Origin: an uncultured Chloroflexia bacterium
GTDB taxonomy: Bacteria > Chloroflexota > Chloroflexia > Thermomicrobiales > UBA6265
Direction: 5' to 3'
DNA length: 64,000 nt
Assembly: GCA_963712055.1 (NCBI GenBank)
Contig: CAVQGN010000003.1
Location: 226,758 to 290,757 of the forward strand
In this document: piece by piece, positions 1 through 64,000 of the stretch
Numbering within the stretch: the stretch's first letter is position 1
Layout of the letters: every line of letters begins with the position of its first letter
The notes under the pieces: generated by a model
Told to the model about the DNA's origin: nothing
The model's database searches: none
The model's input: only the letters and a program-made list of their open reading frames with translations
Translations under genes and position numbers: made by a program

Positions 1-507
1 CGCTCAGGAGACGGCGCGCAACTCGACAGCTTTCTGCGCACCGACGCTGCAATGCTTCCCGGTTTCTCCGGTGGCCCACTGATCAGCACCAGCGGAGCGG
101 TGATCGGTATGAACTCCTCGTCAGTCGGTCGTCGTGGGAGTCTCACCATTCCGCATAGTGATCTGAGCAGAATCGTCGAAGCGCTGCAAACGCATGGCAA
201 GATTCGACGCGGGTATATCGGCATTGGCGCTCAGTCAGTGACGTTGAACAATCGCTTGTCGTCCGCTCTCGGTCTGGAAAACGAGACTGGTCTGGTTGTC
301 GTCGGACTCGAAAGCGATGGACCGGGAGAAAAGGCCGGTCTCATGATCGGTGATGTGATTCTCACGCTGGAAGGACACCCGGTCGCCAAGGTGGAAGACG
401 TTCAGAACCTCCTCACCGGAGAGTTGGTCGGCAAACCGGTGACGCTTCGTATCGTCAGAGGCGGCGCACTGCAACACCTCGATGTCACGGCAGCTGAGCG
501 CCGGTAG
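1..507 (+). CDS. HtrA/DegP-family trypsin-like serine protease, C-terminal part (5' end outside window)
   Basis: Frame 1 is open from base 1. Catalytic-Ser context PGFSGGPL is followed by a PDZ-like segment (GLVVVGLESDGPGEKAGLMIGDVILTLEG). Confidence 0.85.
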   Translation, partial: RSGDGAQLDSFLRTDAAMLPGFSGGPLISTSGAVIGMNSSSVGRRGSLTIPHSDLSRIVEALQTHGKIRRGYIGIGAQSVTLNNRLSSALGLENETGLVVVGLESDGPGEKAGLMIGDVILTLEGHPVAKVEDVQNLLTGELVGKPVTLRIVRGGALQHLDVTAAERR

Positions 508-539
508 AGACTACTCGACTTTCACAAAACAGTCCCGGC

Positions 540-1487
540 TTGAGTGTCGCATTGAGAATGACAGGTAGATCCATGGCGGTAGATTCTTCGAAAGCAGCAG
601 CGACCGTTTCTCGTGAGGTCGATCATGAATTGAAATCGCTCTATGAAAAGGTGCGACAGAGTGTGGTACTTGTGTATCGCGGCGGTGGGAGCGGCGCCGG
701 AACCATCTGGGGGTCGGACGGGCTGATCGTGACGAACAACCATGTCGTCAACGCCGAAGGCGAAGCCAACGTCGTCCTGGCGGACGGGCGCAAACTCAAA
801 GCGATCGTGGCGGCGCGCCATCCCACCCGTGACCTTGCGCTGCTCAAGGTTGCCGCAAGCAATCTTCCGGCCATTGTTGCGGCCGACTCGGCGCAAGTCC
901 GACCGGGCGAACTGGCGATTGCGATCGGCCATCCAAATGGTTTTCGTGACGCGATGACATTTGGAGTAGTCGTTGCGATAGAAAGCGCCGCCTATGCCGG
1001 CGCTGGTGGCCGGGAAAACATGCTTCTCTCCGATGCTCGCTTTGGTCCAGGAAACTCAGGCGGACCCGTGGTCAACGCTGCTGGAGCCGTGATTGGAATC
1101 TGTTCGCGGGTATCGGGCCGACTCGGTATGTCCGTACCCAGTCAGATCGTCTCCCAATTCGTCGACGGTGCGTTCCTCCCGCAACAACGCGACTATCTCG
1201 GGTTCGATGCGGTCGAAGCGACCATCAGCCAGAATCCGGATACGTTTGGTCTGGTCATCACCGCGCTGGCTCCTGAGGGTCCGGCGACGACCGCTGGTCT
1301 GAGGCTGGGTGATATCGTTCTTAGCGTCGACGACTACGCCATTGCCGCAGGTGAATCGCTCGCTACCTTGCTTGGTTACGGTCGCACGCAGCACGAAGTC
1401 CGTTTGGGTATCCTGCGGGGTGGTTCGCCCTTGACTATCGTGGTCGAGCCCACGATTCGTCATCCGGAGACTGACCATCAACACTAG
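540..1487 (+). CDS. HtrA-like S1C serine protease with C-terminal PDZ domain
   Basis: Triad contexts VTNNHVV (His), RDLALLKV (Asp) and GPGNSGGPV (Ser). PDZ-like GLVITALAPEGPATTAGLRLGDIVLSVD. Start uncertain (TTG 540, ATG 558 or 573). Confidence 0.85.
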   Translation: MSVALRMTGRSMAVDSSKAAATVSREVDHELKSLYEKVRQSVVLVYRGGGSGAGTIWGSDGLIVTNNHVVNAEGEANVVLADGRKLKAIVAARHPTRDLALLKVAASNLPAIVAADSAQVRPGELAIAIGHPNGFRDAMTFGVVVAIESAAYAGAGGRENMLLSDARFGPGNSGGPVVNAAGAVIGICSRVSGRLGMSVPSQIVSQFVDGAFLPQQRDYLGFDAVEATISQNPDTFGLVITALAPEGPATTAGLRLGDIVLSVDDYAIAAGESLATLLGYGRTQHEVRLGILRGGSPLTIVVEPTIRHPETDHQH

Positions 1488-1529
1488 GAGATCCCGGTTA
1501 CTTTCGCGCCCTAACGAGCAGCGATTGCT

Positions 1530-2159
1530 ATGAGAGAGGCTGGTCCACGTTTGCGCGTCGGCATCATAGCCACCATTCCGCTGATCGAGCGGGGTTTGAT
1601 GGCGATGATGGCTGGTGATCCATCACTGGATGTTGGTGTCTTTCCGGCCGGACCGGGACTGGATGGCCAATTCAGCATCGACATCGCGCTGGCGTTTCTT
1701 GCGGACGATGATGAGTTGCACGCAACGCTTGAGAGTCTCGACTCGTCACTTCCCGTACTCTGCCTGATCGAGGATGAAACAATTGCGTTGCCCGATCTCT
1801 CCAATCGACCTCTTGGCCTGCTCAGCGCCGACGCTGATGCTCAGTCCGTTACAGCCTCAATCCGGGCACTTCATCAGGGGCTCTTGGTTCTCGATCCGGT
1901 TTTCGCCCGGCGCCTCCGAGTGACTCAGAACGAATCAGCACGGATCGGGGAAACACCGCGTGACACGGTCTCCCCGCGTGAGATTCAGGTTCTCGAGCGG
2001 ATTGCCGATGGCCTACCGAACAAAGCGATAGCAGCCGAACTCGGCATCAGCGAGCACACCGTTAAGTTTCACGTTGGTTCGCTCCTGGAAAAACTCGGCG
2101 CCGATAGCCGCGCTGAAGCGGTCATGATCGCCACCCGCCGGGGCATCCTGCGAATCTGA
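1530..2159 (+). CDS. LuxR/NarL-family transcriptional regulator with atypical (pseudo-)receiver domain
   Basis: C-terminal LuxR HTH: SPREIQVLERIADGLPNKAIAAELGISEHTVKFHVGSLLEKLG. The N-terminal region has receiver-like topology but lacks the DD pair and conserved Lys. Confidence 0.8.
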   Translation: MREAGPRLRVGIIATIPLIERGLMAMMAGDPSLDVGVFPAGPGLDGQFSIDIALAFLADDDELHATLESLDSSLPVLCLIEDETIALPDLSNRPLGLLSADADAQSVTASIRALHQGLLVLDPVFARRLRVTQNESARIGETPRDTVSPREIQVLERIADGLPNKAIAAELGISEHTVKFHVGSLLEKLGADSRAEAVMIATRRGILRI

Positions 2160-2182
2160 TTGCGTTCTGGAAGGAACCAGCG

Positions 2183-3196
2183 CTAGCGACTCTTGCGCGG
2201 GTCGAGCGCATCCCGCAATCCGTCGCCAACATAGTTGATCGACAGCACGGTCAGGAAAATCATCAGACCAGGAAAGAGTGACTGATAGGGTGCGACCTGA
2301 ATGAAGTCCTTGTACTCGAAGAGCATCCGGCCCCACGTGGGAACGTCTGATGGGAAACCAAGCCCGAGAAACGAGAGCGACGACTCGGTGATAATCGCTG
2401 CGCCGACCGCAAGCGTTCCCGCAACGATGATCGGGCTCATGACATTTGGCAGGATATGCCGGAACATCAATGTCGACTCACGCGCACCGATCGATTTGGC
2501 GGCTTCGACGAATTCCTTTTCCTTCAGCGACAGGAACTGTGACCGCACCAGACGTGCCGTCGACATCCAGTTGAGGATAGCGATAACAAAGATGATCAGG
2601 AAAAAGATTCCGAGATTCCCACCCTGGAGTTGAGGGTCAATGATCACATCGAGCGGACCCAGGTCCCTGCCCCCTAACGCCGAGTCGAAAGAGTTGTATA
2701 TCTTGTCTCGGTACAGAAAACTGATCACCAGCAGCAGCGGTAATTGCGGCAGACTGATAAACATGTCGGTGATTCGCATGAGCAAACCATCGGTGAAACC
2801 GGCGAGGAAACCGCTAAGCGCACCGATCAGAGTACCGAACGAAACCGCAACGAACGCGGCGAGAAAACCAACGGCGAGCGAAATGCGGCCACCCCAGAGA
2901 GCCCGCGCGAATATATCCTGACCCAGTGAGTCCGTTCCGAACGGATAACTCAGTGAAGGTCCCTGATCAGCAACTTCGAAATTGATCTCGTCGATTTCAC
3001 GCGGGTAGATCGCATTGCCGACAAACGTTCCCAACACCAGAATGACCAACACAATGAGTCCGGCCATTGCCAGCTTATGGCGCCGGAATTGCCGCCAAGC
3101 GTTACCCCACAAAGAGCGGGAATTCTTCCCACTCTTCACAAGCGCCCCTGGTTCGGCAATATCCTCCAGGCGCAACGAGGATTCGGACTGACTCAT
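2183..3196 (-). CDS. ABC transporter permease, DppC/OppC type
   Basis: Multi-TM protein with the binding-protein-dependent transport signature region (EAAKSIGARESTLMFRHILPNVMSPIIV). Start chosen at ATG 3196, preceded by GGAGG with a 7 nt spacer. The track ORF extends to 3292. Confidence 0.85.
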   Translation of the reverse strand: MSQSESSLRLEDIAEPGALVKSGKNSRSLWGNAWRQFRRHKLAMAGLIVLVILVLGTFVGNAIYPREIDEINFEVADQGPSLSYPFGTDSLGQDIFARALWGGRISLAVGFLAAFVAVSFGTLIGALSGFLAGFTDGLLMRITDMFISLPQLPLLLVISFLYRDKIYNSFDSALGGRDLGPLDVIIDPQLQGGNLGIFFLIIFVIAILNWMSTARLVRSQFLSLKEKEFVEAAKSIGARESTLMFRHILPNVMSPIIVAGTLAVGAAIITESSLSFLGLGFPSDVPTWGRMLFEYKDFIQVAPYQSLFPGLMIFLTVLSINYVGDGLRDALDPRKSR

Positions 3197-3257
3197 CGCA
3201 ACGCCTCCACCGTCATCAAGCTTCCTGGGACCCTCACCACGCTCTCTCGAATCATCA

Positions 3258-4202
3258 TCACGAATACTTGATCCGTGGATCGAGCCCCGCATACAAAAGA
3301 TCTGCCACGATATTGAAAATCACCACGAGAATGGAATAGCCGAATGCGACGGCCATCACAACCGGGACATCCTTTTCCTGGACCCCGCTCACGATTGCTG
3401 ATCCAATCCCTGGAATTCGGAAAATCTGCTCGGTGATGACCGCGCCACCAACCACCGCCGGAACATCAAGGGCAATAATCGTCACGACCGGGATTAATGC
3501 ATTCCGCATCGCATGAGAAATGATCACGCTGTTTTCGCGAAGACCCTTGGCGCGCGCTGTACGAACGTAGTCCTGACCTATGACTTCGAGCATCGAAGCA
3601 CGCACAAAGCGCGTCAGCGAACCTGCACCGGCCAGCGCAAGCACCATGATGGGCATAATCGATTGCTTCATGTTCGGCCAGAAGCCTTGAACATTGCTGT
3701 CGTAGACAAACGGCAACCAATCCAGCTTCACGCTGAAGATAACGATGAGCACGATACCGGTGTAGAACGTCGGAATGCTGAATCCGAGGAAGGCGATCGT
3801 CGTCGCGACGTTGTCAAAAACGGAGTACTGCTTGATCGCGGAAATGACGCCGACCGGAATCGCGATCATCACCGAAACCAGATAGGCGCCACCAACGATC
3901 TTGAGGGTGACCGGTAGTCGCTCAAGGAGGTATTCACTCACGCTTGATCGGGTCGTATACGAAATACCCCAATTCCCCTGAAGGTATTGCGTGGCCCAGC
4001 GATAATACTGCTCAGGCAGTGGATCATCGATACCCATTTGCGCCCTGAGTTGTTGCCGAAGTTCGGCTGGGACATTGGGGTTGGCGGCAAAGCCCGACAA
4101 CGGATCGCCCGGGGCTAACGCCAGAATGGAGAAAATCACCATGCTGATCGCCACCAGGGTAAAAATGGAAATCAGAATTCGGCGAATCAGAAACTGACTC
4201 AT
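3258..4202 (-). CDS. ABC transporter permease, DppB/OppB type
   Basis: N-terminus MSQFLIRRILISIF and RTARAKGLRENSVIISHAMRNALIPVVT are typical of DppB/OppB permeases. Confidence 0.9.
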   Translation of the reverse strand: MSQFLIRRILISIFTLVAISMVIFSILALAPGDPLSGFAANPNVPAELRQQLRAQMGIDDPLPEQYYRWATQYLQGNWGISYTTRSSVSEYLLERLPVTLKIVGGAYLVSVMIAIPVGVISAIKQYSVFDNVATTIAFLGFSIPTFYTGIVLIVIFSVKLDWLPFVYDSNVQGFWPNMKQSIMPIMVLALAGAGSLTRFVRASMLEVIGQDYVRTARAKGLRENSVIISHAMRNALIPVVTIIALDVPAVVGGAVITEQIFRIPGIGSAIVSGVQEKDVPVVMAVAFGYSILVVIFNIVADLLYAGLDPRIKYS

Positions 4203-4585
4203 GAGATTGTCCCTGCCCGGGGCCGCTGCAATTCCCTGCGAGTCATACCACTTGACTCGCTTTGGTTTGACGTAGGTCTCGCCTGCGAATTGCGATAGAG
4301 ATCACCAAACAACATGGTCAAACATCTCAACATCGACCCGTCAACTTGATCGGCAATTCGCGAATCGTAGTCAGGTTGAATTGCCTGTGTCAAGGAAGCG
4401 CGTCGACCAAGGACCTCCATAAATGATCTACGACCACGCCAACTGCACCAAATCTCGTCAGACGCAGTGAGGATGTTTCAACTATCGGCCAGTTCTTTGT
4501 GCGCAGGTTCCTACTCGAGATAGACAGTGGTTTTCAGGCATTGCGCCGACGGCAAGTGCCTGGTCGTTCAATGAAGGAGAAACGA

Positions 4586-4948
4586 ATGTTCGATGGCTGG
4601 GCGGGCGCAATTGTGGCAGGTTTGATGGGTGCGGTTTTCGTATTGCTGGCGATCCCACTCTGGCTCGACCGCATTCCTCCAAACAAACTCTACGGCTTTC
4701 GAACTCGGGCGACGTTATCCGACAAGTCACTCTGGTACGCGGTCAACAAGCCAACTGGTTTGATCCTGATGGTGACTGGCTTAGTGATGCTCGCCGTCAC
4801 GCCAGTCGGTTTGGCCGCGGGCGGAGATCCCGAACAACAGGAGGAACTGGTCTGGGTGGTCATCGCGATCTCAGCTGTTGGCGTGGTTGCGATCCTTCTT
4901 CGTGGTTACCAGATCATCCGGTCATTCGAATCAGAAAGCGCGCGCTGA
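4586..4948 (+). CDS. small integral membrane protein, SdpI/YhfL-like
   Basis: About 4 TM helices. IPPNKLYGFRTRATLSDKSLWY resembles the SdpI family loop. Start at ATG 4586, 6 nt after GAAGGAG. Confidence 0.55.
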   Translation: MFDGWAGAIVAGLMGAVFVLLAIPLWLDRIPPNKLYGFRTRATLSDKSLWYAVNKPTGLILMVTGLVMLAVTPVGLAAGGDPEQQEELVWVVIAISAVGVVAILLRGYQIIRSFESESAR

Positions 4949-5773
4949 TCACCTGACCGGGCGCCATTCGATCTTGCGCGGGTCCGTTTCCGGATCAGGA
5001 GCTGGCATCCCGCTCATCCAGAGTCCATTCGACCAGTCATTGTTCGCCAGTTCCCGCAGGAATGGACCAACGTAAGCGGCCAACGCTTCAACAACGGCTT
5101 GTCCCTCTGCAGCGGTTCCAAGCGAAGGCTTGCCGCTATAGCCGTGCGGAACCACATTGCTGAACGATCCACGGACTTCGAGCGGATGATCCATGATCTG
5201 ATTTGGCAGATCGACTGCGAGTTCCTGGCGAGCGAGATGGGGAGCGGCGTAAAGCACCATCGACATTTCCGACTGACCGCCGTGATCCTCGTCAACGTCA
5301 TACTGCCCTTGCAGCAACTGTGCGCCAAGTCCTTGCCAGCCCTTGAAAATCGCAACCACCATTTCGTGGGTATCGTTGAGTTCCCGGGCGGCGTTTTCTA
5401 TACAGGCAGGATTGCCATCGTGAGCGCTGACGACCAGAAGACGTCGGATATCGTGGAGCATGAGCGATTCGGCAATGTCGACGATGACGGCGGTCAACGT
5501 CTGGGGGCGGAGAGAAAGACTCCACGGCCAACCCATCATATGGAGCGACATCCCGTAATCGAGTGCAGGCAACACCACCGCAGTTCCGAGTTCATCAGCC
5601 AAGCGCAGGGCAATCGCTTCGGCCGCGATCGTGTCAGTGCTGAATGGCAGGTGGTCACCATGAAACTCAGTGGCTCCGACCGGCAGGATGGCGGTATCGA
5701 AGCCGCCCTCGCGCAAATCGGAAGCAGTCAGATCGGCCAGGGCTTTTACACGACGGGTTGGCGTTGACGACAT
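4949..5773 (-). CDS. creatininase-family amidohydrolase
   Basis: ILPVGATEFHGDHLPFSTD metal-binding motif typical of the creatinine amidohydrolase family. Confidence 0.8.
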   Translation of the reverse strand: MSSTPTRRVKALADLTASDLREGGFDTAILPVGATEFHGDHLPFSTDTIAAEAIALRLADELGTAVVLPALDYGMSLHMMGWPWSLSLRPQTLTAVIVDIAESLMLHDIRRLLVVSAHDGNPACIENAARELNDTHEMVVAIFKGWQGLGAQLLQGQYDVDEDHGGQSEMSMVLYAAPHLARQELAVDLPNQIMDHPLEVRGSFSNVVPHGYSGKPSLGTAAEGQAVVEALAAYVGPFLRELANNDWSNGLWMSGMPAPDPETDPRKIEWRPVR

Positions 5774-5795
5774 CAGAGAATCCTCCCTTGGTGAC

Positions 5796-6776
5796 CTATT
5801 GCGGTCCGTTTTCCAGAATCCAGTCGAGATACTGCTTCATTCCATCCTCGAATGACGTTGGCGGAACCCAGCCGAAATCCCGTTTGAGCAGAGCATTGCT
5901 CGGTACGGGTCCGGGAGGTTCACCATCAACCAGATAGTTGGCCTCTGCCACTGGCACGACCTCATAGTGAAAGTCAGGGAGGTAACGATCGAAGGCTACG
6001 AGTACATCTCCTATCGAATAGAGTCGTCCGGCTGTGAGCGAATAGACAGGTTCAGGGAGATTTGGCGTAGACCACGCACGCTCGATACCTTCGGCGATAT
6101 CTTCGACATAAGTCCAATCCAGCCAGGGGCCCGCAAGGGAATTGATACGCACAGGTTGATGATCGAAGTAGATGCGCAGCATTTCCCGCGGCTCTGTCCC
6201 GCCGACATAACCGGGCGTGTCTCGTTCCATTGGTCCAAACACGTTTGCTGGTCGCATCGCCACCGTATCGAGTCCGAACAGATCGCGGTAGCGCTGCACA
6301 ACGCGTTCGCTGGTGTGTTTAGTGATTCCATAGAGACCGCTGGCCCGGGATGGAGTCGATTCGTCGACAACTTCGAGATCGGGCCACGCGCCAGTGGCCG
6401 CGCCGGAAGAGACATAGACGAATCGCTCGAAATCAGGAAGCGATCGAGCAACATCGAGCGCGTTGACCGTTCCAAGCAAGTTGACCTCGATGATCCGACG
6501 GGGTTCAGCGTGCTCACGATGGAGACGGGGCGTAATCGCGGCCGCATGGATGATCCGGGTAACCTCATTCCTGCCAGCAACATCGAGCATCGCATCATAG
6601 GACGTTACGTCCCCCTGCTCAAAAACAACGTTGCTGACAGCATCTCCGAGCATCGTGCCAAGCAGTTGATCCGGAGGCATCAGATCGTAGGAAACAACGG
6701 TTTCGCCGCGTCGCGCCAGACGGCGAACGATGTGACTCGGAACCCAGCCATTTCCGCCGGTTACGAGAGTTGTCAT
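5796..6776 (-). CDS. NAD-dependent epimerase/dehydratase (extended SDR)
   Basis: N-terminal VTGGNGWVPSHIV (GxxGxxG) and catalytic YGITK (YxxxK). Confidence 0.85.
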   Translation of the reverse strand: MTTLVTGGNGWVPSHIVRRLARRGETVVSYDLMPPDQLLGTMLGDAVSNVVFEQGDVTSYDAMLDVAGRNEVTRIIHAAAITPRLHREHAEPRRIIEVNLLGTVNALDVARSLPDFERFVYVSSGAATGAWPDLEVVDESTPSRASGLYGITKHTSERVVQRYRDLFGLDTVAMRPANVFGPMERDTPGYVGGTEPREMLRIYFDHQPVRINSLAGPWLDWTYVEDIAEGIERAWSTPNLPEPVYSLTAGRLYSIGDVLVAFDRYLPDFHYEVVPVAEANYLVDGEPPGPVPSNALLKRDFGWVPPTSFEDGMKQYLDWILENGPQ

Positions 6777-6860
6777 GATTGGCCATCCCTCTCTGCCTTC
6801 AACGCTGCCGCAGGATAGTACACTGCCAGATCGGAGTGGTGATTCAACGGGGAGCGACCG

Positions 6861-8327
6861 GTGAGCGAACGTTCAGATAGCCAAGGAAAGAAACTCTGGG
6901 GCGGGCGTTTCGCCGTTGCTCCGGACGAAGCCGCGGCCGCATTCACCGCGTCGATCCTGTTCGACAACCGAATGGTGCGGGAAGATATTCGCGGGTCGGT
7001 CGCTCATGTCCGGATGCTCGGGCGGCAGTCGATCATCCCCGCCGAAGACGCTGCCCTGATCGAAACAGGTCTGTGGCTGATCTGGGATGAGGTCGAGAAC
7101 GGGACCTTCACCTACTCTGTGGCTGACGAGGATATTCACAGCGCCGTTGAACGCCGTCTGCGCGAGCTGATTGGACCGGCACAAGGGAAACTCCACACCG
7201 GCAGGAGTCGTAACGACCAGGTCGCGACCGATACCCGACTCTGGACCAAAGGCGCGCTGCTCCGCACCGAGGAAAGCGTTCTTCGCTTGAGTGAAAGCCT
7301 GCTCCGGCTAGCGTCGAACACGACCGATGTCGTCCTCCCCGGTTACACCCACACCCAGCGGGCGCAGCCGGTGCTGTTGGCGCATCATCTGCTGGCCTAT
7401 GTCGAAATGCTGGCCCGTGATCTCGAACGCCTGCAACAAGCTTTCGATCGAGTCGACCAGATGCCACTTGGGTCGGGAGCGCTTGCCGGTGTGACCTATC
7501 CCATCGATCGCGAATCAGTCGCCACCGATCTCGGCTTTTCCGCCATTTCGGCCAACAGCATGGATGCGATCGCGGATCGGGATTTCGTCCTCGACACGAT
7601 GTATGCCCTCAGCATGATCCAGATGCATGCCTCCCGGTTGGCGGAAGAACTGGTCTACTGGTCGAGCGGTGAGTTTCGATTTGTGACGATCTCCGACGCT
7701 TTCGCCACTGGCAGTTCGATCATGCCGCAGAAAAAGAACCCCGATGTCGCAGAACTCTCTCGCGGCAAAACTGGCCGCGTGCTCGGTCATCTGACCGGTT
7801 TGCTGGCCACGATGAAGGGTCTGCCACTGACCTACAACAGCGACATGCAGGAAGACAAGGAAGCGCTCTTCGATACCGTCGATACCGTCAATGGAGTCCT
7901 CGCGGTGATGAGCGGAATGATCGACACGTTGACAGTCAATGAGCAGCGGATGGCGGAAGCAGCGGTGGGCGATTTTTCTCTTGCAACCGACGCCGCCGAT
8001 CTTCTCGCCCGGAACGGCATTGCATTCCGGGAAGCTCATGAAATCGTTGGCAATCTCGTTCGCACGTGCGTCGAGTCGAACCGCACATTCGAAGACCTGT
8101 CAGTGGAAGATTGGACGTCAATTCACCCGCTCTTCGGTCAACAACGACCACCGCTCAACGCCATGGAAAGCGTTTCCGCCCGGGATGTTCCCGGCGGGAC
8201 CGCTCCGAACCGGGTCATCCAGGCGCTCGCATCCGCAGAAGAGCGTCTCGCGTCCCAACGCATCGACTTGGCGGCGCGTCAGGACCGACTCGAAACCGTT
8301 ATGACAGCAGGATCACCGGGACGCTGA
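6861..8327 (+). CDS. argH: argininosuccinate lyase
   Basis: KLWGGRF N-terminus, GRSRNDQVATD, and fumarate-lyase signature GSSIMPQKKNPDVAE. Confidence 0.95.
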   Translation: MSERSDSQGKKLWGGRFAVAPDEAAAAFTASILFDNRMVREDIRGSVAHVRMLGRQSIIPAEDAALIETGLWLIWDEVENGTFTYSVADEDIHSAVERRLRELIGPAQGKLHTGRSRNDQVATDTRLWTKGALLRTEESVLRLSESLLRLASNTTDVVLPGYTHTQRAQPVLLAHHLLAYVEMLARDLERLQQAFDRVDQMPLGSGALAGVTYPIDRESVATDLGFSAISANSMDAIADRDFVLDTMYALSMIQMHASRLAEELVYWSSGEFRFVTISDAFATGSSIMPQKKNPDVAELSRGKTGRVLGHLTGLLATMKGLPLTYNSDMQEDKEALFDTVDTVNGVLAVMSGMIDTLTVNEQRMAEAAVGDFSLATDAADLLARNGIAFREAHEIVGNLVRTCVESNRTFEDLSVEDWTSIHPLFGQQRPPLNAMESVSARDVPGGTAPNRVIQALASAEERLASQRIDLAARQDRLETVMTAGSPGR

Positions 8328-8332
8328 CCGCG

Positions 8333-8827
8333 ATGAGCATTCTGTCGACCATGTCACCCGCACAGGCAAAGCACCAACTTGATGTCTGGGTCGCTTCGAC
8401 CGAGAGCGATTGGCACGACGTGCTGCGCATCCGGCGGCGTGTCTTTCTCCGCGAACAGGGACTGGTGGATGTTGTTTCCCGCGATAGGGATGATCGAAAC
8501 AGCGTGACCTTGCTCGCCGCTGTCGACAATATCACCGTGGCAACAGGTCGCCTGACAGGTCCGATCGGAAAGCAGCCGGCGTCGATAGCCTGGGTGGCCA
8601 CACTCCCAGACTACAGGCGACTGGGGGCGGCCAATCTCGTGGTAGCGGAACTCGTGTCCCTGGCCGACCGCGCCGGTTTCGACCCCCTCATCTTGAATGC
8701 CCAGATACCGGCAATCGCTCTCTACGAACGCTATGGCTTCCGGGCGAAGGGCGAAGGAACCCGCTCGCGGGGTATCGCCCACCAGCTGATGGTGCGGGAA
8801 ACGCCTCGGATTCCAGTAGACCTTTGA
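8333..8827 (+). CDS. GNAT-family N-acetyltransferase
   Basis: ATG 8333 lies just after the argH stop. Acetyl-CoA motif context RRLGAANLVVAELVSLA and YERYGF. The track ORF 8066-8827 5' part overlaps argH and is discounted. Confidence 0.75.
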   Translation: MSILSTMSPAQAKHQLDVWVASTESDWHDVLRIRRRVFLREQGLVDVVSRDRDDRNSVTLLAAVDNITVATGRLTGPIGKQPASIAWVATLPDYRRLGAANLVVAELVSLADRAGFDPLILNAQIPAIALYERYGFRAKGEGTRSRGIAHQLMVRETPRIPVDL

Positions 8828-9120
8828 TCGTACGTCCTCAATCAGCGGCGGCTCCCCTTGGCGTAATCTCGCGTCGGAGGCAATCGATTCACCGCAACGC
8901 ACACATCTCCTGCCAGCACTCGTTTGGGCAAGCTGCAGCAAAGAGCCGTCCTTTCTTTGCTCGAACAACCGACCTTCTTGGGAAGCCGTTTTCAGGTACT
9001 ATGCAGTGAGCCTCAGCATTGACGCTGGTGCTGGTTGTTAACTTTCGGAACCGGTGACAGTGGCGGCAGCATTTCCTCTCCGCCATTCGCTGGTACGCGC
9101 GTCTATCGAGGAGGATTTCC

Positions 9121-10773
9121 GTGACCAAGAACAAGAATGATGCTGGTCGGATCTTCGACCAGAAGATGTCGATCTATCTCAATGGTCTCCGCAATCAGGC
9201 GATGAGTCGGCGTGGATTCGTCCGGCTGGGCGCAGGCGCAATGGGTCTGGCGGCAGCCGGCACTGTGGGCGCCAAGCCTTTCCTGCCCGGACTGAGCGTG
9301 CTCGCTCAGGACGAGACGTCCTTCTCCTTCGCCCTCGAGGGCGATGTTCGCGGCCTGGAACCAGCCCTTGCCTACGACTTCGCGGCCAATCCCGTCGTTT
9401 GCCAGATCTCCGAGGGCTTGATGCAGTTCATGCCTGACGGCTCCATGGTTCCGCTGCTGGCAGAGAGCGCGGAACAGCCGGACGCTGTGACCTACTTGTA
9501 CACCCTTCGTTCTGGTGTCACGTTCCATAACGGAGAACCGGTGACGCTCGATGACGTTATCGCATCCATCGAGCGCGTCCAGGATCCAGAAGTGGCGGGT
9601 CCGATGGGTTGGATGTACGACCCGGTCGAGTCGATCGAAAAGGTCGACGATTCGACGCTTCAGATCACACTCTCCGCACCGAGTGCGCTCTATCGCTACG
9701 TGGCGGCCACAACGGCCGGTCATGTCATTCCAAAATCCGCGATCGAGGAGTTCGGGCTCGACCTCGCGATCAATCCCGTCGGAACAGGCCCGTACAAGTT
9801 CGTCAAGTACGATCAGGGATCCGAAATCGAACTCGAAAAAAACACCGAATACTGGCAGGAAGGGAAGCCGTATTTCGATAAAGTCTTCTTCAAGATCGTA
9901 CCAGAAGGAACAACACGCGTTGCCGGTCTCAAGAACGACGAAATCAACGCAATGACCCAGGTTCCGCCCGACCAGGTGGAGGCCATCCAGGAGTTCGAGA
10001 ACATTACCTGGCAGGAAGTCGTCGGATACACAATCAACATGGCGACAATGCGCACTGACCAGGCTCCATTCGACGACCCCATGATCCGCAAGGCTGTGTC
10101 GATGGCCATTCCGTATGAAGACATCATGGCCAACATCGTCAAGTCGACGGGTGTGCAGTCGTTCAGTTCAACGGTGCCGCCGAACATGCCTGGTAGTGCT
10201 GGTGATCAGATCGCCGCTCCGGTGTATGACCTCGAAGGTGCCAAAGCGGCTCTGGCCGAATCGTCGATGCCTGATGGTTTCTCGACGAAGTACCATGTCA
10301 TTGCCCCCAACGACGTCTGGATTCCAATGGCCGTCGCCGTTCAGGAAGCGCTGAAAGAGATCAACGTCGACCTCGAGATCGTCCAGATGGCCTACGATCA
10401 AATGATCACGCTGCAGCAGGCTGGCGACTACGAGGGCCTCATGAACTTCCAGTGGGGATCCGACTTCCCGGATGCCAGCGGTATGCTCTTGCCACTCTTC
10501 CATTCGCGGAACTTCCCGCCACAGAACAATCATGCCTACTACAACAACCCGGATGTCGACGCCATGCTGGATGCGTCCGAGGCCGAACTCGACGAGGAAG
10601 CCAGGACACAGCAGTTGATCGATATCCAGAAGCAGATTGCCGCAGATCAGCCAGCGATCTTCTTCGAGCACTTCAAATGGTTCATGCCGATGTCCAGCAG
10701 CGTCAGTGGCTATGAGGTCACACCGCTCTGGTATTGGGATGCGTTTATGCGGGATCTGCAGAACGCCGGCTAG
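9121..10773 (+). CDS. ABC transporter substrate-binding protein, family 5 (peptide/nickel type), Tat signal
   Basis: SRRGFVRLGAGAMGLAAAG twin-arginine signal. The 550-aa size and sequence are typical of DppA/OppA-like SBPs. GAGGAGG RBS before GTG 9121. Confidence 0.9.
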   Translation: MTKNKNDAGRIFDQKMSIYLNGLRNQAMSRRGFVRLGAGAMGLAAAGTVGAKPFLPGLSVLAQDETSFSFALEGDVRGLEPALAYDFAANPVVCQISEGLMQFMPDGSMVPLLAESAEQPDAVTYLYTLRSGVTFHNGEPVTLDDVIASIERVQDPEVAGPMGWMYDPVESIEKVDDSTLQITLSAPSALYRYVAATTAGHVIPKSAIEEFGLDLAINPVGTGPYKFVKYDQGSEIELEKNTEYWQEGKPYFDKVFFKIVPEGTTRVAGLKNDEINAMTQVPPDQVEAIQEFENITWQEVVGYTINMATMRTDQAPFDDPMIRKAVSMAIPYEDIMANIVKSTGVQSFSSTVPPNMPGSAGDQIAAPVYDLEGAKAALAESSMPDGFSTKYHVIAPNDVWIPMAVAVQEALKEINVDLEIVQMAYDQMITLQQAGDYEGLMNFQWGSDFPDASGMLLPLFHSRNFPPQNNHAYYNNPDVDAMLDASEAELDEEARTQQLIDIQKQIAADQPAIFFEHFKWFMPMSSSVSGYEVTPLWYWDAFMRDLQNAG

Positions 10774-10787
10774 TTCGTTCGTTTTTT

Positions 10788-10820
10788 GACCGGAGGCGAG
10801 TGATCGCCTCCGGTCTTTCC
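10788..10820 (+). terminator. intercistronic stem-loop after the SBP gene (attenuator/terminator-like)
   Basis: Perfect 12-bp stem GACCGGAGGCGA / TCGCCTCCGGTC with a GTGA loop, followed by TTTCC. Confidence 0.5.
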
Positions 10821-10837
10821 TCTGGTTCACCATCTCT

Positions 10838-11779
10838 ATGGTCCGATTAATTGTTACCCGGCTGTTGACGCTGATACCGTTGATGTTCATCATCGCGTCG
10901 GTAGTCTTCATGATGCTTCGGTTCGTCCCTGGTGATCCGGCCCGAATCATCGTGGGGAATCAGCGAATCACGGAAGAAAACCTGCAGGTGATCAGGGAGC
11001 AATATCGCCTGGACAAGCCAGTGCTGGTCCAATACGGCTATTGGGTTGGTGATCTGCTCCAAGGCGACCTCGGTCGTTCTTTCCGCCAACGCACAGATGT
11101 GGCCGATCTGATTCTGAGTCGCCTTCCACTCACGCTCAAACTCGCAACCGCCAGCTTCATGATTTCGCTGATGATTTCGATCCCGCTTGGCTTGCTGGCC
11201 GCTCTCAAACGCAACTCCTGGCTCGACCTTTCCGCCACCACGTTTTCCCTCGTCGGCGCGTCGTCGCCGGTCTATTTCACTGGCATCTTGTTTATCTTGA
11301 TCTTTTCCTACCGTCTTGGCTGGATGCCTGCACTAGGTGCTGGCGATGGTGGCTGGGATTCAGTGAAACACCTTGCTATGCCAGCGATGACACTCGGTCT
11401 CTCGCTGGCGTGCATCACTACCCGAATCACTCGCACCGCCATGATCGAATCGCTTTCGCAGGACTACATCGAAACCGCCCGGGCAAAAGGTCTGCCGACG
11501 AGAACCATCGTGATGAAACACGCGTTCCGGAATGCACTCATTCCGATCGTCACGGTTGCTGGTCTTCAGTTCGGGATATTGCTGGTCGGAACCGTTCTCG
11601 TCGAACATACCTTCGGGCTCGGTGGCCTTGGTTCTCTGATCGTCCAGGCGGTGCAAGTCCGCGATTATCCCGTTGTTCAGGGCACAACGATCTTCATTGC
11701 TCTGATGTTCATCCTGATCAATCTGCTTGTCGATATTCTTTATGCGGTCATCGATCCGCGTGTCCGGTACGGGGGGTAG
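10838..11779 (+). CDS. ABC transporter permease, DppB type
   Basis: MVRLIVTRLLTLIPLMF N-terminus and ETARAKGLPTRTIVMKHAFRNALIPIVT. Confidence 0.9.
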   Translation: MVRLIVTRLLTLIPLMFIIASVVFMMLRFVPGDPARIIVGNQRITEENLQVIREQYRLDKPVLVQYGYWVGDLLQGDLGRSFRQRTDVADLILSRLPLTLKLATASFMISLMISIPLGLLAALKRNSWLDLSATTFSLVGASSPVYFTGILFILIFSYRLGWMPALGAGDGGWDSVKHLAMPAMTLGLSLACITTRITRTAMIESLSQDYIETARAKGLPTRTIVMKHAFRNALIPIVTVAGLQFGILLVGTVLVEHTFGLGGLGSLIVQAVQVRDYPVVQGTTIFIALMFILINLLVDILYAVIDPRVRYGG

Positions 11780-11790
11780 CGTCCAACCTC

Positions 11791-12681
11791 ATGGCGATGG
11801 AAGCCTCAGTTCCGGCTCCGCAAACCATTGCGGATTTGCCTTCGACCCGGTCGCTCTTTCTCTGGCGATTTCGCAACAACACGAAAGCCATGCTCGGGCT
11901 GATCATCGTGGTCTCCCTTCTGCTTATTGCACTTTTCGCTCCATTCCTGGCTCCCAAGGATCCACTCGATGGCACTCTCTCGGACAGTCTTGCTGGACCG
12001 AGTCGCGAGTATCTCCTCGGCGCCGACAAGAACGGTCGCGACGTGCTCAGTCGGTTGATCTATGGAGCCCGAGTGGCGCTCGGCGGCGCGCTGGCCGTGG
12101 TGTTGATTTCAGAGGTCATCGGGGTGCCGCTCGGCATCTGGGCCGCCTATAAGGGTGGCTGGGTCGACGAAATTGTGATGCGGCTGTTCGACATGATGCT
12201 TGCGTTCCCGCCACTCCTGCTCTCGTTCGCGGTCGTTGCCGCTTTCGGGCCGTCGCTTCGTAATGTCGTAGTTGCTTTGGGAATCCTCTATGTTCCTTTC
12301 ATCGCCCGAGTGGTGAGGAGTGTCGCGCTCGTTCAGAAAGAAATGGCATATACCGAAGCGGCGGAAGCCATGGGATACGGCCAATGGCGAATCATCTTTC
12401 GCCATATCCTGCCGAACTGCATCTCACCGGTGATTGTTGTTTCATCGCTCGACCTTGCCTATGCCATGCTCGATATCGCCGCTCTCTCATTTCTCGGTCT
12501 GGGTGTCCAGCCACCAACACCTGACTGGGGCACGATGCTGAGCGAGGGCCGTGCTGTGCTCCTCACCTCCCCGCACGTGGCTGTGTTTGCCGGGATCGCC
12601 ATCGTGATTGCCGTCGTGGGCTTCAATCTGCTTGGCGATGGGTTGAGCGACGTGCTCGATCCGCGACAACAGGAGAACTAA
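11791..12681 (+). CDS. ABC transporter permease, DppC type
   Basis: ATG 11791 lies just after the upstream stop. TEAAEAMGYGQWRIIFRHILPNCISPVIV. The 5' part of track ORF 11410-12681 overlaps the previous gene. Confidence 0.9.
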   Translation: MAMEASVPAPQTIADLPSTRSLFLWRFRNNTKAMLGLIIVVSLLLIALFAPFLAPKDPLDGTLSDSLAGPSREYLLGADKNGRDVLSRLIYGARVALGGALAVVLISEVIGVPLGIWAAYKGGWVDEIVMRLFDMMLAFPPLLLSFAVVAAFGPSLRNVVVALGILYVPFIARVVRSVALVQKEMAYTEAAEAMGYGQWRIIFRHILPNCISPVIVVSSLDLAYAMLDIAALSFLGLGVQPPTPDWGTMLSEGRAVLLTSPHVAVFAGIAIVIAVVGFNLLGDGLSDVLDPRQQEN

Positions 12682-13712
12682 TGACCGCAGCCACACCCAT
12701 TCTCGAAGTTGACGATCTTCACGTCTATTTCAACACGAGAGTCGGCGACGCCAAAGCGGTCGACGGGGTCACCTTCTCGATCGGACGCGGAGAAACCCTC
12801 GGTCTGGTCGGTGAATCGGGTTCTGGCAAGAGCGTGACCGCTCGGGCAATCATGCGTCTCGTGCCGACGCCACCCGGTCGGTATGCGGGCGGGGAAATCC
12901 GCTTCGATGGCAGCAATCTCCTCGACGTATCCAATGATGCGATGCGCGCGATCAGGGGTGGCCGGATCGGGATGATCTTCCAGGATCCAATGACGTTTCT
13001 CAATCCGGTCTACACCGCCGGTGAGCAGGTTGCCGAAGCGATTCGGCTCCATGGGGGCGCTTCCCGCGGTGAAGCGAAAGCGCAGACCATCGATCTGTTC
13101 AAACTCGTTGGTATTCCTAGTTCAGAAGAACGGTACTCGAGCTATCCCCATCAGCTGTCTGGCGGGATGCGGCAGCGGGTCATGATCGCCATGGCGCTTT
13201 CGTCCAGTCCAGAACTCCTCATCGCCGACGAACCGACCACCGCCCTGGATGTCACTATCCAGGCCCAGATCCTCGATCTCCTCCGTGATCTCCAGGCGAA
13301 ACTCGGTATGAGCATCCTCCTGATCACCCACGACCTGGGTGTGGTGGCGGAGATGTGTGACAACGTCGCCGTCATGTACGCGGGCCAGATCGTCGAACGA
13401 GCCCCAGTTCGAGATCTCTTTAACCGACCTGAACATCCGTATAGCGTTGGACTCCTTGCGGCAGTTCCAGGTTCGAATTACGCCGGTGCTGGTCCGGAAC
13501 CGATCCCTGGTTCACCGCCTGACCTCGTGCGCGTGCCTCCTGGATGCCGGTTCAATCCGCGCTGCTGGATGGCCGAAGAACGTTGCCGCATCGAGGAACC
13601 AGCGTCACTCGAAATCGATTCTGGGCATTGGTCGCGCTGCCATTTTGCAGGAACGGGCAAGGTCTCAGCGGCAAGTCGAGTCGATTCTCTAGCTTCGGGT
13701 TCAACCTCGTGA
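12681..13712 (+). CDS. ABC transporter ATP-binding protein, DppD/OppD type
   Basis: Walker A GESGSGKS, signature LSGGMRQRV, Walker [13 protein letters not shown]. The start overlaps the upstream stop (TAATG). Confidence 0.9.
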
Positions 13713-14752
13713 GCACACCTCTCTCCAGCGAGACCCGGGCATCCGTAGAAACGCCATTGCTTGAAGTGCGGGGCATGGTCAAGCACTTCCCTTTGACCAG
13801 GGGTCTCATCTCGCGGATTCGAGGACGACCAGAAGCGGTCGTGCGTGCTGTTGACGGTATCAGTCTGACCATCATGTCTGGCGAAACCATGGCGCTGGTA
13901 GGCGAAAGCGGTTGCGGTAAATCCACAACCGGGCGGTGTGTACTTTATCTGCAGCCACCAACAGCTGGTGAGGTGGTATTTGATGGCCAGACGATCGATC
14001 CGAACAATGGATCGGCGATGCGCGACCGCCGCAAAGACATGCAGATCATTTTCCAGGACCCGAATTCGTCGCTGAATCCCCGCATGACCGTCGGCCAAAC
14101 GCTGAAAGAAGCGATCGCGTTTCACCACATCGTTCCAGGAAGCGAACGTGATGGCGCGGTTGCTGACCTCCTTGAAACGGTCGGACTATCAGCTCAACAC
14201 GATAGTCGCTATCCGAATGAATTGTCGGGAGGCCAGCGGCAGCGGGTCGGGATCGCGCGGGCATTGGCAGTCAACCCTCGCCTGGTTGTTGCCGACGAAC
14301 CGGTCAGCGCGCTTGATGTTTCCGTGCAGGCGCAGATTCTGCGCTTGCTCGAGAATTTGCGCGAGGACCGCGGGCTTTCCTATCTCTTCATCAGCCACGA
14401 TCTTGGCGTGGTCAAACACATTGCCGACAAAGTCGCGGTGATGTATCTCGGCAAAATCGTCGAACAGGCGGCGACAAGAGACCTGTTCATCAGACCCTTG
14501 CATCCATACACCCGCGCATTGCTTTCAGCGGCACCGGTCGCCAATCCGGACGCTCCGCGGACGCGGTTGCTGCTGCCTGGCGATCCACCCAGTCCAATCA
14601 ATCCCCCCAGCGGCTGCCGTTTCCGCACGCGCTGTGTGTATGCGCAGGACCATTGCGCCGCGGAGGAGCCCATTCTCCGCGACCTCGGAACGAGTCATCT
14701 AGTTGCCTGCCACTTCGCCGAAGCGATCGAATCGGCTCATCCTCCCGTGTGA
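13709..14752 (+). CDS. ABC transporter ATP-binding protein, DppF/OppF type
   Basis: GTG 13709 overlaps the upstream TGA (GTGA). Walker A GESGCGKST, signature LSGGQRQRV, Walker B LVVADEPVSALD. Confidence 0.9.
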   Translation: MSTPLSSETRASVETPLLEVRGMVKHFPLTRGLISRIRGRPEAVVRAVDGISLTIMSGETMALVGESGCGKSTTGRCVLYLQPPTAGEVVFDGQTIDPNNGSAMRDRRKDMQIIFQDPNSSLNPRMTVGQTLKEAIAFHHIVPGSERDGAVADLLETVGLSAQHDSRYPNELSGGQRQRVGIARALAVNPRLVVADEPVSALDVSVQAQILRLLENLREDRGLSYLFISHDLGVVKHIADKVAVMYLGKIVEQAATRDLFIRPLHPYTRALLSAAPVANPDAPRTRLLLPGDPPSPINPPSGCRFRTRCVYAQDHCAAEEPILRDLGTSHLVACHFAEAIESAHPPV

Positions 14753-14888
14753 CAGACGAATCTGTCATGCTTCGGTTGGTCTGCTATCATCGTGGATCAG
14801 TAACGGACTGGCGAGTTCGTGTGGGTGAGTGCTGGCTGGACTCCACCCGCACAATCCTGATCGAACGAAGTCTGGCCAAGGTTTCCGT

Positions 14889-16010
14889 GTGAAAATCGCT
14901 CAGGTTACCCCGTATGACGTGGCCCACCCCGGTGGCGTCGGTCAGCACATCTACCACCTAAAAAAAGAATTCGAAGCGCAAGGCCATGAGGTGTCCGTTA
15001 TGGCACCCAAGGGAAACAAGGGCGGGCTGGAAATCGGACCGGGTTTCTATGGGGTGGGGCGTACAATCGCGATCCCAGCGAACGGCAGTCAGGCTCGCTT
15101 GACATTTGATATTTCACTCTACAACGTGGTGAAGGAGATTTTGAACCGGGAGAATTTTGACGTTGTTCACCTGCATGAACCGTTGACTCCGCTGCTCCCG
15201 TACATGGTTCTGACCAACTCCAACTCAGTCAATGTGGCGACGTTTCATGCCGCCCGCGAAACCAATCACTGGTATTCGGTACTGAAGCCCTACCTCTCGT
15301 TCATGCTCAGCCGACTCGATTCGCGAATATGCGTTTCCAAGCCTGCCGAAGAGGTTGTCAAGCAGTATTTTGGCGGGACCTATGACATTATCCCGAACGG
15401 CATCGACATCACACGGTACTCTCCGGACGTCGAACCCTTTCCATGGGCCTTTGATGGACGTCCTTCAATCCTCTTCGTCGGCCGCTTCAATGAATCCCGA
15501 AAGGGCTTCAAGTATCTGATCCGTGCCTTGCCGATGGTTCAGCAGCAGTTTCCAGACACGCGACTTGTGGTGGTCGGACCGGGCGACCGGGGGAAATTCC
15601 AGGACGTCATCGACCGCTATGGGATCCACGGTGTCGATTTTGTTGGCGCTGTATCACCAGCTGACTTGCCACGATACTACGCAAGTTGCACCGTATTTGC
15701 CTCCCCAGCAACCCACGGCGAAAGCTTTGGATTGGTGCTTCTCGAAGGAATGGCCTCCGGCAAACCAGTTGTTGCCTCGAACATTCCCGGCTACGCCAGC
15801 GTGGTTACGAGCAACGTAGACGGTTTGCTCACCGGGCCGAAAGACCCGGCATCGATAGCCTTGGCAATCGTCCGGCTCCTTTCAGATACCGGTCTGGCTC
15901 AGCGAATTTCAGAACAGGGACGGATCACGTCCCAGCAATACGCCTGGCCCGTCGTTGCCAAACAGGTGCTCGACGTCTATGGCCGATCGATGGCAGGTGT
16001 CTCTCGATGA
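14889..16010 (+). CDS. GT4 glycosyltransferase, PimA-like (phosphatidylinositol mannosyltransferase-like)
   Basis: VKIAQVTPYDVAHPGGVGQHIYHL N-terminus and ESFGLVLLEGMASGKPVVAS (E-x7-E region). GTG 14889 was chosen as start. Confidence 0.8.
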   Translation: MKIAQVTPYDVAHPGGVGQHIYHLKKEFEAQGHEVSVMAPKGNKGGLEIGPGFYGVGRTIAIPANGSQARLTFDISLYNVVKEILNRENFDVVHLHEPLTPLLPYMVLTNSNSVNVATFHAARETNHWYSVLKPYLSFMLSRLDSRICVSKPAEEVVKQYFGGTYDIIPNGIDITRYSPDVEPFPWAFDGRPSILFVGRFNESRKGFKYLIRALPMVQQQFPDTRLVVVGPGDRGKFQDVIDRYGIHGVDFVGAVSPADLPRYYASCTVFASPATHGESFGLVLLEGMASGKPVVASNIPGYASVVTSNVDGLLTGPKDPASIALAIVRLLSDTGLAQRISEQGRITSQQYAWPVVAKQVLDVYGRSMAGVSR

Positions 16011-16612
16011 TTTCAGAACGAATCGGCGGCTGGGCGCGGCAGCAAATGCTCGTGGTTGGTGAGTTCCTCGGCAAGCTTGGTCTGACACCGAACCTCCTGA
16101 CCATCATTGGATTCGTGCTCAACGTGGTCGTGGCGATCATCATCGCAACCGGTCATGTCCGGCTTGGCGGCGTGCTCCTCCTCTTTTCGAGCGGCTTTGA
16201 CGTCCTTGATGGTTCGGTGGCGCGAGCAACCGGCAAAGCCAGCAAGTTCGGCGGTTTTTTCGATTCCACCGTCGACCGCTATTCCGAGATCGTGGTCTAC
16301 GTCGGACTGCTCTGGTATCTCCTCGGCACCGATGACTGGAAATGGGGCGCCATGCTCACACTTCTGGCCGCAACCGGGGCATTGATGATCAGTTATGCCC
16401 GCGCTCGCGCCGAAGCCGCCGGCTGGACTGCTTCGGTTGGATTATTCGCACGTTCTGAACGGGTCGTGATTTTGTCAATCGGACTCGTCGTAGGCTATCC
16501 CGTCTGGGCACTCGGCATTCTTGCCGTTGGCACGCACATTACCGCGGTTTGGCGAATGTTCCATGTCTGGAAGTTGTCGCTCCAACCACCGGATTTGCTC
16601 TCCGACTCCTGA
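16007..16612 (+). CDS. CDP-alcohol phosphatidyltransferase (PgsA / PI-phosphate synthase-like)
   Basis: Complete D-x2-DG-x2-AR-x8-G-x3-D-x3-D motif (DVLDGSVARATGKASKFGGFFDSTVDRYSE). ATGA overlap with the upstream GT4 gene. Confidence 0.85.
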   Translation: MISERIGGWARQQMLVVGEFLGKLGLTPNLLTIIGFVLNVVVAIIIATGHVRLGGVLLLFSSGFDVLDGSVARATGKASKFGGFFDSTVDRYSEIVVYVGLLWYLLGTDDWKWGAMLTLLAATGALMISYARARAEAAGWTASVGLFARSERVVILSIGLVVGYPVWALGILAVGTHITAVWRMFHVWKLSLQPPDLLSDS

Positions 16613-16639
16613 CGAAGCAAAACCCGAATCTAACGTCAA

Positions 16640-16792
16640 GTGAGTTTTCTTGATGAAGACGATATCGAAAGCGCGGGCAGCAAGCCCGAGGATATCGCTT
16701 CGGCTGCGCGTTCCTGCCAGGCGATCCTGATTCTTTTCGGGATAATCCTGCTGCTCGCCTTTGCGGCTTTTCTCGTCTATTTGCTCTCCTGA
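16640..16792 (+). CDS. candidate 50-aa membrane protein (below ORF-track cut-off)
   Basis: GTG-started ORF with an acidic N-terminus and one clear C-terminal TM helix (AILILFGIILLLAFAAFLVYLL). No convincing RBS. Confidence 0.2.
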   Translation: MSFLDEDDIESAGSKPEDIASAARSCQAILILFGIILLLAFAAFLVYLLS

Positions 16793-16814
16793 ACGAGCGG
16801 ATCCATCAGCACCG

Positions 16815-18056
16815 TCAGGAAACAACCGCTACTGGTTGCGAGCAGTCGAAGACGATCTTGACCGCGCTTTCTTTGCCGCGCACCAGACTGGTGCGAATCG
16901 CGTCGTGCCAATCCGCGAGGGGGAAGACATGTGTGACGATCGATGACAGGTCGATTTCCGGATGCTTCTGGATCAGGTCCATCGCCACGTCAAACGTATG
17001 CGGTGCGCCTTCCAGACTGCGTTCTGGACCATAAACATATGACCCGGTGATCTGAAGCTCGCGAGCCCAAACAAACGAAAGATCGAGTTTGGGAACTTCC
17101 GCTGCGCACCCGACCAGCATGACCTGCCCTTTCGGTCCCGCCACGCGCAGGCTCTCATCAACGCTCGAGGCTGACCCCACGCAGTCATAAACCCAGTCGA
17201 AACCACCCGCATACACCGGTTTGCCTCGGATCGGCTTGTAGCGACGCGCACCGGCGATCTCCACGGCTGCTTCACCGGGAGCCACCCGTTCGAGCACAGC
17301 GGTGGCACCAAAACTCCTCGCCAGCTCAGTCTGATGGGAATGGCGAGAGAGAACCGTGACATCACATGTATGCCCAAGCATCCGCAGCGCCGCCATCACC
17401 AGCAACCCAATCGTTCCACTGCCGATGATCAGTACTTTCGCTCCCGGTGGGGGTGGATTCCGCAGCACAGCATGGACCGCTACACTGAATGGTTCGACCA
17501 CGACGGCCGTTTTCGCGTTGACACTATCCGGAACCGAAAACACCTGGCTGCGGTGAACGATCATGTCCGTCGACCAGCCACCTGGAAGATCGTGACAAAA
17601 ACCGGTCAGCATCCCAGCGGATATCTGCCCTTCAGCGCTGCGCATACACAGTCCTGGCTCCCCGTGAGCGCAGGAGCGGCATGGCACCAGACCTCGCATC
17701 GCGCAGGAGATGACGGGATTAACCACTACTCGCTGACCGACTTCCAAGCCCCTGACGTCTGGTCCCATTTCCACCACCGTCGCAAGAACCTCATGGCCCG
17801 GAACGAGCGGGAACGAAACGAATGGAGTAAGGGCCGGTCCAGAGCGATTAAGGAGCATCGACATATCGCTCCCGCAGATGCCGGTCATCACCGGTGCCAG
17901 CCGCAGCCAGTCGTCGCCGCGCAGCGGAGTCTTCGGCAAATCGGCTTCGCTCAAACCAGGGATATCGCCGCGCTCGAGACGCTTTATTGGAAGACGGTCA
18001 GCAGCCCGAACCTTAAGGTAATTTGGAATCGAAAAATGGTAGACAAGAGCGTTCAC
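16815..18056 (-). CDS. zinc-dependent medium-chain alcohol/threonine dehydrogenase family protein
   Basis: GICGSDMSML, PLVPGHEVLATVV, and Rossmann IIGSGTIGLL. Start set to GTG 18056, 6 nt after AGGAGG. Confidence 0.85.
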   Translation of the reverse strand: MNALVYHFSIPNYLKVRAADRLPIKRLERGDIPGLSEADLPKTPLRGDDWLRLAPVMTGICGSDMSMLLNRSGPALTPFVSFPLVPGHEVLATVVEMGPDVRGLEVGQRVVVNPVISCAMRGLVPCRSCAHGEPGLCMRSAEGQISAGMLTGFCHDLPGGWSTDMIVHRSQVFSVPDSVNAKTAVVVEPFSVAVHAVLRNPPPPGAKVLIIGSGTIGLLVMAALRMLGHTCDVTVLSRHSHQTELARSFGATAVLERVAPGEAAVEIAGARRYKPIRGKPVYAGGFDWVYDCVGSASSVDESLRVAGPKGQVMLVGCAAEVPKLDLSFVWARELQITGSYVYGPERSLEGAPHTFDVAMDLIQKHPEIDLSSIVTHVFPLADWHDAIRTSLVRGKESAVKIVFDCSQPVAVVS

Positions 18057-18072
18057 TGGGTTCCTCCTGTGC

Positions 18073-18106
18073 AAAAAGCCGCCATCCCGGAGGGCGGCGG
18101 CTTTTT
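18073..18106. terminator. bidirectional rho-independent terminator-like hairpin
   Basis: AAAAAGCCGCC...GGCGGCTTTTT: a GC stem flanked by an A-run and a T-run, downstream of the minus-strand aldolase-like gene. Confidence 0.6.
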
Positions 18107-18129
18107 CACGTTGACTCGATGACGCGCGC

Positions 18130-19236
18130 CTAGATCATTGGCACCTGACGTTGGACCTGGCCTTCGATCCGGTCGAAAATCTCATCAAGGCTCTCACCGG
18201 TGATGGTCAATCCATGATTTCGGAGACCGATCACCGCGTGACCAGGATCTGGCGATTCGTCGACCAGTTTGGAGACTGCATCAGCCAGCTCGATCGTGCC
18301 ACAGGGGTAGTTGACGTTGGTCGACGGAATATCCGGCATCCAGGCATGGATGTGCAGAATAGCTCCGACTTCGGGGTGGCCACGATAGATCTTGAAATGC
18401 TCGATCGCATCAACCGAAACCCGCCTCGGATTGATGTCCGGCGGCACACTCAGGCGCATGGCTTTGCGTTCGGGAAGAAAATCGGTCACCATCAGGATCT
18501 CGGTGCCAACCTCTTCGAGATTGCTCTTGTCGACGCCACTGGCGCTCATCCAGAAGCGCTCAGCATCCTTGCGCGCACTCACGTTGCCATAACTCAGCCC
18601 GCCTATGTTGAACATCTGCTTCAAGTGACGAAGATCAGCCTCGGGCAAGTAATCGACGATCGGAAACGGTGACGGCAAGAGATCGAGTTCGTCGAGACGT
18701 TTGCCGGCCCGGGTAATCGAAGCCGTGATTTCATCTCCATCCCAGAGTTCTGGTTCGAGATCAGGCACGAATTCGTTTTCGATAATCAGATTGGAGGTTG
18801 CCAGCGGGGCGAGACGTTCAACCAAGACATCGAAAAAGGCGTTCTCATCGCCTTCCCAGGGAATCGAGTAAGAGCCCTGCTCCAACGTGGAAACGAACGC
18901 TTCGGGCAAACCATTCTTTCCGTTTCGCACGGCGAGAACAAAGATATTGCCAAGCGAGCGCAGTTGGAGGGGATAGAGTCGGGCGAGCGGCACTTCCGGT
19001 GGTTCTTCATCCTCACCAATCCCAACCACGAAAACCGCGCGATTCTTGCGGCGGAAGCTTCGAGGTGACTCGGTGTCGACTGGGTGCAATGCGATACCCC
19101 CGCGCTCGGCGGGTTCGTCACCTTCCACCACTGGATATCCTTTTGCCAGCAGCTGGCGGCGCAATCCATCAGTAAACCAGTCGCGCAATTCATTGGGGGC
19201 TTTGCCGATTTGCGGCGCAGCAATCGTTTCAGACAT
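18130..19236 (-). CDS. class II aldolase/adducin-domain protein with unassigned ~190-aa N-terminal region
   Basis: The C-terminal half resembles class II aldolases (GNVSARKD..FWMSASGV; AILHIHAW; LRNHGLTITGESLDE). ATG 19236 lies 4 nt after GGAGGA. Confidence 0.7.
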   Translation of the reverse strand: MSETIAAPQIGKAPNELRDWFTDGLRRQLLAKGYPVVEGDEPAERGGIALHPVDTESPRSFRRKNRAVFVVGIGEDEEPPEVPLARLYPLQLRSLGNIFVLAVRNGKNGLPEAFVSTLEQGSYSIPWEGDENAFFDVLVERLAPLATSNLIIENEFVPDLEPELWDGDEITASITRAGKRLDELDLLPSPFPIVDYLPEADLRHLKQMFNIGGLSYGNVSARKDAERFWMSASGVDKSNLEEVGTEILMVTDFLPERKAMRLSVPPDINPRRVSVDAIEHFKIYRGHPEVGAILHIHAWMPDIPSTNVNYPCGTIELADAVSKLVDESPDPGHAVIGLRNHGLTITGESLDEIFDRIEGQVQRQVPMI

Positions 19237-19516
19237 AGTTCCTCCAGCATGATCCGTGGCCCGACAATTGGCCGGAACGCGCATACATGGGTTGTTGATC
19301 TCGTACATCGTCTCCCGCAGATGCCCTGAGCCGGGCTACGGGGAGCAATGGTGGTTGGAGCAGCCTCCGCCGATCTACCAACATTAGCGGTTCACGGACA
19401 ACGCTTCCGCAATGTGTAAGCATACGTGACTTGACGCGTTCACGAAAAGGGAATCTCGGCAATACTATGACAAACGAACAAGTCGCATTCACCGGGATCT
19501 CGATCAGAGGAGGACG

Positions 19517-20380
19517 ATGATGCAAACAAGCCAATCCGGCGCTCTTTCAGTCTCCATCGTGCAGTTGAATTCTCGCGACGACAAGTCGCACAACATTCAG
19601 ACCGCGATGTCGTTGATCGACGAGGCCGCTCGAGCGGGTGCTCGATTGATCGTCTTGCCTGAAGTCTGGACCTATCTCGGTCCCGAAGAGGGGAATCGCG
19701 ACAACGCGGAACCGATTCCCGGACCAGTGACCGATCTGCTCGCTGACAAAGCCCGGCAACATGATGTCTACATCCACGCCGGTTCGATTCTCGAATCCCG
19801 ACCGGGAGAACCAAAGGTTTCCAACACATCCGTGGTCATCGATCCATCCGGCGCGATCATCGGACGCTACAGCAAGATTCATATGTTCGATGTCGTGCTC
19901 GATGGCGTCGCGTCATACCAGGAATCGAACACGGTCGCACCCGGGGATGAGATTGTCACGGTTGAGATCGATAGCGTCACCGTTGGTCTGGCGATCTGCT
20001 ATGACCTTCGCTTCCCGGAACTCTTCCGGATTCTGACGCTGCGGGGTGCCGATATCATCATCCTGCCGGCTGCATTCACGATGACCACTGGCAAGGACCA
20101 CTGGGAGGTGCTCATCCGGGCACGGGCGATCGAAAACCAGGTTTTCATGGTAGCCGCCGGCCAGGTTGGTCAGGATTCAGACGGAAAATGGTGCTACGGC
20201 CGCTCGATGATCGTCGATCCCTGGGGTGTGGTTCTCACAACGGCTCCTGATCGAGAAACGATCATTTCCGCCAATATCGAGTTGGAGCAATTGGAAAAGG
20301 TCCGCAAGCAGGTGCCCTCGGTTGCAAACCGCATGCCTGATCGCTATCAGTGGGCCGAGGACGCAATCCCGGTTTCCTGA
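19517..20380 (+). CDS. carbon-nitrogen hydrolase (nitrilase superfamily)
   Basis: Glu-Lys-Cys triad contexts VLPEVW, YSKIHMF and AICYDLRFPE. GAGGAGG RBS. Confidence 0.85.
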   Translation: MMQTSQSGALSVSIVQLNSRDDKSHNIQTAMSLIDEAARAGARLIVLPEVWTYLGPEEGNRDNAEPIPGPVTDLLADKARQHDVYIHAGSILESRPGEPKVSNTSVVIDPSGAIIGRYSKIHMFDVVLDGVASYQESNTVAPGDEIVTVEIDSVTVGLAICYDLRFPELFRILTLRGADIIILPAAFTMTTGKDHWEVLIRARAIENQVFMVAAGQVGQDSDGKWCYGRSMIVDPWGVVLTTAPDRETIISANIELEQLEKVRKQVPSVANRMPDRYQWAEDAIPVS

Positions 20381-20431
20381 TCCAGGATTACGCGGTGGAA
20401 CGCGCTGACAGCGCCAGGAGTCCGAATCGGC

Positions 20432-20788
20432 ATGCTTGACCTCAAACGAACCGTGTCGGTCGCTGCAACATGGCTGGCGACGGGACTCCTGGTTTTCGTA
20501 CTGACTGGGTGCGGTTTTCGGGAGGGGAACAAGAACGAATCAGCGGCGACGCCGACCGCCGACGACATGCTCGTGATCGTCACGCCCACGGTGCAAGCGA
20601 CTTCAACCCCGCGAGTCGAACTGAGCGAATACACTGTCCAGGAAGGGGACACACTCTTGGATATCGCGATTCAATTCGGTGTCACCATTGACATGATCAT
20701 CGCCGCCAATCAGCTCGTCGATCCGAACGCGTTGTTCGCCGGGCAGATCCTGATGATCCCACCCGGCACGCCTGTCTCAGAATCCTGA
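20432..20788 (+). CDS. LysM-domain lipoprotein
   Basis: Lipobox LTGCG after a hydrophobic signal. LysM YTVQEGDTLLDIAIQFGVTIDMIIAANQL. Confidence 0.75.
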   Translation: MLDLKRTVSVAATWLATGLLVFVLTGCGFREGNKNESAATPTADDMLVIVTPTVQATSTPRVELSEYTVQEGDTLLDIAIQFGVTIDMIIAANQLVDPNALFAGQILMIPPGTPVSES

Positions 20789-21208
20789 TCAGTTGTCGGA
20801 TTGCTCAAGCGCGTCAACAACCCTCCGGAGTCGTTCCGAAGCTTCGACCGCGACCGCGCCCAACGCCTCATTGTTCGGAGCAACCCCAAGCATCGCGTTG
20901 GGATCAACGATCGACACGATCGTTTTGCCCTCATGTTCGTGAATAATCACATTACACGGCAGCAGGAGACCGATCTCCGGTTCGGCCTCGATCGCGCGGT
21001 GAGCGAGCCCTGGATTGCACGCCCCGAGAATCACATAAGGATCTCGAACGAGATCGAGTTTTTCCTTCATGGTTGCTTTGACGTCGATTGTCGTCAACAC
21101 TCCGAAACCTTCTGTTTTCAGAGCGGCGGTGGTTTTCTCAACCGCTTCCTCGAACGGAACATCAAGAGCTGTCCCGAAGCCGTAACCAGTACCTAGCGAT
21201 GTTGTCAT
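20789..21208 (-). CDS. DUF302-family protein
   Basis: The 139-aa size and TIDVKATMKEKL...ILGACNPGLAHRAI are recalled as typical of DUF302. Last gene of the sulfur operon. Confidence 0.7.
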   Translation of the reverse strand: MTTSLGTGYGFGTALDVPFEEAVEKTTAALKTEGFGVLTTIDVKATMKEKLDLVRDPYVILGACNPGLAHRAIEAEPEIGLLLPCNVIIHEHEGKTIVSIVDPNAMLGVAPNNEALGAVAVEASERLRRVVDALEQSDN

Positions 21209-21235
21209 GAATTCACTGCCTTTCTGCGTGAAGTG

Positions 21236-21583
21236 TCATTGCCCCTGAACCAGGTCGTGTCCGGCGTTGACCCAAGCGATCAACCCACCGTTCAGGCTCT
21301 TCGCGTCCGTGAATCCTGATCGCTCCAGCATTTCCGCCGCTATCAGGCTACGTCTCCCAGAACGGCAGACAATAATGACCGGTTTCTGCGGATCCAGCTC
21401 GCCTTTGCGAAAGGCGAGCGCATCGAGCGGAATCAATGTTGATTCGGGCAGATGACCGGCCATCCATTCATTTTGCTCGCGACAGTCGACAACCTGCACA
21501 TCGGCATCATTCCGGGCTTCGACCAAGTGCGTCACATCTACCTCGAGCGGATCGAGACCGGTTGAAAAGAGTTTTTTCAGCAT
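21236..21583 (-). CDS. single-domain rhodanese (sulfurtransferase)
   Basis: Active-site loop CRSGRRS. 115 aa. Confidence 0.85.
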   Translation of the reverse strand: MLKKLFSTGLDPLEVDVTHLVEARNDADVQVVDCREQNEWMAGHLPESTLIPLDALAFRKGELDPQKPVIIVCRSGRRSLIAAEMLERSGFTDAKSLNGGLIAWVNAGHDLVQGQ

Positions 21584-21672
21584 TTCGGACGTTTTCCTTC
21601 CACGACCGGAGATGGGTCGGTCATCTCGTCATTCTCGTTCATCTCCCCCGCCGGAGGAGGAAGTGGAACCAT

Positions 21673-21771
21673 TCAGGTTCCGACACCCATCTTCGGCAGG
21701 ATGACCCGCTGCAAAAGGAACCAGCCGCCGACGGCCAACAGAATCGGTAGTGCACCCGCCAGTGATTCCAT
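21673..21771 (-). CDS. candidate 32-aa single-TM peptide (below ORF-track cut-off)
   Basis: MESLAGALPILLAVGGWFLLQRVILPKMGVGT. Its ATG overlaps the TGA of the upstream MBL-rhodanese gene by 1 nt (TGATG). Third-position GC is about 70% by hand count. Confidence 0.35.
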   Translation of the reverse strand: MESLAGALPILLAVGGWFLLQRVILPKMGVGT

Positions 21772-23159
21772 CAGGAGGTCACCACCGGGAGTCCGGCGGC
21801 TTGCCAGGCATCAATCCCGCCATCGACGTTGAGAATATCGCCATAGCCCGCATTCTGAAGAAGACTCGCTGCGACCCGTGAACGGAGGCCGCTCTGGCAG
21901 GTCAAGACAACCGGATCACCGGCGTCGAGCGGCAAGGCTGCTCCCTGAGTGATCCGCCCCACGTAATGATGAACCGCACCATCGATATGACCTTCCCGCC
22001 ATTCCTCGTCCGACCGCACATCCACGACGCGAATGGATTCCCGTTGCTGCAAGGTCTGGAAGAGCTCAGTCGGTTCGATCGACTGGAGCGCCTCGGTTGG
22101 CTGGCCGGCTGCTTTCCAGGCTTCGATTCCACCTTCGAGGAATCCACTAACTGCATCCAGCCCGATCCGGCGGAGTTCGTTGCGATAGAACGCGTATTCG
22201 GCATCATCGGCGAGGAGGAGAATCAGCGGCCGATCGTAGGGAGCAAACCAGCCGATCCAGTTGACGAAATCTGGCTCGCTTCCGGCGAAAAATGAACCGG
22301 GGATGTGGGCAGCATCATAGGCGGATTCGGAGCGTGCGTCGACGATCAACCCACCAGACTCCACGATTTCGGACGCCTCAGCCACGGTCAGCGGCGTTCC
22401 GTCGGGCAGATCGCGCACCAACGCCGGGCCGAGCTTGTTGACCCGCTTCATCGTCGGATAGTAGGACGGAGCGATCGGCATACCGGTCATGACCGAGTCG
22501 ATGAACTCCGGTTCCGACATCGGCCGCAGAGCGTAATTGCCAATCCGCTCGTTGGCCATCGTCGAATGGGGCGCTTCGCCGATCTTCTTGCCACACGATG
22601 ATCCCGCAGTATGGCCCGGATACACGACGACATCATCCTTCAATCGCGGTAGGCGCGTAGCGATCGTTTCGTAGAGCTGATGGGCAAGTTCGCCGGTGTG
22701 AGCTTTTCCGAGGAGATCGGGGCGGCCCACTTCGCCAACGAAAAGGAGATCTCCGGTGAAAAAGGCTACCGGTTCCGGCCGCTGTGCGGGATCGATGAGG
22801 AGAAAGCCGATATGTTCCGGCGTATGTCCAGGGGTCCAGAACGTTTCGAGTAAGAGCGTGCCGAGTGGAACAGTGTCTCCATCATCGAGCGGGGTATGAT
22901 CGAACTCCTGGGCACCCAACCGACTCGAGTAAATGGGCGCGCCAGTGATTTCGGCTAGCTCTAGCGCTCCAGAAACGAAGTCGGCGTGAACATGGGTTTC
23001 GAGAATCGCGGTGATCTCCATGCCCCGCTCATTCGCAATGCGGACGTATTCGTCGACGTCTCGACGCGGATCGATGACCGCCATCTTGCCAGATGACTCG
23101 TCTCCGACCAGATACGCTACCTGGGCGAGACCGGGGGTGAAGACACGTTCGATGATCAT
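21771..23159 (-). CDS. MBL-fold persulfide-dioxygenase-like domain fused to two rhodanese-like domains (CstB-like)
   Basis: Metallo-beta-lactamase motif ETHVHADFVSG. C-terminal rhodanese active-site loop CQSGLRS. 462 aa. Confidence 0.85.
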   Translation of the reverse strand: MIIERVFTPGLAQVAYLVGDESSGKMAVIDPRRDVDEYVRIANERGMEITAILETHVHADFVSGALELAEITGAPIYSSRLGAQEFDHTPLDDGDTVPLGTLLLETFWTPGHTPEHIGFLLIDPAQRPEPVAFFTGDLLFVGEVGRPDLLGKAHTGELAHQLYETIATRLPRLKDDVVVYPGHTAGSSCGKKIGEAPHSTMANERIGNYALRPMSEPEFIDSVMTGMPIAPSYYPTMKRVNKLGPALVRDLPDGTPLTVAEASEIVESGGLIVDARSESAYDAAHIPGSFFAGSEPDFVNWIGWFAPYDRPLILLLADDAEYAFYRNELRRIGLDAVSGFLEGGIEAWKAAGQPTEALQSIEPTELFQTLQQRESIRVVDVRSDEEWREGHIDGAVHHYVGRITQGAALPLDAGDPVVLTCQSGLRSRVAASLLQNAGYGDILNVDGGIDAWQAAGLPVVTS

Positions 23160-23201
23160 AGGTGATTGACCTCCTGTTCCTTGATTCGTTGAGGGTCGGT
23201 T

Positions 23202-23486
23202 CTAGCGTCCAGATCGAACGAGCGCGCGCACCGCTTGTTCAATGGCGGCTTCCTGGGACGGAAACTCGTCCGGATGCTGGAGGCAGCGGAGTGCATACGC
23301 TTCCAGCAGCTCCCCACTAAGTGAATTGACCGCGGCTTTGATGGCAGCGAGCTGGTTGAGAATGTCGACACAGTCACGCCCTTCGTCAACCATCTTCTGC
23401 ACGCCTTTGGCCTGGCCTTCGATTCTTTTCAAGCGCGCCTGCATCTCGGCGCGTTCAGACTCGGGAAGATTCGAGATGCTTGGCAT
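23202..23486 (-). CDS. CsoR/CstR-family (DUF156) transcriptional repressor
   Basis: RLKRIEGQAKGVQKMV...DCVDILNQLAAIKAAV...LRCL. It has the two Cys but Tyr where copper-sensing CsoR has His (x-C-Y-C fingerprint). Confidence 0.8.
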   Translation of the reverse strand: MPSISNLPESERAEMQARLKRIEGQAKGVQKMVDEGRDCVDILNQLAAIKAAVNSLSGELLEAYALRCLQHPDEFPSQEAAIEQAVRALVRSGR

Positions 23487-23554
23487 GATTGATCCTTTCG
23501 CATTTGCTCGCGATTCACAGGTCAAGCGGGCCGACGGCTCGCGAAATTGATGCC

Positions 23555-23752
23555 TCAGCCACCTCCAGAAGGCGCACATCCGGCCGCGTTGCCAGATTTC
23601 TTCATTCCGGTGGTCGCAAACGCGCTCATCTGCCGAGTGGCGGTCAGAGTCTGACACTCGGGACATTCGAGTACGGAGGGACCGGGCATCGTTCTTGAGA
23701 GTTTCTCGAATTGATGCCCACAGGTTTTGCACTTGTAGTCATAGAAGGGCAT
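23555..23752 (-). CDS. FmdB-family zinc-ribbon protein (CxxC...CxxC)
   Basis: MPFYDYKCKTCGHQFEKL...LECPECQ. ATG 23752 is preceded by GGAGAAG. Confidence 0.7.
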   Translation of the reverse strand: MPFYDYKCKTCGHQFEKLSRTMPGPSVLECPECQTLTATRQMSAFATTGMKKSGNAAGCAPSGGG

Positions 23753-23819
23753 GGCTTCTCCATAGACGCAGAGGATGGCAGCCAGGCTGCTATCCAATCC
23801 AATGCACTGTTACGGATAC

Positions 23820-23848
23820 ATTGTACCCTACAGGGGTACCCCATGCAA
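23820..23848 (-). promoter_or_regulatory. sigma70-like promoter with an embedded CsoR-type operator
   Basis: Minus strand reads TTGCAT - 17 nt - TACAAT. The spacer holds the inverted repeat GTACCC-N5-GGGTAC (23823-23839), resembling the recalled GC-rich TACCC..GGGTA CsoR operators. Confidence 0.6.
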
Positions 23849-23902
23849 CCTATTCAGGGCACTTGACTTGCAGGTACGATCGCTCAGTCGGTGAATCCCC
23901 GC

Positions 23903-24883
23903 CTAGCGCCGAACCGCGTTCTTGGCGAAAAAGAGGAGGTTGGCCGGGCGTTCTGCTAACCGCCGCATCAGGTAGTAATACCAGTCAGGACCGTGTGGAG
24001 TGGCAATCAGGACGGTGTAGCCGCGCATGACCAGTTCGCGCTGGAGCTGGCTGCGAATGCCGTAGAGCATCTGGAATTCGAACCGTTCCTTCCCAATCCC
24101 CTGGCGTTCGGTGTAGTTGATCAGATGATCGATAATCCGATCGTCGTGCGTGGCAATACCGGTGTAGGCGATCTCATTCAGCATCCGTTCGGCCAGCGAC
24201 ACAAACTCGCGGTCGACCTCTTTCTTGTCCGAAAACACAATCGAATCCGGTTCGAGATAGGCGCCTTTGACGAGACGCAAATTAGGATTGCCTGGAATCA
24301 GTCGGCTGAGATCATCCTGCGTGCGGAAGAGGTACGACTGCAACACCGTGCCGACATTGTCGTGACCGGCAGCCCGCAAGCGTTCGTAGATCTGCAGCGT
24401 GTCGTCAACCCGCGTCGATTCCTCCATGTCCATCCGGACGAAGTTCGACAAGGTCGCGGCGTGCGACACCACCCGCTCGACATTGCTATAGGCGACATCC
24501 TGGCCCAGGTCGAGACCGAGATGGGTCAGTTTGAGCGCGACATTGCAGGTGACGGCTTCGGCGGCGATCCGATCGAGGATTTCGATGTACTGATCGGCGA
24601 CCCAGTTCGAGGTGGCAACATCCGTGACCGCTTCACCAAGCAACGTCGTATTCGTGCGGAAACCTTGTTCGTTCAGACCGCGGAGAACGGGAATGCAATC
24701 GTCCATGGTTTCGCCGGCCACAAACCGGGAAGCGCCCAGTTGCATCCCGTACTTGCGCACGTTATTGGCGACGAGATCCTGGTTGGTCGCTTTGAGAATC
24801 GCTTTCCGGAAAAGCGGGGTCGCCGACACCGTCGGCCCATGATACTGGTCGGGAGTGAACGCGCCCTGCTGACTTGTTGCCAT
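23903..24883 (-). CDS. proline dehydrogenase (monofunctional PutA-like)
   Basis: LRLVKGAYLEP and FQMLYGIR motifs. Start set at ATG 24883 (MATSQQG). The track ORF extends to 25030. Confidence 0.8.
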   Translation of the reverse strand: MATSQQGAFTPDQYHGPTVSATPLFRKAILKATNQDLVANNVRKYGMQLGASRFVAGETMDDCIPVLRGLNEQGFRTNTTLLGEAVTDVATSNWVADQYIEILDRIAAEAVTCNVALKLTHLGLDLGQDVAYSNVERVVSHAATLSNFVRMDMEESTRVDDTLQIYERLRAAGHDNVGTVLQSYLFRTQDDLSRLIPGNPNLRLVKGAYLEPDSIVFSDKKEVDREFVSLAERMLNEIAYTGIATHDDRIIDHLINYTERQGIGKERFEFQMLYGIRSQLQRELVMRGYTVLIATPHGPDWYYYLMRRLAERPANLLFFAKNAVRR

Positions 24884-25016
24884 CGCCGTCTCACTTTCGT
24901 CACGATACCGTTTGTCGCGGCTCCACTGCCAAAACCCTGATAGCCGGATAGTACCCGGATTGAATGTCCACTTGGAAGGTCGTGGACCGAATCTCGAAAT
25001 TGCGCTACCACCTACA

Positions 25017-25045
25017 TTGACGCCCACCACACTCCGTGCTAGATT
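25017..25045 (+). promoter_or_regulatory. sigma70-like promoter (TTGACG - 17 nt - TAGATT)
   Basis: Hexamers at 25017-25022 and 25040-25045 with a 17-nt spacer, facing the LLM oxidoreductase leader. Confidence 0.4.
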
Positions 25046-25050
25046 CTGTT

Positions 25051-25242
25051 CACCGACCGAGGAACCCGTTCCATTGTGTCGGTGCAGAGTTTCCGTTTAA
25101 CCGAGTAGGGTGAAGGAGGTGATGCCCATGAGTAGTCACGGTAGTACGGGCATCACGGTCGAGGTGATGTCTTTCTAAGTCATCACCACCGTGATGCCCA
25201 AACGCTCGAGGGTCGGTCTTTGGACCGGCCCTCGATGTATTT
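25051..25242 (+). promoter_or_regulatory. structured 5' leader with sORF, mutually exclusive helices and a terminator hairpin
   Basis: GTGATGCCC occurs twice (25119-25127, 25191-25199), both complementary to GGGCATCAC (25148-25156). A 13-bp stem 25206-25218/25223-25235 has a TTTG loop followed by TGTATTTC. The sORF runs 25122/25128-25178. Confidence 0.4.
25128..25178 (+). CDS. candidate leader sORF (16 aa: MSSHGSTGITVEVMSF)
   Basis: GAAGGAGG lies 8 nt upstream of ATG 25128 (an alternative ATG 25122 gives 18 aa). Too short for composition tests. Confidence 0.25.
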   Translation: MSSHGSTGITVEVMSF

Positions 25243-25268
25243 CACCCACCTCTTGAGGACCACGCCCC

Positions 25269-26345
25269 ATGTCCATTGCCATCGGTCTCTTCGATATCGG
25301 CCAGATTGATCCCCTCGATCCCCGCACGCATGGAGAGGTCTATCGCAAACGTCTCGATGATGTCGCGTTCGCTGATGAACTTGGTTTCCGCTACTACTTC
25401 GCCGCCGAACGGCACTACATGCCGGTTTATCGGTTTCCAGCGTCGACCGCCTGGCTTTCAGCAGTCAGCCAGCGGACCAGGCAGATTCGGATTGGCACCA
25501 TGGCCTATACCCTGCCGATCCACCAGCCGGTCGAACTGGCTGAAGAGATCGCCGTGCTCGACTGGCTCAGCGATGGTCGACTCGAGGTCGGTGTCGGTCT
25601 CGGGCATCGCCTGGAGGAACTTCACGTTCTTGGCATGGACATTCCAAACCGAATCCGGATTTTCCAGCAACGGTTGGCAGTGATGGAAGCGCTCTGGAAT
25701 GGCAACGAGGTCTCACTCGATGGCGATCAGACGATTGTCAACAAAGCGGTCATCCATCCCCTTCCCCAGCAGAAACCCCAACCACCAGTCTGGTTTGCCG
25801 GCGGTGATGTCCGGTCCGCTCAATGGGCAGGAAGCGCCGGCTTGAGCCTCGCGCTCGGATTCAAGTTGTCTTCGGACCTGAAACCGGTTGCCGACGCATT
25901 CCGCGAGCAGGCCGCCGTGTATCAAGCAGCCAGCGATGAGGACAGCAAACCCGGCGCCGGCCGGCTGGCGCTGATGCGGCAGGTCTATCTGGCTCCCACC
26001 GATGAACAAGCCTGGAGCGAGATGGCGACCGATCTCATTCGCCTCAACGCTTTCGGTTCTGAAGCACCAGTCGAAATCACACCGGCCGAACGCGAGAAAG
26101 CGACAGAAGCTGTTCACCAATTGATCGCAGACGAGATCTTCATCGCGGGGTCACCTGCCAGCGTCGTCGAGCAGATCACCAGATTCCAGGAAACCATCGG
26201 ATTCGACGTGTTTCCTGGCCAATCCCTATGCGGCCGCGGTCGACGATGCCAGGATCGAGCGCTGCTTCCGATTGCTTGCAACCGAAGTCATACCCGCTCT
26301 CGCCTGAACGAAAACCCGGAAAGCAAACAGGCCGGTCAAGATTGA
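25269..26345 (+). CDS. luciferase-like monooxygenase (LLM) family flavin/F420-dependent oxidoreductase; 3' end apparently frameshifted
   Basis: LLM-typical N-terminus (FAAERHY...AWLSAVSQRT..IRIGTMAYTLPIHQPVELAEEIAVLDWLSDGRLEVGVGLG). The family-like C-terminus is only in the +1 frame and ends at 26307. Confidence 0.8.
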   Translation: MSIAIGLFDIGQIDPLDPRTHGEVYRKRLDDVAFADELGFRYYFAAERHYMPVYRFPASTAWLSAVSQRTRQIRIGTMAYTLPIHQPVELAEEIAVLDWLSDGRLEVGVGLGHRLEELHVLGMDIPNRIRIFQQRLAVMEALWNGNEVSLDGDQTIVNKAVIHPLPQQKPQPPVWFAGGDVRSAQWAGSAGLSLALGFKLSSDLKPVADAFREQAAVYQAASDEDSKPGAGRLALMRQVYLAPTDEQAWSEMATDLIRLNAFGSEAPVEITPAEREKATEAVHQLIADEIFIAGSPASVVEQITRFQETIGFDVFPGQSLCGRGRRCQDRALLPIACNRSHTRSRLNENPESKQAGQD

Positions 26346-26355
26346 CCAGCCTGTT
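26326..26355. terminator. hairpin between the convergent LLM and L25 genes
   Basis: AACAGGCCGGTCAA / TTGACCAGCCTGTT (14-nt arms, 1 mismatch). It overlaps the tail of the in-frame LLM ORF. Confidence 0.45.
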
Positions 26356-26386
26356 CTGCGTTGGATCGCGCCTGGAGTGAAGCAGG

Positions 26387-27040
26387 CTACTCGTCGGAGT
26401 CGCCGCTCTCCTCGTCGCCGGACTCTTCGTCAGCCTCGGCAGCTTCGACTTCGGCTCCTTCTGCGCTCTCGACTTCTTCTCCGGGCTCCGGCTCAACGGA
26501 TTCGGCCGCGATCATGGCGACGAGTTCGTCTTCCGGCGTAACCAGCGTGACATCGCCGGGGATCGTCAGATCACCGACCCGGATGGTGTCGCCGATCTCC
26601 TTCAGAGAGGAGCAATCAACTGTGATCCTGCTTGGCAGAATCGCCGGCAACCCGTGCAACACGATGTCGGACAGGTTGGTCGTGAAGATACCGTCGCCTT
26701 CGGGATGGTGGATAAAGACCAGCGGCACCGAAGCGTCGATCATCTTCTTCAGGTTTGGCGAGAAAAAGTCGACATGAACTGCGTTGCGCCGGATCGGATC
26801 AATCTGAACATCGCGGATGAAGGACGGATATTTCACGCCATCACATTCGAGATCGAAGAGCGTGGCGTGGCCATAGATACGCAGGAACTTCTCGAAATCT
26901 CGCGAATTGACCGACACCTGCACGGTCTCATCGAGTGTCGGTCCATAGACCACACCTGGAACGAGTCCCTGACGGCGCAACGTCTTAACCTTCTTGCCGA
27001 CCACAGATCGCGGTTCGGCCATCAAAGTTGGCTGGCTCAT
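26387..27040 (-). CDS. rplY: 50S ribosomal protein L25 / general stress protein Ctc, with acidic C-terminal tail
   Basis: KVKTLRRQGLVPGVVYGP N-terminal signature. ATG 27040 is preceded by GAGGAG. Asp/Glu-rich tail. Confidence 0.9.
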   Translation of the reverse strand: MSQPTLMAEPRSVVGKKVKTLRRQGLVPGVVYGPTLDETVQVSVNSRDFEKFLRIYGHATLFDLECDGVKYPSFIRDVQIDPIRRNAVHVDFFSPNLKKMIDASVPLVFIHHPEGDGIFTTNLSDIVLHGLPAILPSRITVDCSSLKEIGDTIRVGDLTIPGDVTLVTPEDELVAMIAAESVEPEPGEEVESAEGAEVEAAEADEESGDEESGDSDE

Positions 27041-27290
27041 TAACTGAGTCTCCTCACTTTTACTTCCGCTTCCGAAACGGGCCGTCATCATCAGGACCGC
27101 CGTACCGGGAACATCCCGAACCGACGAACTCTAGCATACGCTCAGACAGCGAACAGATTTCTGGCAAGTGCGAGGATCGCGCCCGGACAGGCGGGGTTTC
27201 AGAATCGACAAAGATCGGTAAACTGTCACAAGTAGCTCAACCAATATGGTGAGTGCAATTGCATATCAACTTCGTCGGAGGAACGTCACG

Positions 27291-29645
27291 ATGGTTCTCA
27301 GCAGCTACGTCGGGGCATCGGTCAAACGCAAAGAAGATCCGCGTTTGATCACCGGCTCCTCGACCTATGTCGACGATCTCAAACTCAATGGCACCGTCCA
27401 CGTCGCCTTCGTGCGGAGCGCCTATCCCCACGCCAACATCGTTTCGATCGACGGAAGCGAAGCCCTCTCCTTGCCAGGAGTTCACCGCATCCTGACAGGC
27501 GCCGAGTTGGCCAACATGCTCACCGACATGTATCCGATGGAAGCGCACAGCGAGGTTGGCCACGATCTCTACAAGGAGATCGAGGACGAGAGCGACATCA
27601 TCGTGCCCAAGGTGCAACCGATGCCATCAAAACGGGTTCGCTACGTCGGCGAACCGATCGTGGCCGTGGTGGCCGACACACGCGCGTCGGCCGAAGACGC
27701 TGCCAGTTTGGTGATGGTGGACTACGAAGAACTCGATCCTGTCGTCGATCCCTATGCGGCGATGCAGGATGGTGCGCCACAGCTCTATGACAAAGTCGAA
27801 AACAACATTGCGATTCGCGAGCACATTGCTCATGGCGATGTCGAAGCTGCCCTGGCTGAGGCGCCGGTCAGGTTCACGATCAAGATCCGCTCACCCCGTT
27901 GTCATCCGGTTCCGATCGAGCCACGCGGGATCATCGCGGTTCCTGATCCGATCACGCGCGGATTGACTTTCTGGACCTCGACCCAGGCGCCACACTGGAA
28001 CCGGAACTCGATCGCCGAAGCCCTTGGCCTGAGCCAGAACCAGGTCAGGGCGATTGCTCCCGAAGTCGGTGGTGGTTTCGGCTGCAAGATCGGCGCATAT
28101 CCGGAGGAATTCGTCGTCGCGGCTCTGGCGCAGGAGATGAACCGACCGGTCAAATGGATCGAATCGCGTTCAGAGAACTTCCTCGCCACCAATCATGGCC
28201 GCAATCAGTGGTCCGAGTTCGAGATTGGCGCTGACAAGAACGGCAAAATCACCGCCATGAAAGCCCGGATTGTGCTTGATTCAGGAGCCTATCCGAAAGC
28301 CCTTGATCTCGCCTGGTGCACCTGGGTCATGTCGACCGGGCCTTATCTGATCGACAACATCGATTACGAAGTGCTCGGCGTCTATACCAATACGATGGCC
28401 AACGGCGCGTATCGCGGCGCCGGACGTCCTGAAGCGGCGTTTTATCTTGAGCGGATCATGGACAAGATCGCGGATGAATCCGGGCTCGATCCGGCCGATG
28501 TTCGCCGCGTCAACTTCATTCCACCAGAGATGTTCCCGTATATGACGCTGACCGAAGAGCAGTACGACTCGGGCGAATACGCCAAAGCCCTCGACAAAGC
28601 GCTAGAGGTCGCCGACTACTCCGCGCTCCTTCAACAGCAGGAGGCGTTGCGGAAGGAAGGCCGCTACATCGGTGTCGGATTGGCCTCGTATGTCGAGATC
28701 TGCGGTTTTGGTCCCTACGAGAGTTCAACCGTGCGAGTTGAGCCTGGTGGACAGGTGACGATCTTCACCGGGATCTCTCCCCACGGTCAGGGTCAGGAAA
28801 CTACCTTCGCGCAGATGGCCGCCGATTATCTAGGCGCCGATTTTGGCACGGTGATCGTTCATCACGGCGACACCAGCAACACTCCACAGGGAAATGGCAC
28901 CATGGGCAGCCGCGGTCTGGCTGTCGGTGGCGCCGCGCTGATGATGTCCCTCGACAACCTGCGTGAAAAAGCCAAGCGCATCGCGGCGCATATCCTCGAA
29001 GCATCGGTCGAGGACATCGATCTCGACAGAGGGATGTATCGCGTCCGCGGCGTTCCATCGAAAGGTGTATCCCTCATCGATATTGCCGACAAAGCGTATA
29101 GCGATGACCTCCCCGAAGGCGTCACTCCCGGTCTCGACAGCACTGACTTCTTCAAGGTTCCCGAGGAAACATTCCCGTTTGGAACCCACCTGGCAGTCGT
29201 CGAGGTCTTTCCGGAAACCGGCGAAGTCCAGATCGTGAAGTATGTTTCGGTCGACGACTGCGGCAATATCATCAGCCCGCTGCTGGTAACGGGCCAGGTT
29301 CATGGCGGTCTGGCCCAGGGTATCGCGCAGGCGCTCTGGGAAGAAGTTCATTACGACAGCAGCGGCGAACTCCTGACGGGCACACTGACCGAATACAAGA
29401 TCCCGAAAGCGGCGGATTTTCCGCATTTCGAAACTCATCACACCGTGACCCCGACCTACATCAATCCTATGGGCGCCAAGGGAATCGGGGAAGCCGCGAC
29501 GATCGGTTCGACTCCGGCGATGGCGAATGCGGTCATCGACGCACTCTCCGCGTTCGGTATCACCCATCTGGATACGCCGCTGACCCCGGAAAAGATCTGG
29601 CGCGCAATCGTTGAAAGCCAGACGTCGTCGAGCGCTGCCGACTAA
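27291..29645 (+). CDS. molybdopterin-binding xanthine dehydrogenase-family large subunit, form-II CoxL-like
   Basis: VKRKEDPRLITG N-terminus and active-site loop AYRGAGR (form-II type, not the form-I VAYRCSFR). ATG 27291 lies after GGAGGAAC. Confidence 0.85.
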   Translation: MVLSSYVGASVKRKEDPRLITGSSTYVDDLKLNGTVHVAFVRSAYPHANIVSIDGSEALSLPGVHRILTGAELANMLTDMYPMEAHSEVGHDLYKEIEDESDIIVPKVQPMPSKRVRYVGEPIVAVVADTRASAEDAASLVMVDYEELDPVVDPYAAMQDGAPQLYDKVENNIAIREHIAHGDVEAALAEAPVRFTIKIRSPRCHPVPIEPRGIIAVPDPITRGLTFWTSTQAPHWNRNSIAEALGLSQNQVRAIAPEVGGGFGCKIGAYPEEFVVAALAQEMNRPVKWIESRSENFLATNHGRNQWSEFEIGADKNGKITAMKARIVLDSGAYPKALDLAWCTWVMSTGPYLIDNIDYEVLGVYTNTMANGAYRGAGRPEAAFYLERIMDKIADESGLDPADVRRVNFIPPEMFPYMTLTEEQYDSGEYAKALDKALEVADYSALLQQQEALRKEGRYIGVGLASYVEICGFGPYESSTVRVEPGGQVTIFTGISPHGQGQETTFAQMAADYLGADFGTVIVHHGDTSNTPQGNGTMGSRGLAVGGAALMMSLDNLREKAKRIAAHILEASVEDIDLDRGMYRVRGVPSKGVSLIDIADKAYSDDLPEGVTPGLDSTDFFKVPEETFPFGTHLAVVEVFPETGEVQIVKYVSVDDCGNIISPLLVTGQVHGGLAQGIAQALWEEVHYDSSGELLTGTLTEYKIPKAADFPHFETHHTVTPTYINPMGAKGIGEAATIGSTPAMANAVIDALSAFGITHLDTPLTPEKIWRAIVESQTSSSAAD

Positions 29646-29661
29646 ACCAAGTGCAACCGAT

Positions 29662-29693
29662 CCTCCTCGTCCAACATCGATCGGACGGGGAGG
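29662..29693 (+). terminator. stem-loop downstream of the coxL-like gene
   Basis: CCTCCTCGTCC / GGACGGGGAGG: 11 bp including one G-U pair, with a 10-nt loop and no U-tract. Confidence 0.35.
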
Positions 29694-29712
29694 ACGCTTC
29701 CTGGAGCGCCGT

Positions 29713-29741
29713 ATGAATCCCGGTCCCCGGTTCGGTATACT
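29713..29741 (+). promoter_or_regulatory. weak candidate promoter for the nurA-herA-mre11-rad50 operon
   Basis: ATGAAT - 17 nt - TATACT. Good -10, poor -35. Confidence 0.25.
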
Positions 29742-29782
29742 TCTGCGAGTAGTACACCCGTTCTAGAAGCAGGCTTTACCGC

Positions 29783-30841
29783 GTGACTCGCGCTCCGTTT
29801 GCAGACACTGCTCGACAACTCCACGAAACCCTGACAGCGAATGGCGGCGGATTGTTTGATATTCGCGGCGAACCCCATCTCGAAACTCGCCTGGCGACTT
29901 CCGATAGTGGTGACGAGGATCGGACGTCAGGACCGGGTGTCGAGTCAACGATCACCTGGCTCGAACCGGAATCCCCGCTAGCGCACATCGTCCCAGACTG
30001 GGCACCTCCCTCCCTGGTTCGCTTTTTCCTGGACGGTTCCCAGCGCACGCTGCCGGGCTATTTCGTCGGGTCGATACCCGTTGTCGCGTCGATCGTGGCG
30101 GCAGCAGTACTCGATCGAAATGGACCTGACGGTCCCGCAATCATGCCAGGTATGGTGTCTACTCGCCGGGTTTGGATCGCACCACGCCGGTCGGGTGTGC
30201 AGGCTCTGCAGGATTTCACTCGCACAGCGGAGTCGCTTGGAATCGACGTGGTCGACCCGCTCGATGGCTTGGAGGAGACGGCGTACCAGCAGGCTCTGCA
30301 CGACTATCCACGCCTCGAACAACGCGCATATGCCAAAGCGCGCTCGATGCGTGCCGACCTTGAAACGTCGCTTTTCCACAAATGGCTGGATGAAACCGCT
30401 GGAAGCGATGACTGGATCGTCGTCGATGGCCCGCTCCGGAAAGACGCGGACCGATCGATCGGACTGGTCAAGTCGTACTCGCGCCAATATCTCGATGGCG
30501 CCAACGCGGCGGCGTTGCTCCAACTTCCAGCGGGATCGCGTTCGAGCGCGATCGAGGTTGACGATGGCTGGCGGCAGGGTCGCTACCGGGTCTGGTACCT
30601 GCGCATGCGGACTGCCCAGGGACGCGATCCTCGCCATGGTCTCGTCCGGATCGAAACCGGGTCCGACGTTACGACGCCGGGACCAGATGAAATCTCCCGC
30701 TGGATCCTCAATGAGAGTCGTCCGAGTGCCCGCAGTGACGAACGCTGGGCCACCCTCCTCTATCCGATCCACTATCTCGAACGAATTCTGCATCGATCGC
30801 TGGAGCGGGAAACACGTGGCTGGCCGCGAGGAACAGGCTAG
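29783..30841 (+). CDS. nurA: NurA-like nuclease (RNase H-fold 5'-3' exo/endonuclease family)
   Basis: By-eye NurA landmarks: FFLDGSQ (Asp at 30032-30034), WIVVDGPL (Asp at 30425-30427), VWYLRM..GLVRIETG, and C-terminal WATLLYPIHYLERILH. Ends 10 nt upstream of the HerA-like gene. Confidence 0.6.
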   Translation: MTRAPFADTARQLHETLTANGGGLFDIRGEPHLETRLATSDSGDEDRTSGPGVESTITWLEPESPLAHIVPDWAPPSLVRFFLDGSQRTLPGYFVGSIPVVASIVAAAVLDRNGPDGPAIMPGMVSTRRVWIAPRRSGVQALQDFTRTAESLGIDVVDPLDGLEETAYQQALHDYPRLEQRAYAKARSMRADLETSLFHKWLDETAGSDDWIVVDGPLRKDADRSIGLVKSYSRQYLDGANAAALLQLPAGSRSSAIEVDDGWRQGRYRVWYLRMRTAQGRDPRHGLVRIETGSDVTTPGPDEISRWILNESRPSARSDERWATLLYPIHYLERILHRSLERETRGWPRGTG

Positions 30842-30851
30842 ACTGACAGCC

Positions 30852-33023
30852 ATGGATGATCTGACGATGCCCGACTGGCTTCCCGAGTTTGACGAAAACG
30901 GTTTCGAAACAAGCCTTCAACCCTGGCTGGAGCGGACTGCCGCCTTTGAACCACTGATCGATCGTCAACACGGTCCGATCGGACGGGTTGTTGCCAGTGA
31001 ACGCGAACCATCTGGGTCGCATCAGTTCTTTTTCTGGGCCGGTGAAGATCAGCGCACCCTCGATGTCGGCCATATCATCGTCGCGTTTTCCGAGGATGCT
31101 GCTGTCATCGGTGTGGTCGATGAACCGCGCCGCTATTCAGACATGCGCTCGTTTCTCGACGACTTTTTCGATCGTCACATGGAAAACGCGCTCGAAAGCG
31201 AACCTCCCACCGCTCGTCCGGAAATCCTGGTGTTTCAAGTCAACGTCCTGCGCACGAAACACATCCGACCAGATGTCGATTCCCGCCGCCCGGTGATCGC
31301 TGGTCCGGTCTTTTTCGCCACCAACGAAGCAATCGACTTCGCGCTCGGACGAGATGGCTTCGGCGGCGTGCCGATCCCGGCTCTCCTCCATGTCAACGGC
31401 AACGCCCAGCGTGACGAGCACGGACAGCCACGCCGCGACGCGAACGGTAACGAGATCTTCCAGCGGTCCGCAATCTGGCTTGACGAAGACTATCTCCTCG
31501 GCCCTGAAGCCGGGCACGCGAACTGGACGGGTCAATCTGGTCTGGCAACCAAAACCAGTCACGCGCTTTTTCTGACCAGCGCCGTTTTCCAGCAACTCGA
31601 AAAAGAAGACAAGTCGGTCGCAGCATTGATGTTCAATGTCAAAGGACCAGACCTGATCTGGCTCGACAAACCAGCGACCCCGGATGACGATCTGGAGTCA
31701 GCGTTTGCGCGAGCGAATGTCAGCGGTCTGCCCGATCTCGATATCGAGGCATACGCCGCTCTCGGGCTCGAGATCAAACCGTTCGACAACTTCCGCCTCT
31801 TTGCGCCGTTCAAACCGGGCCAGGCACCGACTGGAACCTGGAACGATCCGGTTGTGTCGATGGCGAATGGCGACTACCGCTCGAACCTGAACACGCTGCG
31901 CGACAATCCCGCCCATCGCACCACCGTGTTTCCGATTCTCTGGGGGCTGCGGACCTTGCTGGCCAATCCCTATCAATTGTTCGACTTCAACGATCTCGAT
32001 GACAAACTTTGGGCGCTCATCGCCGAACTACGAGATCAAATCGGGGTCAAATCGCTGATCGAACTCCAGAAGACGCTCACGGAAGCCCTCACTGAACTCA
32101 CCGAAACGGGCGGCAGTGAATGGCGAAATCACCACAAGTTCACGATCCAGAAAGCGCTCAACCGCTTCGGCGGACTACCGACCAAGTTCGCCGGGTTGCT
32201 GACCGATGGCGAGGTGGACTACGGCAGACTGCCGAAAGTCGACGAACCCTTCAGCAACCAGGAAGTACGAGTCGTCGATATCGCAGGATGCAGCAGCAAT
32301 GTTCAGGAACTGATCGTTTCCAATGTCATCCAGCGCGTCTGGAGACTGGCGGAAAATCAGGAACTCGGGGTCAGCAAACTGATTGTTTTCGTCGACGAAT
32401 TGAACAAACATGCTCCCGCCGGTGGGCAAGGAGGTCTGCGCGACACACTCGTCGATATCGCCGCTCGTGGTCGCCATCTCAATGTTGTGCTCTTCGGTGC
32501 GCAGCAGTTTCGGTCCAAAGTCGATGGCGAGATTCTCGGCAATTGCGGCACCTCACTTTATGGTCGCGTCGGTGATGAAGAAATTATCAACAGTTCCTAT
32601 CGCTCGCTGAGTGAAACAACCAAGGCCGAACTCCTCGGATTACCCAAAGGGAGGTTGCTGGTGCGCCACGCACATTTCCGTGCGCCCCTCTTTGGGCTCT
32701 TCCCGAGACCACCGGTTATCCCCGGCATGGATGGACAACGGGTCTTCAACAACACCACTGCCGGAGAAGCGAATGCCTTCGGCCATCCGGGTGATCCGGT
32801 CTATTTCCTCCTCCGTGAACTCGGTGACACGAGTGGGGTGTCCAAGGGGATCGTCCGCACCGAAACCGAAGGGCTTACCCCGGAGGAAATCGAACAGATC
32901 TGCAACAAAGTACGTCTGTCCTGGCGAAGTAAGGTCGGCACATCCGCTGCCCGCCGGATTTCTCCCTGGTCGATGTGCCAGAACGCGATCAGAACCGTCA
33001 AAATGACGTCGACCCGGATCTGA
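30852..33023 (+). CDS. herA: HerA-like (DUF87/FtsK-HerA superfamily) hexameric ATPase/helicase homologue, 723 aa
   Basis: N-terminal barrel-like segment IGRVVASEREPSGSHQFFFWAGEDQRTLDVGHIIVAF..VIGVVDE. P-loop position HANWTGQSGLATKTS, Walker B KLIVFVDELNKHAP, and ARGRHLNVVLFGAQQ. The track ORF 5' part (30081-30851) overlaps nurA out of frame and is discounted. Confidence 0.7.
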   Translation: MDDLTMPDWLPEFDENGFETSLQPWLERTAAFEPLIDRQHGPIGRVVASEREPSGSHQFFFWAGEDQRTLDVGHIIVAFSEDAAVIGVVDEPRRYSDMRSFLDDFFDRHMENALESEPPTARPEILVFQVNVLRTKHIRPDVDSRRPVIAGPVFFATNEAIDFALGRDGFGGVPIPALLHVNGNAQRDEHGQPRRDANGNEIFQRSAIWLDEDYLLGPEAGHANWTGQSGLATKTSHALFLTSAVFQQLEKEDKSVAALMFNVKGPDLIWLDKPATPDDDLESAFARANVSGLPDLDIEAYAALGLEIKPFDNFRLFAPFKPGQAPTGTWNDPVVSMANGDYRSNLNTLRDNPAHRTTVFPILWGLRTLLANPYQLFDFNDLDDKLWALIAELRDQIGVKSLIELQKTLTEALTELTETGGSEWRNHHKFTIQKALNRFGGLPTKFAGLLTDGEVDYGRLPKVDEPFSNQEVRVVDIAGCSSNVQELIVSNVIQRVWRLAENQELGVSKLIVFVDELNKHAPAGGQGGLRDTLVDIAARGRHLNVVLFGAQQFRSKVDGEILGNCGTSLYGRVGDEEIINSSYRSLSETTKAELLGLPKGRLLVRHAHFRAPLFGLFPRPPVIPGMDGQRVFNNTTAGEANAFGHPGDPVYFLLRELGDTSGVSKGIVRTETEGLTPEEIEQICNKVRLSWRSKVGTSAARRISPWSMCQNAIRTVKMTSTRI

Positions 33024-33048
33024 TTCAGTAACAAGGACTCGACTCCCT

Positions 33049-34248
33049 GTGGCATCTCTCCGCATCGCTCATCTGGCCGATACGCATCTCGGTTATCGCG
33101 CGCTCAGCAAAACCGATCCGCTGACTGGCCGCAACCAACGCTCCGAAGATATCGAGCGAGCGTTCGTGCGCACGATCGATGACCTGCTCGAACGGGACAT
33201 CGATCTCGTGATCCATGCTGGCGATCTCTTTCAGCACCCGCGTCCGGTTTTTCCGGCGATCAGTCTAGCGATCCGGCAGTTTCGACGCTTGGAAGCGGCC
33301 GGCATTCCGACAGTGGTGATCGGTGGCAACCACGATACCCCGCGGATGCGTGCGAGTGGTTCGGTGTTTGGACTGCTTGCGGTCGCGCTGCCGGATATCA
33401 CGTTTGCCGGTGGCTACGAGATGATCCCCCACCCCTTACCAGAACTCGACATCACCCTGATGCTGATGCCACATGGAAGTCTGACCAATCCGGAACCACC
33501 GATACCCCTGCCAGTTGGCAGCGGACGCAACATTCTCGTCACACACGGTCTCGCTCCAAGTGTCGATCTCGACGCCGTTCGGCGGGAACCGGGTGAAGAA
33601 GCGCTCTCCGACGAAATGCTCGACGCTGGGTTCGACTACATTGCGCTCGGTCACTATCACGCTTTCCATCAACCTGCTGGCGTCGCCAACGCGTGGTATT
33701 CCGGCGCCACCGAACGAATGGGATGGGGTGATCAGCAGAACGTACCCGGGTATGCGTTGGTCGAACTCGGTGATGAACCGAAAAAGCGAACCGTCACCCA
33801 TGTCCCGCTGCCGGTCCGACCGATGGAGCAAATCGACATTCCAGCTCATCTCTCGGTCGATGATGACCCTGAAGCAATCGCTGCCTTGGCTATCGAGCGG
33901 ATAGCCGCGCTTTCCGAACCGGACGCCATGGTCCGGGTGATGCTTGGCTCGGTATCGCGCACGACCAAACGACGAGCCGAATCGTTGATTCAGGAAGCCG
34001 GTCGCGATCTCGTCTGGTCGATTCAGGTCGTTTCGCGCTCAGATCAATTCGCGGGCTTTGCCAACAGCCGTGCCGATCTGCCGAGTATTGATCTCCTCGA
34101 TCAATTCTCGGCGTTCATCGACCAGCGTCTTGCCAGCGGCGATTACGACCAGGCGTTTGCCGACGCGTTTCGCGAGACTGGCACGGCCGAACTGAAACAT
34201 GCGATCGAACAAGCGAACGAGGCGATCGGCGAGGAAGTCGCGCCATGA
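33049..34248 (+). CDS. mre11: Mre11/SbcD-family metallophosphoesterase nuclease
   Basis: All phosphoesterase motifs are present: HLADTHLG, HAGDLF, GGNHD, LVTHG, LGHYH. Confidence 0.85.
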   Translation: MASLRIAHLADTHLGYRALSKTDPLTGRNQRSEDIERAFVRTIDDLLERDIDLVIHAGDLFQHPRPVFPAISLAIRQFRRLEAAGIPTVVIGGNHDTPRMRASGSVFGLLAVALPDITFAGGYEMIPHPLPELDITLMLMPHGSLTNPEPPIPLPVGSGRNILVTHGLAPSVDLDAVRREPGEEALSDEMLDAGFDYIALGHYHAFHQPAGVANAWYSGATERMGWGDQQNVPGYALVELGDEPKKRTVTHVPLPVRPMEQIDIPAHLSVDDDPEAIAALAIERIAALSEPDAMVRVMLGSVSRTTKRRAESLIQEAGRDLVWSIQVVSRSDQFAGFANSRADLPSIDLLDQFSAFIDQRLASGDYDQAFADAFRETGTAELKHAIEQANEAIGEEVAP

Positions 34249-37088
34249 ACCTGGTCGAGGTCGAGCTCACGAACTATCGCCAGTTCAGTGGAACGCATAT
34301 CTTTTCCCCCGGGGAGCAAGCCATGGTGGCGATCCTGGGTGAAAACGGCGCCGGAAAAACGACCCTGTTCGAATCGATCGAGTGGTGTCTCTTCGCTCCG
34401 AATGCGATCAAACGCGATGACATCCGCAACCGCGTCTATCCCGGCAATCCTCGAGTAAGGGTCGTGCTCGAGAATCCCACCACCGGCGAACGATTCGAAA
34501 TCGAAAGGGAGTCGAAGAAAACCACAACCGAGGCCGCGGTCTATCGCGCCGACAACCCCACGGCGCCACTCGTCCAGGGAACGCGCCCGGTGTCGGAATA
34601 TGTTGCCCGCCAACTCCTGGGTATGAGTCACCAGGCCTTTTCGGCCACATTTCTCACTCGCCAGAAAGAACTCGGGTTTTTCGGATCGCTCAAGCCGACC
34701 GATCGGCGACGCGAAGTCGGCAAACTCCTCGGGCTGGAAACGATTCGGACGGCCCAGGAAGCGATCAGTAAGCGACGGCTGGAAAAACAGTCAGAAGCCA
34801 GAGCGAAAACGAGTCGGGTCGAGGAAGTCGCGGCGGAACGCGATTTCGAGAAAGAGTCGACGGCGATCGACAACCGGATCGCAACCGCCTCGCTGGAGGT
34901 CGGACTGCAGCAAACGGCTCTCGCCAGCGCAGATCTCCGTCTGAACAACGCCCGTGCTGCTGTCACTCGGGCCTCGCAACGGCGGGAGGAGCATTCCAAT
35001 CTCCAGCTCGTCCAAACCAAGATCGAAGGAGAACTGCGCAGGGTCAAATCGTCGATCGAGTCGCTCGAAAAGCAGCAGCATGATCTGGATCGAGACGCCA
35101 TCCGGTTGGTTGACCTTCGTCCTATTGCGGCGACTGAATCCGATCTGATCAAGCGGATGGAAGACCATAGCCTCGCGCTCGACCAACGGCGACAGCGAAT
35201 CGCTTTGACCGAGCAGATCACCAGACTCGATGACGATCTCAAACAGGTCGCGGAGAATGTCGAACAGATCGAGGTCCAGTTTTGGGACGGTGAACAGACC
35301 GGCCTGCGGATTGCCGAGTCTCCACCCAGCGAATCGACGGTCCGCCTGCAAGCGCTGTTGAAACGTGCTGTCGAAGCAGACCCCGGCGGTGCGGAAGCAA
35401 CCCTGAACCATCTGACCGCCTGTATCGACGCCGAGAAAGGGCTGACCGCCGCCCAGACCACACTCAAACGCTATGAAGACGTGATCGCGGGAATTCATCG
35501 TGAGATCGAACGTCTCCTCGAGCATGGTGATCCTGCTGATGCCATTTCCGCACTGGAGCAGCAGCTTCAGGAGATCCGTGAACAGCGCGCGGCTGACGCA
35601 GCCACGAACAAGACGGCCACAACCGATCGTGATCGCTTGACCACGATGCGCCAACGGCTTCTCGAGGAAGCGGACGACACCGAATCGTGTCCCACCTGCA
35701 ATCGCCCCTTCGGGCCTGGCGAACGTGATGGCTATCTGACCACCCTCGGCAATCAGATTCGCGAGCTCAGCGCGACCATCACCACGACGTCCGCGACCAT
35801 CGAGTCCTGCCGAACGAAAGAGAAAACGCTCGATACTCAGCTCCAGATACTGGCGGAGCGCAGGACCCAGCTCGACAAGAATCGCGTGCGTCTGACCGAG
35901 AGCAAGCGACCGATGGAGGAAGCAACCGCAGCGGTCGCAGAGGCGGAAGCGATCTTGGCAGACGCTCTGCAATCAGCCGGACGCGGTTCTTTTCCGTCCG
36001 ATGCAGACATCGAGGCTGCCCGCCAAGCCCTGGATCGGGTGAGGCATCGCGCCGGGCAATCTGATCGCATCCACGATCTCCTCCAACAGCAGGAACGCTG
36101 CTCCAACAGTCGTGAAATGGCCACCAGGCAGCTGACGGCCCTCGGTCCGGACACCTATGATCAGAAGTCGCACAAGGACGACGAACGACAACTGCTACGA
36201 GTCCGCGAGGCGGTTACGCAAATCCGCGAAATCGAGGCACGCCTGCTCCAGCGTCCAGCGTTGGAAACCTCACTAATCGATGCACGAACAGAAGCAGAGA
36301 AGCTTTCGGAATCCCTTGCTGGCAGCAACTCCGCGCTGCAGGCATTCGGTTTCGATCCTGATGAGCATCCACTCGCCAGCGCAGAGGAAGCGACTGCCCT
36401 GAGATCGAGACAGGATGCATCAGATCGTCTGAATTCGATCACCCGCGAGCTCGACGCCGCTCAGCGGGATCAAGCTCAGATCAAAAAAGACCAGGATCTG
36501 TTTGAGCGCTATCGAGTCGAGTCAGAAGCAGCCCAAGCCGAGGCCGAGCGCCTGAGCCGGATGTACACAGAGTTCAATTTGTTCGACAAGTTCGTCGCTC
36601 AGTCGATCGCGCCGGCGCTCGCCGATCTGACGGGTCAGATGGTCGCCGAAGTTACCGAAGGCAAATACGACCGGGTCGAGTTCGATGACGATTTTGGCGT
36701 GCGGGTCTTTGACGGTAACGACGATAGCTTCCCGCTCGAGCAGTTTTCCGGCGGTGAACGCGATGTCGTCGCGCTTTGTGCTCGCCTGGCGCTGTCGCAA
36801 CTGATCGGCGGCAGTGGCCATCATCCGCTCCAGTTCGTGGTGCTCGATGAGGTATTTGGATCGCTCGATCAGGTCCGCCGTCAGAATCTGATGGAAACAC
36901 TCCAACGACTGGTCGGAGATGGTGGTCCGTTCCGGCAGTTGTTCGCCATCAGTCATGTCGACGACATTCAGAACAGCCCGGCGTTCGACGAAGCCTGGAA
37001 AATCACCGAAGGGGCTGATGGTATCAGTGTGCTCGAACGGCTGTCCAGCCATCCCACTCTGGCTGGCGGTCAAACAACGATCGACTAA
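34245..37088 (+). CDS. rad50: Rad50/SbcC-family SMC-like ATPase with zinc hook
   Basis: Walker A GENGAGKTT, Q-loop TRQKE, central CPTC zinc hook within long coiled-coil sequence, signature FSGGERDV, Walker B FVVLDEVFGSLD, H-loop ISHV. ATGA overlap with mre11. Confidence 0.9.
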   Translation: MNLVEVELTNYRQFSGTHIFSPGEQAMVAILGENGAGKTTLFESIEWCLFAPNAIKRDDIRNRVYPGNPRVRVVLENPTTGERFEIERESKKTTTEAAVYRADNPTAPLVQGTRPVSEYVARQLLGMSHQAFSATFLTRQKELGFFGSLKPTDRRREVGKLLGLETIRTAQEAISKRRLEKQSEARAKTSRVEEVAAERDFEKESTAIDNRIATASLEVGLQQTALASADLRLNNARAAVTRASQRREEHSNLQLVQTKIEGELRRVKSSIESLEKQQHDLDRDAIRLVDLRPIAATESDLIKRMEDHSLALDQRRQRIALTEQITRLDDDLKQVAENVEQIEVQFWDGEQTGLRIAESPPSESTVRLQALLKRAVEADPGGAEATLNHLTACIDAEKGLTAAQTTLKRYEDVIAGIHREIERLLEHGDPADAISALEQQLQEIREQRAADAATNKTATTDRDRLTTMRQRLLEEADDTESCPTCNRPFGPGERDGYLTTLGNQIRELSATITTTSATIESCRTKEKTLDTQLQILAERRTQLDKNRVRLTESKRPMEEATAAVAEAEAILADALQSAGRGSFPSDADIEAARQALDRVRHRAGQSDRIHDLLQQQERCSNSREMATRQLTALGPDTYDQKSHKDDERQLLRVREAVTQIREIEARLLQRPALETSLIDARTEAEKLSESLAGSNSALQAFGFDPDEHPLASAEEATALRSRQDASDRLNSITRELDAAQRDQAQIKKDQDLFERYRVESEAAQAEAERLSRMYTEFNLFDKFVAQSIAPALADLTGQMVAEVTEGKYDRVEFDDDFGVRVFDGNDDSFPLEQFSGGERDVVALCARLALSQLIGGSGHHPLQFVVLDEVFGSLDQVRRQNLMETLQRLVGDGGPFRQLFAISHVDDIQNSPAFDEAWKITEGADGISVLERLSSHPTLAGGQTTID

Positions 37089-37098
37089 ACCAGCCAAA

Positions 37099-37139
37099 GA
37101 AAAAACGGGTTTCCGGGCGTTTGCACACCCGGAAACCCG
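37099..37139 (-). terminator. rho-independent terminator (also closes the rad50 operon region)
   Basis: Perfect 12-bp stem CGGGTTTCCGGG / CCCGGAAACCCG. The A-run at 37099-37105 gives a U-tract on the minus strand after the PRC-barrel gene. Confidence 0.6.
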
Positions 37140-37160
37140 CTTCAGCCACTCCCCGTCCCG

Positions 37161-37829
37161 CTACTTCTTGGAAGCTTCGACTTCTGCTTTGGTCACCGAC
37201 AAGCGGACACGCTCGTGAGTTACACCGGCAATCCACTCCGCTGGAATGTGGACATCGTGATGGAAGATCCGGCCCTGCTCGATGATCAGGCCGGTTATGT
37301 TCCCCTCGTCGTCGAACAGAACGTCGTCTACTTGCCCAATGTTCTTTTCATCCAGGGTTTCGACGTGCGTATCGTTGCTAATCGTGACATCAGAATCAGT
37401 CAGCGGTCCAATCGTGCGAGTATTCATCTCGCCAATGATCGCTGGTTGAAACAATGATCCCGATCCAGTGCTGGCCATCCCGCCGGAACTTGGACCGACA
37501 TGCATCCAGGTGTTCGAACCGGAGACGTCGACCATTCCGCCGCGCATACCGGCGGCCGTCGAATCGCCAAACTGCACAAATTCCTGCGTCACAAAACCTG
37601 GGAGAGATTTGGCTTCTGCCTCGCTCAACTTCAATGTGACCACTTCTTCGGTCATCGACTCGATGTATTCGATGTCGACAACCCGTCCGCTGTCGAAGAT
37701 TCCTTCATCAGCGACTACTCCGTCGAGGCGTCGTCTAGTGGTATCGAAGATAAGATGATGGACTTTGCCGATCGATTTGCCATCGCTGGTGCGAACATCC
37801 GCGCCGATTGCTGCCTGCCTGAACGCCAT
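37161..37829 (-). CDS. tandem PRC-barrel domain protein
   Basis: Two PRC-barrel-like units (VRTSDGKSIGKVHHLIFDTTRRRLDGVVA.. and VETLDEKNIGQVDDVLFDDEGNITGLIIEQG). Confidence 0.7.
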   Translation of the reverse strand: MAFRQAAIGADVRTSDGKSIGKVHHLIFDTTRRRLDGVVADEGIFDSGRVVDIEYIESMTEEVVTLKLSEAEAKSLPGFVTQEFVQFGDSTAAGMRGGMVDVSGSNTWMHVGPSSGGMASTGSGSLFQPAIIGEMNTRTIGPLTDSDVTISNDTHVETLDEKNIGQVDDVLFDDEGNITGLIIEQGRIFHHDVHIPAEWIAGVTHERVRLSVTKAEVEASKK

Positions 37830-37931
37830 GGTGCTCCCTCACTTCCTGAAAAAACAGAACCCTTGCATTTCGAGGGTCAGGATACTCGTTTCAAAGACAC
37901 GTCGGTCTGACCGACTGCCATCTGTGCTCGA

Positions 37932-39371
37932 TTGATGGTACAGGAAACGGACAATGCACGCGTAGCATTTCACCTGGCAGGCATCTATCCTTACCGCATG
38001 GGAGCATTGCCGCGCCAGACATTCACCTCGACACCGATCGATCCCGGCGACACCATACCCATTCTCCAGGAAGAAGAAACCCCAGTCAGCGCACCGATCG
38101 CCTACCGTGAGCCTCTCGGAGCGCCCATCGCCTTCCCGCTTCTGGTTGCGTTCGTTCATATCACGATCGTCAGTGTGGCGGCGATCGTTGCGTGGCGGTA
38201 TTTCGAATCAACCTCATCCTCCGCCCCCTTCGTCACATCGATCGGTGAACCTGAACCGCTGAGCGGTTGGACCGCGAGCCTCGTCGAACCGCTTCGGCAC
38301 TGGGACGGGCTCTGGTATCGCTTGGTGGCGGACCGTGGCTACGGATTTCACGAAGCCAACGCCGCATTCTGGCCACTCTATCCACTTTCGATGCGAGGTT
38401 TGAGCCGCGTCACCGGACTTGGATTCGACATCTCCGGTTTTCTCATTGCGAATGTCACGTTCGCTCTCGCACTGATACTGCTGTATCGGCTGATCGGCCT
38501 CGATTTCAGTGAGCGGATCAGTCGGAAGAGTCTCTGGGTGCTGGCTCTCTTTCCCACCTCGCTCTTTTTCACGGCGGTCTATACCGAGTCGCTCTTTCTC
38601 CTCCTCTCGGTGGCATGTCTGCTCTCGGCCCGAAAGGGCAAATGGTGGCTGGCCGGTCTGCTCGGAGCGCTGGCAGCGCTCACCCGCTCATATGGCGTTT
38701 TTCTCTTTTTGCCAATGCTCGTGCTCCTTATTCAGCAATACGGTTTCTATCTCCGCGATCTCCTCCCGAAGCTCCTTGCCGTGTCGATGCCTGCACTCGG
38801 CCCCGCCGTCTTTGCCGTCTTTCTCGAACGGGAACTTGGAAACTGGAAAGCGTTTATCGATGTCCAAAACATGTGGAATCGGACGTTCGCCTGGCCCTGG
38901 CAAACCATGCGCTGTGCGATCGATGGCTGCACCCTCACCCTGACGCAATACGGCAATACCAGTGACAAGGCGGTCGACGGCGCCGACTGGTCGTGGTTGC
39001 AGCAACTCCGGACGGATTTCTCCCTCGATCTGATAGCGAGTGAGACCTTCCGGAAAACTGTCGCCAACTCAGACACCCTCGAACTGACCATGACTGTGCT
39101 TTTTTTGGTCCTGGCAGTCGTCGGGCTCTTCCTACTGCCTCTCTATCAATCCGCCTGGTTGATCCCCGGACTGATCATCCCGTTGTTCAGCCCCTCCACT
39201 GTCCATCCACTGATGAGCATGCCGCGTTTTGGGATCACGCTTTTTCCGCTGTTTGTAGTGATTGCGATCATTCTCCGCTGGCGGTGGTTAGCCCTACCAA
39301 TGGCCGCGCTGTCGACCGTGCTCCTGATCTTGCTGACGTTCCAGTTCGCCAACTGGTATTGGGTTTCCTGA
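37932..39371 (+). CDS. polytopic membrane protein, PIG-V/mannosyltransferase-like
   Basis: Many TM helices. The loop motif HWDGLWYRLVADRGY is recalled from PIG-V-type integral membrane mannosyltransferases. Start uncertain (37932 or 37998). Confidence 0.5.
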   Translation: MMVQETDNARVAFHLAGIYPYRMGALPRQTFTSTPIDPGDTIPILQEEETPVSAPIAYREPLGAPIAFPLLVAFVHITIVSVAAIVAWRYFESTSSSAPFVTSIGEPEPLSGWTASLVEPLRHWDGLWYRLVADRGYGFHEANAAFWPLYPLSMRGLSRVTGLGFDISGFLIANVTFALALILLYRLIGLDFSERISRKSLWVLALFPTSLFFTAVYTESLFLLLSVACLLSARKGKWWLAGLLGALAALTRSYGVFLFLPMLVLLIQQYGFYLRDLLPKLLAVSMPALGPAVFAVFLERELGNWKAFIDVQNMWNRTFAWPWQTMRCAIDGCTLTLTQYGNTSDKAVDGADWSWLQQLRTDFSLDLIASETFRKTVANSDTLELTMTVLFLVLAVVGLFLLPLYQSAWLIPGLIIPLFSPSTVHPLMSMPRFGITLFPLFVVIAIILRWRWLALPMAALSTVLLILLTFQFANWYWVS

Positions 39372-39382
39372 CCAGACACGCG

Positions 39383-39412
39383 AAGAGCCGCCTTTCGGCG
39401 GCTCTTTCTCTC
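39383..39412. terminator. hairpin between convergent membrane-protein genes
   Basis: Perfect 10-bp stem AAGAGCCGCC / GGCGGCTCTT with a TTTC loop, followed by a T/C-rich run. Confidence 0.55.
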
Positions 39413-39425
39413 TCCGCTGCTTGTA

Positions 39426-40067
39426 CTACACCTGTGGTGCCGGCAATTGCTCCCATTTCGACTCCGGCAACATGGCTTCGGTCAGTTTCGACATTTGCGA
39501 ACCGATGGCCAACGCAGCGACAACGATCCAGATCACTATCCAGAACCAACTTTCCTGGATCGCCGCCCAAGCCGTGCCGTACTCGAGGTTTTCGCGATCG
39601 ATTCGATTGAGGACCAGCATCGCTCCAGCGACTGCCCAGGCCGCACCAGCAAACGCAGTGATGACCAAAGCCCAATAGACCGGGAGGTCGAGAACGACGG
39701 TCAGCATACCCATCACAATTGCGCCGATGATCGCCGCTGCCGCTATCACCCATTCAGTGTTGACATTGAACACATTCATCAATCCAGCGCCAACGGTCGC
39801 TCCCAGAAATGCACCTCCGAAAATCACAGCGATGTACCAGAACATGTAGGAAGTCACCGCCAGGATGATCCCTCCGACAACTCCGGTGACGATTCCCAGC
39901 GTGGTCGTGAGGAAACCATCATCGAAGAAGTGATGAATCACTTCGACACCGAGCGACATACCGACCACAAATCCAAGCACTGGCAGCGCGATGCCAAACA
40001 CACGCAGCCCGGCAAAAGCAACAACAAGTCCAATCGCCACCATGACTACGCCAACAACAATATCCAT
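39426..40067 (-). CDS. integral membrane protein (about 6-7 TM helices, Gly/Ala/Val-rich)
   Basis: Continuous hydrophobic helices (MDIVVGVVMVAIGLVVAFAGLRVFGIALPVLGFVVG...). No catalytic motif recognised. Confidence 0.6.
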   Translation of the reverse strand: MDIVVGVVMVAIGLVVAFAGLRVFGIALPVLGFVVGMSLGVEVIHHFFDDGFLTTTLGIVTGVVGGIILAVTSYMFWYIAVIFGGAFLGATVGAGLMNVFNVNTEWVIAAAAIIGAIVMGMLTVVLDLPVYWALVITAFAGAAWAVAGAMLVLNRIDRENLEYGTAWAAIQESWFWIVIWIVVAALAIGSQMSKLTEAMLPESKWEQLPAPQV

Positions 40068-40215
40068 CGGACCACTCCTTCTTCCTCATCATCGCCCAAT
40101 TGTCAAAATCGAGCTTGGCGGTCATTGACGCTTAGACCGATCCACGGTGAACCACGCGTCATTCCACAGCGTACGTATGCACAATAAACATACTGATCGT
40201 CAAGGTGACCTGCTG

Positions 40216-40863
40216 TCAAGTATCGATCTCCGAACCGACCAGATATGGGTGCTCTTCGAGATAACGGCTGATAGCCCGTGGATAAAGTTGGCACTCGGCT
40301 TCAAAGACGCGGACTCCCAGGCTTTGAACGGTGTCGCCAGGTCGGACCGGCACCTCGAGCCGATCGATGATTCGCCCACTGTCATACTGGTCATCGACCA
40401 GGTGCACCGTCGCGCCACTTTTCTCCACACCGTGATCCAGAACGGCCTCGTGAACGCGATCACCATAGAACCCCTTACCGGAAGCCCAGTGCGCATCGGG
40501 AAGCAAAGCCGGATGGATGTTGAGGATACGCCCTTGCCACGGATCAGCAACAGTCAATCTGCGCAAGAATCCAGCCAGCAGGATCAGATCGATTTCGAAA
40601 GGTTCGATATGGCGATAAACCGCGGCGCTGTATGCATCGTCAGACGGGTACGTTCTCCGGTCAAGGACAAAGGTAGGTATGCCCGCTGATCGGGCGACCT
40701 CGATACCTCGCACCCCGGGTCGTGAGCTGACAACCACCGCGATCGCGCCACGCAACGCCCCTTCATCGATCGATCTCAAGAGGTTCTCGAGCGTTCGGCC
40801 ACTGCCGGAAAGGAGCACTGCGAACCTGGGTGGCCGAGCTGACGCTAGTTTCTGGACTCTCAT
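40216..40863 (-). CDS. purN: phosphoribosylglycinamide formyltransferase
   Basis: FAVLLSGSGRTLENLL, ILNIHPALLP, and ATVHLVDDQYDSGRII. Start at ATG 40863. The track ORF extends to 41010. Confidence 0.9.
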   Translation of the reverse strand: MRVQKLASARPPRFAVLLSGSGRTLENLLRSIDEGALRGAIAVVVSSRPGVRGIEVARSAGIPTFVLDRRTYPSDDAYSAAVYRHIEPFEIDLILLAGFLRRLTVADPWQGRILNIHPALLPDAHWASGKGFYGDRVHEAVLDHGVEKSGATVHLVDDQYDSGRIIDRLEVPVRPGDTVQSLGVRVFEAECQLYPRAISRYLEEHPYLVGSEIDT

Positions 40864-41096
40864 CTGGCCTCTTCTTCTGAACGACCCTGCGACGATCGGA
40901 GTATGATCGAAAATCGTCTCCCGGAGATGACACCAGGGAAACACAGTGATTGCGGGATGACCGTACACTCGACGTACGTACGAGCCACCAATATACTGTC
41001 TCTCAGTCAAAGAATTGGGGCGATCAGGGCGTTTCTGCTATTGGTCATGCAAACGCTGACCGAGCGCTCGCCCGATAGGCCCCGTGGAATACTGAG

Positions 41097-43013
41097 ATGC
41101 AAGCGCCGAACCCCGCAGCGTTACCAATTGAGTCGATTCCGATCCCGCTTCCCGAGGTTGTCCCCGGATCTCGCTTTGTTTCTACGGCCGTCGATCTATC
41201 CGATGGCTGGGGCAGACGGCGATTGCTCGCTGTCATCGCTTCGCAAGGAGCCTCAGCTGCTGTTCTCGAAGTCGCCTCGCTCACAGACCGGATCGAACGT
41301 CTGTTTCTCACCAAGGCGACTTCAAGCGCCGAAAACACTCTCGACTCACTCGTCACCAGCATTCCGGCGGAGATCAGTTTCGCGATTGCCCTGATCGAAG
41401 GCGCCGACGCAATCCTGGCGGCGCGTCCCGTCGCGCAGGGATTGCTGGACCAGGATGGCGAGCGAATCGTATTTCCCTTCGCTGCTGATGGAACTGACGG
41501 CGTCAGCATCTTCAGAGCGGAACTGCTGGAAGGGGACATCCTCGCCCTCGCGGTCGCGGATCCGGAGCAGGCTGTCGCTGATCTGCAACTGGTCGAATCC
41601 GCAGCGGATCTGGACGCAGCAATTGGCCCGACGGGCTCAGCTATCTGGTTCGAATTGACGCTTCCAGAGTATTCGCTCGGTCTGGACGAAGAGTTTGAAC
41701 CGATCGTGACACAGTCGGCGACAATCGTCCAACCGGCTCCGGCAACCTGGGATCTGGTCGCGCCATCGGTCGGCGGATATCGCGCTAAACCACTTGGAGC
41801 CGATGCATTGCGACGGTACGGACAGAGCTCGCGCAGCCGCACACCGGGCGCCCTTCACTCCCGGATGCCGCGTGGACGACCACCTTTCAAAGTAATGATT
41901 GGTGCGCTCCTGGCGGCGACATTGCTAATTGGATTCGGCTACTGGCTGTTTGCCAATCGTCCAAATGACTCAATCCCGGTGACTGCTCAAGTGGAACAAC
42001 AATCGGCGGCATTGTTATCGGCGATCGAAGCCGACAACATCGATGCGATCGATACCCTGATTCCTGGTGCAGAACAGACACTGTCGCTTGCTGAACGATC
42101 TGGACTGACCACAGACGAGGTAACAACGCTGCGATTCACTCTGCTCGAGGGGAAGGACCTCGTAAACGGCGCCGATCGTCTCGGGTCCGTCGAGAAAATC
42201 GGCAGCCTCCCGGCAGAATTTGATGACCGCAAAGCGTCACTTGTTCTCTTGAACAAAGACCTGTTGGTGTTGGGCGAAACACTTTATCGCGTCGATCCAG
42301 CCAATCGTGAACTCTGGGTTTGGGCATCCGCTGCCAGTGAAATCGATTCGGGAACCGCCCTGATTGCCTCGAGCGACGGCACCACGGTCGCGATTGCGTC
42401 AGATCAGGTGGCGTTTTTTCAGAAAGCGGGAGACACGACCTTCTCGCAGTACTACGGTCAATGGCCGGAAGGGTTCGATCCGGCGGAGTCATTCGCCTCT
42501 GTTTTTTCGGGTCGGCTCTATCTGCTTGATCCGTCGCTCGGCGAGATATGGGTTACTGATCCTGAAACCGCAGAATCTCGACGCTGGCTTCTTTCGGATC
42601 AGGACCCACTCGGAGAGGACAGTGTGGGCATGGTGGTCGACGGCGGGGTGCACGTCGTGTACAAGTCCGGAGAGCTTGCCTCGTTGTACGAGGGCTCCCG
42701 CTATGTCACCGAATCAATCAGTGACAACTTCAGTTTCGAAGACCCGACCGCGATGACCTATGGCCCGCTAACCAAATCGTTCTATATTGCGGGCACCAAG
42801 AATGGCCAACCAGCATTGTTGAAGATTGTCGCGGAGACAGGCGCAGGTTCGATTTATCTGCTCGGTCCAGATAGCGAAGGATTCACGGAGAGCGATGCGT
42901 CCGCGGCATTCGCGGAGCTGCAGAGTCTTGTCGTTGACGAAACCACGGGAAATGTCTACTGGGCCGGAAATGGCGCGCTCTGGCAAGCGCCACTGCCCGA
43001 GGAAGAGGAATAA
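41097..43013 (+). CDS. hypothetical membrane-anchored protein (cytoplasmic ~260 aa, one TM helix, ~350-aa extracytoplasmic repeat-like domain)
   Basis: Long ORF in consistent coding frame with a TM segment VMIGALLAATLLIGFGYWLFA. No family recognised. Confidence 0.6.
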   Translation: MQAPNPAALPIESIPIPLPEVVPGSRFVSTAVDLSDGWGRRRLLAVIASQGASAAVLEVASLTDRIERLFLTKATSSAENTLDSLVTSIPAEISFAIALIEGADAILAARPVAQGLLDQDGERIVFPFAADGTDGVSIFRAELLEGDILALAVADPEQAVADLQLVESAADLDAAIGPTGSAIWFELTLPEYSLGLDEEFEPIVTQSATIVQPAPATWDLVAPSVGGYRAKPLGADALRRYGQSSRSRTPGALHSRMPRGRPPFKVMIGALLAATLLIGFGYWLFANRPNDSIPVTAQVEQQSAALLSAIEADNIDAIDTLIPGAEQTLSLAERSGLTTDEVTTLRFTLLEGKDLVNGADRLGSVEKIGSLPAEFDDRKASLVLLNKDLLVLGETLYRVDPANRELWVWASAASEIDSGTALIASSDGTTVAIASDQVAFFQKAGDTTFSQYYGQWPEGFDPAESFASVFSGRLYLLDPSLGEIWVTDPETAESRRWLLSDQDPLGEDSVGMVVDGGVHVVYKSGELASLYEGSRYVTESISDNFSFEDPTAMTYGPLTKSFYIAGTKNGQPALLKIVAETGAGSIYLLGPDSEGFTESDASAAFAELQSLVVDETTGNVYWAGNGALWQAPLPEEEE

Positions 43014-43049
43014 GGAAACTGCCAAGACCTTGCGATCTTGGCAGTTTCC
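43014..43049. terminator. bidirectional terminator-like hairpin
   Basis: Perfect 14-bp stem GGAAACTGCCAAGA / TCTTGGCAGTTTCC with an 8-nt loop, between convergent genes. Confidence 0.6.
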
Positions 43050-43073
43050 ATGTTTCCGGCCCGAGCCGGACTC

Positions 43074-43316
43074 CTACTTCACAAAGAACTCTTTGTTCAG
43101 CTGGATGAATGCATTCCATTGCTCGGGAACATCATCTTCGAAGAAGATGGCTTCCACCGGGCAAACCTCGGCGCAAACGCCACAATCGATGCACTCATCC
43201 GGATCGATGAAGTATTGCTCCGCTTCATCGGTGGTGTGAATACAATCGACCGGACAGACTTCGACGCAAGAAGCATCCTTCGTGCCAATGCACGGCTGCG
43301 TGATGACGTAGGCCAT
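43074..43316 (-). CDS. fdxA: 7Fe ferredoxin ([3Fe-4S][4Fe-4S])
   Basis: [26 protein letters not shown] and [12 protein letters not shown] cluster motifs. 80 aa. Confidence 0.9.
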
Positions 43317-43506
43317 CGCGGAAGACCTCCTTCCCAACTGGGAAAGCTCAGGCTGTTCTGTGCGCTGGATCCGCTTGCACAAGTCGCTCGTCGGTGACGA
43401 ACTCGCGGACCTGAGCAGTATACAAGTCCCGGTCGAGTCGCGATCATGGACAATGTCACCCAACGGAATCGCAACCAGATTGGGCACAGCGAACAGGGAT
43501 CAGCAC

Positions 43507-44583
43507 ATGACTGCAAAGAGCCTACTGGCTCAAACACCTCTTGCCTGCAGCGTCTGTGGGTGGACCACCTCCTTCGGGCGGGGTGAGTGGCGTTGTTGCG
43601 AATGCGGCTCACCTCTCGAATGGTTCCCAGACCCGCACTCACCTCAACCGACCATCGACTGCAACTCGAAAGGCCCCGCTCGCTATGCAGCCGCATTACC
43701 GGTGATCGAGCATTGGATCAGCCTCGGCGATGCGACTACGCCGATCACAACCATTGACATCGAAGGGCATGCGGTTGCAATCAAACTCGATTCGCTCTGC
43801 CCAACCGGTTCGTTCAAAGACCGTGGCAATGCCGCGGTTGTTTCGGCGCTGCATACGCTCGGTCCAACTCGCTTTGTCGAAGATTCGTCTGGCAATGCTG
43901 CGTCATCGCTTGCAGGCTTTGCCGCCCGGGCGGGTGTGTCCTGCACCGTGTACGCCCCGGCCACAGCGTCGCCCGGAAAACTCGTCCAGGCGCGGGCCTA
44001 TGGCGCTGAGGTAATCCCCGTTGCTGGAAGTCGGGCCGACGTGGGAAAGGCCGCTGAAAGCGCTCATGACGCCGGCAAAGGGCAGTTCTATGCTTCTCAC
44101 AACTGGCATCCATTCTTTATCGCTGGGGTTGGCGTCTGGCTGCTCGAAACCTGGGAGCAATGCGGTGGGAGCTTGCCCACGGATCTAGTGATCCCAGTCG
44201 GCTCCGGGAGCGCTCTGCTGGGTGCCTACAGGATGGCGAAATGGCTCCATCAACGTGGGGAAATCGAGACGCTCCCTCGGCTCTGGGCGGCTCAACCCGC
44301 AGCTTGCGCACCAGTCTTCAGCGCCTGGTCGAATGGCGACAATGAGGTTGAACCAGTCGAACCACAGCCGTCGATGGCTGAGGGAACGGCAATCGCGAAT
44401 CCAGTCCGCGGGAGGGCATTGCTCGAAGCTATCAGGAGAACAGCAGGTGGCGCGATCGCTACTACAGAATCGGAAATTGAAGGAGCGTTTCGACTCGCAG
44501 CCAGTCAGGGGATCTATCTCGAGCCAACGTCCGCTGTGGCGGTCGCAGCAACCCAGAATCTGTTGAATAACGTCAGACCCTAA
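43507..44583 (+). CDS. thrC: threonine synthase-like PLP enzyme with N-terminal zinc ribbon; 3' end apparently frameshifted
   Basis: CSVCG..CCECG ribbon and PLP-lysine motif PTGSFKDRG. The family-typical C-terminus (VLILATGMGLK) is in the +1 frame and runs to 44671. Confidence 0.8.
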   Translation: MTAKSLLAQTPLACSVCGWTTSFGRGEWRCCECGSPLEWFPDPHSPQPTIDCNSKGPARYAAALPVIEHWISLGDATTPITTIDIEGHAVAIKLDSLCPTGSFKDRGNAAVVSALHTLGPTRFVEDSSGNAASSLAGFAARAGVSCTVYAPATASPGKLVQARAYGAEVIPVAGSRADVGKAAESAHDAGKGQFYASHNWHPFFIAGVGVWLLETWEQCGGSLPTDLVIPVGSGSALLGAYRMAKWLHQRGEIETLPRLWAAQPAACAPVFSAWSNGDNEVEPVEPQPSMAEGTAIANPVRGRALLEAIRRTAGGAIATTESEIEGAFRLAASQGIYLEPTSAVAVAATQNLLNNVRP

Positions 44584-44667
44584 CGATAAGCGGCAAGTTC
44601 TGATTCTGGCGACCGGGATGGGTCTGAAATCGACGCAACGAGTGGCCGAGATCCTCGACCACAATCA

Positions 44668-46800
44668 CTAGCGCGGTGGCAAGGTCGCTTCGTTATGAAG
44701 CTCATCCCGATACCGCCGTGGATCTCCGGCGAGCGGAAAAGCATCTTCGCCGCGCTCCGAACCCGCGTATCGCGATTCGCCAAGCGGGGATCGTGGTGAT
44801 CCCCCAACCCGAATGATCGTTTCTTCGATTCGCTGACCGAGGGACGGATCGAGCGCGCCGATCTCGGCAGCGAGGTCAGCCGCCTGATAGAGATGATCGA
44901 GACCATCGGCGCGGCGACCGTCGGTGCAGAGAAGGGTGCCAAGGTTCAATCGAATCAGTGCTTCGCGATGAACATCCCCAAGTTGCTGGGCGATCGCCAA
45001 GGCGCGTCGATAGGTGTTGGCCGCAGCCGGGTCGCCGATGGCATGCTGGATACCCGCCAACTGCAACAGAAGTTGTCCAGTCAAACGGGGCGCGTCGATC
45101 GTTTCGGCGAGATCGACCGCTCTCCGGTAGTGGTCAAACGCCTTCGGAAGATCACGTTGCTGCTGCGCGAGTTTGCCCAGCCGTCCCTGCAGTCGGGCGC
45201 CCGAAGCGCGGTCGCCGGTTTCGATCGCCAACTGCAATGCTTGCGTGAATTGCGCATTCGCCTGTGAAAACTGCTGCGCTTTGGCCGCAATGCCGCCTAA
45301 GGCGGTCAGCAGTTCGATCTGCTGATCCTTGTCATCGAATCGGCGGGAAAGCTCGAGCGCGCGATGATACGACTCGCGTGAACGGGGCAACTGCCCAGTC
45401 TTGTCAAAAATCTCGCCTTCCAGCGCCAGGAGATCCGCTTGCAGGGCGATATCATCGAGCCGTCTCGCAATGCCAAGACTCTCATTGAGTGATTCGATCG
45501 CTTCGGTTGGTTGGTCGAACTTCCACAACGCCTGACCGATACTGGCGAGCCATTGGGCTTGCCTCGGCATATCTCCGGTCTGCCGAGCGATCTTGAGCGC
45601 AGCGACCAGATTCTCTAGCGCATCCGCTGGTCGATCGAGGGCGGTGTAGGCAACACCGAGGCCACCAAGCGCGCGTTGCTCGATCCGCGGATCGTTGAGA
45701 GATCGTGAATGTTGCTGACCGCGGGCATAGGCCTCGGCGGCGCGTTGCGGTTTATCCATGGCCATCAGTGTGGTTCCGAGCCTGATAGCCCATTTGGCAG
45801 CATCGGCTCGATTACCGAGCCGTTCTTCGAGCTGCATCAACTCATGTTGACGTCGGGCCACACTGACCAGATCGCCGCGCTGACGATAGGCCTCGACCAA
45901 CGCTTGCAGACATTCGCTCTCGACCGACAAATCGCCGATCTGCCGCGCGAGTTCGACACCATCCTCGAGTTGCTCCGTGACTTCGTCGATTCGACCAAGT
46001 CGGGCCAATGTTTCAGCAAGATTAAGCACCATTCGCGACTGCAAACTCACGTCCGAAGTCCGCTTTGCTGCATCGAGAGACTGCCGTTGCAACTGCGCGA
46101 GCGTTTCGAGATCGTCGGTACCTTCGAGGAGTTCGCTCTGGCGCACCAGTGATTCGGCAATACCACGCTGGTATTCAAGTCTCGTCGCGGAACGCGACGC
46201 CCGCCGGTAGTAACTCTGTGACGCCGCCAGGTCACCCTCACGCCGAATCAAGTCACCCAGCATGATCGCGGAATCGACATCGCTTTCGACATCGGTCGAT
46301 TCGTCGCCGATATCAAGCTGCTGCTGGAACATCGCGCGGGCGCGTTCGAAGTCATCAGCAGCCAGAGCGCGTTCGCCCAACCGGGCGAGCGCCGCTCGTC
46401 CGCCCTTGGCATAGCCAGCTCGCTGCGCAGTGGTATAGGCATCACGAAGCAACTGTTCACGTTCTCGACTCGGATCGTCCAACGGAAGAAAGGAATCAAG
46501 GCGGAGAGCGGCGTCGACAATCTGCCGATCAAACCCCTTGGCACGTGCTGCCGCATGGGTCAACCGAGCCAGGACGAGAGCGTACTCGCGATAATCGGAA
46601 GCACTTTCAGCAATGGCTTCGTCGAGCATGGCAAAATCGGCATCGGAGAGGTCGTCGAGTACAGCCGGATGGCGGATTTCGTTCAGAGCTCCCTGCATGG
46701 AGCGGCGTCGTTCCACCACCTCACGCGCGATCTGGAAAATCGCATCGCAATTGCCGTAATCGGTATTTCTGGCGGTAAAGAGCGATCGAATCCGTGTCAC
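44668..46800 (-). CDS. tetratricopeptide-repeat (TPR) protein, 710 aa
   Basis: More than 12 successive TPR-like units (A..Y..AL.....GD...A pattern throughout). The start overlaps the upstream dehydratase stop by 4 nt. Confidence 0.8.
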   Translation of the reverse strand: MTRIRSLFTARNTDYGNCDAIFQIAREVVERRRSMQGALNEIRHPAVLDDLSDADFAMLDEAIAESASDYREYALVLARLTHAAARAKGFDRQIVDAALRLDSFLPLDDPSREREQLLRDAYTTAQRAGYAKGGRAALARLGERALAADDFERARAMFQQQLDIGDESTDVESDVDSAIMLGDLIRREGDLAASQSYYRRASRSATRLEYQRGIAESLVRQSELLEGTDDLETLAQLQRQSLDAAKRTSDVSLQSRMVLNLAETLARLGRIDEVTEQLEDGVELARQIGDLSVESECLQALVEAYRQRGDLVSVARRQHELMQLEERLGNRADAAKWAIRLGTTLMAMDKPQRAAEAYARGQQHSRSLNDPRIEQRALGGLGVAYTALDRPADALENLVAALKIARQTGDMPRQAQWLASIGQALWKFDQPTEAIESLNESLGIARRLDDIALQADLLALEGEIFDKTGQLPRSRESYHRALELSRRFDDKDQQIELLTALGGIAAKAQQFSQANAQFTQALQLAIETGDRASGARLQGRLGKLAQQQRDLPKAFDHYRRAVDLAETIDAPRLTGQLLLQLAGIQHAIGDPAAANTYRRALAIAQQLGDVHREALIRLNLGTLLCTDGRRADGLDHLYQAADLAAEIGALDPSLGQRIEETIIRVGGSPRSPLGESRYAGSERGEDAFPLAGDPRRYRDELHNEATLPPR

Positions 46801-47834
46801 CAGGCTCGCTCCTTTGCCATCACGTCCTGTAACGTGTCGATCGTCAGATTCCCGCCGCTGATAACCAACGCCACCTTTTTCCCCCTCAAATCACCTGCGT
46901 CCCGCAGATGTTTCGCTGCCGCCACCGAGGCGGCTCCAGCCCCTTCTGCAAGCATGCGATCTGATTCCAGCAACGTCAAGATCGCTTGACCAATCTCCTG
47001 GTCGGAAACAAGCTCAATATCATCGATTCCGTCGAAAAGGATGTCGGCCGGGAGTTCAAACGCTACCCGGGTTGCCATTCCTTCGGCGAACGTCTCCATC
47101 TTGTCATAGGCGAGCAGTGTGCGTTGCAGCCAGGAATCGCGAAAAACGGGCGCGCCGGCAGCCTGAACCCCGATCACCTTGAGATCGGGATTGATCGACT
47201 TGCCGGCTACGACCGCACCGCACGCGCCACTGCCCGCGCCGATCGGCACGATCAGCATTTCGAGGTCGGGAATGGCTTCCATGATTTCGAGTGAATAGGT
47301 ACCGACACCAGCGATCAAGTGGGTTTCATTGGCCGAATGGACGAAGTAGGCTCCGGTCGCATTTGCAAACGTTTCAGCGGCCAGTCGACAGGCATCGAAG
47401 TCCTCACCGTCGAACACAACGGTGGCGCCAAGTCGCTCCATCGAACGGACCTTGATCGGATTAGCGCGCTCGGGCATAAACACGGTCGCGTTGACTCCGA
47501 ATTTGCCGGCTGCGAAGGCGATCGATTGGCCATGATTGCCAGTAGAGGCGGTGACAACGCCAGCAGCCCGCTCAGCAGGGCCAAGATTCGCCATCAGGTT
47601 GACACCGCCGCGGATCTTGAACGCACCGATCGGTTGCAGGTTTTCGCATTTCAGATAGATGTCCGCTTCGAGCTTTTCCGACAGCACTGCGGAACGCAGC
47701 AAGGGCGTCGGCGCCAAAAACGGTGCGATCACGTTCCGAGCCAGATACACATCCTGCAGCGTTGGAATCCGCATGCGATCGTAGGTTTGAGTGACTGAAT
47801 GCACAGAACGGTCGTCACCATCGACCATGGTCAT
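46797..47834 (-). CDS. threonine ammonia-lyase / serine-threonine dehydratase (short form, no ACT domain)
   Basis: PLP-lysine context KCENLQPIGAFKIRGG and glycine loop GAGSGACG. ATG 47834 lies after GGAGAA. Confidence 0.85.
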   Translation of the reverse strand: MTMVDGDDRSVHSVTQTYDRMRIPTLQDVYLARNVIAPFLAPTPLLRSAVLSEKLEADIYLKCENLQPIGAFKIRGGVNLMANLGPAERAAGVVTASTGNHGQSIAFAAGKFGVNATVFMPERANPIKVRSMERLGATVVFDGEDFDACRLAAETFANATGAYFVHSANETHLIAGVGTYSLEIMEAIPDLEMLIVPIGAGSGACGAVVAGKSINPDLKVIGVQAAGAPVFRDSWLQRTLLAYDKMETFAEGMATRVAFELPADILFDGIDDIELVSDQEIGQAILTLLESDRMLAEGAGAASVAAAKHLRDAGDLRGKKVALVISGGNLTIDTLQDVMAKERAW

Positions 47835-48054
47835 AAACTGATTCTCCAACGCCTTCCCACCCAAGTCTGCAAACTTCCCAGCCGAGTGATCAGCACAGGC
47901 GCACAATGGTCACACACATCGCCACGTTCAGGACACGAATGCGGTGGCGGTCAGTTCTGCAATGATCACTCTGCGGGTAACCGGAGTGTAGCATAGCAGT
48001 GACGCCGGGAAGATCAGATCGGCGGAACCGAAGGCTCGGAAAACGGAGGAAAGC

Positions 48055-48906
48055 GTGGGCACCATCGAGAAGTCATTTCAGCAGCAGTTGCGGGCTTCAG
48101 CCCACCGTGCCAACAGTATCGTTTGTGTCGGTCTCGACCCCGTGCTCGACAAGATGCCCACCCACCTGCATTCGCTCGAACCAGCCCAAGCCATCATTGC
48201 GTTCAACCGGGCCATTATCGACGCCACAGCCGACGTCGCGATGGCGTTCAAACCAAATCTTGGTTTCTACATCGCCTACGGCGTCGCCGGGCTTGAAGCT
48301 TTGGCCGAAACCCGGCGGATGATCGACCGCTCGATTCCGGTCATCCTCGACTGCAAGGTGGGAGATTTCGAATACACCGCAGCGTCCTATGCTCGGGGCT
48401 TTCTTGACGAATGGGAATTCGATGCGGTGACAGCCAGTCCGTATATCGGCCGGGAGAGTTTGCAGCCGTTCCTCGGTCGAGCAGAGAAAGGCGCGTTCGT
48501 CCTCTGCAAGACAAGCAATCCGGGTAGTGGTGAGTTCCAGGACCTGACTGTCCAGCATACGGATCGCACCAATCCGCTCTACATCACGGTGGCCGAACGA
48601 GTGGACGCCTGGAATGAGGATCTGCCAGGAACGGCTGGCTTGGTAGTCGGAGCGACCTGGCCGGAGCAGTTGCGCGAGGTGCGCACGGTTGCGCCTGACC
48701 TGCCGATCTTGATGCCAGGGGTGGGAGCGCAGGAAGGGGATCTTGCGACCGCATTGGCAGCGGGTTCGGGTTCGCATCCGGGAGATTTGATCGTTTCGGC
48801 CTCTCGATCGATCATTTACGCGAGCACTGAAGCGGATTTTGGTGAGGCGAGCCGGTCGGCGGTGGTTTCCCTCAATCAGCTGGTGTCGGAATCAGTCACC
48901 TCCTGA
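48055..48906 (+). CDS. pyrF: orotidine-5'-phosphate decarboxylase, type 2
   Basis: IVCVGLDPV, ILDCKVGDF, and the ~280-aa length typical of type-2 PyrF. GGAGGA RBS before GTG 48055. Confidence 0.9.
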   Translation: MGTIEKSFQQQLRASAHRANSIVCVGLDPVLDKMPTHLHSLEPAQAIIAFNRAIIDATADVAMAFKPNLGFYIAYGVAGLEALAETRRMIDRSIPVILDCKVGDFEYTAASYARGFLDEWEFDAVTASPYIGRESLQPFLGRAEKGAFVLCKTSNPGSGEFQDLTVQHTDRTNPLYITVAERVDAWNEDLPGTAGLVVGATWPEQLREVRTVAPDLPILMPGVGAQEGDLATALAAGSGSHPGDLIVSASRSIIYASTEADFGEASRSAVVSLNQLVSESVTS

Positions 48907-49127
48907 GCTCCCGGTTTTCGACCGTGTTTTTCGCCCGCGTAGTACCTACAATAGAAATGAGTTGACACTCCTGTCTGTGACTCTAGTCAACGGCGGTCAC
49001 CCGTGGTAGCCTAGAGACCCCGCAACCAAACAGGAGCCGTTGACGTTCGAGTCATACTCGCATTCGTAGATCCGCTGGAAAGCGGCGACCCGATTCGATC
49101 GGTAGTATCAGGGGCCAGAGGCAGACC

Positions 49128-50393
49128 ATGAAGCTCAGATTCTCTTCTCTTTTACTCGCCGTTGTCCTGATGATGGTGTCAATCGCGGTGCCACTCGCCA
49201 GTTCATCGGTCGCAGCAGAGAACGCCGTCGATCCCTTCGTCAATGTGAACATTCCTCCCGATCTCGGGCAATCCGCGATGCAGGTCTATGTTCCCGAAAC
49301 TGGACACACCTTGCGCGGCTATTTCCTCGACTACTGGCGGGCAAACGGCGGTGCATCCGTTTTCGGCAACCCGATCTCTGAACCATTCGCTTCTTCCGAT
49401 GGCTACTACAGTCAGGCGTTCGAGAACGGAATCTTCCAATTCGTCCTCGAACTCATCTGGACCGATCTTCCCTCCGTCACGCTAATGCCAATTGGTTCAG
49501 CGGCGCTTGATAGCCGGGTCGATACCTTTCGTGCCGATGGGCGCCGTGGTTTCGGCGGCGGGGACCGTCGTTCGTCGACGTGGAAACCGGTCAGCCCGGA
49601 AGGCGTGACCGCTCTGACCGCAGTCAGCACTGGCGGTGTTTGGTCGGAGATAACCGGCCACACGATGTCTGGCCCGGTCTACGACTGGTACGCAGCGCAT
49701 GAAGGGACTTACTACCTCGGCGAGCCCATCAGTCAGCCCCTCACCGAACGAGGTCGGGTGGTGCAGTATTTCGAAGGTGGTTTGCTGGAATTGGATAGCT
49801 TCGGTCGGGTGCGGATGGCTCCGCTTGCACGTGAGGTCGCCCCAGCGATGGGAATTGACACAACCCCGGTCGACGGCTCCGGCATGATGGTTTACAACGA
49901 CGCTCTCTTTTATCCCGCCGGCTTGATGGGTCTCGGCACGAACCTGGACGCACCGGGCAAGCGCTGGATAGAGATCAACATTCCTGAGCAACGTCTCTAT
50001 GCTTACCAGGGGTCGACGCTCGTGGCCTCTACGTTGATAAGTACCGGGCTAACGCCAAACGAAACAGAAGTCGGCACGTTCCACGTACGGTACAAACTTG
50101 AAAAGCAGGACATGATCGGCACAACTGACGAAACCGGAGCCGTCGTCGCGCTTGGCGAGGATGCCGCCAAAGACGCACAGTCTGGTGCCGTGCAAAACCA
50201 GGATGCGTACGTGGTCAAGGACGTGCCCAACGTCATGTACATCAACCAGGAAGCGGAGGCACTCCACGGCGCCTACTGGCACAACAACTTCGGCAATCCC
50301 ATGAGCCACGGCTGTGTCAATCTTCCGCTCGATTTTGCTCAGTTCCTCTATGCGTGGGCACCATTGGGAACAATGGTCTGGGTTCACAAGTAG
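49128..50393 (+). CDS. secreted L,D-transpeptidase (YkuD domain) with large N-terminal domain
   Basis: Signal peptide MKLRFSSLLLAVVLMMVSIAVPLASS. Catalytic HGCVNLP near the C-terminus. Confidence 0.8.
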   Translation: MKLRFSSLLLAVVLMMVSIAVPLASSSVAAENAVDPFVNVNIPPDLGQSAMQVYVPETGHTLRGYFLDYWRANGGASVFGNPISEPFASSDGYYSQAFENGIFQFVLELIWTDLPSVTLMPIGSAALDSRVDTFRADGRRGFGGGDRRSSTWKPVSPEGVTALTAVSTGGVWSEITGHTMSGPVYDWYAAHEGTYYLGEPISQPLTERGRVVQYFEGGLLELDSFGRVRMAPLAREVAPAMGIDTTPVDGSGMMVYNDALFYPAGLMGLGTNLDAPGKRWIEINIPEQRLYAYQGSTLVASTLISTGLTPNETEVGTFHVRYKLEKQDMIGTTDETGAVVALGEDAAKDAQSGAVQNQDAYVVKDVPNVMYINQEAEALHGAYWHNNFGNPMSHGCVNLPLDFAQFLYAWAPLGTMVWVHK

Positions 50394-50413
50394 AAATAGA
50401 AGCAATTCTCGTT

Positions 50414-50446
50414 CAAAGCCGGTCTGGAGTTTGCAGACCGGCTTTT
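50414..50446 (+). terminator. rho-independent terminator
   Basis: AAAGCCGGTCTG / CAGACCGGCTTT: 12-bp stem with a 7-nt loop, followed by a T-run. Confidence 0.65.
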
Positions 50447-50562
50447 GTCATCTCAGCGATGTACAGGATGTTGTAGGGCATACCTGCCGGTGCTACCATG
50501 TCGGGATCATCAACGGGCGATCGGCAGCTTTCCGGTCGCGTTGAGGGCCCATCACCGAGGCG

Positions 50563-53032
<2,470 letters not shown>

Positions 53033-53311
53033 ATTCGCTGCGCACGCAGAAAGTCATCCATTCCCTGGAGGCTGGGAGGCTGATCGATCAGCCACCCAGC
53101 AACCTCGACCGTTCCGTCGGCGAACGTCCGCCGCCTGAGCGCTTGATGCGTGAGCATGAGTGCTTCACCATCTGGTCATGTTCACCTGCGTACCGATCTC
53201 GCTTTGCAGCAACCGCGGTTCTCTGCATCGCGTCAGCCGGGTACTCGTCCTCTTCGCAGCCCCTGGTTCTTCTTTTTTCTGATCTCAAGTTATCAGACTG
53301 CTACAGGCGCG

Positions 53312-56179
53312 TCACGGCGACTCGCCCAGCACCGCGTCCTCGACCGTTTCCGCTTCTATCTCATCGATCGGCGCAAAACCAAGTGAAAGCGACTGGGCGA
53401 CGATATCGCGGCGCAGGAGTCGTTCTGCTTCCCGCAACGGGATCCGGAGTTTGTTCTCCGGCACCACATCTTCCAGCATTTCGCGGACCTGTCGAAGTAG
53501 ATCGATCGTTTTGTTGAAGGTCAGAACGAGATCGCCTTCGGAGAGTTCGAGTTTCTCGAAGATCCCCGCCATTGATTCACCCATGGCCCACGCCCGAGCG
53601 GCGCCGTAAAACGCGCCATTGTGTCCCTCGGAAATGAACAACCCATAGTCTCGTTCTTCACCCAAGATGGCGTGTTCGAGTTCTTCCAGGCGACGCCGCA
53701 ACTGCACGAGATCAACTGGAAGGGTGAAATGATTGGTGTAGCGGTAGTCGCGATCGAAACTGAACCAGGAAAAAACCTCCGCCAGATCTTCGGGCGCGAG
53801 GCGATCGAGCATGCCAGAATCGACCATCTCGCAGAGAATCAGGGCATCGTTGTCGAAAACGGCTGCCAGCATGTCTGACTTCGCGGTTGGAAAGCCGCGA
53901 TGCATATACCCGAAGCGGTGAAGCACCTCGCGAATACCGGTGATAACACCCTCGATCCGTGCTTCTTCGGTTTCGATCTCTTTTTCGAGCACGAGTTCGA
54001 GCGACGCTCGTTCTTTTTCGAGGCGATCGATTCGGACCAGATGAGCGCGATGCTCCTTGCGAACCGGACAGGTGCCGCACGGATGCTCGCTCCGCATCAT
54101 CTGAAGCGAAGCCAGTTGCTCTTCAGCCGCTTGCAGCGAAGAAGCCATCTCTTGCCGCACCTCCGCCAATCGCACTGCTTCGGCTTCCTGATGCGCTAAT
54201 CGCTCAGCGACCAGATCGGGAAGATCGAGTTGCTCCAGCTGGTGCTGAACGGCGGCGACAATCTCCGGCGTGATCTCGATTGCTTCGCTTCCCGTCAGGC
54301 GTTCCAGGAGAGCCTGAGGGAGTTCAAGTTGCGCGTTGTCGGGGAGAAAGTCAATCCCGCGGTACTCCGGAAGCGTCTCGACGGAATCGCCGAAAAGAAA
54401 GTCTCCGATTCCCGCATTCGAGCGGCGCAGAAAAACACCCCACCCGTGGTCACGTTCGTGAATGACCAGCCCAGGACGAGCGAATCGGATCGTTTTTCGC
54501 AGGAGTTGCCGTCCTGGTTCGCGCCACGGCGGGCTCTCGACTGCGTCATCGAAAGTCCGCAGATTTGCGACCAGTCGCTTCACCTTCTGTTCAGCGGTCG
54601 TGATCGTGCCGGTCAGCAGACGGTATTCCTCGAGGAGTTCATCACCCGCTTCGAGACCGATAAGGCAACCCTTGGGTACACCGAGAATGTCGCCATTGAC
54701 TTCGATGATGTCGTCTTCGAGTTGCCTGACGCGTTGACTGGTCTGGAACTGGGCAAGGCTTTGCTGCAGGATTTGCCGGACCCGGTCGCCATCTGGTGGA
54801 TCCCAGAGATTGAGCACGGTGTTGTACCGAATCGCAAACGCAGAACGGACAGGTTCGAGCGGTCCCGTTGCGATCTCGCGCATATCGCGAAATTCAATCC
54901 AGGGCGAATAGGGAACAACGACCTGGCCAAACTCATCCATCCCCCGACGGCCGGCTCGGCCGGCCATCTGCTGAAACTCATTCGGGGTCAGGACTCGCCG
55001 TCGCCGACCGTCCCATTTGCTCATCCGCCCAATCACCACTGTCCGCGCGGGCATGTTGACTCCCAGTGCGAGGGTATCGGTGGCGAAAACAACCATCATC
55101 AAACCGCGTCCGAAAAGGACTTCGACCAGTTGTTTGAGAACGGGCAGCAAACCGGCGTGGTGAAAACCAATCCCTTTGCGGGCAAGCGCTGTGATCAACT
55201 GAACCTGATCGAGTTCGCGGTCCTCGGGTCGGAGCGATTCGAGATAGGTGTCGACCACCGCGTTGATCGCTCCTTCCTGTTCCTGCGAAACAAGATCAGG
55301 CCGCATCATGGCCAGTCGCTCGGCAAAGACCTGACAGTCGTTGCGGCTGAACAGGAAATAGATCGCTGGGAGCATCGATTTCGCTCGCAGTGCGTCGATG
55401 ATCTCGTGAGGATGCGGTTCATCCATTCCAGGTTCATCGCCGCGACGCCGACCGTTGCGACCAACCTGCTTCTTGGCTTCTCCACCGGTTTTCGGGAAAT
55501 CCCGCACGATCTGTCCATGATGGTTGACGACCTCATGGAGTTCGCCGTTGACGAAATAGGAAAGCGACAACGGAACCGCCCGCCGTTCGTGCGTGATCAA
55601 CTCGATCGGTCGATGGGTCCGACTGATCCATTCGGCAATCTCAGGCGCATTCGACACCGTGGCCGAGAGGCAGATGAGCTGGATGTGTTCCGGGCAGAGA
55701 ATGATCGATTCTTCCCAGGTGGTACCGCGTTCGGTGTCGGCGAGGAAGTGGATTTCGTCGAAAATGACAACGTCGACGTCATCGACATCCCAGGGCGTCT
55801 GCAGGAGCATGTTGCGCAGGACTTCGGTCGTCATGACAAGGACGCGCGCCTCGCGATTCTCGGTCACGTCCCCGGTGAGAAGGCCGACATCATTGCCATA
55901 GAGCTGGCGGAGATCACGAAACTTCTGGTTCGAAAGCGCTTTGATCGGCGTTGTGTAGAACACGCGGCCGTTGCGCTTGAACGAATCGTAGATGCCATAT
56001 TCCGCCACGATCGTTTTGCCGGTGCCGGTCGGAGCGGCAACCATGACCGAGGCTGCATCCCGGTAAGCCGAAATCGCTTCGATCTGGAATGGATCGAGCG
56101 GAAAGGGATAGAGCGAACCAAACTGGAGCAGATCAGCATCGAGGGTTGGTTCGACAGGTTCAGCTTGTTTGAGCGTCAA
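53312..56179 (-). CDS. Ski2-like DEAD/DEAH-box helicase (HelY-like)
   Basis: Motif I APTGTGKT, motif II DEIH, motif III SAT, QMAGRAGRRG. The 955-aa length is typical of bacterial Ski2/HelY homologues. Confidence 0.85.
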   Translation of the reverse strand: MTLKQAEPVEPTLDADLLQFGSLYPFPLDPFQIEAISAYRDAASVMVAAPTGTGKTIVAEYGIYDSFKRNGRVFYTTPIKALSNQKFRDLRQLYGNDVGLLTGDVTENREARVLVMTTEVLRNMLLQTPWDVDDVDVVIFDEIHFLADTERGTTWEESIILCPEHIQLICLSATVSNAPEIAEWISRTHRPIELITHERRAVPLSLSYFVNGELHEVVNHHGQIVRDFPKTGGEAKKQVGRNGRRRGDEPGMDEPHPHEIIDALRAKSMLPAIYFLFSRNDCQVFAERLAMMRPDLVSQEQEGAINAVVDTYLESLRPEDRELDQVQLITALARKGIGFHHAGLLPVLKQLVEVLFGRGLMMVVFATDTLALGVNMPARTVVIGRMSKWDGRRRRVLTPNEFQQMAGRAGRRGMDEFGQVVVPYSPWIEFRDMREIATGPLEPVRSAFAIRYNTVLNLWDPPDGDRVRQILQQSLAQFQTSQRVRQLEDDIIEVNGDILGVPKGCLIGLEAGDELLEEYRLLTGTITTAEQKVKRLVANLRTFDDAVESPPWREPGRQLLRKTIRFARPGLVIHERDHGWGVFLRRSNAGIGDFLFGDSVETLPEYRGIDFLPDNAQLELPQALLERLTGSEAIEITPEIVAAVQHQLEQLDLPDLVAERLAHQEAEAVRLAEVRQEMASSLQAAEEQLASLQMMRSEHPCGTCPVRKEHRAHLVRIDRLEKERASLELVLEKEIETEEARIEGVITGIREVLHRFGYMHRGFPTAKSDMLAAVFDNDALILCEMVDSGMLDRLAPEDLAEVFSWFSFDRDYRYTNHFTLPVDLVQLRRRLEELEHAILGEERDYGLFISEGHNGAFYGAARAWAMGESMAGIFEKLELSEGDLVLTFNKTIDLLRQVREMLEDVVPENKLRIPLREAERLLRRDIVAQSLSLGFAPIDEIEAETVEDAVLGESP

Positions 56180-56418
56180 GATCTTCGTCGTCCTTCGGCA
56201 CGATCACACACGAACTCAGCCCGGTCGACATCGCAGGACCACCCGCGACAGTCGCTCAGGAATTTCATGCTCCAAGTGTCGCACTTTCCCGGAACCACGG
56301 GATGCGAAAGTCCCTGATCTCATCGCCAATCTACAATCGCACTCTGGTATTCACGTCGTTCAAGACCACCTAGAATCACCGGAGTGCCAAGAAGCTATGT
56401 CTCAGGATCGGCAATGCG

Positions 56419-57543
56419 GTGCGTATCGGAATTAATGGTCTCCTTCTGACCGCTCCCCCAGGAACAGGTCGCTCGGGTATCCACCAGTACCTGACCAACC
56501 TTATCGCCGCGTTGCCAAATGCGCTCGAACCAACCGACGAACTCGTCGTTTACGGTGCACGCGGACAATCGACCAGGACCGGGGGAGGGCTCCGGGCGGT
56601 TTCACTTACGAAGGCGCCGACTCGGTATGAACGGGTGATAGTGGAACACCTGGCGCTGCCAGTAGCTGGGCGGCGAGATCGCCTGGATGTCTTCCACGGG
56701 CCAGCGTTCGCTCTGCCCCGAGGCATGGCCGGACCAACAATCGCGACGTTTCACGATCTTGCGTTTCTGCGCTGGCCCGCTCAGGTTACGAGTCAACGAC
56801 ATGCCTATCTGAGTCGCGCGGTCCAGTATTCGACCGCCACCGCGACCCGCCTGATCGCGGTTTCTGAAGCAACGAAAGCCGACATGGTCGACCTTCTTGG
56901 AGCCGATCCCGCCAAGATCGACGTGACCCCACTTGGCGTCACTCCGCCGACACCGAAGCAACTCTCTGACCAAGCGATTGGCGATCTGCTGACTGAACTC
57001 TCGATCAGGCGGCCCTTTGTTCTCGCGGTCGGGAATCTCGAACCGCGCAAGAACCTCGAATCACTCGTCGAGGCGTTTGCCCAGATCGCTGCAGACATCC
57101 CGCACGATCTGGTCCTGGCCGGAGCGACCGGCTGGAAAGCGGATCCGCTCCTGGCATTGCTCAACGACCCCCTCCTGACCGATCGAGTGCACCTGCCCGG
57201 ATATCTCGCACCAGACAGACTCCCCACCCTCTACGCCGCTGCCGAACTCTTCGTGATACCGTCCTGGTATGAGGGATTTGGGTTGACCATGCTCGAAGCA
57301 ATGGCCTGCGGGACACCGGTGATCGCGTCAAACCGTGGTTCTCTCCCGGAAATGGCTGGCGAGGCCGCGACCCTCGTCGATCCTCAACCTGAAACGCTTG
57401 CCGATGCTATCCAGAACATACTCGCCGACCAGGATCTGCGCACTCGACTGACAAGCGCTGGTCTGAAGCGGGCGCGGAGGTTCACCTGGCAGGAAACGGC
57501 GAGGTTGACGGTCCAGTCTTATCGGAAAGCACGACCGGAATGA
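56419..57543 (+). CDS. GT4-family glycosyltransferase
   Basis: VRIGINGLLL N-terminus and EGFGLTMLEAMACGTPVIAS. Confidence 0.85.
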   Translation: MRIGINGLLLTAPPGTGRSGIHQYLTNLIAALPNALEPTDELVVYGARGQSTRTGGGLRAVSLTKAPTRYERVIVEHLALPVAGRRDRLDVFHGPAFALPRGMAGPTIATFHDLAFLRWPAQVTSQRHAYLSRAVQYSTATATRLIAVSEATKADMVDLLGADPAKIDVTPLGVTPPTPKQLSDQAIGDLLTELSIRRPFVLAVGNLEPRKNLESLVEAFAQIAADIPHDLVLAGATGWKADPLLALLNDPLLTDRVHLPGYLAPDRLPTLYAAAELFVIPSWYEGFGLTMLEAMACGTPVIASNRGSLPEMAGEAATLVDPQPETLADAIQNILADQDLRTRLTSAGLKRARRFTWQETARLTVQSYRKARPE

Positions 57544-58571
57544 GCGAAACCGTCGCTGACGTCGGCGAATTCGGACTAATCGATCGGATCGACGCGGTCC
57601 TGCGCGACTTTCCTCGCGGTCGGGCGGATCTCCGTCTCGGCATTGGCGATGATGCTGCGATCTGGCGACCCGAGCCAGACGAAGATGTCGTGGTCACCGC
57701 TGACAGCCTGATCGAACGCGTCCATTTCCTCCTCGACTGGACAACCTGGGAGCAACTCGGCTGGAAATCCCTGGCTGTCAACCTCTCTGATCTCGCTGGA
57801 ATGGGTGCCGAGCCAGCGCTGGCGGAAGTCTCACTCTCGCTGACGGGCGAAGAACTCGTGACCGATATCGAAGACTTCTATCGCGGGATGGCGACGTTGG
57901 CCCTCCAACACAAGGTCTCGATCTCGGGCGGCGATATCACCGCGACGCTCCTCGACCGAATGATTGCGGTCACGTTGTTTGGGCAAACGGTTGACCACCA
58001 GACTTTGACCCGTTCCGCCGCAAAACCAGGCGATCTGATCGTGGTCACCGGACTGCTGGGCGCGTCGGCGGCCGGGCTGGCACTCCTGCAACTCCCCGAC
58101 GACGACCCGAAACGCCAAGCCGCGACCGCTCCACTTCTGATCGAAAGCCACCTCCGTCCTGTTCCACGCGTTGAAGCAGGACGAATGGCTGCACAACACG
58201 GCGTGACAGCTGGGATGGACCTCTCGGATGGCCTGCTCGGCGATCTGCCGAAGATCCTGCGGGCCAGCGATGTCGATGGCATCCTCGAATCAGATCGCGT
58301 ACCAATTCCGGCTGCTGTTCAAGTACTTTTCCCCGCAGAAGCGGAACAGTTCGCCCTCCGGGGCGGCGAAGACTACGAGCTGCTCCTGACCATGTCACGG
58401 CCGGTCTTCGACGATCTGCAACGAAACGGCGCGGAAGAAGGAATCACTTTCACCACCGTCGGCGAGATCATCCCGCAAGCCGGTGCCGAGACCCAACTTT
58501 GGTTGCGCGACGCCCGCGGCGACCTAGTTCCAGCCACCGCGGGTGCCTTCGACCATTTCGGTTCGCAGTAA
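57540..58571 (+). CDS. thiL: thiamine-monophosphate kinase
   Basis: GEFGLIDRI..GIGDDAAIW N-terminus of the AIR-synthase-like fold. ATGA overlap with the upstream gene. Confidence 0.9.
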   Translation: MSETVADVGEFGLIDRIDAVLRDFPRGRADLRLGIGDDAAIWRPEPDEDVVVTADSLIERVHFLLDWTTWEQLGWKSLAVNLSDLAGMGAEPALAEVSLSLTGEELVTDIEDFYRGMATLALQHKVSISGGDITATLLDRMIAVTLFGQTVDHQTLTRSAAKPGDLIVVTGLLGASAAGLALLQLPDDDPKRQAATAPLLIESHLRPVPRVEAGRMAAQHGVTAGMDLSDGLLGDLPKILRASDVDGILESDRVPIPAAVQVLFPAEAEQFALRGGEDYELLLTMSRPVFDDLQRNGAEEGITFTTVGEIIPQAGAETQLWLRDARGDLVPATAGAFDHFGSQ

Positions 58572-58573
58572 CG

Positions 58574-59350
58574 TCAGGAAGCGGTTAGCTCCTCGAGACG
58601 TTTCCGGTCCCGCCCAGCCGCTTGACCGAGCAAACTCAAATCGCTGTTGCAGACGAGGAACCGGCAACCGACATTGAACCAGGTCTGGAACGAATCAGCG
58701 TCGCGGCTGACCATTCCACAGGCAAGACCGTGAGCATTCGCGACCGTCGCGACCGAGCGAATCGTTTCGATGAACTCAGGATTGTCGAACTCGCCCGGCA
58801 TCCCCATGTTGATCGAGAGATCCTGGGGACCGATGCAGATGACATCAACACCCTCGACCGAGGCAAAAGCTTCGACGTTGGCGACGCCTTCCGGCGATTC
58901 GATCTGAACGATCACCATCGTTTCGCGATTCCCATCCTCGATCGCCGCCTTGACAGATTTCGGTTCGTAAGCATTACGGGCTAAACCACCAGCGCCACGC
59001 CGACCGAGCGGCGGGTACTTGGCGAACCTGACCGTGTCCTCAACCTGCTCGACGGTGTCGACCCGGGGAATGATGATCCCGAGCGCGCCGGTATCGAGCG
59101 CGCGAGCCACCGCCGCATAGGAGAGGTCAGTCACCCGAACGAGAGGGACGATATCGGAATCGAGCGAAACCTGAACCAGCGTCAAGAGCGTTTCGAAGTC
59201 GGTCATATTGTGTTCGAGATCGAACCAGAGAAAATCATGACCAGCGTTCGCCAGCGTTTTCACCGGTCCGACCGAACGGAACTCTTCGATAATCGGTCCA
59301 CTAACCCAACCGCCATCCTTCAATGTCCTTTTGACCCGGTTGACTGGCAT
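58574..59350 (-). CDS. HpcH/HpaI-family aldolase
   Basis: HDFLWFDLEH and GALGIIIPRVDTVEQ motifs. Start at ATG 59350 (alternative 59389). The track ORF extends to 59593. Confidence 0.85.
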   Translation of the reverse strand: MPVNRVKRTLKDGGWVSGPIIEEFRSVGPVKTLANAGHDFLWFDLEHNMTDFETLLTLVQVSLDSDIVPLVRVTDLSYAAVARALDTGALGIIIPRVDTVEQVEDTVRFAKYPPLGRRGAGGLARNAYEPKSVKAAIEDGNRETMVIVQIESPEGVANVEAFASVEGVDVICIGPQDLSINMGMPGEFDNPEFIETIRSVATVANAHGLACGMVSRDADSFQTWFNVGCRFLVCNSDLSLLGQAAGRDRKRLEELTAS

Positions 59351-59459
59351 CTGCGTTCCCCTTGCTGCTATCGGCGACACTTCCGTCATGCATTGTGCCA
59401 GATGTGCGGATCGCGCTGATGGCGACTCGGAAAGAGCTCCCACCAGAAAGGAATGTCCG

Positions 59460-60185
59460 ATGCAAGATGAACTTGGAACGCTAAGCGAGGAAACCCGAGC
59501 GCTGCTCTCGCAGGCATCGACGGCGACGATCACCACCCAGTTGTTCAAACGAGGGCTGCGGAACACGTTTCTCAATGGCGTGTTGCCGCTCAATCCCGAC
59601 CATTGCCGCTTCGTGGCTCAAGCGGTGACATTGCGGAGCATCCCGGCCCGCGAGGATCTCGATGTCGAATCGGTCTTCCAGGATCCTGAGCATCCGCAGC
59701 GGAAAGCGATCGAAACGGTCGGCCCCGGCGAGGTGCTGGTGCTCGATTGTCGCGGCGACCTGAGCGCAGCGAACGCTGGCGGGATTCTCGTCACGCGGGC
59801 GCGGATGCGAGGAGCGGCCGCAATCGTCAGTGACGGCGCCCTACGCGATTCACCCGAAATCGCCGCGATGCCATTTCCGGTCTTTGCAGCAGGACGATCT
59901 GCAACACTGAGTCTGGCCGTTCATCATGCCGTCGATATCGATGTGCCGATCGGCTGCGCCGGTGTTCCAGTCTATCCCGGCGATGTTCTGGTTGGCGATG
60001 AAGAAGGAGTGGTCGTGATACCGCGGCATCTCGCCGATGAGATCGCCCAACCGGCGGCGGATCAGGAATCGATGGAACGATTCATCATGACGAAGGTCGA
60101 AAGCGGCGCGCCCCTCCGCGGAACTTATCCACCGAACGAAGAGACCCGTGCCGCTTGGCAGGAAACCCGGAAAACCCAGTCGTAG
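59460..60185 (+). CDS. RraA-family protein (4-hydroxy-4-methyl-2-oxoglutarate aldolase / oxaloacetate decarboxylase-like)
   Basis: GDVLVGDEEGVVVIPRHLADEI is typical of the RraA/HMG aldolase family. ATG 59460. Confidence 0.8.
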   Translation: MQDELGTLSEETRALLSQASTATITTQLFKRGLRNTFLNGVLPLNPDHCRFVAQAVTLRSIPAREDLDVESVFQDPEHPQRKAIETVGPGEVLVLDCRGDLSAANAGGILVTRARMRGAAAIVSDGALRDSPEIAAMPFPVFAAGRSATLSLAVHHAVDIDVPIGCAGVPVYPGDVLVGDEEGVVVIPRHLADEIAQPAADQESMERFIMTKVESGAPLRGTYPPNEETRAAWQETRKTQS

Positions 60186-60210
60186 AGGCGGGACCTGTGC
60201 CCGCCTTCTT
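60186..60210 (+). terminator. short terminator-like hairpin
   Basis: AGGCGGG / CCCGCCT: 7-bp stem followed by TCTT. Confidence 0.4.
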
Positions 60211-60262
60211 GCGCCGGCCGACGACGGGTGGCCACTTTTGCCTCCCGGACGATGACCCGGTG

Positions 60263-61165
60263 CTAGGCTTTGGCTTCAACTTGAAAATTGGCCAATTTTT
60301 CGTAGACGGTGATCAGCGCCGAGTGATCGAGGTCGCCGCCACCGTTGGCCGCCAATGCTTCAAAGAGTTGCTGCACAACTGCCGCTCCTGGTAATGCAAC
60401 GCCAAATTCGCGCCCGGCCTGCATGGCGATATTGAGGTCCTTGCGATGGAGATCGACCCTGAAACCCGGCTCGAAGCCTCGGTCGATCATCTTCTGGCCC
60501 TTGAGCTCGAGCACTCGACTCCCCGCCAAACCACCTGAAAGCACCTGGACGATCTTGGCCGGATCAACCCCCGCTTTGGCACCAAGAACCAGCGCTTCGC
60601 TGGCAGCGGCGTAATGCATGGCCACCGCAATCTGATTGCACATCTTGACGACCTGACCAGCTCCCGGTTCACCGACATGAACGATCGTTTTGCCCATCGC
60701 TTCGAAAAGCGGCATTGCGCGCTCGAAATCAGCCGCTGAACCACCAACCATGATCGAAAGCGCGGCATTGATCGCCCCGGCTTCGCCACCGCTGACCGGG
60801 GCATCGAGCGCGGACCCGCCGACTTTGCGCAGCGCGGTATCGACGTCGATCGAAACCTTGGGCGAAATCGTGCTCATGTCGATCAGGAGGGTCCCTGGCT
60901 GGAGACCAGCCAACAGTCCCTCTTCACCAAAAACGACATCCTGGACATCAGGCGAGTCCGGGAGCATCGTGATGATCGTTTTAGTGCGCGTGGCGACCTC
61001 CCGCGGACTCGACGCGGCGGAGAACCTGTCCGATTCCGAGAGCAGGAGATCGACGTCATCCCGGCTGCGGTTGTGCAACACCAGCTCGAATCCGGCTCTT
61101 TCGAGGTTGCGGACCATTGGGCGACCCATGATCCCGAGTCCGATAAATCCGATCGGTTCCGTCAT
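60263..61165 (-). CDS. 2-hydroxy-3-oxopropionate (tartronate semialdehyde) reductase / 3-hydroxyisobutyrate dehydrogenase family
   Basis: IGFIGLGIMGRPM Rossmann N-terminus and the conserved DAPVSGG. Confidence 0.85.
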   Translation of the reverse strand: MTEPIGFIGLGIMGRPMVRNLERAGFELVLHNRSRDDVDLLLSESDRFSAASSPREVATRTKTIITMLPDSPDVQDVVFGEEGLLAGLQPGTLLIDMSTISPKVSIDVDTALRKVGGSALDAPVSGGEAGAINAALSIMVGGSAADFERAMPLFEAMGKTIVHVGEPGAGQVVKMCNQIAVAMHYAAASEALVLGAKAGVDPAKIVQVLSGGLAGSRVLELKGQKMIDRGFEPGFRVDLHRKDLNIAMQAGREFGVALPGAAVVQQLFEALAANGGGDLDHSALITVYEKLANFQVEAKA

Positions 61166-61185
61166 CTGTGCATCCTTTGCGCTAG

Positions 61186-61971
61186 CTAGAGGGAATAGCC
61201 GAGGTCTTGCACCCAGCCAAGACCCGCTTCCGTGGTCGTGGCCGGGTTATATTCGAGGCTAACCCAACCCCGGTAGCCAATCTCGTCGATCGCCGGGAGA
61301 AGAAAGGAATAGCAGATCTCCCCCGTTCCCGGTTCGTGTCGATCGGGACTGTCAGCGATCTGGATATGCCCGATCTGCCCGACATGATCACGCATCGTCG
61401 CGAGGAGGTTTCCTTCCATACGCTGGGCGTGATAGAGATCGTATTGGACTTTCAGGTTGGGATGGCCGACTTCGTCGAGAAAAGCGAACCCACGGTGGGG
61501 CGAGCAGAGCATATAGCCCGCTGAATCGATGGTGTTGATCGGTTCGATCATCTGCAGAATTCCGCGTTTCGATGCTTCTTCTGCCGCAAACGCGATATTC
61601 TCCCGCAGGGTGGTCCACTGGTCGTGGATCGGCAAATCGCCGATCGACCGGCCTACCAGGCAATTGAGTTGACCGACACCCAGTTCAGAGGCGAGTTCGA
61701 GCGCGGCAAGCGTGCCGCTGCGAAACTCGTCAGTCCGGCGTGAGTCGTTGGCAAATCCCCGTTCTCCAGCCGACAGGTTTCCGGCAGGAAGATTGAACTG
61801 CACCAGGGTAACGTTGTTCCGAGCCAGTGCGTCACGAATCCAGCCAGCGTCGTCAGCGCTCGGATAGAGCAATTCGACCGCTTTGAAACCGGCCGCTGCC
61901 GCGCGGTCGATCCGTTCCGCCATGGGATACTCCGTGAAGAGCATGCCGAGATTTGCTGCAAACTGAGGCAT
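61186..61971 (-). CDS. hyi: hydroxypyruvate isomerase
   Basis: MPQFAANLGMLFTE N-terminus is typical of Hyi. Xylose-isomerase-like TIM barrel. Confidence 0.85.
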   Translation of the reverse strand: MPQFAANLGMLFTEYPMAERIDRAAAAGFKAVELLYPSADDAGWIRDALARNNVTLVQFNLPAGNLSAGERGFANDSRRTDEFRSGTLAALELASELGVGQLNCLVGRSIGDLPIHDQWTTLRENIAFAAEEASKRGILQMIEPINTIDSAGYMLCSPHRGFAFLDEVGHPNLKVQYDLYHAQRMEGNLLATMRDHVGQIGHIQIADSPDRHEPGTGEICYSFLLPAIDEIGYRGWVSLEYNPATTTEAGLGWVQDLGYSL

Positions 61972-62089
61972 ACGCAGGTTCGCTCCTTTCGCCAGTCGTT
62001 GTCGCCATCATCGTATGCCGCTCGAGCTACTCTGGTCAAATCAGCGAAGAGCCTTGCGTGCCACACGGTCAGGAAGAACGGAGTAAACG

Positions 62090-63742
62090 ATGGCTTCAAC
62101 AGTTAGAGCGGTCACCGCCGCAGTCGATGTCCTCCGGGACCGTGGCGTGCAGTATGCCTTTGGTGTGCCGGGAGAGAGTTTTCTCGGGTTGCTGGATGCG
62201 CTGATCGACGCGCCCGAGATCGATCTCGTCACCACCCGCCATGAAGGTGGCGCAGCGTTCATGGCTGACGCAGCCGCCAAACTCACCGGGCAGCCAGCGA
62301 TCTGCATGGGCACCCGCGGTGTCGGGTCCGGCAATCTCTCGATTGGCATCCACACGGCCTTCCAGGATTCGACCCCCATGATCGCCATGGTTGGGCAGGT
62401 GGAAACCCCCGCCCGGCATAAGGAAGCGCTCCAGGAAGTGGAATTGAGCCAGTTTCTGGGCCCGATCACGAAAATAGCGATTGAACCTCCGGATGCCACC
62501 ACGCTTCCGCGGATTACTTCTGAGGCCTACCGGGTTGCGACCACCGGTCGCCCCGGTCCGGTTGCGATCGCGTTGCGCGGCGATATCCTCGATGAAGAGA
62601 TCCCGTTCGAGTGTCTCGCCAGGACGGCTTTTCCGAAGCCGGAACTCTCGCCAGAGAGCGCCCACGCCATCATCGACCTCCTCGCCAGGGCAGAACGTCC
62701 ATTGATCATCCCGGGCGCTGGTGTGCTACGCAGCGGCGCGACCCCCCTGCTGCAGTCCTTTGCCGAACTGACCCAGACACCGGTCATGACCGCCTTCCGA
62801 CGGCTCGACGCCTTCCCCACAGAGCATGACCTCTCGCTCGGTTCCCTCTCATTCGGTACACCACGGGTGATGGCTGATCGCGCTCGCGCGGCAGATGTCA
62901 TTCTCGCCATTGGCACGCGCATGAGCGAGATCACCACGCTCGGCTATTCCGTTCCTGGGGAGGGCGCAATCCTGATCCAGATCGACATCGCCGCCGACGA
63001 TCTCGGCAAATCGTATCCTGCCACCTTTGCGGCAGTTGCTGATGCGCATTCGGCGTTGACCGAGTTGCTATCCGCAGCGCAGCAACGGTCGTGGCCGGAT
63101 CGCTGTGCCGCCAATCAGAACGATCGCAAAGCCTACCTGGATGCCATCGAAGAAGCCTCTGCCGGACCGGTCGATCTGGTCAATCCAGCCTCGGTCGTCA
63201 AGGCGTTTGCCGAGCAGTTACCACCCGACAGCGTGATCACATCAGACGCTGGGAATTTCTTTTCCTGGGTGCAACGCTTTTCGCAGTTCCGCGAACCGGG
63301 AACGTTTCTCGGGCCAACCTCGGGCGCAATGGGCTATGCAGTTCCATCAGCCGTGGCGGCCGCGATTGTGCGCGACAACCAGGTTCCGGTGGTATCGACC
63401 AGCGGCGACGGCGGGTTTCTCATGACGGCGAACGAACTCGCGACGGCGGCCGCGCTCGATCGCAAGGTCATCTGTTGTGTCTTCAACAATGCCTTGTATG
63501 GCACCATTCGTTTGCACCAGGCGCGGGAATATCCTGGTCGCGTTTCCGGCACCGAAATCTGGACGCCAGATCTGGTCAAATTCGCGGAAGCGTTTGGCGG
63601 CCTCGGGATCCGGGTCGAAAACGATAACGACGCCCCAGCCGCCGTTGCAGATGCCCTCGCGCACGATGGCATCGTGGTGATCGATGTTGCGGTTTCGCGG
63701 GACACGATCGCCCCAGGATTGAAACTGAGTTCGGTCGGTTAA
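62090..63742 (+). CDS. thiamine-diphosphate-dependent enzyme (acetolactate synthase / glyoxylate carboligase-like)
   Basis: FGVPGESFLGLLDAL N-terminal PYR domain and ThDP motif GDGGFLMTANELATA...NN. Confidence 0.85.
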   Translation: MASTVRAVTAAVDVLRDRGVQYAFGVPGESFLGLLDALIDAPEIDLVTTRHEGGAAFMADAAAKLTGQPAICMGTRGVGSGNLSIGIHTAFQDSTPMIAMVGQVETPARHKEALQEVELSQFLGPITKIAIEPPDATTLPRITSEAYRVATTGRPGPVAIALRGDILDEEIPFECLARTAFPKPELSPESAHAIIDLLARAERPLIIPGAGVLRSGATPLLQSFAELTQTPVMTAFRRLDAFPTEHDLSLGSLSFGTPRVMADRARAADVILAIGTRMSEITTLGYSVPGEGAILIQIDIAADDLGKSYPATFAAVADAHSALTELLSAAQQRSWPDRCAANQNDRKAYLDAIEEASAGPVDLVNPASVVKAFAEQLPPDSVITSDAGNFFSWVQRFSQFREPGTFLGPTSGAMGYAVPSAVAAAIVRDNQVPVVSTSGDGGFLMTANELATAAALDRKVICCVFNNALYGTIRLHQAREYPGRVSGTEIWTPDLVKFAEAFGGLGIRVENDNDAPAAVADALAHDGIVVIDVAVSRDTIAPGLKLSSVG

Positions 63743-64000
63743 GCCTCTGTCAGGAGCAAGCGCGAGATCGTATCGACATAAACCCTCGCCTGCGTGACGA
63801 GATCGTCGATGAACACGGCTTCGTTGGCGCCGTGGGCGTTTTCACCACCCGGTCCGTACCCGACCGTGTCGATACCTGCCTGCCGATAAAAACGGCCATC
63901 AGTGGCCCCAGCCCAGGCAACGAAATACTCCGGATCGGCGCCGGTGATGTCCTTCACGGACGCTTGCAACGCCGCAACGATCGGTGACGATGCTTCGGTG
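63739..64000 (-). CDS. M20-family peptidase (ArgE/DapE-like), C-terminal part (5' end outside window)
   Basis: The frame stays open to the window edge. GATDGRFY...GPGGENAHGANEAVFIDDL is typical of the M20 C-terminal catalytic region. Confidence 0.7.
   Translation of the reverse strand, partial: TEASSPIVAALQASVKDITGADPEYFVAWAGATDGRFYRQAGIDTVGYGPGGENAHGANEAVFIDDLVTQARVYVDTISRLLLTEA

Follow-up and report, generated by a model that had tools for sequence, protein, structure and literature searches.

The genes nurA, herA, mre11, and rad50, which occupy positions 29783-37088 of the window (the whole 64,000-nucleotide stretch of DNA analyzed), form a real four-gene bacterial operon for broken DNA ends and are presumably co-transcribed. 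Our preferred explanation, to which we assign a probability of approximately 0.7, is that this chromosomal, vertically inherited operon of a Thermomicrobiales-like (Chloroflexota) bacterium encodes the full set of proteins needed to process double-strand-break ends and is probably repressed by LexA. The module is poorly annotated, yet it is not unprecedented, and it does not appear to be an archaeal import. [quoted passage not shown]

Operon layout and flanking region

The following features were located in the window.

29736-29741, plus strand: -10-like hexamer TATACT, a putative promoter element 10 nt upstream of the palindrome
29750-29765, no strand assigned: LexA/SOS-box-like palindrome TAGTACACCCGTTCTA, with the core GTAC-N4-GTTC at 29752-29763
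29783-30841, plus strand: nurA, 352 aa, GTG start, predicted NurA nuclease of the bacterial type
30852-33023, plus strand: herA, 723 aa, ATG start, predicted bacterial-type HerA hexameric DNA translocase
33049-34248, plus strand: mre11/sbcD, 399 aa, GTG start, Mre11-family nuclease
34245-37088, plus strand: rad50/sbcC, 947 aa, ATG start, Rad50-family ABC ATPase
37102-37143, minus strand: hairpin of 19 pairs with a U-tract, called by the terminator scan on this strand

The first-pass annotation had described four codirectional and tightly packed genes, and the junctions read from the sequence bear this out: nurA and herA are separated by 10 nt and herA and mre11 by 25 nt, and mre11 and rad50 share a 4-nt ATGA overlap. 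The 25-nt gap contains an AAGGA approximately 10 nt upstream of the mre11 GTG, and scanning of the window yielded no terminator or promoter call between herA and mre11. Where herA begins is ambiguous; in the gene call of the public record (P0121), which is 735 aa long, the start is a GTG at 30816, which produces a 26-nt overlap with nurA.

A strong hairpin had been proposed to close the operon. The hairpin is real, with a folding energy of -41.2 kcal/mol (z = -5.25) on the minus strand and -26.3 kcal/mol (z = -3.24) on the plus strand, but its role as the operon's own strong terminator is not supported. Because the U-tract lies on the minus strand and the plus-strand version has none, we assigned the hairpin to the convergent gene at 37161-37829 (minus strand), of which it is the canonical intrinsic terminator. 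It may also end the operon transcript by acting bidirectionally.

The flanks consist of housekeeping and metabolic genes, no integrase or mobility gene was found among the flanking genes in the window, and the GC content is flat across the region (0.58-0.60). Flank synteny is kept in part among relatives, in which the module itself is conserved. These findings agree with the earlier view of ordinary flanks and of a resident module rather than a recent island.

Identities of the four products

Gene 1 was identified as NurA on the basis of profile and predicted fold. The Asp motifs attributed to it are present (LDGS at residue 83 and VVDGPL at 213), as is LLYP at 325. A Pfam search of the protein itself yielded no match, and PF09376 was matched by 6 of 31 NurA family members. 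The family profile nevertheless matched D. radiodurans NurA (7f6d, 4e-8) and T. maritima TM1739 (1zup, 6.6e-5) in the PDB, and the AF2 model (pLDDT 89.6) retrieved 7f6d_G (4.8e-11) and then 1zup as its best Foldseek matches. No archaeal NurA structure occurred among the significant Foldseek matches of the model; all significant fold and profile matches of NurA were bacterial. The NurA similarity of ORF 29783-30841, a point that had been put up for checking, is thus present in both profile and fold.

Gene 2 was likewise identified as HerA by sequence and modeled fold. The 723-aa product was proposed to be a HerA-like ATPase with an intact Walker B and an Arg-finger context, which fits the motifs observed (GQSGLATKTS at 227, VDELNK at 514, and ARGRH at 538) and the phmmer match to D. 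radiodurans HerA (DrHerA; 7f6d_B, 1.8e-32). Residues K234 and D515/E516 align with K175 and D487/E488 of DrHerA, which were validated by mutation (PMC9960219). The model is of moderate confidence (pLDDT 66.8); its Foldseek ranking placed DrHerA first (E = 3e-21, 22-24% identity), archaeal HerA next (T. kodakarensis, E = 6e-14, 14-15%), and HerAs of defense systems thereafter. All of the best 50 fold matches were HerA or the HerA-like TdpAB complex and none was FtsK or VirB4, in line with HerA rather than an FtsK/VirB4-type ATPase as the product of ORF 30852-33023.

Motif and profile searches support the identities of genes 3 and 4 as Mre11/SbcD and Rad50/SbcC. All five phosphoesterase motifs ascribed to Mre11 were located (DTH 11, GDLF 58, GNHD 93, VTHG 164, and GHYH 201), and the protein matched Pfam Metallophos at 1.3e-14. 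Its best PDB match was T. maritima 3qg5_C (4e-16), followed by the M. jannaschii and P. furiosus Mre11 proteins, whereas E. coli SbcD scored only 8e-5. Rad50 carries GENGAGKT at 32, the expected central CPTC zinc hook at 482, SGGE at 835, LDE at 867, and ISH at 902. It matched Pfam SMC_N, AAA_23, and SbcC_Walker_B, with Rad50_zn_hook under its cut-off at 18.7 bits, and aligned end to end with the NCBIfam Rad50 model PRK03918 (2.9e-35). M. jannaschii Rad50 was its best PDB match (3e-22), E. coli SbcC was not in the PDB match list, and a CxxC hook was present in 28 of 28 full-length Rad50 orthologues.

The module had been termed an archaeal-type set, which raises the possibility that an archaeal herA-mre11-rad50-nurA cluster was recently acquired as an island. 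In keeping with this idea, the best-scoring NCBIfam models for Mre11 and Rad50 are archaeal, as is the nearest PDB entry of Rad50, and an archaeal origin of bacterial herA-nurA is assumed in the literature (PMC5448004, PMC12977600). However, these NCBIfam scores all lie far under the equivalog cut-offs, those of the sbcc and sbcd models also falling beneath theirs, and the nearest PDB entry of Mre11 comes from T. maritima. NurA and HerA are of the bacterial type, with archaeal NurA not significant and archaeal HerA ranked under DrHerA. The gene order is unlike that of Sulfolobus, and the GC content and the lack of mobility genes point the same way. Because conservation of the operon extends through one order and into a second phylum, any transfer would be ancient, and we consider a recent archaeal import very improbable.

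Distribution, linkage, and the LexA-type box

Four-gene linkage is the rule in Thermomicrobiales and in Armatimonadota, with one exception. Among the evaluable Thermomicrobiales/Chloroflexia genome loci, mre11 directly followed herA in 42 of 46, and rad50 came next after mre11 in 37 of 37. All five Armatimonadota contexts that were inspected on the basis of protein-search matches contained four homologous proteins in the same order; the exception is a sixth locus, found by genome scan (L053), in which the four-gene module is absent. The suggestion that this linkage is rare or novel in bacteria is contradicted by these counts, by plasmid-borne modules, and by the four-gene linkage already reported for the bacterium Oceanithermus profundus (PMC5448004). 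The arrangement thus proved common in close relatives. The nurA and herA products appear in public annotation as "hypothetical" or "ATP-binding protein."

We considered whether nurA-herA and sbcD-sbcC, the latter an ordinary hairpin- and end-cleaving nuclease, are independent pairs that are merely adjacent, with no mechanistic hand-off. The herA-mre11 gap reaches 200-1600 nt at several loci, and nurA-herA occurs without adjoining mre11-rad50 at L002 and L003 (two close relatives), at L053, and at L054. The same separation was stated in the first-pass annotation for Deinococcus and Thermus, in agreement with the literature (PMC5448004). Because the genes are unlinked in L002, L003, Deinococcus, and Thermus, the coupling is not obligatory. 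Nevertheless, only 25 nt separate herA from mre11 in the window, neither a terminator nor a promoter was called there, and adjacency and order persist across both phyla, with all four proteins 25-37% identical. Divergent four-gene modules also occur on plasmids of three phyla, one of them in another gene order, and this joint recurrence is a signature of selection for linkage. In addition, archaeal Mre11 is reported to interact physically with HerA (PMC2288612). Two unconnected pairs are therefore an unlikely explanation, and we favor a joint end-processing operon.

The putative control region of this operon lies just upstream of nurA. A simple scan called no consensus sigma-70 promoter upstream of nurA in the window; the 8-mers AGTATAGC, GCGCTATA, and CGCTATAC, which are related to TATACT, are among the most recurrent 5' of nurA across loci. 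The palindrome core GTAC-N4-GTTC differs from GAAC-N4-GTTC by one mismatch, and 19 nt separate its end from the nurA start codon. With GTAC in place of GAAC, this box alone is not significant, given a chance expectation of approximately 0.1 sites of this kind in 200 nt. Across loci, however, the 200 nt preceding nurA contained GAAC-N4-GTTC with at most one mismatch in 48 of 53 cases (approximately 5 expected) and the exact motif in 24 of 53 (approximately 0.6 expected), against backgrounds of 0.10 and 0.012 per 200 nt, respectively. Only one further exact intergenic site was present among the 55 loci of the genome scan and the window, and it lies 5' of a gene for a Y-family polymerase, a classical member of the SOS response. 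GAAC-N4-GTTC is the LexA box of Firmicutes and Actinobacteria, of which Chloroflexi have variants (PMC4951493). The regions upstream of the Armatimonadota operons yielded no LexA-type box. The conservation of the motif suggests that LexA probably represses the operon at an operator of the GAAC-N4-GTTC type and that DNA damage induces it.

These findings also bear on a role in anti-phage or anti-plasmid defense, in which a HerA-nuclease pair and an SMC-like ATPase/nuclease would destroy invading linear DNA, as in Sir2-HerA, DUF4297-HerA, Lamassu, or RecBCD-like nucleolytic defense. A PADLOC search, one of the proposed checks, did return matches for Rad50 (LmuB 5e-37, mad3 9e-23) and HerA (mad8 8e-11, HerA 0.0037), but they reflect generic P-loop/SMC similarity, and none of the partner genes (Sir2, DUF4297, LmuA, or methyltransferase) is at the locus. 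Defense HerAs are significant fold neighbors of HerA, yet repair-type DrHerA is nearer than every one of them in sequence and fold. An antiviral role has been proposed for archaeal HerA-NurA (PMC12977600), nurA and herA occur as a pair in a Marinitoga virus, and the divergent plasmid modules adjoin TIR, kinase, transposase, or TIGR02680-family genes. The plasmid versions nevertheless form a separate clade (HerA approximately 25-35% identical), and a search of 72,556 plasmids and 50,697 phage records turned up essentially no close relatives. Defense islands are patchy, whereas this operon occurs in nearly all sampled species of one order with its housekeeping flanks partly kept. The LexA-type box favors an SOS-inducible repair role, and because it is conserved and the operon is chromosomal throughout the order, defense, which had been offered as an alternative, is less likely; we regard it as improbable.

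Proposed mechanism and comparison with known systems

By analogy with characterized proteins, Mre11-Rad50 would recognize, tether, and clean DNA ends. A HerA hexamer would thread the duplex through its pore and push it into a NurA dimer seated on the HAS-barrel face, and NurA would degrade either the 5' strand alone or the two strands together and so yield a RecA substrate. LexA would repress the operon at the GAAC-N4-GTTC-type operator, which adjoins the -10-like element shortly before nurA, and DNA damage would induce it. End resection by the D. radiodurans NurA-HerA pair is ATP dependent, and mutants of this pair were assayed for DNA-damage survival (PMC9960219). A 2026 study of T. kodakarensis HerA-NurA questioned the resection role and suggested foreign-DNA degradation (PMC12977600).

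D. radiodurans NurA-HerA (PDB 7F6D, 7WRW/7WRX) is the closest solved relative of NurA and HerA in sequence and fold. Both HerA proteins have an unusual Walker A motif, G-x-S-G-x-A-T-K-T-S, and a Walker B motif of the form (L/V)DELNK(Y/H)AP, and the D. radiodurans nurA also lies immediately 5' of herA. The Foldseek identity is approximately 18% for NurA and 22-24% for HerA, and HerA here is approximately 100 aa longer, with a C-terminal extension (approximately 625-723) and an unconserved N-terminus. The Deinococcus damage response is governed by PprI/DdrO, in contrast to the LexA-type box on the operon here. The D. radiodurans pair is unlinked to sbcCD/mre11-rad50, and the organism is described as lacking Mre11-Rad50 (PMC12977600).

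The O. profundus cluster nurA-hepA(herA)-sbcD-sbcC, as described, combines these four functions in an identical order, but in a thermophile of another phylum (Deinococcota, Thermales). Blesa et al. (2017) covered it in one paragraph that describes no regulatory element (PMC5448004).

The archaeal operon (Sulfolobus, Pyrococcus, and Thermococcus) contains the same four protein families with a presumably similar division of labor. The Rad50 CxxC hook is common to both, and the models that Mre11 and Rad50 match best are archaeal and Thermotoga-type ones, not E. coli SbcCD. The archaeal order is herA-mre11-rad50-nurA, as Constantinesco et al. reportedly described in 2004, versus nurA-herA-mre11-rad50 here; the difference from Sulfolobus that had been pointed out therefore holds. 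Record titles place the hosts here mostly in soil and desert metagenomes, in contrast to the hyperthermophilic settings of the archaeal operon. NurA and HerA here belong to a structurally distinct bacterial type, unlike the archaeal proteins, and that type dimerizes differently and joins NurA to HerA through ionic instead of hydrophobic contacts (PMC9960219).

SbcCD of E. coli and Bacillus resembles genes 3 and 4 in pairing a nuclease with an SMC-like ATPase encoded by overlapping, probably translationally coupled genes. The similarity to the E. coli proteins is weak, as the PDB searches indicated, and canonical sbcDC operons are not known to contain nurA-herA.

The HerA defense systems (Sir2-HerA/Nezha, DUF4297-HerA, and TdpAB) have the HerA fold in common with gene 2 (Foldseek E = 1e-8 to 1e-10) and likewise couple their HerA motor to a partner that is a nuclease or effector. 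As fold matches they rank under the bacterial and archaeal repair HerAs, and the partner of HerA here is NurA rather than Sir2 or DUF4297. Unlike those systems, the locus analyzed here belongs to the core genome as a conserved operon and carries an SOS-type box.

Operon layout and flanking sequence

The four co-directional open reading frames described in the first-pass annotation were recovered at the same coordinates, all on the plus strand, and every motif that it had cited was found in the four proteins where it had been placed. The genes are as follows.

29783-30841, plus strand: nurA (gene 1), 352 aa, GTG start
30852-33023, plus strand: herA (gene 2), 723 aa, ATG start
33049-34248, plus strand: mre11/sbcD (gene 3), 399 aa, GTG start
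34245-37088, plus strand: rad50/sbcC (gene 4), 947 aa, ATG start

In the window, nurA directly adjoins herA with a spacing of 10 nt, herA and mre11 are 25 nt apart with an AAGGA Shine-Dalgarno-like element in between, and mre11 and rad50 share an ATGA stop/start overlap. The GC content of the operon (0.58-0.60) is the same as that of the remainder of the window. An alternative start exists for herA: the public gene call P0121 (735 aa) begins at GTG 30816 and so shares 26 nt with the end of nurA. Because the N-terminal 20-30 or so residues of HerA vary among homologues, conservation does not decide between ATG 30852 and GTG 30816. Neither the terminator-like matches (14, against 7.8 +/- 3.6 in shuffled sequence) nor the promoter-like matches (3, against 1.7 +/- 1.3) inside the operon were in convincing excess.

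A hairpin follows the operon.

37102-37143, minus strand: strong hairpin, with the U-tract on the minus strand and an A-tract preceding the hairpin on the plus strand

The first-pass annotation had regarded this hairpin as the terminator of the operon. The strong hairpin itself was confirmed, and its assignment as the operon's own terminator was not. Because the U-tract sits on the minus strand, the hairpin is, by the usual rule, the canonical intrinsic terminator for 37161-37829, the convergent PRC-barrel/DUF2171 gene on that strand; it possibly acts for the operon too, as a bidirectional terminator at best.

The neighbors in the window are housekeeping or metabolic genes, namely those for ribosomal protein L25/TL5, a molybdopterin xanthine-dehydrogenase-type subunit, a PRC-barrel protein, a mannosyltransferase, a formyltransferase, PLP enzymes, OMP decarboxylase, IMP dehydrogenase, and peptide ABC transporters; no integrase or transposase gene was present among the genes around the operon. 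An imperfect GC-rich inverted repeat at 29661-29695 (CCTCCTCGTCC...GGACGGGGAGG), spotted by eye directly past the stop codon of the upstream molybdopterin-enzyme gene, may be the terminator of that gene and set it apart from the nurA promoter region. Farther away, 53312-56179 on the minus strand encodes a 955-aa Ski2-like helicase with DEAD, Helicase_C, and DSHCT domains that resembles HelY/Mtr4-type RNA helicases. Two downstream plus-strand ORFs, 41097-43013 (638 aa) and 39447-40187 (246 aa), had no Pfam match at E <= 0.001.

Identity of the four proteins

Queried alone, the window NurA had no match in Pfam, NCBIfam, PADLOC, or PDB. Because these single-sequence searches came up empty, its identity was obtained through a family profile of 31 homologues and a structure model. 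The homologues numbered 361, and the named ones came from Thermomicrobiales/Chloroflexota genomes, nearly all annotated as "hypothetical protein." Judged by such homologues, the source of the window is probably a Thermomicrobiales-like bacterium. The profile matched chain 7f6d_H of the Deinococcus radiodurans NurA (DrNurA) at 4.1e-8 and Thermotoga maritima NurA (TM1739; 1zup) at 6.6e-5, and 6 of the 31 family members reached the Pfam NurA family PF09376 (best, 2.3e-6). The AlphaFold (AF2) model of the window protein (pLDDT 89.6, pTM 0.89) yielded three Foldseek matches in the PDB at E <= 1e-3, 7f6d_G and 1zup_A/B, and no archaeal NurA structure at that threshold; for 7f6d_G, the E value was 4.8e-11, the probability 1.0, and the TM score 0.48-0.50. 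Both the profile likeness to NurA and the RNase H-like NurA fold were thus found. Residues D84 (in LDGS), D158, E194, and D215 (in VVDG) were invariant across the 31 homologues, and the HMM alignment placed D215 opposite D204 of DrNurA. DrNurA and TM1739 are by definition "bacterial-type" NurA proteins (PMC9960219), and gene 1 is, by profile and model, a member of the same type.

The window HerA matched no Pfam family at E <= 1, including HAS-barrel (PF09378) and DUF87 (PF01935). Sub-threshold matches to these models appeared in distant HerA relatives only, those in L054 (Zixibacteria; HAS-barrel, 2.9e-4), L053 (Armatimonadota; DUF87, 4.5e-3), and L063 (an Aulosira laxa plasmid; DUF87, 3.9e-4). 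The bacterial-type HerA clade is poorly covered by the two models, and the fold comparison spans the full length instead. In phmmer, the window protein matched D. radiodurans HerA (DrHerA) at 1.8e-32, and the other, marginal matches were all HerAs. Its unusual Walker A sequence, GQSGLATKTS, aligned with GISGVATKTS of DrHerA, with K234 as the equivalent of K175, and D515/E516 of the Walker B segment VDELNK lay opposite D487/E488. Mutation of K175 and D487/E488 in DrHerA abolishes ATPase activity and resection (PMC9960219). After Walker B, R539-G540-R541 was invariant in 27 homologues, and the conserved arginine of this RGR motif would serve as the arginine finger.

The structure model of HerA was of moderate confidence (pLDDT 66.8). 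Foldseek ranked DrHerA first (3e-21), followed by the archaeal HerAs of T. kodakarensis and S. solfataricus (6e-14 to 3e-12); the defense HerAs (Sir2-HerA, DUF4297-HerA, and TdpAB) ranked below the bacterial and archaeal ones. All of the best 50 matches belonged to HerA or to the HerA-like TdpAB complex, and neither FtsK nor VirB4 was among them. The closest relatives of gene 2 are therefore HerA, not FtsK/VirB4/TraG, and the protein retains the Walker A lysine, the Walker B Asp-Glu pair, and the RGR arginine. Both identifications made in the first-pass annotation held: the family profile and Foldseek matched gene 1 to NurA, and gene 2 had DrHerA as its nearest relative instead of grouping with conjugative, FtsK, or VirB4 ATPases.

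Gene 3 exceeded the Pfam cut-off for Metallophos (1.3e-14), as a calcineurin-like phosphoesterase, and contained the five Mre11 motifs DxH, GD, GNHD, H, and GHxH at residues 11, 58, 93, 164, and 201. Its PDB matches were exclusively Mre11 or SbcD. The nearest was T. maritima Mre11, followed by archaeal Mre11, whereas E. coli SbcD was far more distant. It reached no threshold of the curated NCBIfam models Mre11_Halo/Sulfo/Pyroc and sbcd; the best score was 85.6 bits for Mre11_Halo against a cut-off of 550, and TIGR00619 sbcd gave 60.1 against 77.65. Gene 4 passed the Pfam cut-offs for SMC_N, AAA_23, and SbcC_Walker_B, and Rad50_zn_hook scored 18.7 bits, under its cut-off of 24.3. It aligned over its full length with Rad50 PRK03918, its nearest relative was M. 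jannaschii Rad50, and its motifs were located at residues 32 (GENGAGKT), 482 (CPTC), 835 (SGGE), 867 (LDE), and 902 (ISH) of 947. A split ABC head (Walker A, Q-loop, signature, Walker B, D-loop, and H-loop), a long coiled coil, and a central CxxC zinc hook were all found, and the CxxC was retained in 28 of 28 full-length Rad50 orthologues. No curated threshold of the NCBIfam equivalogs was reached by gene 4. On these scores, genes 3 and 4 are superfamily members outside every curated orthologue group. The PADLOC candidates MADS and Lamassu (mad3, mad8, and LmuB) were rejected as single-component, generic ATPase likeness without partner genes.

Distribution of the module and its upstream palindrome

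The genome scan sampled each species by a single genome and used NurA patterns tailored to this clade, so that Deinococcota (including Oceanithermus) and other phyla lay outside its reach. It returned 55 loci, 51 labeled as Chloroflexota lineages (Thermomicrobiales, Thermomicrobia, Sphaerobacteraceae/Sphaerobacterales, Chloroflexia, and Chloroflexota), 2 as "bacterium" only, 1 as Armatimonadota, and 1 as Zixibacteria. Among the loci with enough downstream sequence, mre11 directly followed herA in 42 of 46, and rad50 came next, in the same order, in all 37 that could be evaluated. Some flanking genes also recurred in related loci, a xanthine-dehydrogenase-type gene upstream and a mannosyltransferase gene downstream.

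The exceptions to herA-mre11 adjacency were L002, L003, L053, and L054. L002 (13484-15091) and L003, which are among the closest relatives (NurA 48-49% identical), carry nurA-herA and no mre11-rad50 within 7.7 kb downstream; in L002, a PQQ beta-propeller gene comes next after herA. In some lineages, the two pairs have therefore come apart or were never joined. In L053, nurA and herA are separated by an alpha/beta-hydrolase-like ORF (368 aa; 10794-11900), and the following 7 kb or so contain neither mre11 nor rad50. Approximately 1.6 kb of extra sequence (6108-7729) separates herA from mre11 in the Thermomicrobiales locus L019, and gaps of 250-400 nt occur in L001, L022, L037, L015, and L011.

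All five other Armatimonadota HerA contexts had the order nurA-like, herA, Metallophos, and SMC/SbcC. The four proteins were all homologous to those of the window (25-37% identity), and the NurA profile matched the gene upstream of herA at 1e-47 to 1e-54. A SIR2-family gene (approximately 254-268 aa), probably encoding a CobB-type deacetylase, precedes nurA at a distance of one to three genes, not always in the same orientation, in three Armatimonadota loci (L058, 4534-5340; L059, 4859-5623; L060, 5997-6761), which merits mention in view of the Sir2-HerA defense systems.

A LexA-type palindrome, GAAC-N4-GTTC with at most one mismatch, was found within 200 nt upstream of nurA in 48 of 53 loci, compared with approximately 5 expected from the background density over the same 805 kb; 24 loci had an exact copy (approximately 0.6 expected). 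Most boxes lie 24-90 nt ahead of the nurA start codon. The right half-site GTTC was intact in 46 of the 48, and the left one read GAAC, GTAC, or GCAC. The window has the following copy.

29750-29765: LexA-type box TAGTACACCCGTTCTA, 10 nt past a TATACT hexamer, one mismatch

This single mismatched box is not significant by itself; its GTAC variant occurs at an identical distance in the window, L005, and L006. The palindrome is of the Firmicutes/Actinobacteria LexA type. Only one further exact copy lies between genes in the whole set (55 loci plus the window), at 6589-6600 of L029 (AAAGAACATATGTTCTAAT). It stands approximately 80 nt upstream of an impB/mucB/samB (Y-family polymerase) gene, with a divergent FtsK gene on its other side, and approximately 3 kb upstream of the L029 nurA operon. 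Y-family polymerase genes are classical SOS genes, and the site is consistent with the palindrome being a LexA operator in these bacteria. The positional conservation of the box argues that, in this order, the operon is a putative part of the SOS regulon. The sequence upstream of the Armatimonadota operons had no LexA-type box.

HerA relatives occurred in 6 of 72,556 plasmids, all at <= 35% identity, and in 2 of 50,697 phage records. Three of the six plasmid matches were divergent four-gene modules in three phyla (HerA approximately 25-35% identical to that of the window), each adjoined by an ImmA/IrrE (Peptidase_M78) metallopeptidase gene.

5092-13149, L061, Ca. Chlorohelix allophototropha plasmid NZ_CP128402.1: IrrE-nurA-herA-sbcD-SMC
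3975-11957, L063, Aulosira laxa plasmid AP018313.1: same order as in the Chlorohelix plasmid
3742-13048, L064, Streptomyces sp. BB1-1-1 linear plasmid NZ_CP134205.1: herA-sbcD-SMC-nurA, the Sulfolobus order

These modules may represent a mobile, IrrE-regulated repair or defense variant. The Streptomyces module lies beside TIGR02680/TIGR02678/DUF2397 genes and the Chlorohelix module near TIR, Ser/Thr-kinase, and transposase genes. The temperate Marinitoga camini virus 1 (KP836355.1; L062), whose host belongs to the Thermotogota, carries an adjacent NurA-HerA pair at 4933-7641 with a LexA-like repressor gene a few genes away; its NurA (9e-20 against the NurA profile) is annotated as [quoted passage not shown] Joint recurrence of the four genes across very deep divergence, even in permuted order, makes it improbable that two independent pairs are merely adjacent.

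Proposed function and comparison with known systems

Starting from the observed gene identities, catalytic residues, architecture, conserved linkage, and operator-like site, and taking the complexes of D. radiodurans and archaea as models (PMC9960219, PMC12977600), we propose a route in which DNA damage would trigger LexA cleavage and de-repress the operon. Mre11-Rad50 would then bind and trim or unblock the ends while the Rad50 hooks tether them; the HerA hexamer would thread the duplex and feed a NurA dimer seated on its HAS-barrel face, and NurA, predicted to be an Mn2+-dependent 5'-3' exonuclease/endonuclease, would degrade the 5' strand to leave a 3' tail for RecA. A bolder reading, which we consider less likely than not (probability roughly 0.25), is that in Thermomicrobiales, and probably in Armatimonadota, this predicted LexA-controlled operon is the primary DSB resection route, and that the module is an ancient bacterial one with mobile IrrE-linked plasmid relatives, not an archaeal loan. 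If so, the "archaeal" route from Mre11-Rad50 to HerA-NurA would replace RecBCD/AddAB/AdnAB, or outweigh it, in whole bacterial lineages.

A 2026 structural study of T. kodakarensis HerA-NurA argued that the complex degrades foreign DNA (PMC12977600). The antiviral role suggested there for archaeal HerA-NurA, the generic PADLOC matches, the fold likeness to defense HerAs, and the mobile IrrE-linked plasmid variants would all suit a module that is itself a defense system. We consider this unlikely: the operon neighborhood held no Sir2, DUF4297, LmuA/LmuC, or MADS methyltransferase/kinase gene, so that no full PADLOC complement (Sir2-HerA, DUF4297-HerA, Lamassu, or MADS) was present, and the module shows core-genome conservation across the order, housekeeping flanks, an SOS-type box, and a HerA nearer to the repair-type DrHerA.

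Both the hand-off of DNA ends from Mre11-Rad50 to HerA-NurA and the role of HerA-NurA as a resection machine are still debated. Four genes in one bacterial operon behind a putative SOS-type operator add independent comparative support for a role in DNA damage, and the operon is conserved in a second phylum as well as in this order, whose members live mostly in soil and desert. Its proteins are non-hyperthermophilic and could serve to reconstitute the hand-off.

The module is real, its genes had been correctly annotated, and it is no categorical surprise. What is new is the extent of its distribution (Thermomicrobiales, Armatimonadota, and the IrrE-linked plasmid variants), the conserved, predicted LexA-type operator, and a gap in annotation, with these NurA and HerA proteins labeled "hypothetical" or "ATP-binding protein" and missed by the Pfam NurA and HerA models. 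Bacterial herA-nurA is still described as a Deinococcus-Thermus feature (PMC12977600), and we found no literature tying NurA to Thermomicrobia or Armatimonadota. A textbook simplification is corrected here, in that the linkage is not archaeal only and bacterial NurA-HerA is not confined to Deinococcus-Thermus.

A recent import from archaea is highly improbable: NurA and HerA are of the bacterial type, composition is uniform, and the operon is broadly and vertically conserved. The label "archaeal-type" used in the first-pass annotation must likewise be dropped: NurA and HerA come closest to bacterial-type proteins, no archaeal NurA was matched at E <= 1e-3, and the archaeal operon reads herA-mre11-rad50-nurA, whereas that of the window reads nurA-herA-mre11-rad50. 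Nor is the linkage a novelty for bacteria, as the first-pass annotation had implied; it is common in at least two phyla here, and nurA-herA-sbcD-sbcC has already been published as a bacterial precedent in Oceanithermus profundus (Blesa et al. 2017, PMC5448004).

Follow-up and report, generated by a model that had tools for sequence, protein, structure and literature searches.

The window, a 64,000-nucleotide stretch of DNA from a Thermomicrobiales-like genome, carries a nurA-herA-mre11-rad50 operon. Its genes and the nucleotide-site motifs of the HerA protein are given below, together with the aligned residues of D. radiodurans HerA (drHerA):

29783 to 30841, + strand: nurA, bacterial-type NurA nuclease, 352 aa, directly upstream of herA
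30852 to 33023, + strand: herA, predicted bacterial-type HerA ATPase/translocase, 723 aa from ATG 30852
31530 to 31559, + strand: variant Walker A/P-loop of HerA, G227-Q-S-G-L-A-T-K234-T235-S236, aligned to drHerA G168..K175-T176-S177
31632 to 31655, + strand: FNVKGPDL of HerA, with Lys264 (drHerA Lys217) and Asp267 (drHerA Asp220), from the phmmer alignment
32385 to 32417, + strand: Walker B of HerA, VFVDELNKHAP, aa 512-522, with Asp515/Glu516 (drHerA Asp487/Glu488 by alignment)
32463 to 32477, + strand: ARGRH of HerA, aa 538-542, with Arg541 (by alignment, drHerA trans-acting Arg513, the arginine finger)
33049 to 34248, + strand: mre11, SbcD/Mre11-type phosphoesterase, 399 aa, Pfam Metallophos E 1.3e-14
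34245 to 37088, + strand: rad50, SbcC/Rad50-type SMC-like ATPase, 947 aa, Pfam SMC_N E 2.9e-16 and SbcC_Walker_B E 1.1e-8

The start of rad50 overlaps the stop of mre11 by 4 nt, and its product also shows a Rad50_zn_hook match (0.0015) that lies under the cut-off of that Pfam model. For herA there is an alternative start, GTG 30816, 12 codons upstream and preceded at 10 nt by GGAG, which gives a protein of 735 aa; this is the start used in the database copy of the protein (P0002, 735 aa). If GTG 30816 is used, the HerA residue numbers given here rise by 12 and the nucleotide coordinates stay the same.

Searches of Pfam, NCBIfam and the PDB with either single sequence, HerA or NurA, gave no family, and profiles were needed to place both. 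NurA alone found no match in Pfam, NCBIfam or the PDB; a profile of 25 syntenic homologues (the window gene plus 24) found D. radiodurans NurA (7f6d_H, E 9e-10) and T. maritima TM1739 (1zup, E 1.9e-7). No HerA model in Pfam or NCBIfam, PF01935 included, matched the single HerA sequence even at E values of up to 10. The gathering threshold of PF01935 is not reached by the window HerA (the best PF01935 matches of the genome lie elsewhere and are themselves below the cut-off), and only five of 75 family members reach this model at E ≤0.01; the remote homology is clear from hhalign (probability 99.4%, E 1.8e-21, 480 columns).

The relationship to drHerA is closer. The window HerA matches 7f6d_B in two stretches (phmmer, E 1.8e-32), and a 75-sequence family profile matches 7f6d over its whole length (E 1.2e-134, profile positions 6-546); canonical HerAs are matched far more weakly by the same profile (9x1l, E 6.8e-20; 4d2i, E 7.8e-10). 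The AF2 model (pLDDT 88.4, pTM 0.84) has the HerA fold: Foldseek ranked the drHerA structures 7wrw/7wrx first (E ~1e-37, target-normalised TM 0.72-0.73, 646-663 aligned columns), followed by T. kodakarensis HerA and S. solfataricus HerA. Judging from the full-length match, the protein would comprise an N-terminal HAS-barrel, a RecA-like ASCE core and an inserted helix-bundle. It is a bacterial-type HerA, of the family of D. radiodurans HerA within the FtsK-HerA superfamily.

The surroundings of the gene are conserved as well. In related loci, gathered with a 12-sequence alignment, nurA is found upstream of herA in 62 of 69 instances. Where the downstream flank exceeds 5.5 kb (51 loci), herA is followed by a co-oriented mre11 homologue in 48 loci and by rad50 in 46, with both present in 46. 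The order is kept across Chloroflexota, Rubrobacter-type Actinomycetota, Gemmatimonadota and Armatimonadota. The family with mre11-rad50 linkage is far more widespread in bacteria than is stated by Yang et al. (BMC Biol 2023, PMC9960219), who speak of a 'few bacteria such as Deinococcus-Thermus'.

Conservation of gene order across phyla would, in our reasoning, point to core genes more than to defence islands, and it bears on the idea that the four genes are an anti-phage defence module (compare SIR2-HerA, DUF4297-HerA and MADS) rather than a housekeeping repair operon, the unusual P-loop described below being that of a defence ATPase. In PADLOC, aa 374-607 do match mad8 in part (E 8.4e-11) and a defence HerA model is matched weakly (E 0.0037), and defence HerAs are among the fold matches (E 1e-16 to 1e-19). 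However, the mad8 match spans just the C-terminal ATPase half, drHerA and the archaeal repair HerAs match far better, the neighbouring genes encode the NurA, Mre11 and Rad50 partners known from the archaeal repair operon, and there is no SIR2, DUF4297 or methylase gene inside the four-gene cluster. A defence module is thus an improbable reading of the locus.

A preliminary description of this DNA had claimed that HerA contains neither a GK dipeptide nor a canonical Walker A, and that the P-loop position reads TGQSGLATKTS, in the pattern G-x2-G-x3-K-T. A scripted scan agrees on every point: the 723 aa contain no GK dipeptide and no match to [AG]xxxxGK[ST], the coordinates given for the segment (nt 31527-31559, corresponding to aa 226-236) are exact, and the pattern is right. 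The window HerA lies outside the canonical Walker A definition, GxxxxGK[ST]. It has just four K[ST] dipeptides (K234, K254, K400 and K407), and beyond the 31527-31559 loop none in the 723 aa stands in a P-loop context. In the AF2 model the loop joins beta1 to alpha1 in the RecA-like core (pLDDT of the region ~95), and phmmer pairs GqSGlATKTS of the window protein with GiSGvATKTS of drHerA, residue for residue.

Could the loop be a local sequencing or assembly error, as had been suggested, or could the true P-loop be elsewhere in HerA? Only the departure from consensus speaks for this. The identical 10-residue GQSGLATKTS occurs in 120 of 120 near homologues among the matches listed (58-100% identical, from independent assemblies; P0002 is the window's own protein), and all 80 genome loci, which come from four phyla, have the variant loop. 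These homologues, the confident placement of the loop in the model, the K[ST] scan and the presence of a single herA copy in the genome refute an error or a displaced P-loop, to which we attach next to no credence.

The loop differs from the canonical motif in length as well as in composition: it has 9 residues with Thr before the Lys, where the canonical Walker A has 8 with Gly before the Lys. Three programs (HMMER, MAFFT and hhalign) require a one-column gap in canonical HerAs against the variant loop. Two structure models give the same difference, with seven loop residues between beta1 and the Lys that starts alpha1 in the window HerA (by DSSP, beta1 223-226, loop 227-233, helix from K234) and six in the canonical-loop relative P0250 (beta1 187-191, helix from 198); loop geometry, in the sense of backbone NH contacts, is read from the DSSP strings only. 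The additional residue, and the fact that the family includes a member with a solved nucleotide-bound structure, are two points that go beyond the preliminary description.

That description had also proposed to check whether the loop is conserved within its clade, and the variant proves to be the family norm. Besides the near homologues and genome loci above, the loop has 9 residues in 87 of 93 diverse representatives (at least 500 aa, loop covered) and in all nine shorter fragments that span the loop. Among the 87, G227 and K234 are present in every sequence and G230 in 86, as is a T or S at position 235; in 75 aligned sequences G227, G230, K234, K264, D267, D515, E516 and R541 are invariant. 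The family-typical loop is G-x-S-G-x-A-[T/A/S]-K-[T/S]-S, that is, a Walker A with one more residue and a small non-Gly residue before the Lys.

Some members depart from this norm. One, P0251, has GMSGAAKS, an MCM-like 8-residue loop with Ala before the Lys, and a small archaeal subclade that includes Asgard members has a canonical GxSG[FY]GKT loop. The idea that the canonical-loop members are those that Pfam DUF87 recognises was rejected: none of the five scanned matched the model. In three outgroup-rooted trees the canonical-loop clade is nested inside the 9-residue family (unstarred support 82-93). An AU test (33 rows, LG+G4) does not reject its placement beside the outgroup (lnL difference 8.14, p-AU 0.234), and the FastTree topology carries the warning that long branches meet, the outgroup joining beside the long Deinococcus-type branch. 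The canonical loop of the archaeal subclade may be either ancestral or a reversion.

The remaining catalytic residues are in place. All 93 representatives have K264 and D267, whose drHerA counterparts are Lys217, a proposed gamma-phosphate contact, and Asp220, the catalytic acid where beta2 ends (PMC9960219). The Walker B motif had been called intact, which it is, with D515 and E516 in 91 of 93 representatives, and only its assignment to the region 32388-32420 needs to be moved to 32385-32417. The arginine-finger context had likewise been described as intact, and the aligned R541 is kept in 92 of 93. Two further drHerA residues are not kept in the window HerA: Arg154, which is proposed to contact the gamma-phosphate from a neighbouring subunit, is paired with Asp213 in the alignment, and Arg495, a DNA-binding residue, with Ala523 (functions from PMC9960219). 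Both columns vary across the family.

The experimental anchor for these positions is drHerA itself, for which apo (7WRW), ADP-bound (7WRX) and NurA-bound (7F6D) structures exist (PMC9960219). In the ADP complex Lys175 contacts the beta-phosphate and Thr176 binds Mg2+; the resolution is 3.4 Å, and the geometry of the loop is not taken up by the authors, whose supplementary HerA alignment figure carries no remark on Walker A. Mutants of K175 (a result reported there at second hand) and of D487/E488 lose ATPase activity and resection.

The same experiments bear on a second suggestion of the preliminary description, namely that HerA is a catalytically impaired or inactive scaffold that organises NurA, Mre11 and Rad50, the loss of GK[ST] marking decay of the ATP site. 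Apart from the missing canonical Walker A and the two arginines that are not kept, low basal activity in relatives is consistent with this: with Mg2+ drHerA is a poor ATPase, 10- to 100-fold below S. solfataricus HerA (PMC9960219), and the turnover rate of Thermus HepA is 0.05 per second (PMC5448004). A decaying site is nonetheless hard to reconcile with a loop under such strong constraint, or with the (near-)invariance in diverse relatives of Lys234, Lys264, Asp267, Asp515/Glu516 and Arg541. Moreover, the same loop binds ADP-Mg in drHerA, where NurA plus dsDNA raise the ATPase activity 70-fold and Walker mutations abolish it (PMC9960219). We regard an inactive scaffold as very unlikely, slightly less likely than a defence module.

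The other suggestion, a lineage-specific variant P-loop that still binds ATP, is supported by the alignment with the Walker A of ADP-bound drHerA and by conservation across the family. The window HerA is, with high probability, a functional bacterial-type HerA with a family-typical variant P-loop, and we are correspondingly confident that it would prove an active ATPase whose variant loop is typical of its family and has been little remarked. In DNA-end resection it would serve as an ATPase of the FtsK-HerA superfamily that forms a ring and translocates DNA, in partnership with the NurA encoded just upstream and probably also with the Mre11-Rad50 encoded just downstream. Lys234 would contact the beta- and gamma-phosphates and Thr235 the metal ion, as do Lys175 and Thr176 of drHerA, while the Walker B pair Asp515/Glu516, the catalytic acid Asp267, Lys264 and the trans-acting Arg541 would make up the rest of the site where subunits meet. 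By homology the protein is predicted to bind and hydrolyse nucleotide, to form hexamers and to partner NurA; a hexameric ring, a DNA- and NurA-stimulated ATPase and dsDNA translocation are known only for drHerA (PMC9960219) and in part for Thermus HepA (PMC5448004). Given the poor ATPase activity of drHerA with Mg2+, the window HerA may be only weakly active in the absence of stimulation.

It is conceivable, though we think it doubtful, that the extra residue is a derived, family-defining feature that retunes the motor, and that the archaeal GxSG[FY]GKT subclade reverted by a one-residue deletion. A larger phosphate-binding nest lacking the Gly before the Lys might then account for low basal ATPase activity and a preference for Mn2+, with hydrolysis strongly dependent on NurA and DNA: a built-in brake tying ATP consumption to engagement of the substrate. 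Were this so, the archaeal subclade, Asgard members included, would provide a rare documented reversal of P-loop length.

With or without such a brake, the reading of the window protein as an active HerA with a family-typical loop has practical consequences. The window HerA escapes motif searches for GxxxxGK[ST] as well as the HerA models of Pfam and NCBIfam, and because it does, a whole bacterial DNA-end-resection module is left annotated only as 'ATP-binding' or 'hypothetical'. The 9-residue loop G-x-S-G-x-A-x-K-[ST] is a signature of bacterial-type HerA and offers annotators a simple marker. Because members with the 9-residue loop and members with the canonical 8-residue loop occur in one family, the effects of P-loop length and of the Gly before the Lys can be tested directly, a natural experiment that bears on nucleotide and metal handling.

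Among known systems drHerA is the nearest. It shares with the window HerA the family over full length, the fold, the 9-residue Walker A G-x-S-G-x-A-T-K-T-S, Walker B DELNK.AP, the RGR arginine finger, the FNVKG.DL motif and an adjacent bacterial-type nurA. However, identity between the two is only ~22% in a structure-based alignment (it is 28% to the D. maricopensis homologue P0229), the window protein, ~100 aa longer, carries an insert near aa 183-205 and is extended at its C-terminus by a helical segment (aa ~640-723), and Arg154 and Arg495 are replaced as noted above. The window herA is also followed by mre11-rad50, whereas the D. radiodurans nurA-herA pair presumably does not adjoin its sbcCD genes.

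The archaeal HerAs (S. solfataricus 4D2I; T. kodakarensis 9X1L/9X1M) and the canonical bacterial DUF87/HerA proteins (PF01935) form a second group with the same architecture of HAS-barrel, RecA-like core and helix-bundle, a NurA partner, and the mre11-rad50 linkage of the archaeal operon. In contrast, they carry the 8-residue [AG]-x-T-G-x-G-K-S, to which the window HerA adds one residue, with Thr where the Gly precedes the Lys in that motif. Other P-loop ATPases are active with a Walker A that differs from GxxxxGK[ST], as in the MCM type, GDPxx[AS]KS, with Ala or Ser before the Lys, and in the 'deviant' KGGxxGK[ST] of ParA/MinD; both keep the standard 8-residue spacing, and the window HerA loop is one residue longer. 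Defence HerAs (SIR2-HerA and DUF4297-HerA; 8WLD, 8ZIR, 8XAU) share the superfamily fold, but they and PADLOC mad8 match much more weakly than the repair HerAs, and the partners at this locus are NurA, Mre11 and Rad50 rather than SIR2 or DUF4297.

The motifs of the window HerA were located by script scan of its translation:

herA, 30852-33023, + strand, 723-aa translation
Walker B VFVDELNKHAP, nt 32385-32417, + strand
ARGRH, nt 32463-32477, + strand

The preliminary description held that this ATPase lacks a canonical Walker A, and the scan bears this out: the 723 aa contain neither a GK dipeptide nor [AG]xxxxGK[ST], and TGQSGLATKTS lies at aa 226-236 (nt 31527-31559), exactly where that description had placed it. 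The gene has two candidate starts: ATG 30852 (723 aa), used in that description, and GTG 30816, 12 codons upstream, where the database form P0002 (735 aa) begins, with GGAG 10 nt upstream and an overlap of 26 nt with the 3′ end of nurA. The choice of start does not affect the P-loop finding.

The window sequence matched no HerA model of Pfam or NCBIfam, even at E up to 10. A single-sequence search matched it to Deinococcus radiodurans HerA (drHerA; 7f6d_B, also 7wrw and 7wrx) at E 1.8e-32, sequence identity being low, and a profile of 75 diverse relatives matched drHerA chain 7f6d_B over its whole length (E 1.2e-134). Matches of this profile to canonical HerAs were far weaker (T. kodakarensis 9x1l, 6.8e-20; S. 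solfataricus 4d2i, 7.8e-10); those to defence HerAs ranged from 1e-8 to 1e-11. A fold search with an AlphaFold2 model (pLDDT 88.4, pTM 0.84) returned drHerA and drHerA-ADP first (E ~1e-37, TM 0.72-0.73 normalised to the target), with archaeal HerAs ranking after them. The genome holds one copy of herA; its closest named homologues, among the matches listed, are from Thermomicrobiales. With the window HerA, a known family for which structures have been determined gains a new member. Pfam covers this family poorly: HAS-barrel recognises 10 of the 75 relatives and DUF87 five (E 0.01 or better), while PF01935 (E 1e-10 or better) has matches in five control genomes and none in D. radiodurans or T. 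thermophilus. Public records label the family merely 'ATP-binding protein' or 'hypothetical'.

At its C-terminus (aa ~640-723; window ~32770-33020) the protein carries a helical extension of ~85 residues (pLDDT 65-85), modelled as helices 649-656, 665-672, 677-694 and 705-722. Unlike drHerA and the Gemmatimonadota homologues, which end before it, Thermomicrobiales and Rubrobacter-type homologues share this extension, their alignments reaching query residues ~710-720.

Compared with a canonical Walker A, the loop of the window HerA has one extra residue. In HMMER, 9x1l aligned to the family profile with a single-residue deletion ('GiSGlAtKTS' against 'avtGa-gKsn'), and in MAFFT ten canonical DUF87/HerA proteins drawn from Chloroflexota genomes ([AG]xTG-xGKS) needed one gap against GxSGxxxKTS; when six of these ten were compared with the family in hhalign, the same single gap appeared (probability 99.4%, E 1.8e-21, 480 columns). 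In the window model strand beta1 spans 223-226 and a helix begins at K234, leaving a loop of seven residues (227-233); in the model of P0250, a relative with the canonical loop (pLDDT 90.1), beta1 spans 187-191 and the helix begins at K198, leaving six. Since the end of beta1 and the start of the helix are in equal register in both models, the extra residue lies inside the loop itself.

This form is the rule among relatives. GQSGLATKTS occurs in 120 of 120 near homologues (58-100% identity; among the matches listed). More diverse representatives came from the best 150 clusters at 50% identity: 94 are at least 500 aa long, one of which (P0124) is without its N-terminal half, and of the other 93, 87 have a 9-residue and six an 8-residue loop. 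Nine of the 56 shorter fragments left out of this count span the loop, all with the 9-residue form. Within the 87, G227 and K234 are invariant, and conservation is high at S229 (79; T 7, A 1), G230 (86), A232 (82), T235 (79; S 7, N 1) and S236 (84); position 233 varies (T 43, A 29, S 11, C 2, G 2). The deviants among the 87 are P0212 (second Gly to Arg) and P0224 (Thr to Asn). A genome scan, one genome per species, gave at least 586 relatives among at least 600 matched stretches, and the variant loop is present in all of the best 80 loci.

Loci with the variant loop among the best 80, grouped by entry name
Gemmatimonadota: 62
Rubrobacter-type Actinomycetota: 8
Chloroflexota-type: 7
Armatimonadota: 3

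Four of the 8-residue members have the canonical GxSG[FY]GKT (P0250, P0252, P0257, P0262); the others are P0270 (GKTGFTKT) and P0251 (GMSGAAKS). The first four and P0270 form one clade with support of 99-100, which includes named Lokiarchaeota and Sigynarchaeota proteins (P0250 and P0252) in an otherwise bacterial family; P0251 is a separate event within a different clade. In all three trees rooted with canonical DUF87 proteins (FastTree, 104 rows; IQ-TREE with PMSF, 54 hand-picked rows; IQ-TREE with LG+G4, 33 rows) the five-member clade is nested in the 9-residue family, with unstarred support of 82-93, and moving it next to the outgroup was not rejected by an AU test (lnL difference 8.14, p-AU 0.234). 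Together these results allow a single basal insertion in the bacterial family, or insertion and then reversion.

From the missing canonical motif the preliminary description had raised either an active P-loop variant or an ATPase-impaired scaffold. In the drHerA-ADP structure at 3.4 A, as the relevant passages of PMC9960219 describe it, Walker A is found between beta1 and alpha1; its K175 is paired with the beta-phosphate, its T176 holds Mg2+, which is coordinated by D487/E488, and the catalytic acid is D220. Contacts to the gamma-phosphate are presumed for K217, the trans-acting R513 and, from the adjacent subunit, R154. The same passages cite Cheng 2015 for the finding that ATPase activity and resection suffer when K175 or D487/E488 is mutated. 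They also report that, with Mg2+, drHerA works at a rate 10- to 100-fold below that of ssoHerA, and that Mn2+ gives a faster rate and NurA plus dsDNA a 70-fold stimulation.

Residue equivalences, counted along a pairwise sequence alignment (drHerA, then window HerA)
K175 / T176: K234 / T235, conserved
K217: K264, conserved
D220: D267, conserved
D487 / E488: D515 / E516, conserved
R513: R541, conserved
R154: D213 (nt 31488-31490), not conserved; D/E/R/K across the family
R495 (pore, DNA-binding): A523 (nt 32418-32420), not conserved; S/K/R/A across the family

Since the R154 and R495 columns vary among relatives, those two contacts are not family-wide. Among the 93 representatives K264 and D267 are retained in 93, R541 in 92, and D515 and E516 in 91. 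By the alignment, every invariant catalytic residue is present in the window HerA, and its loop type has already been observed nucleotide-bound, in drHerA. An inactive scaffold is on both counts unlikely.

The loop variant is also present in drHerA. Its motif strings were not found in the literature searched; Cheng 2015 and the paper by Iyer et al. (2004), reportedly on the FtsK-HerA superfamily, may mention the variant. Among the papers listed for HerA and non-canonical Walker A motifs, none dealt with this motif in HerA, as judged by title and abstract. In PMC9960219 the 'conserved lysine' is noted and the drHerA loop is simply termed a Walker-A motif; no remark on its departure from the consensus was seen in the Walker/P-loop passages.

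The gene upstream of herA (29783-30841) has no single-sequence match in Pfam, NCBIfam or PDB; a profile with 24 syntenic homologues matched D. radiodurans NurA (9e-10) and T. maritima TM1739 (1.9e-7). On the 3′ side Pfam identifies a Mre11-type phosphoesterase and then a Rad50/SbcC-type ATPase, so that the locus reads nurA-herA-mre11-rad50 (29783-37088). The reading frames of mre11 and rad50 share 4 nt where the mre11 stop meets the rad50 ATG (34245-34248), which suggests translational coupling. The window Rad50 carries a CxxC hook-like motif (Pfam Rad50_zn_hook, E 0.0015, below the cut-off).

The arrangement recurs among the best 80 of at least 586 relatives: of 69 loci with more than 1.2 kb upstream, 62 have a same-strand nurA homologue whose end lies within 400 bp of herA, and in 51 loci with more than 5.5 kb downstream we found mre11 in 48, rad50 in 46 and both in 46; in 21 of these loci the mre11 start is no more than 600 bp from herA. 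There is a small chance of a role in defence: the PADLOC model mad8, which belongs to the MADS defence system, has a match in the C-terminal ATPase half (aa 374-607, window 31971-32672; E 8.4e-11), stronger than that of the PADLOC HerA model (0.0037), but the mad8 match is partial, and the partner genes and cross-phylum conservation favour repair. Linked clusters span Chloroflexota, Rubrobacter-type Actinomycetota, Gemmatimonadota and Armatimonadota; bacterial NurA-HerA is said in PMC9960219 to occur only in a few bacteria, e.g. Deinococcus-Thermus. As in the archaeal repair operon, the bacterial-type nurA-herA pair is here joined to mre11-rad50.
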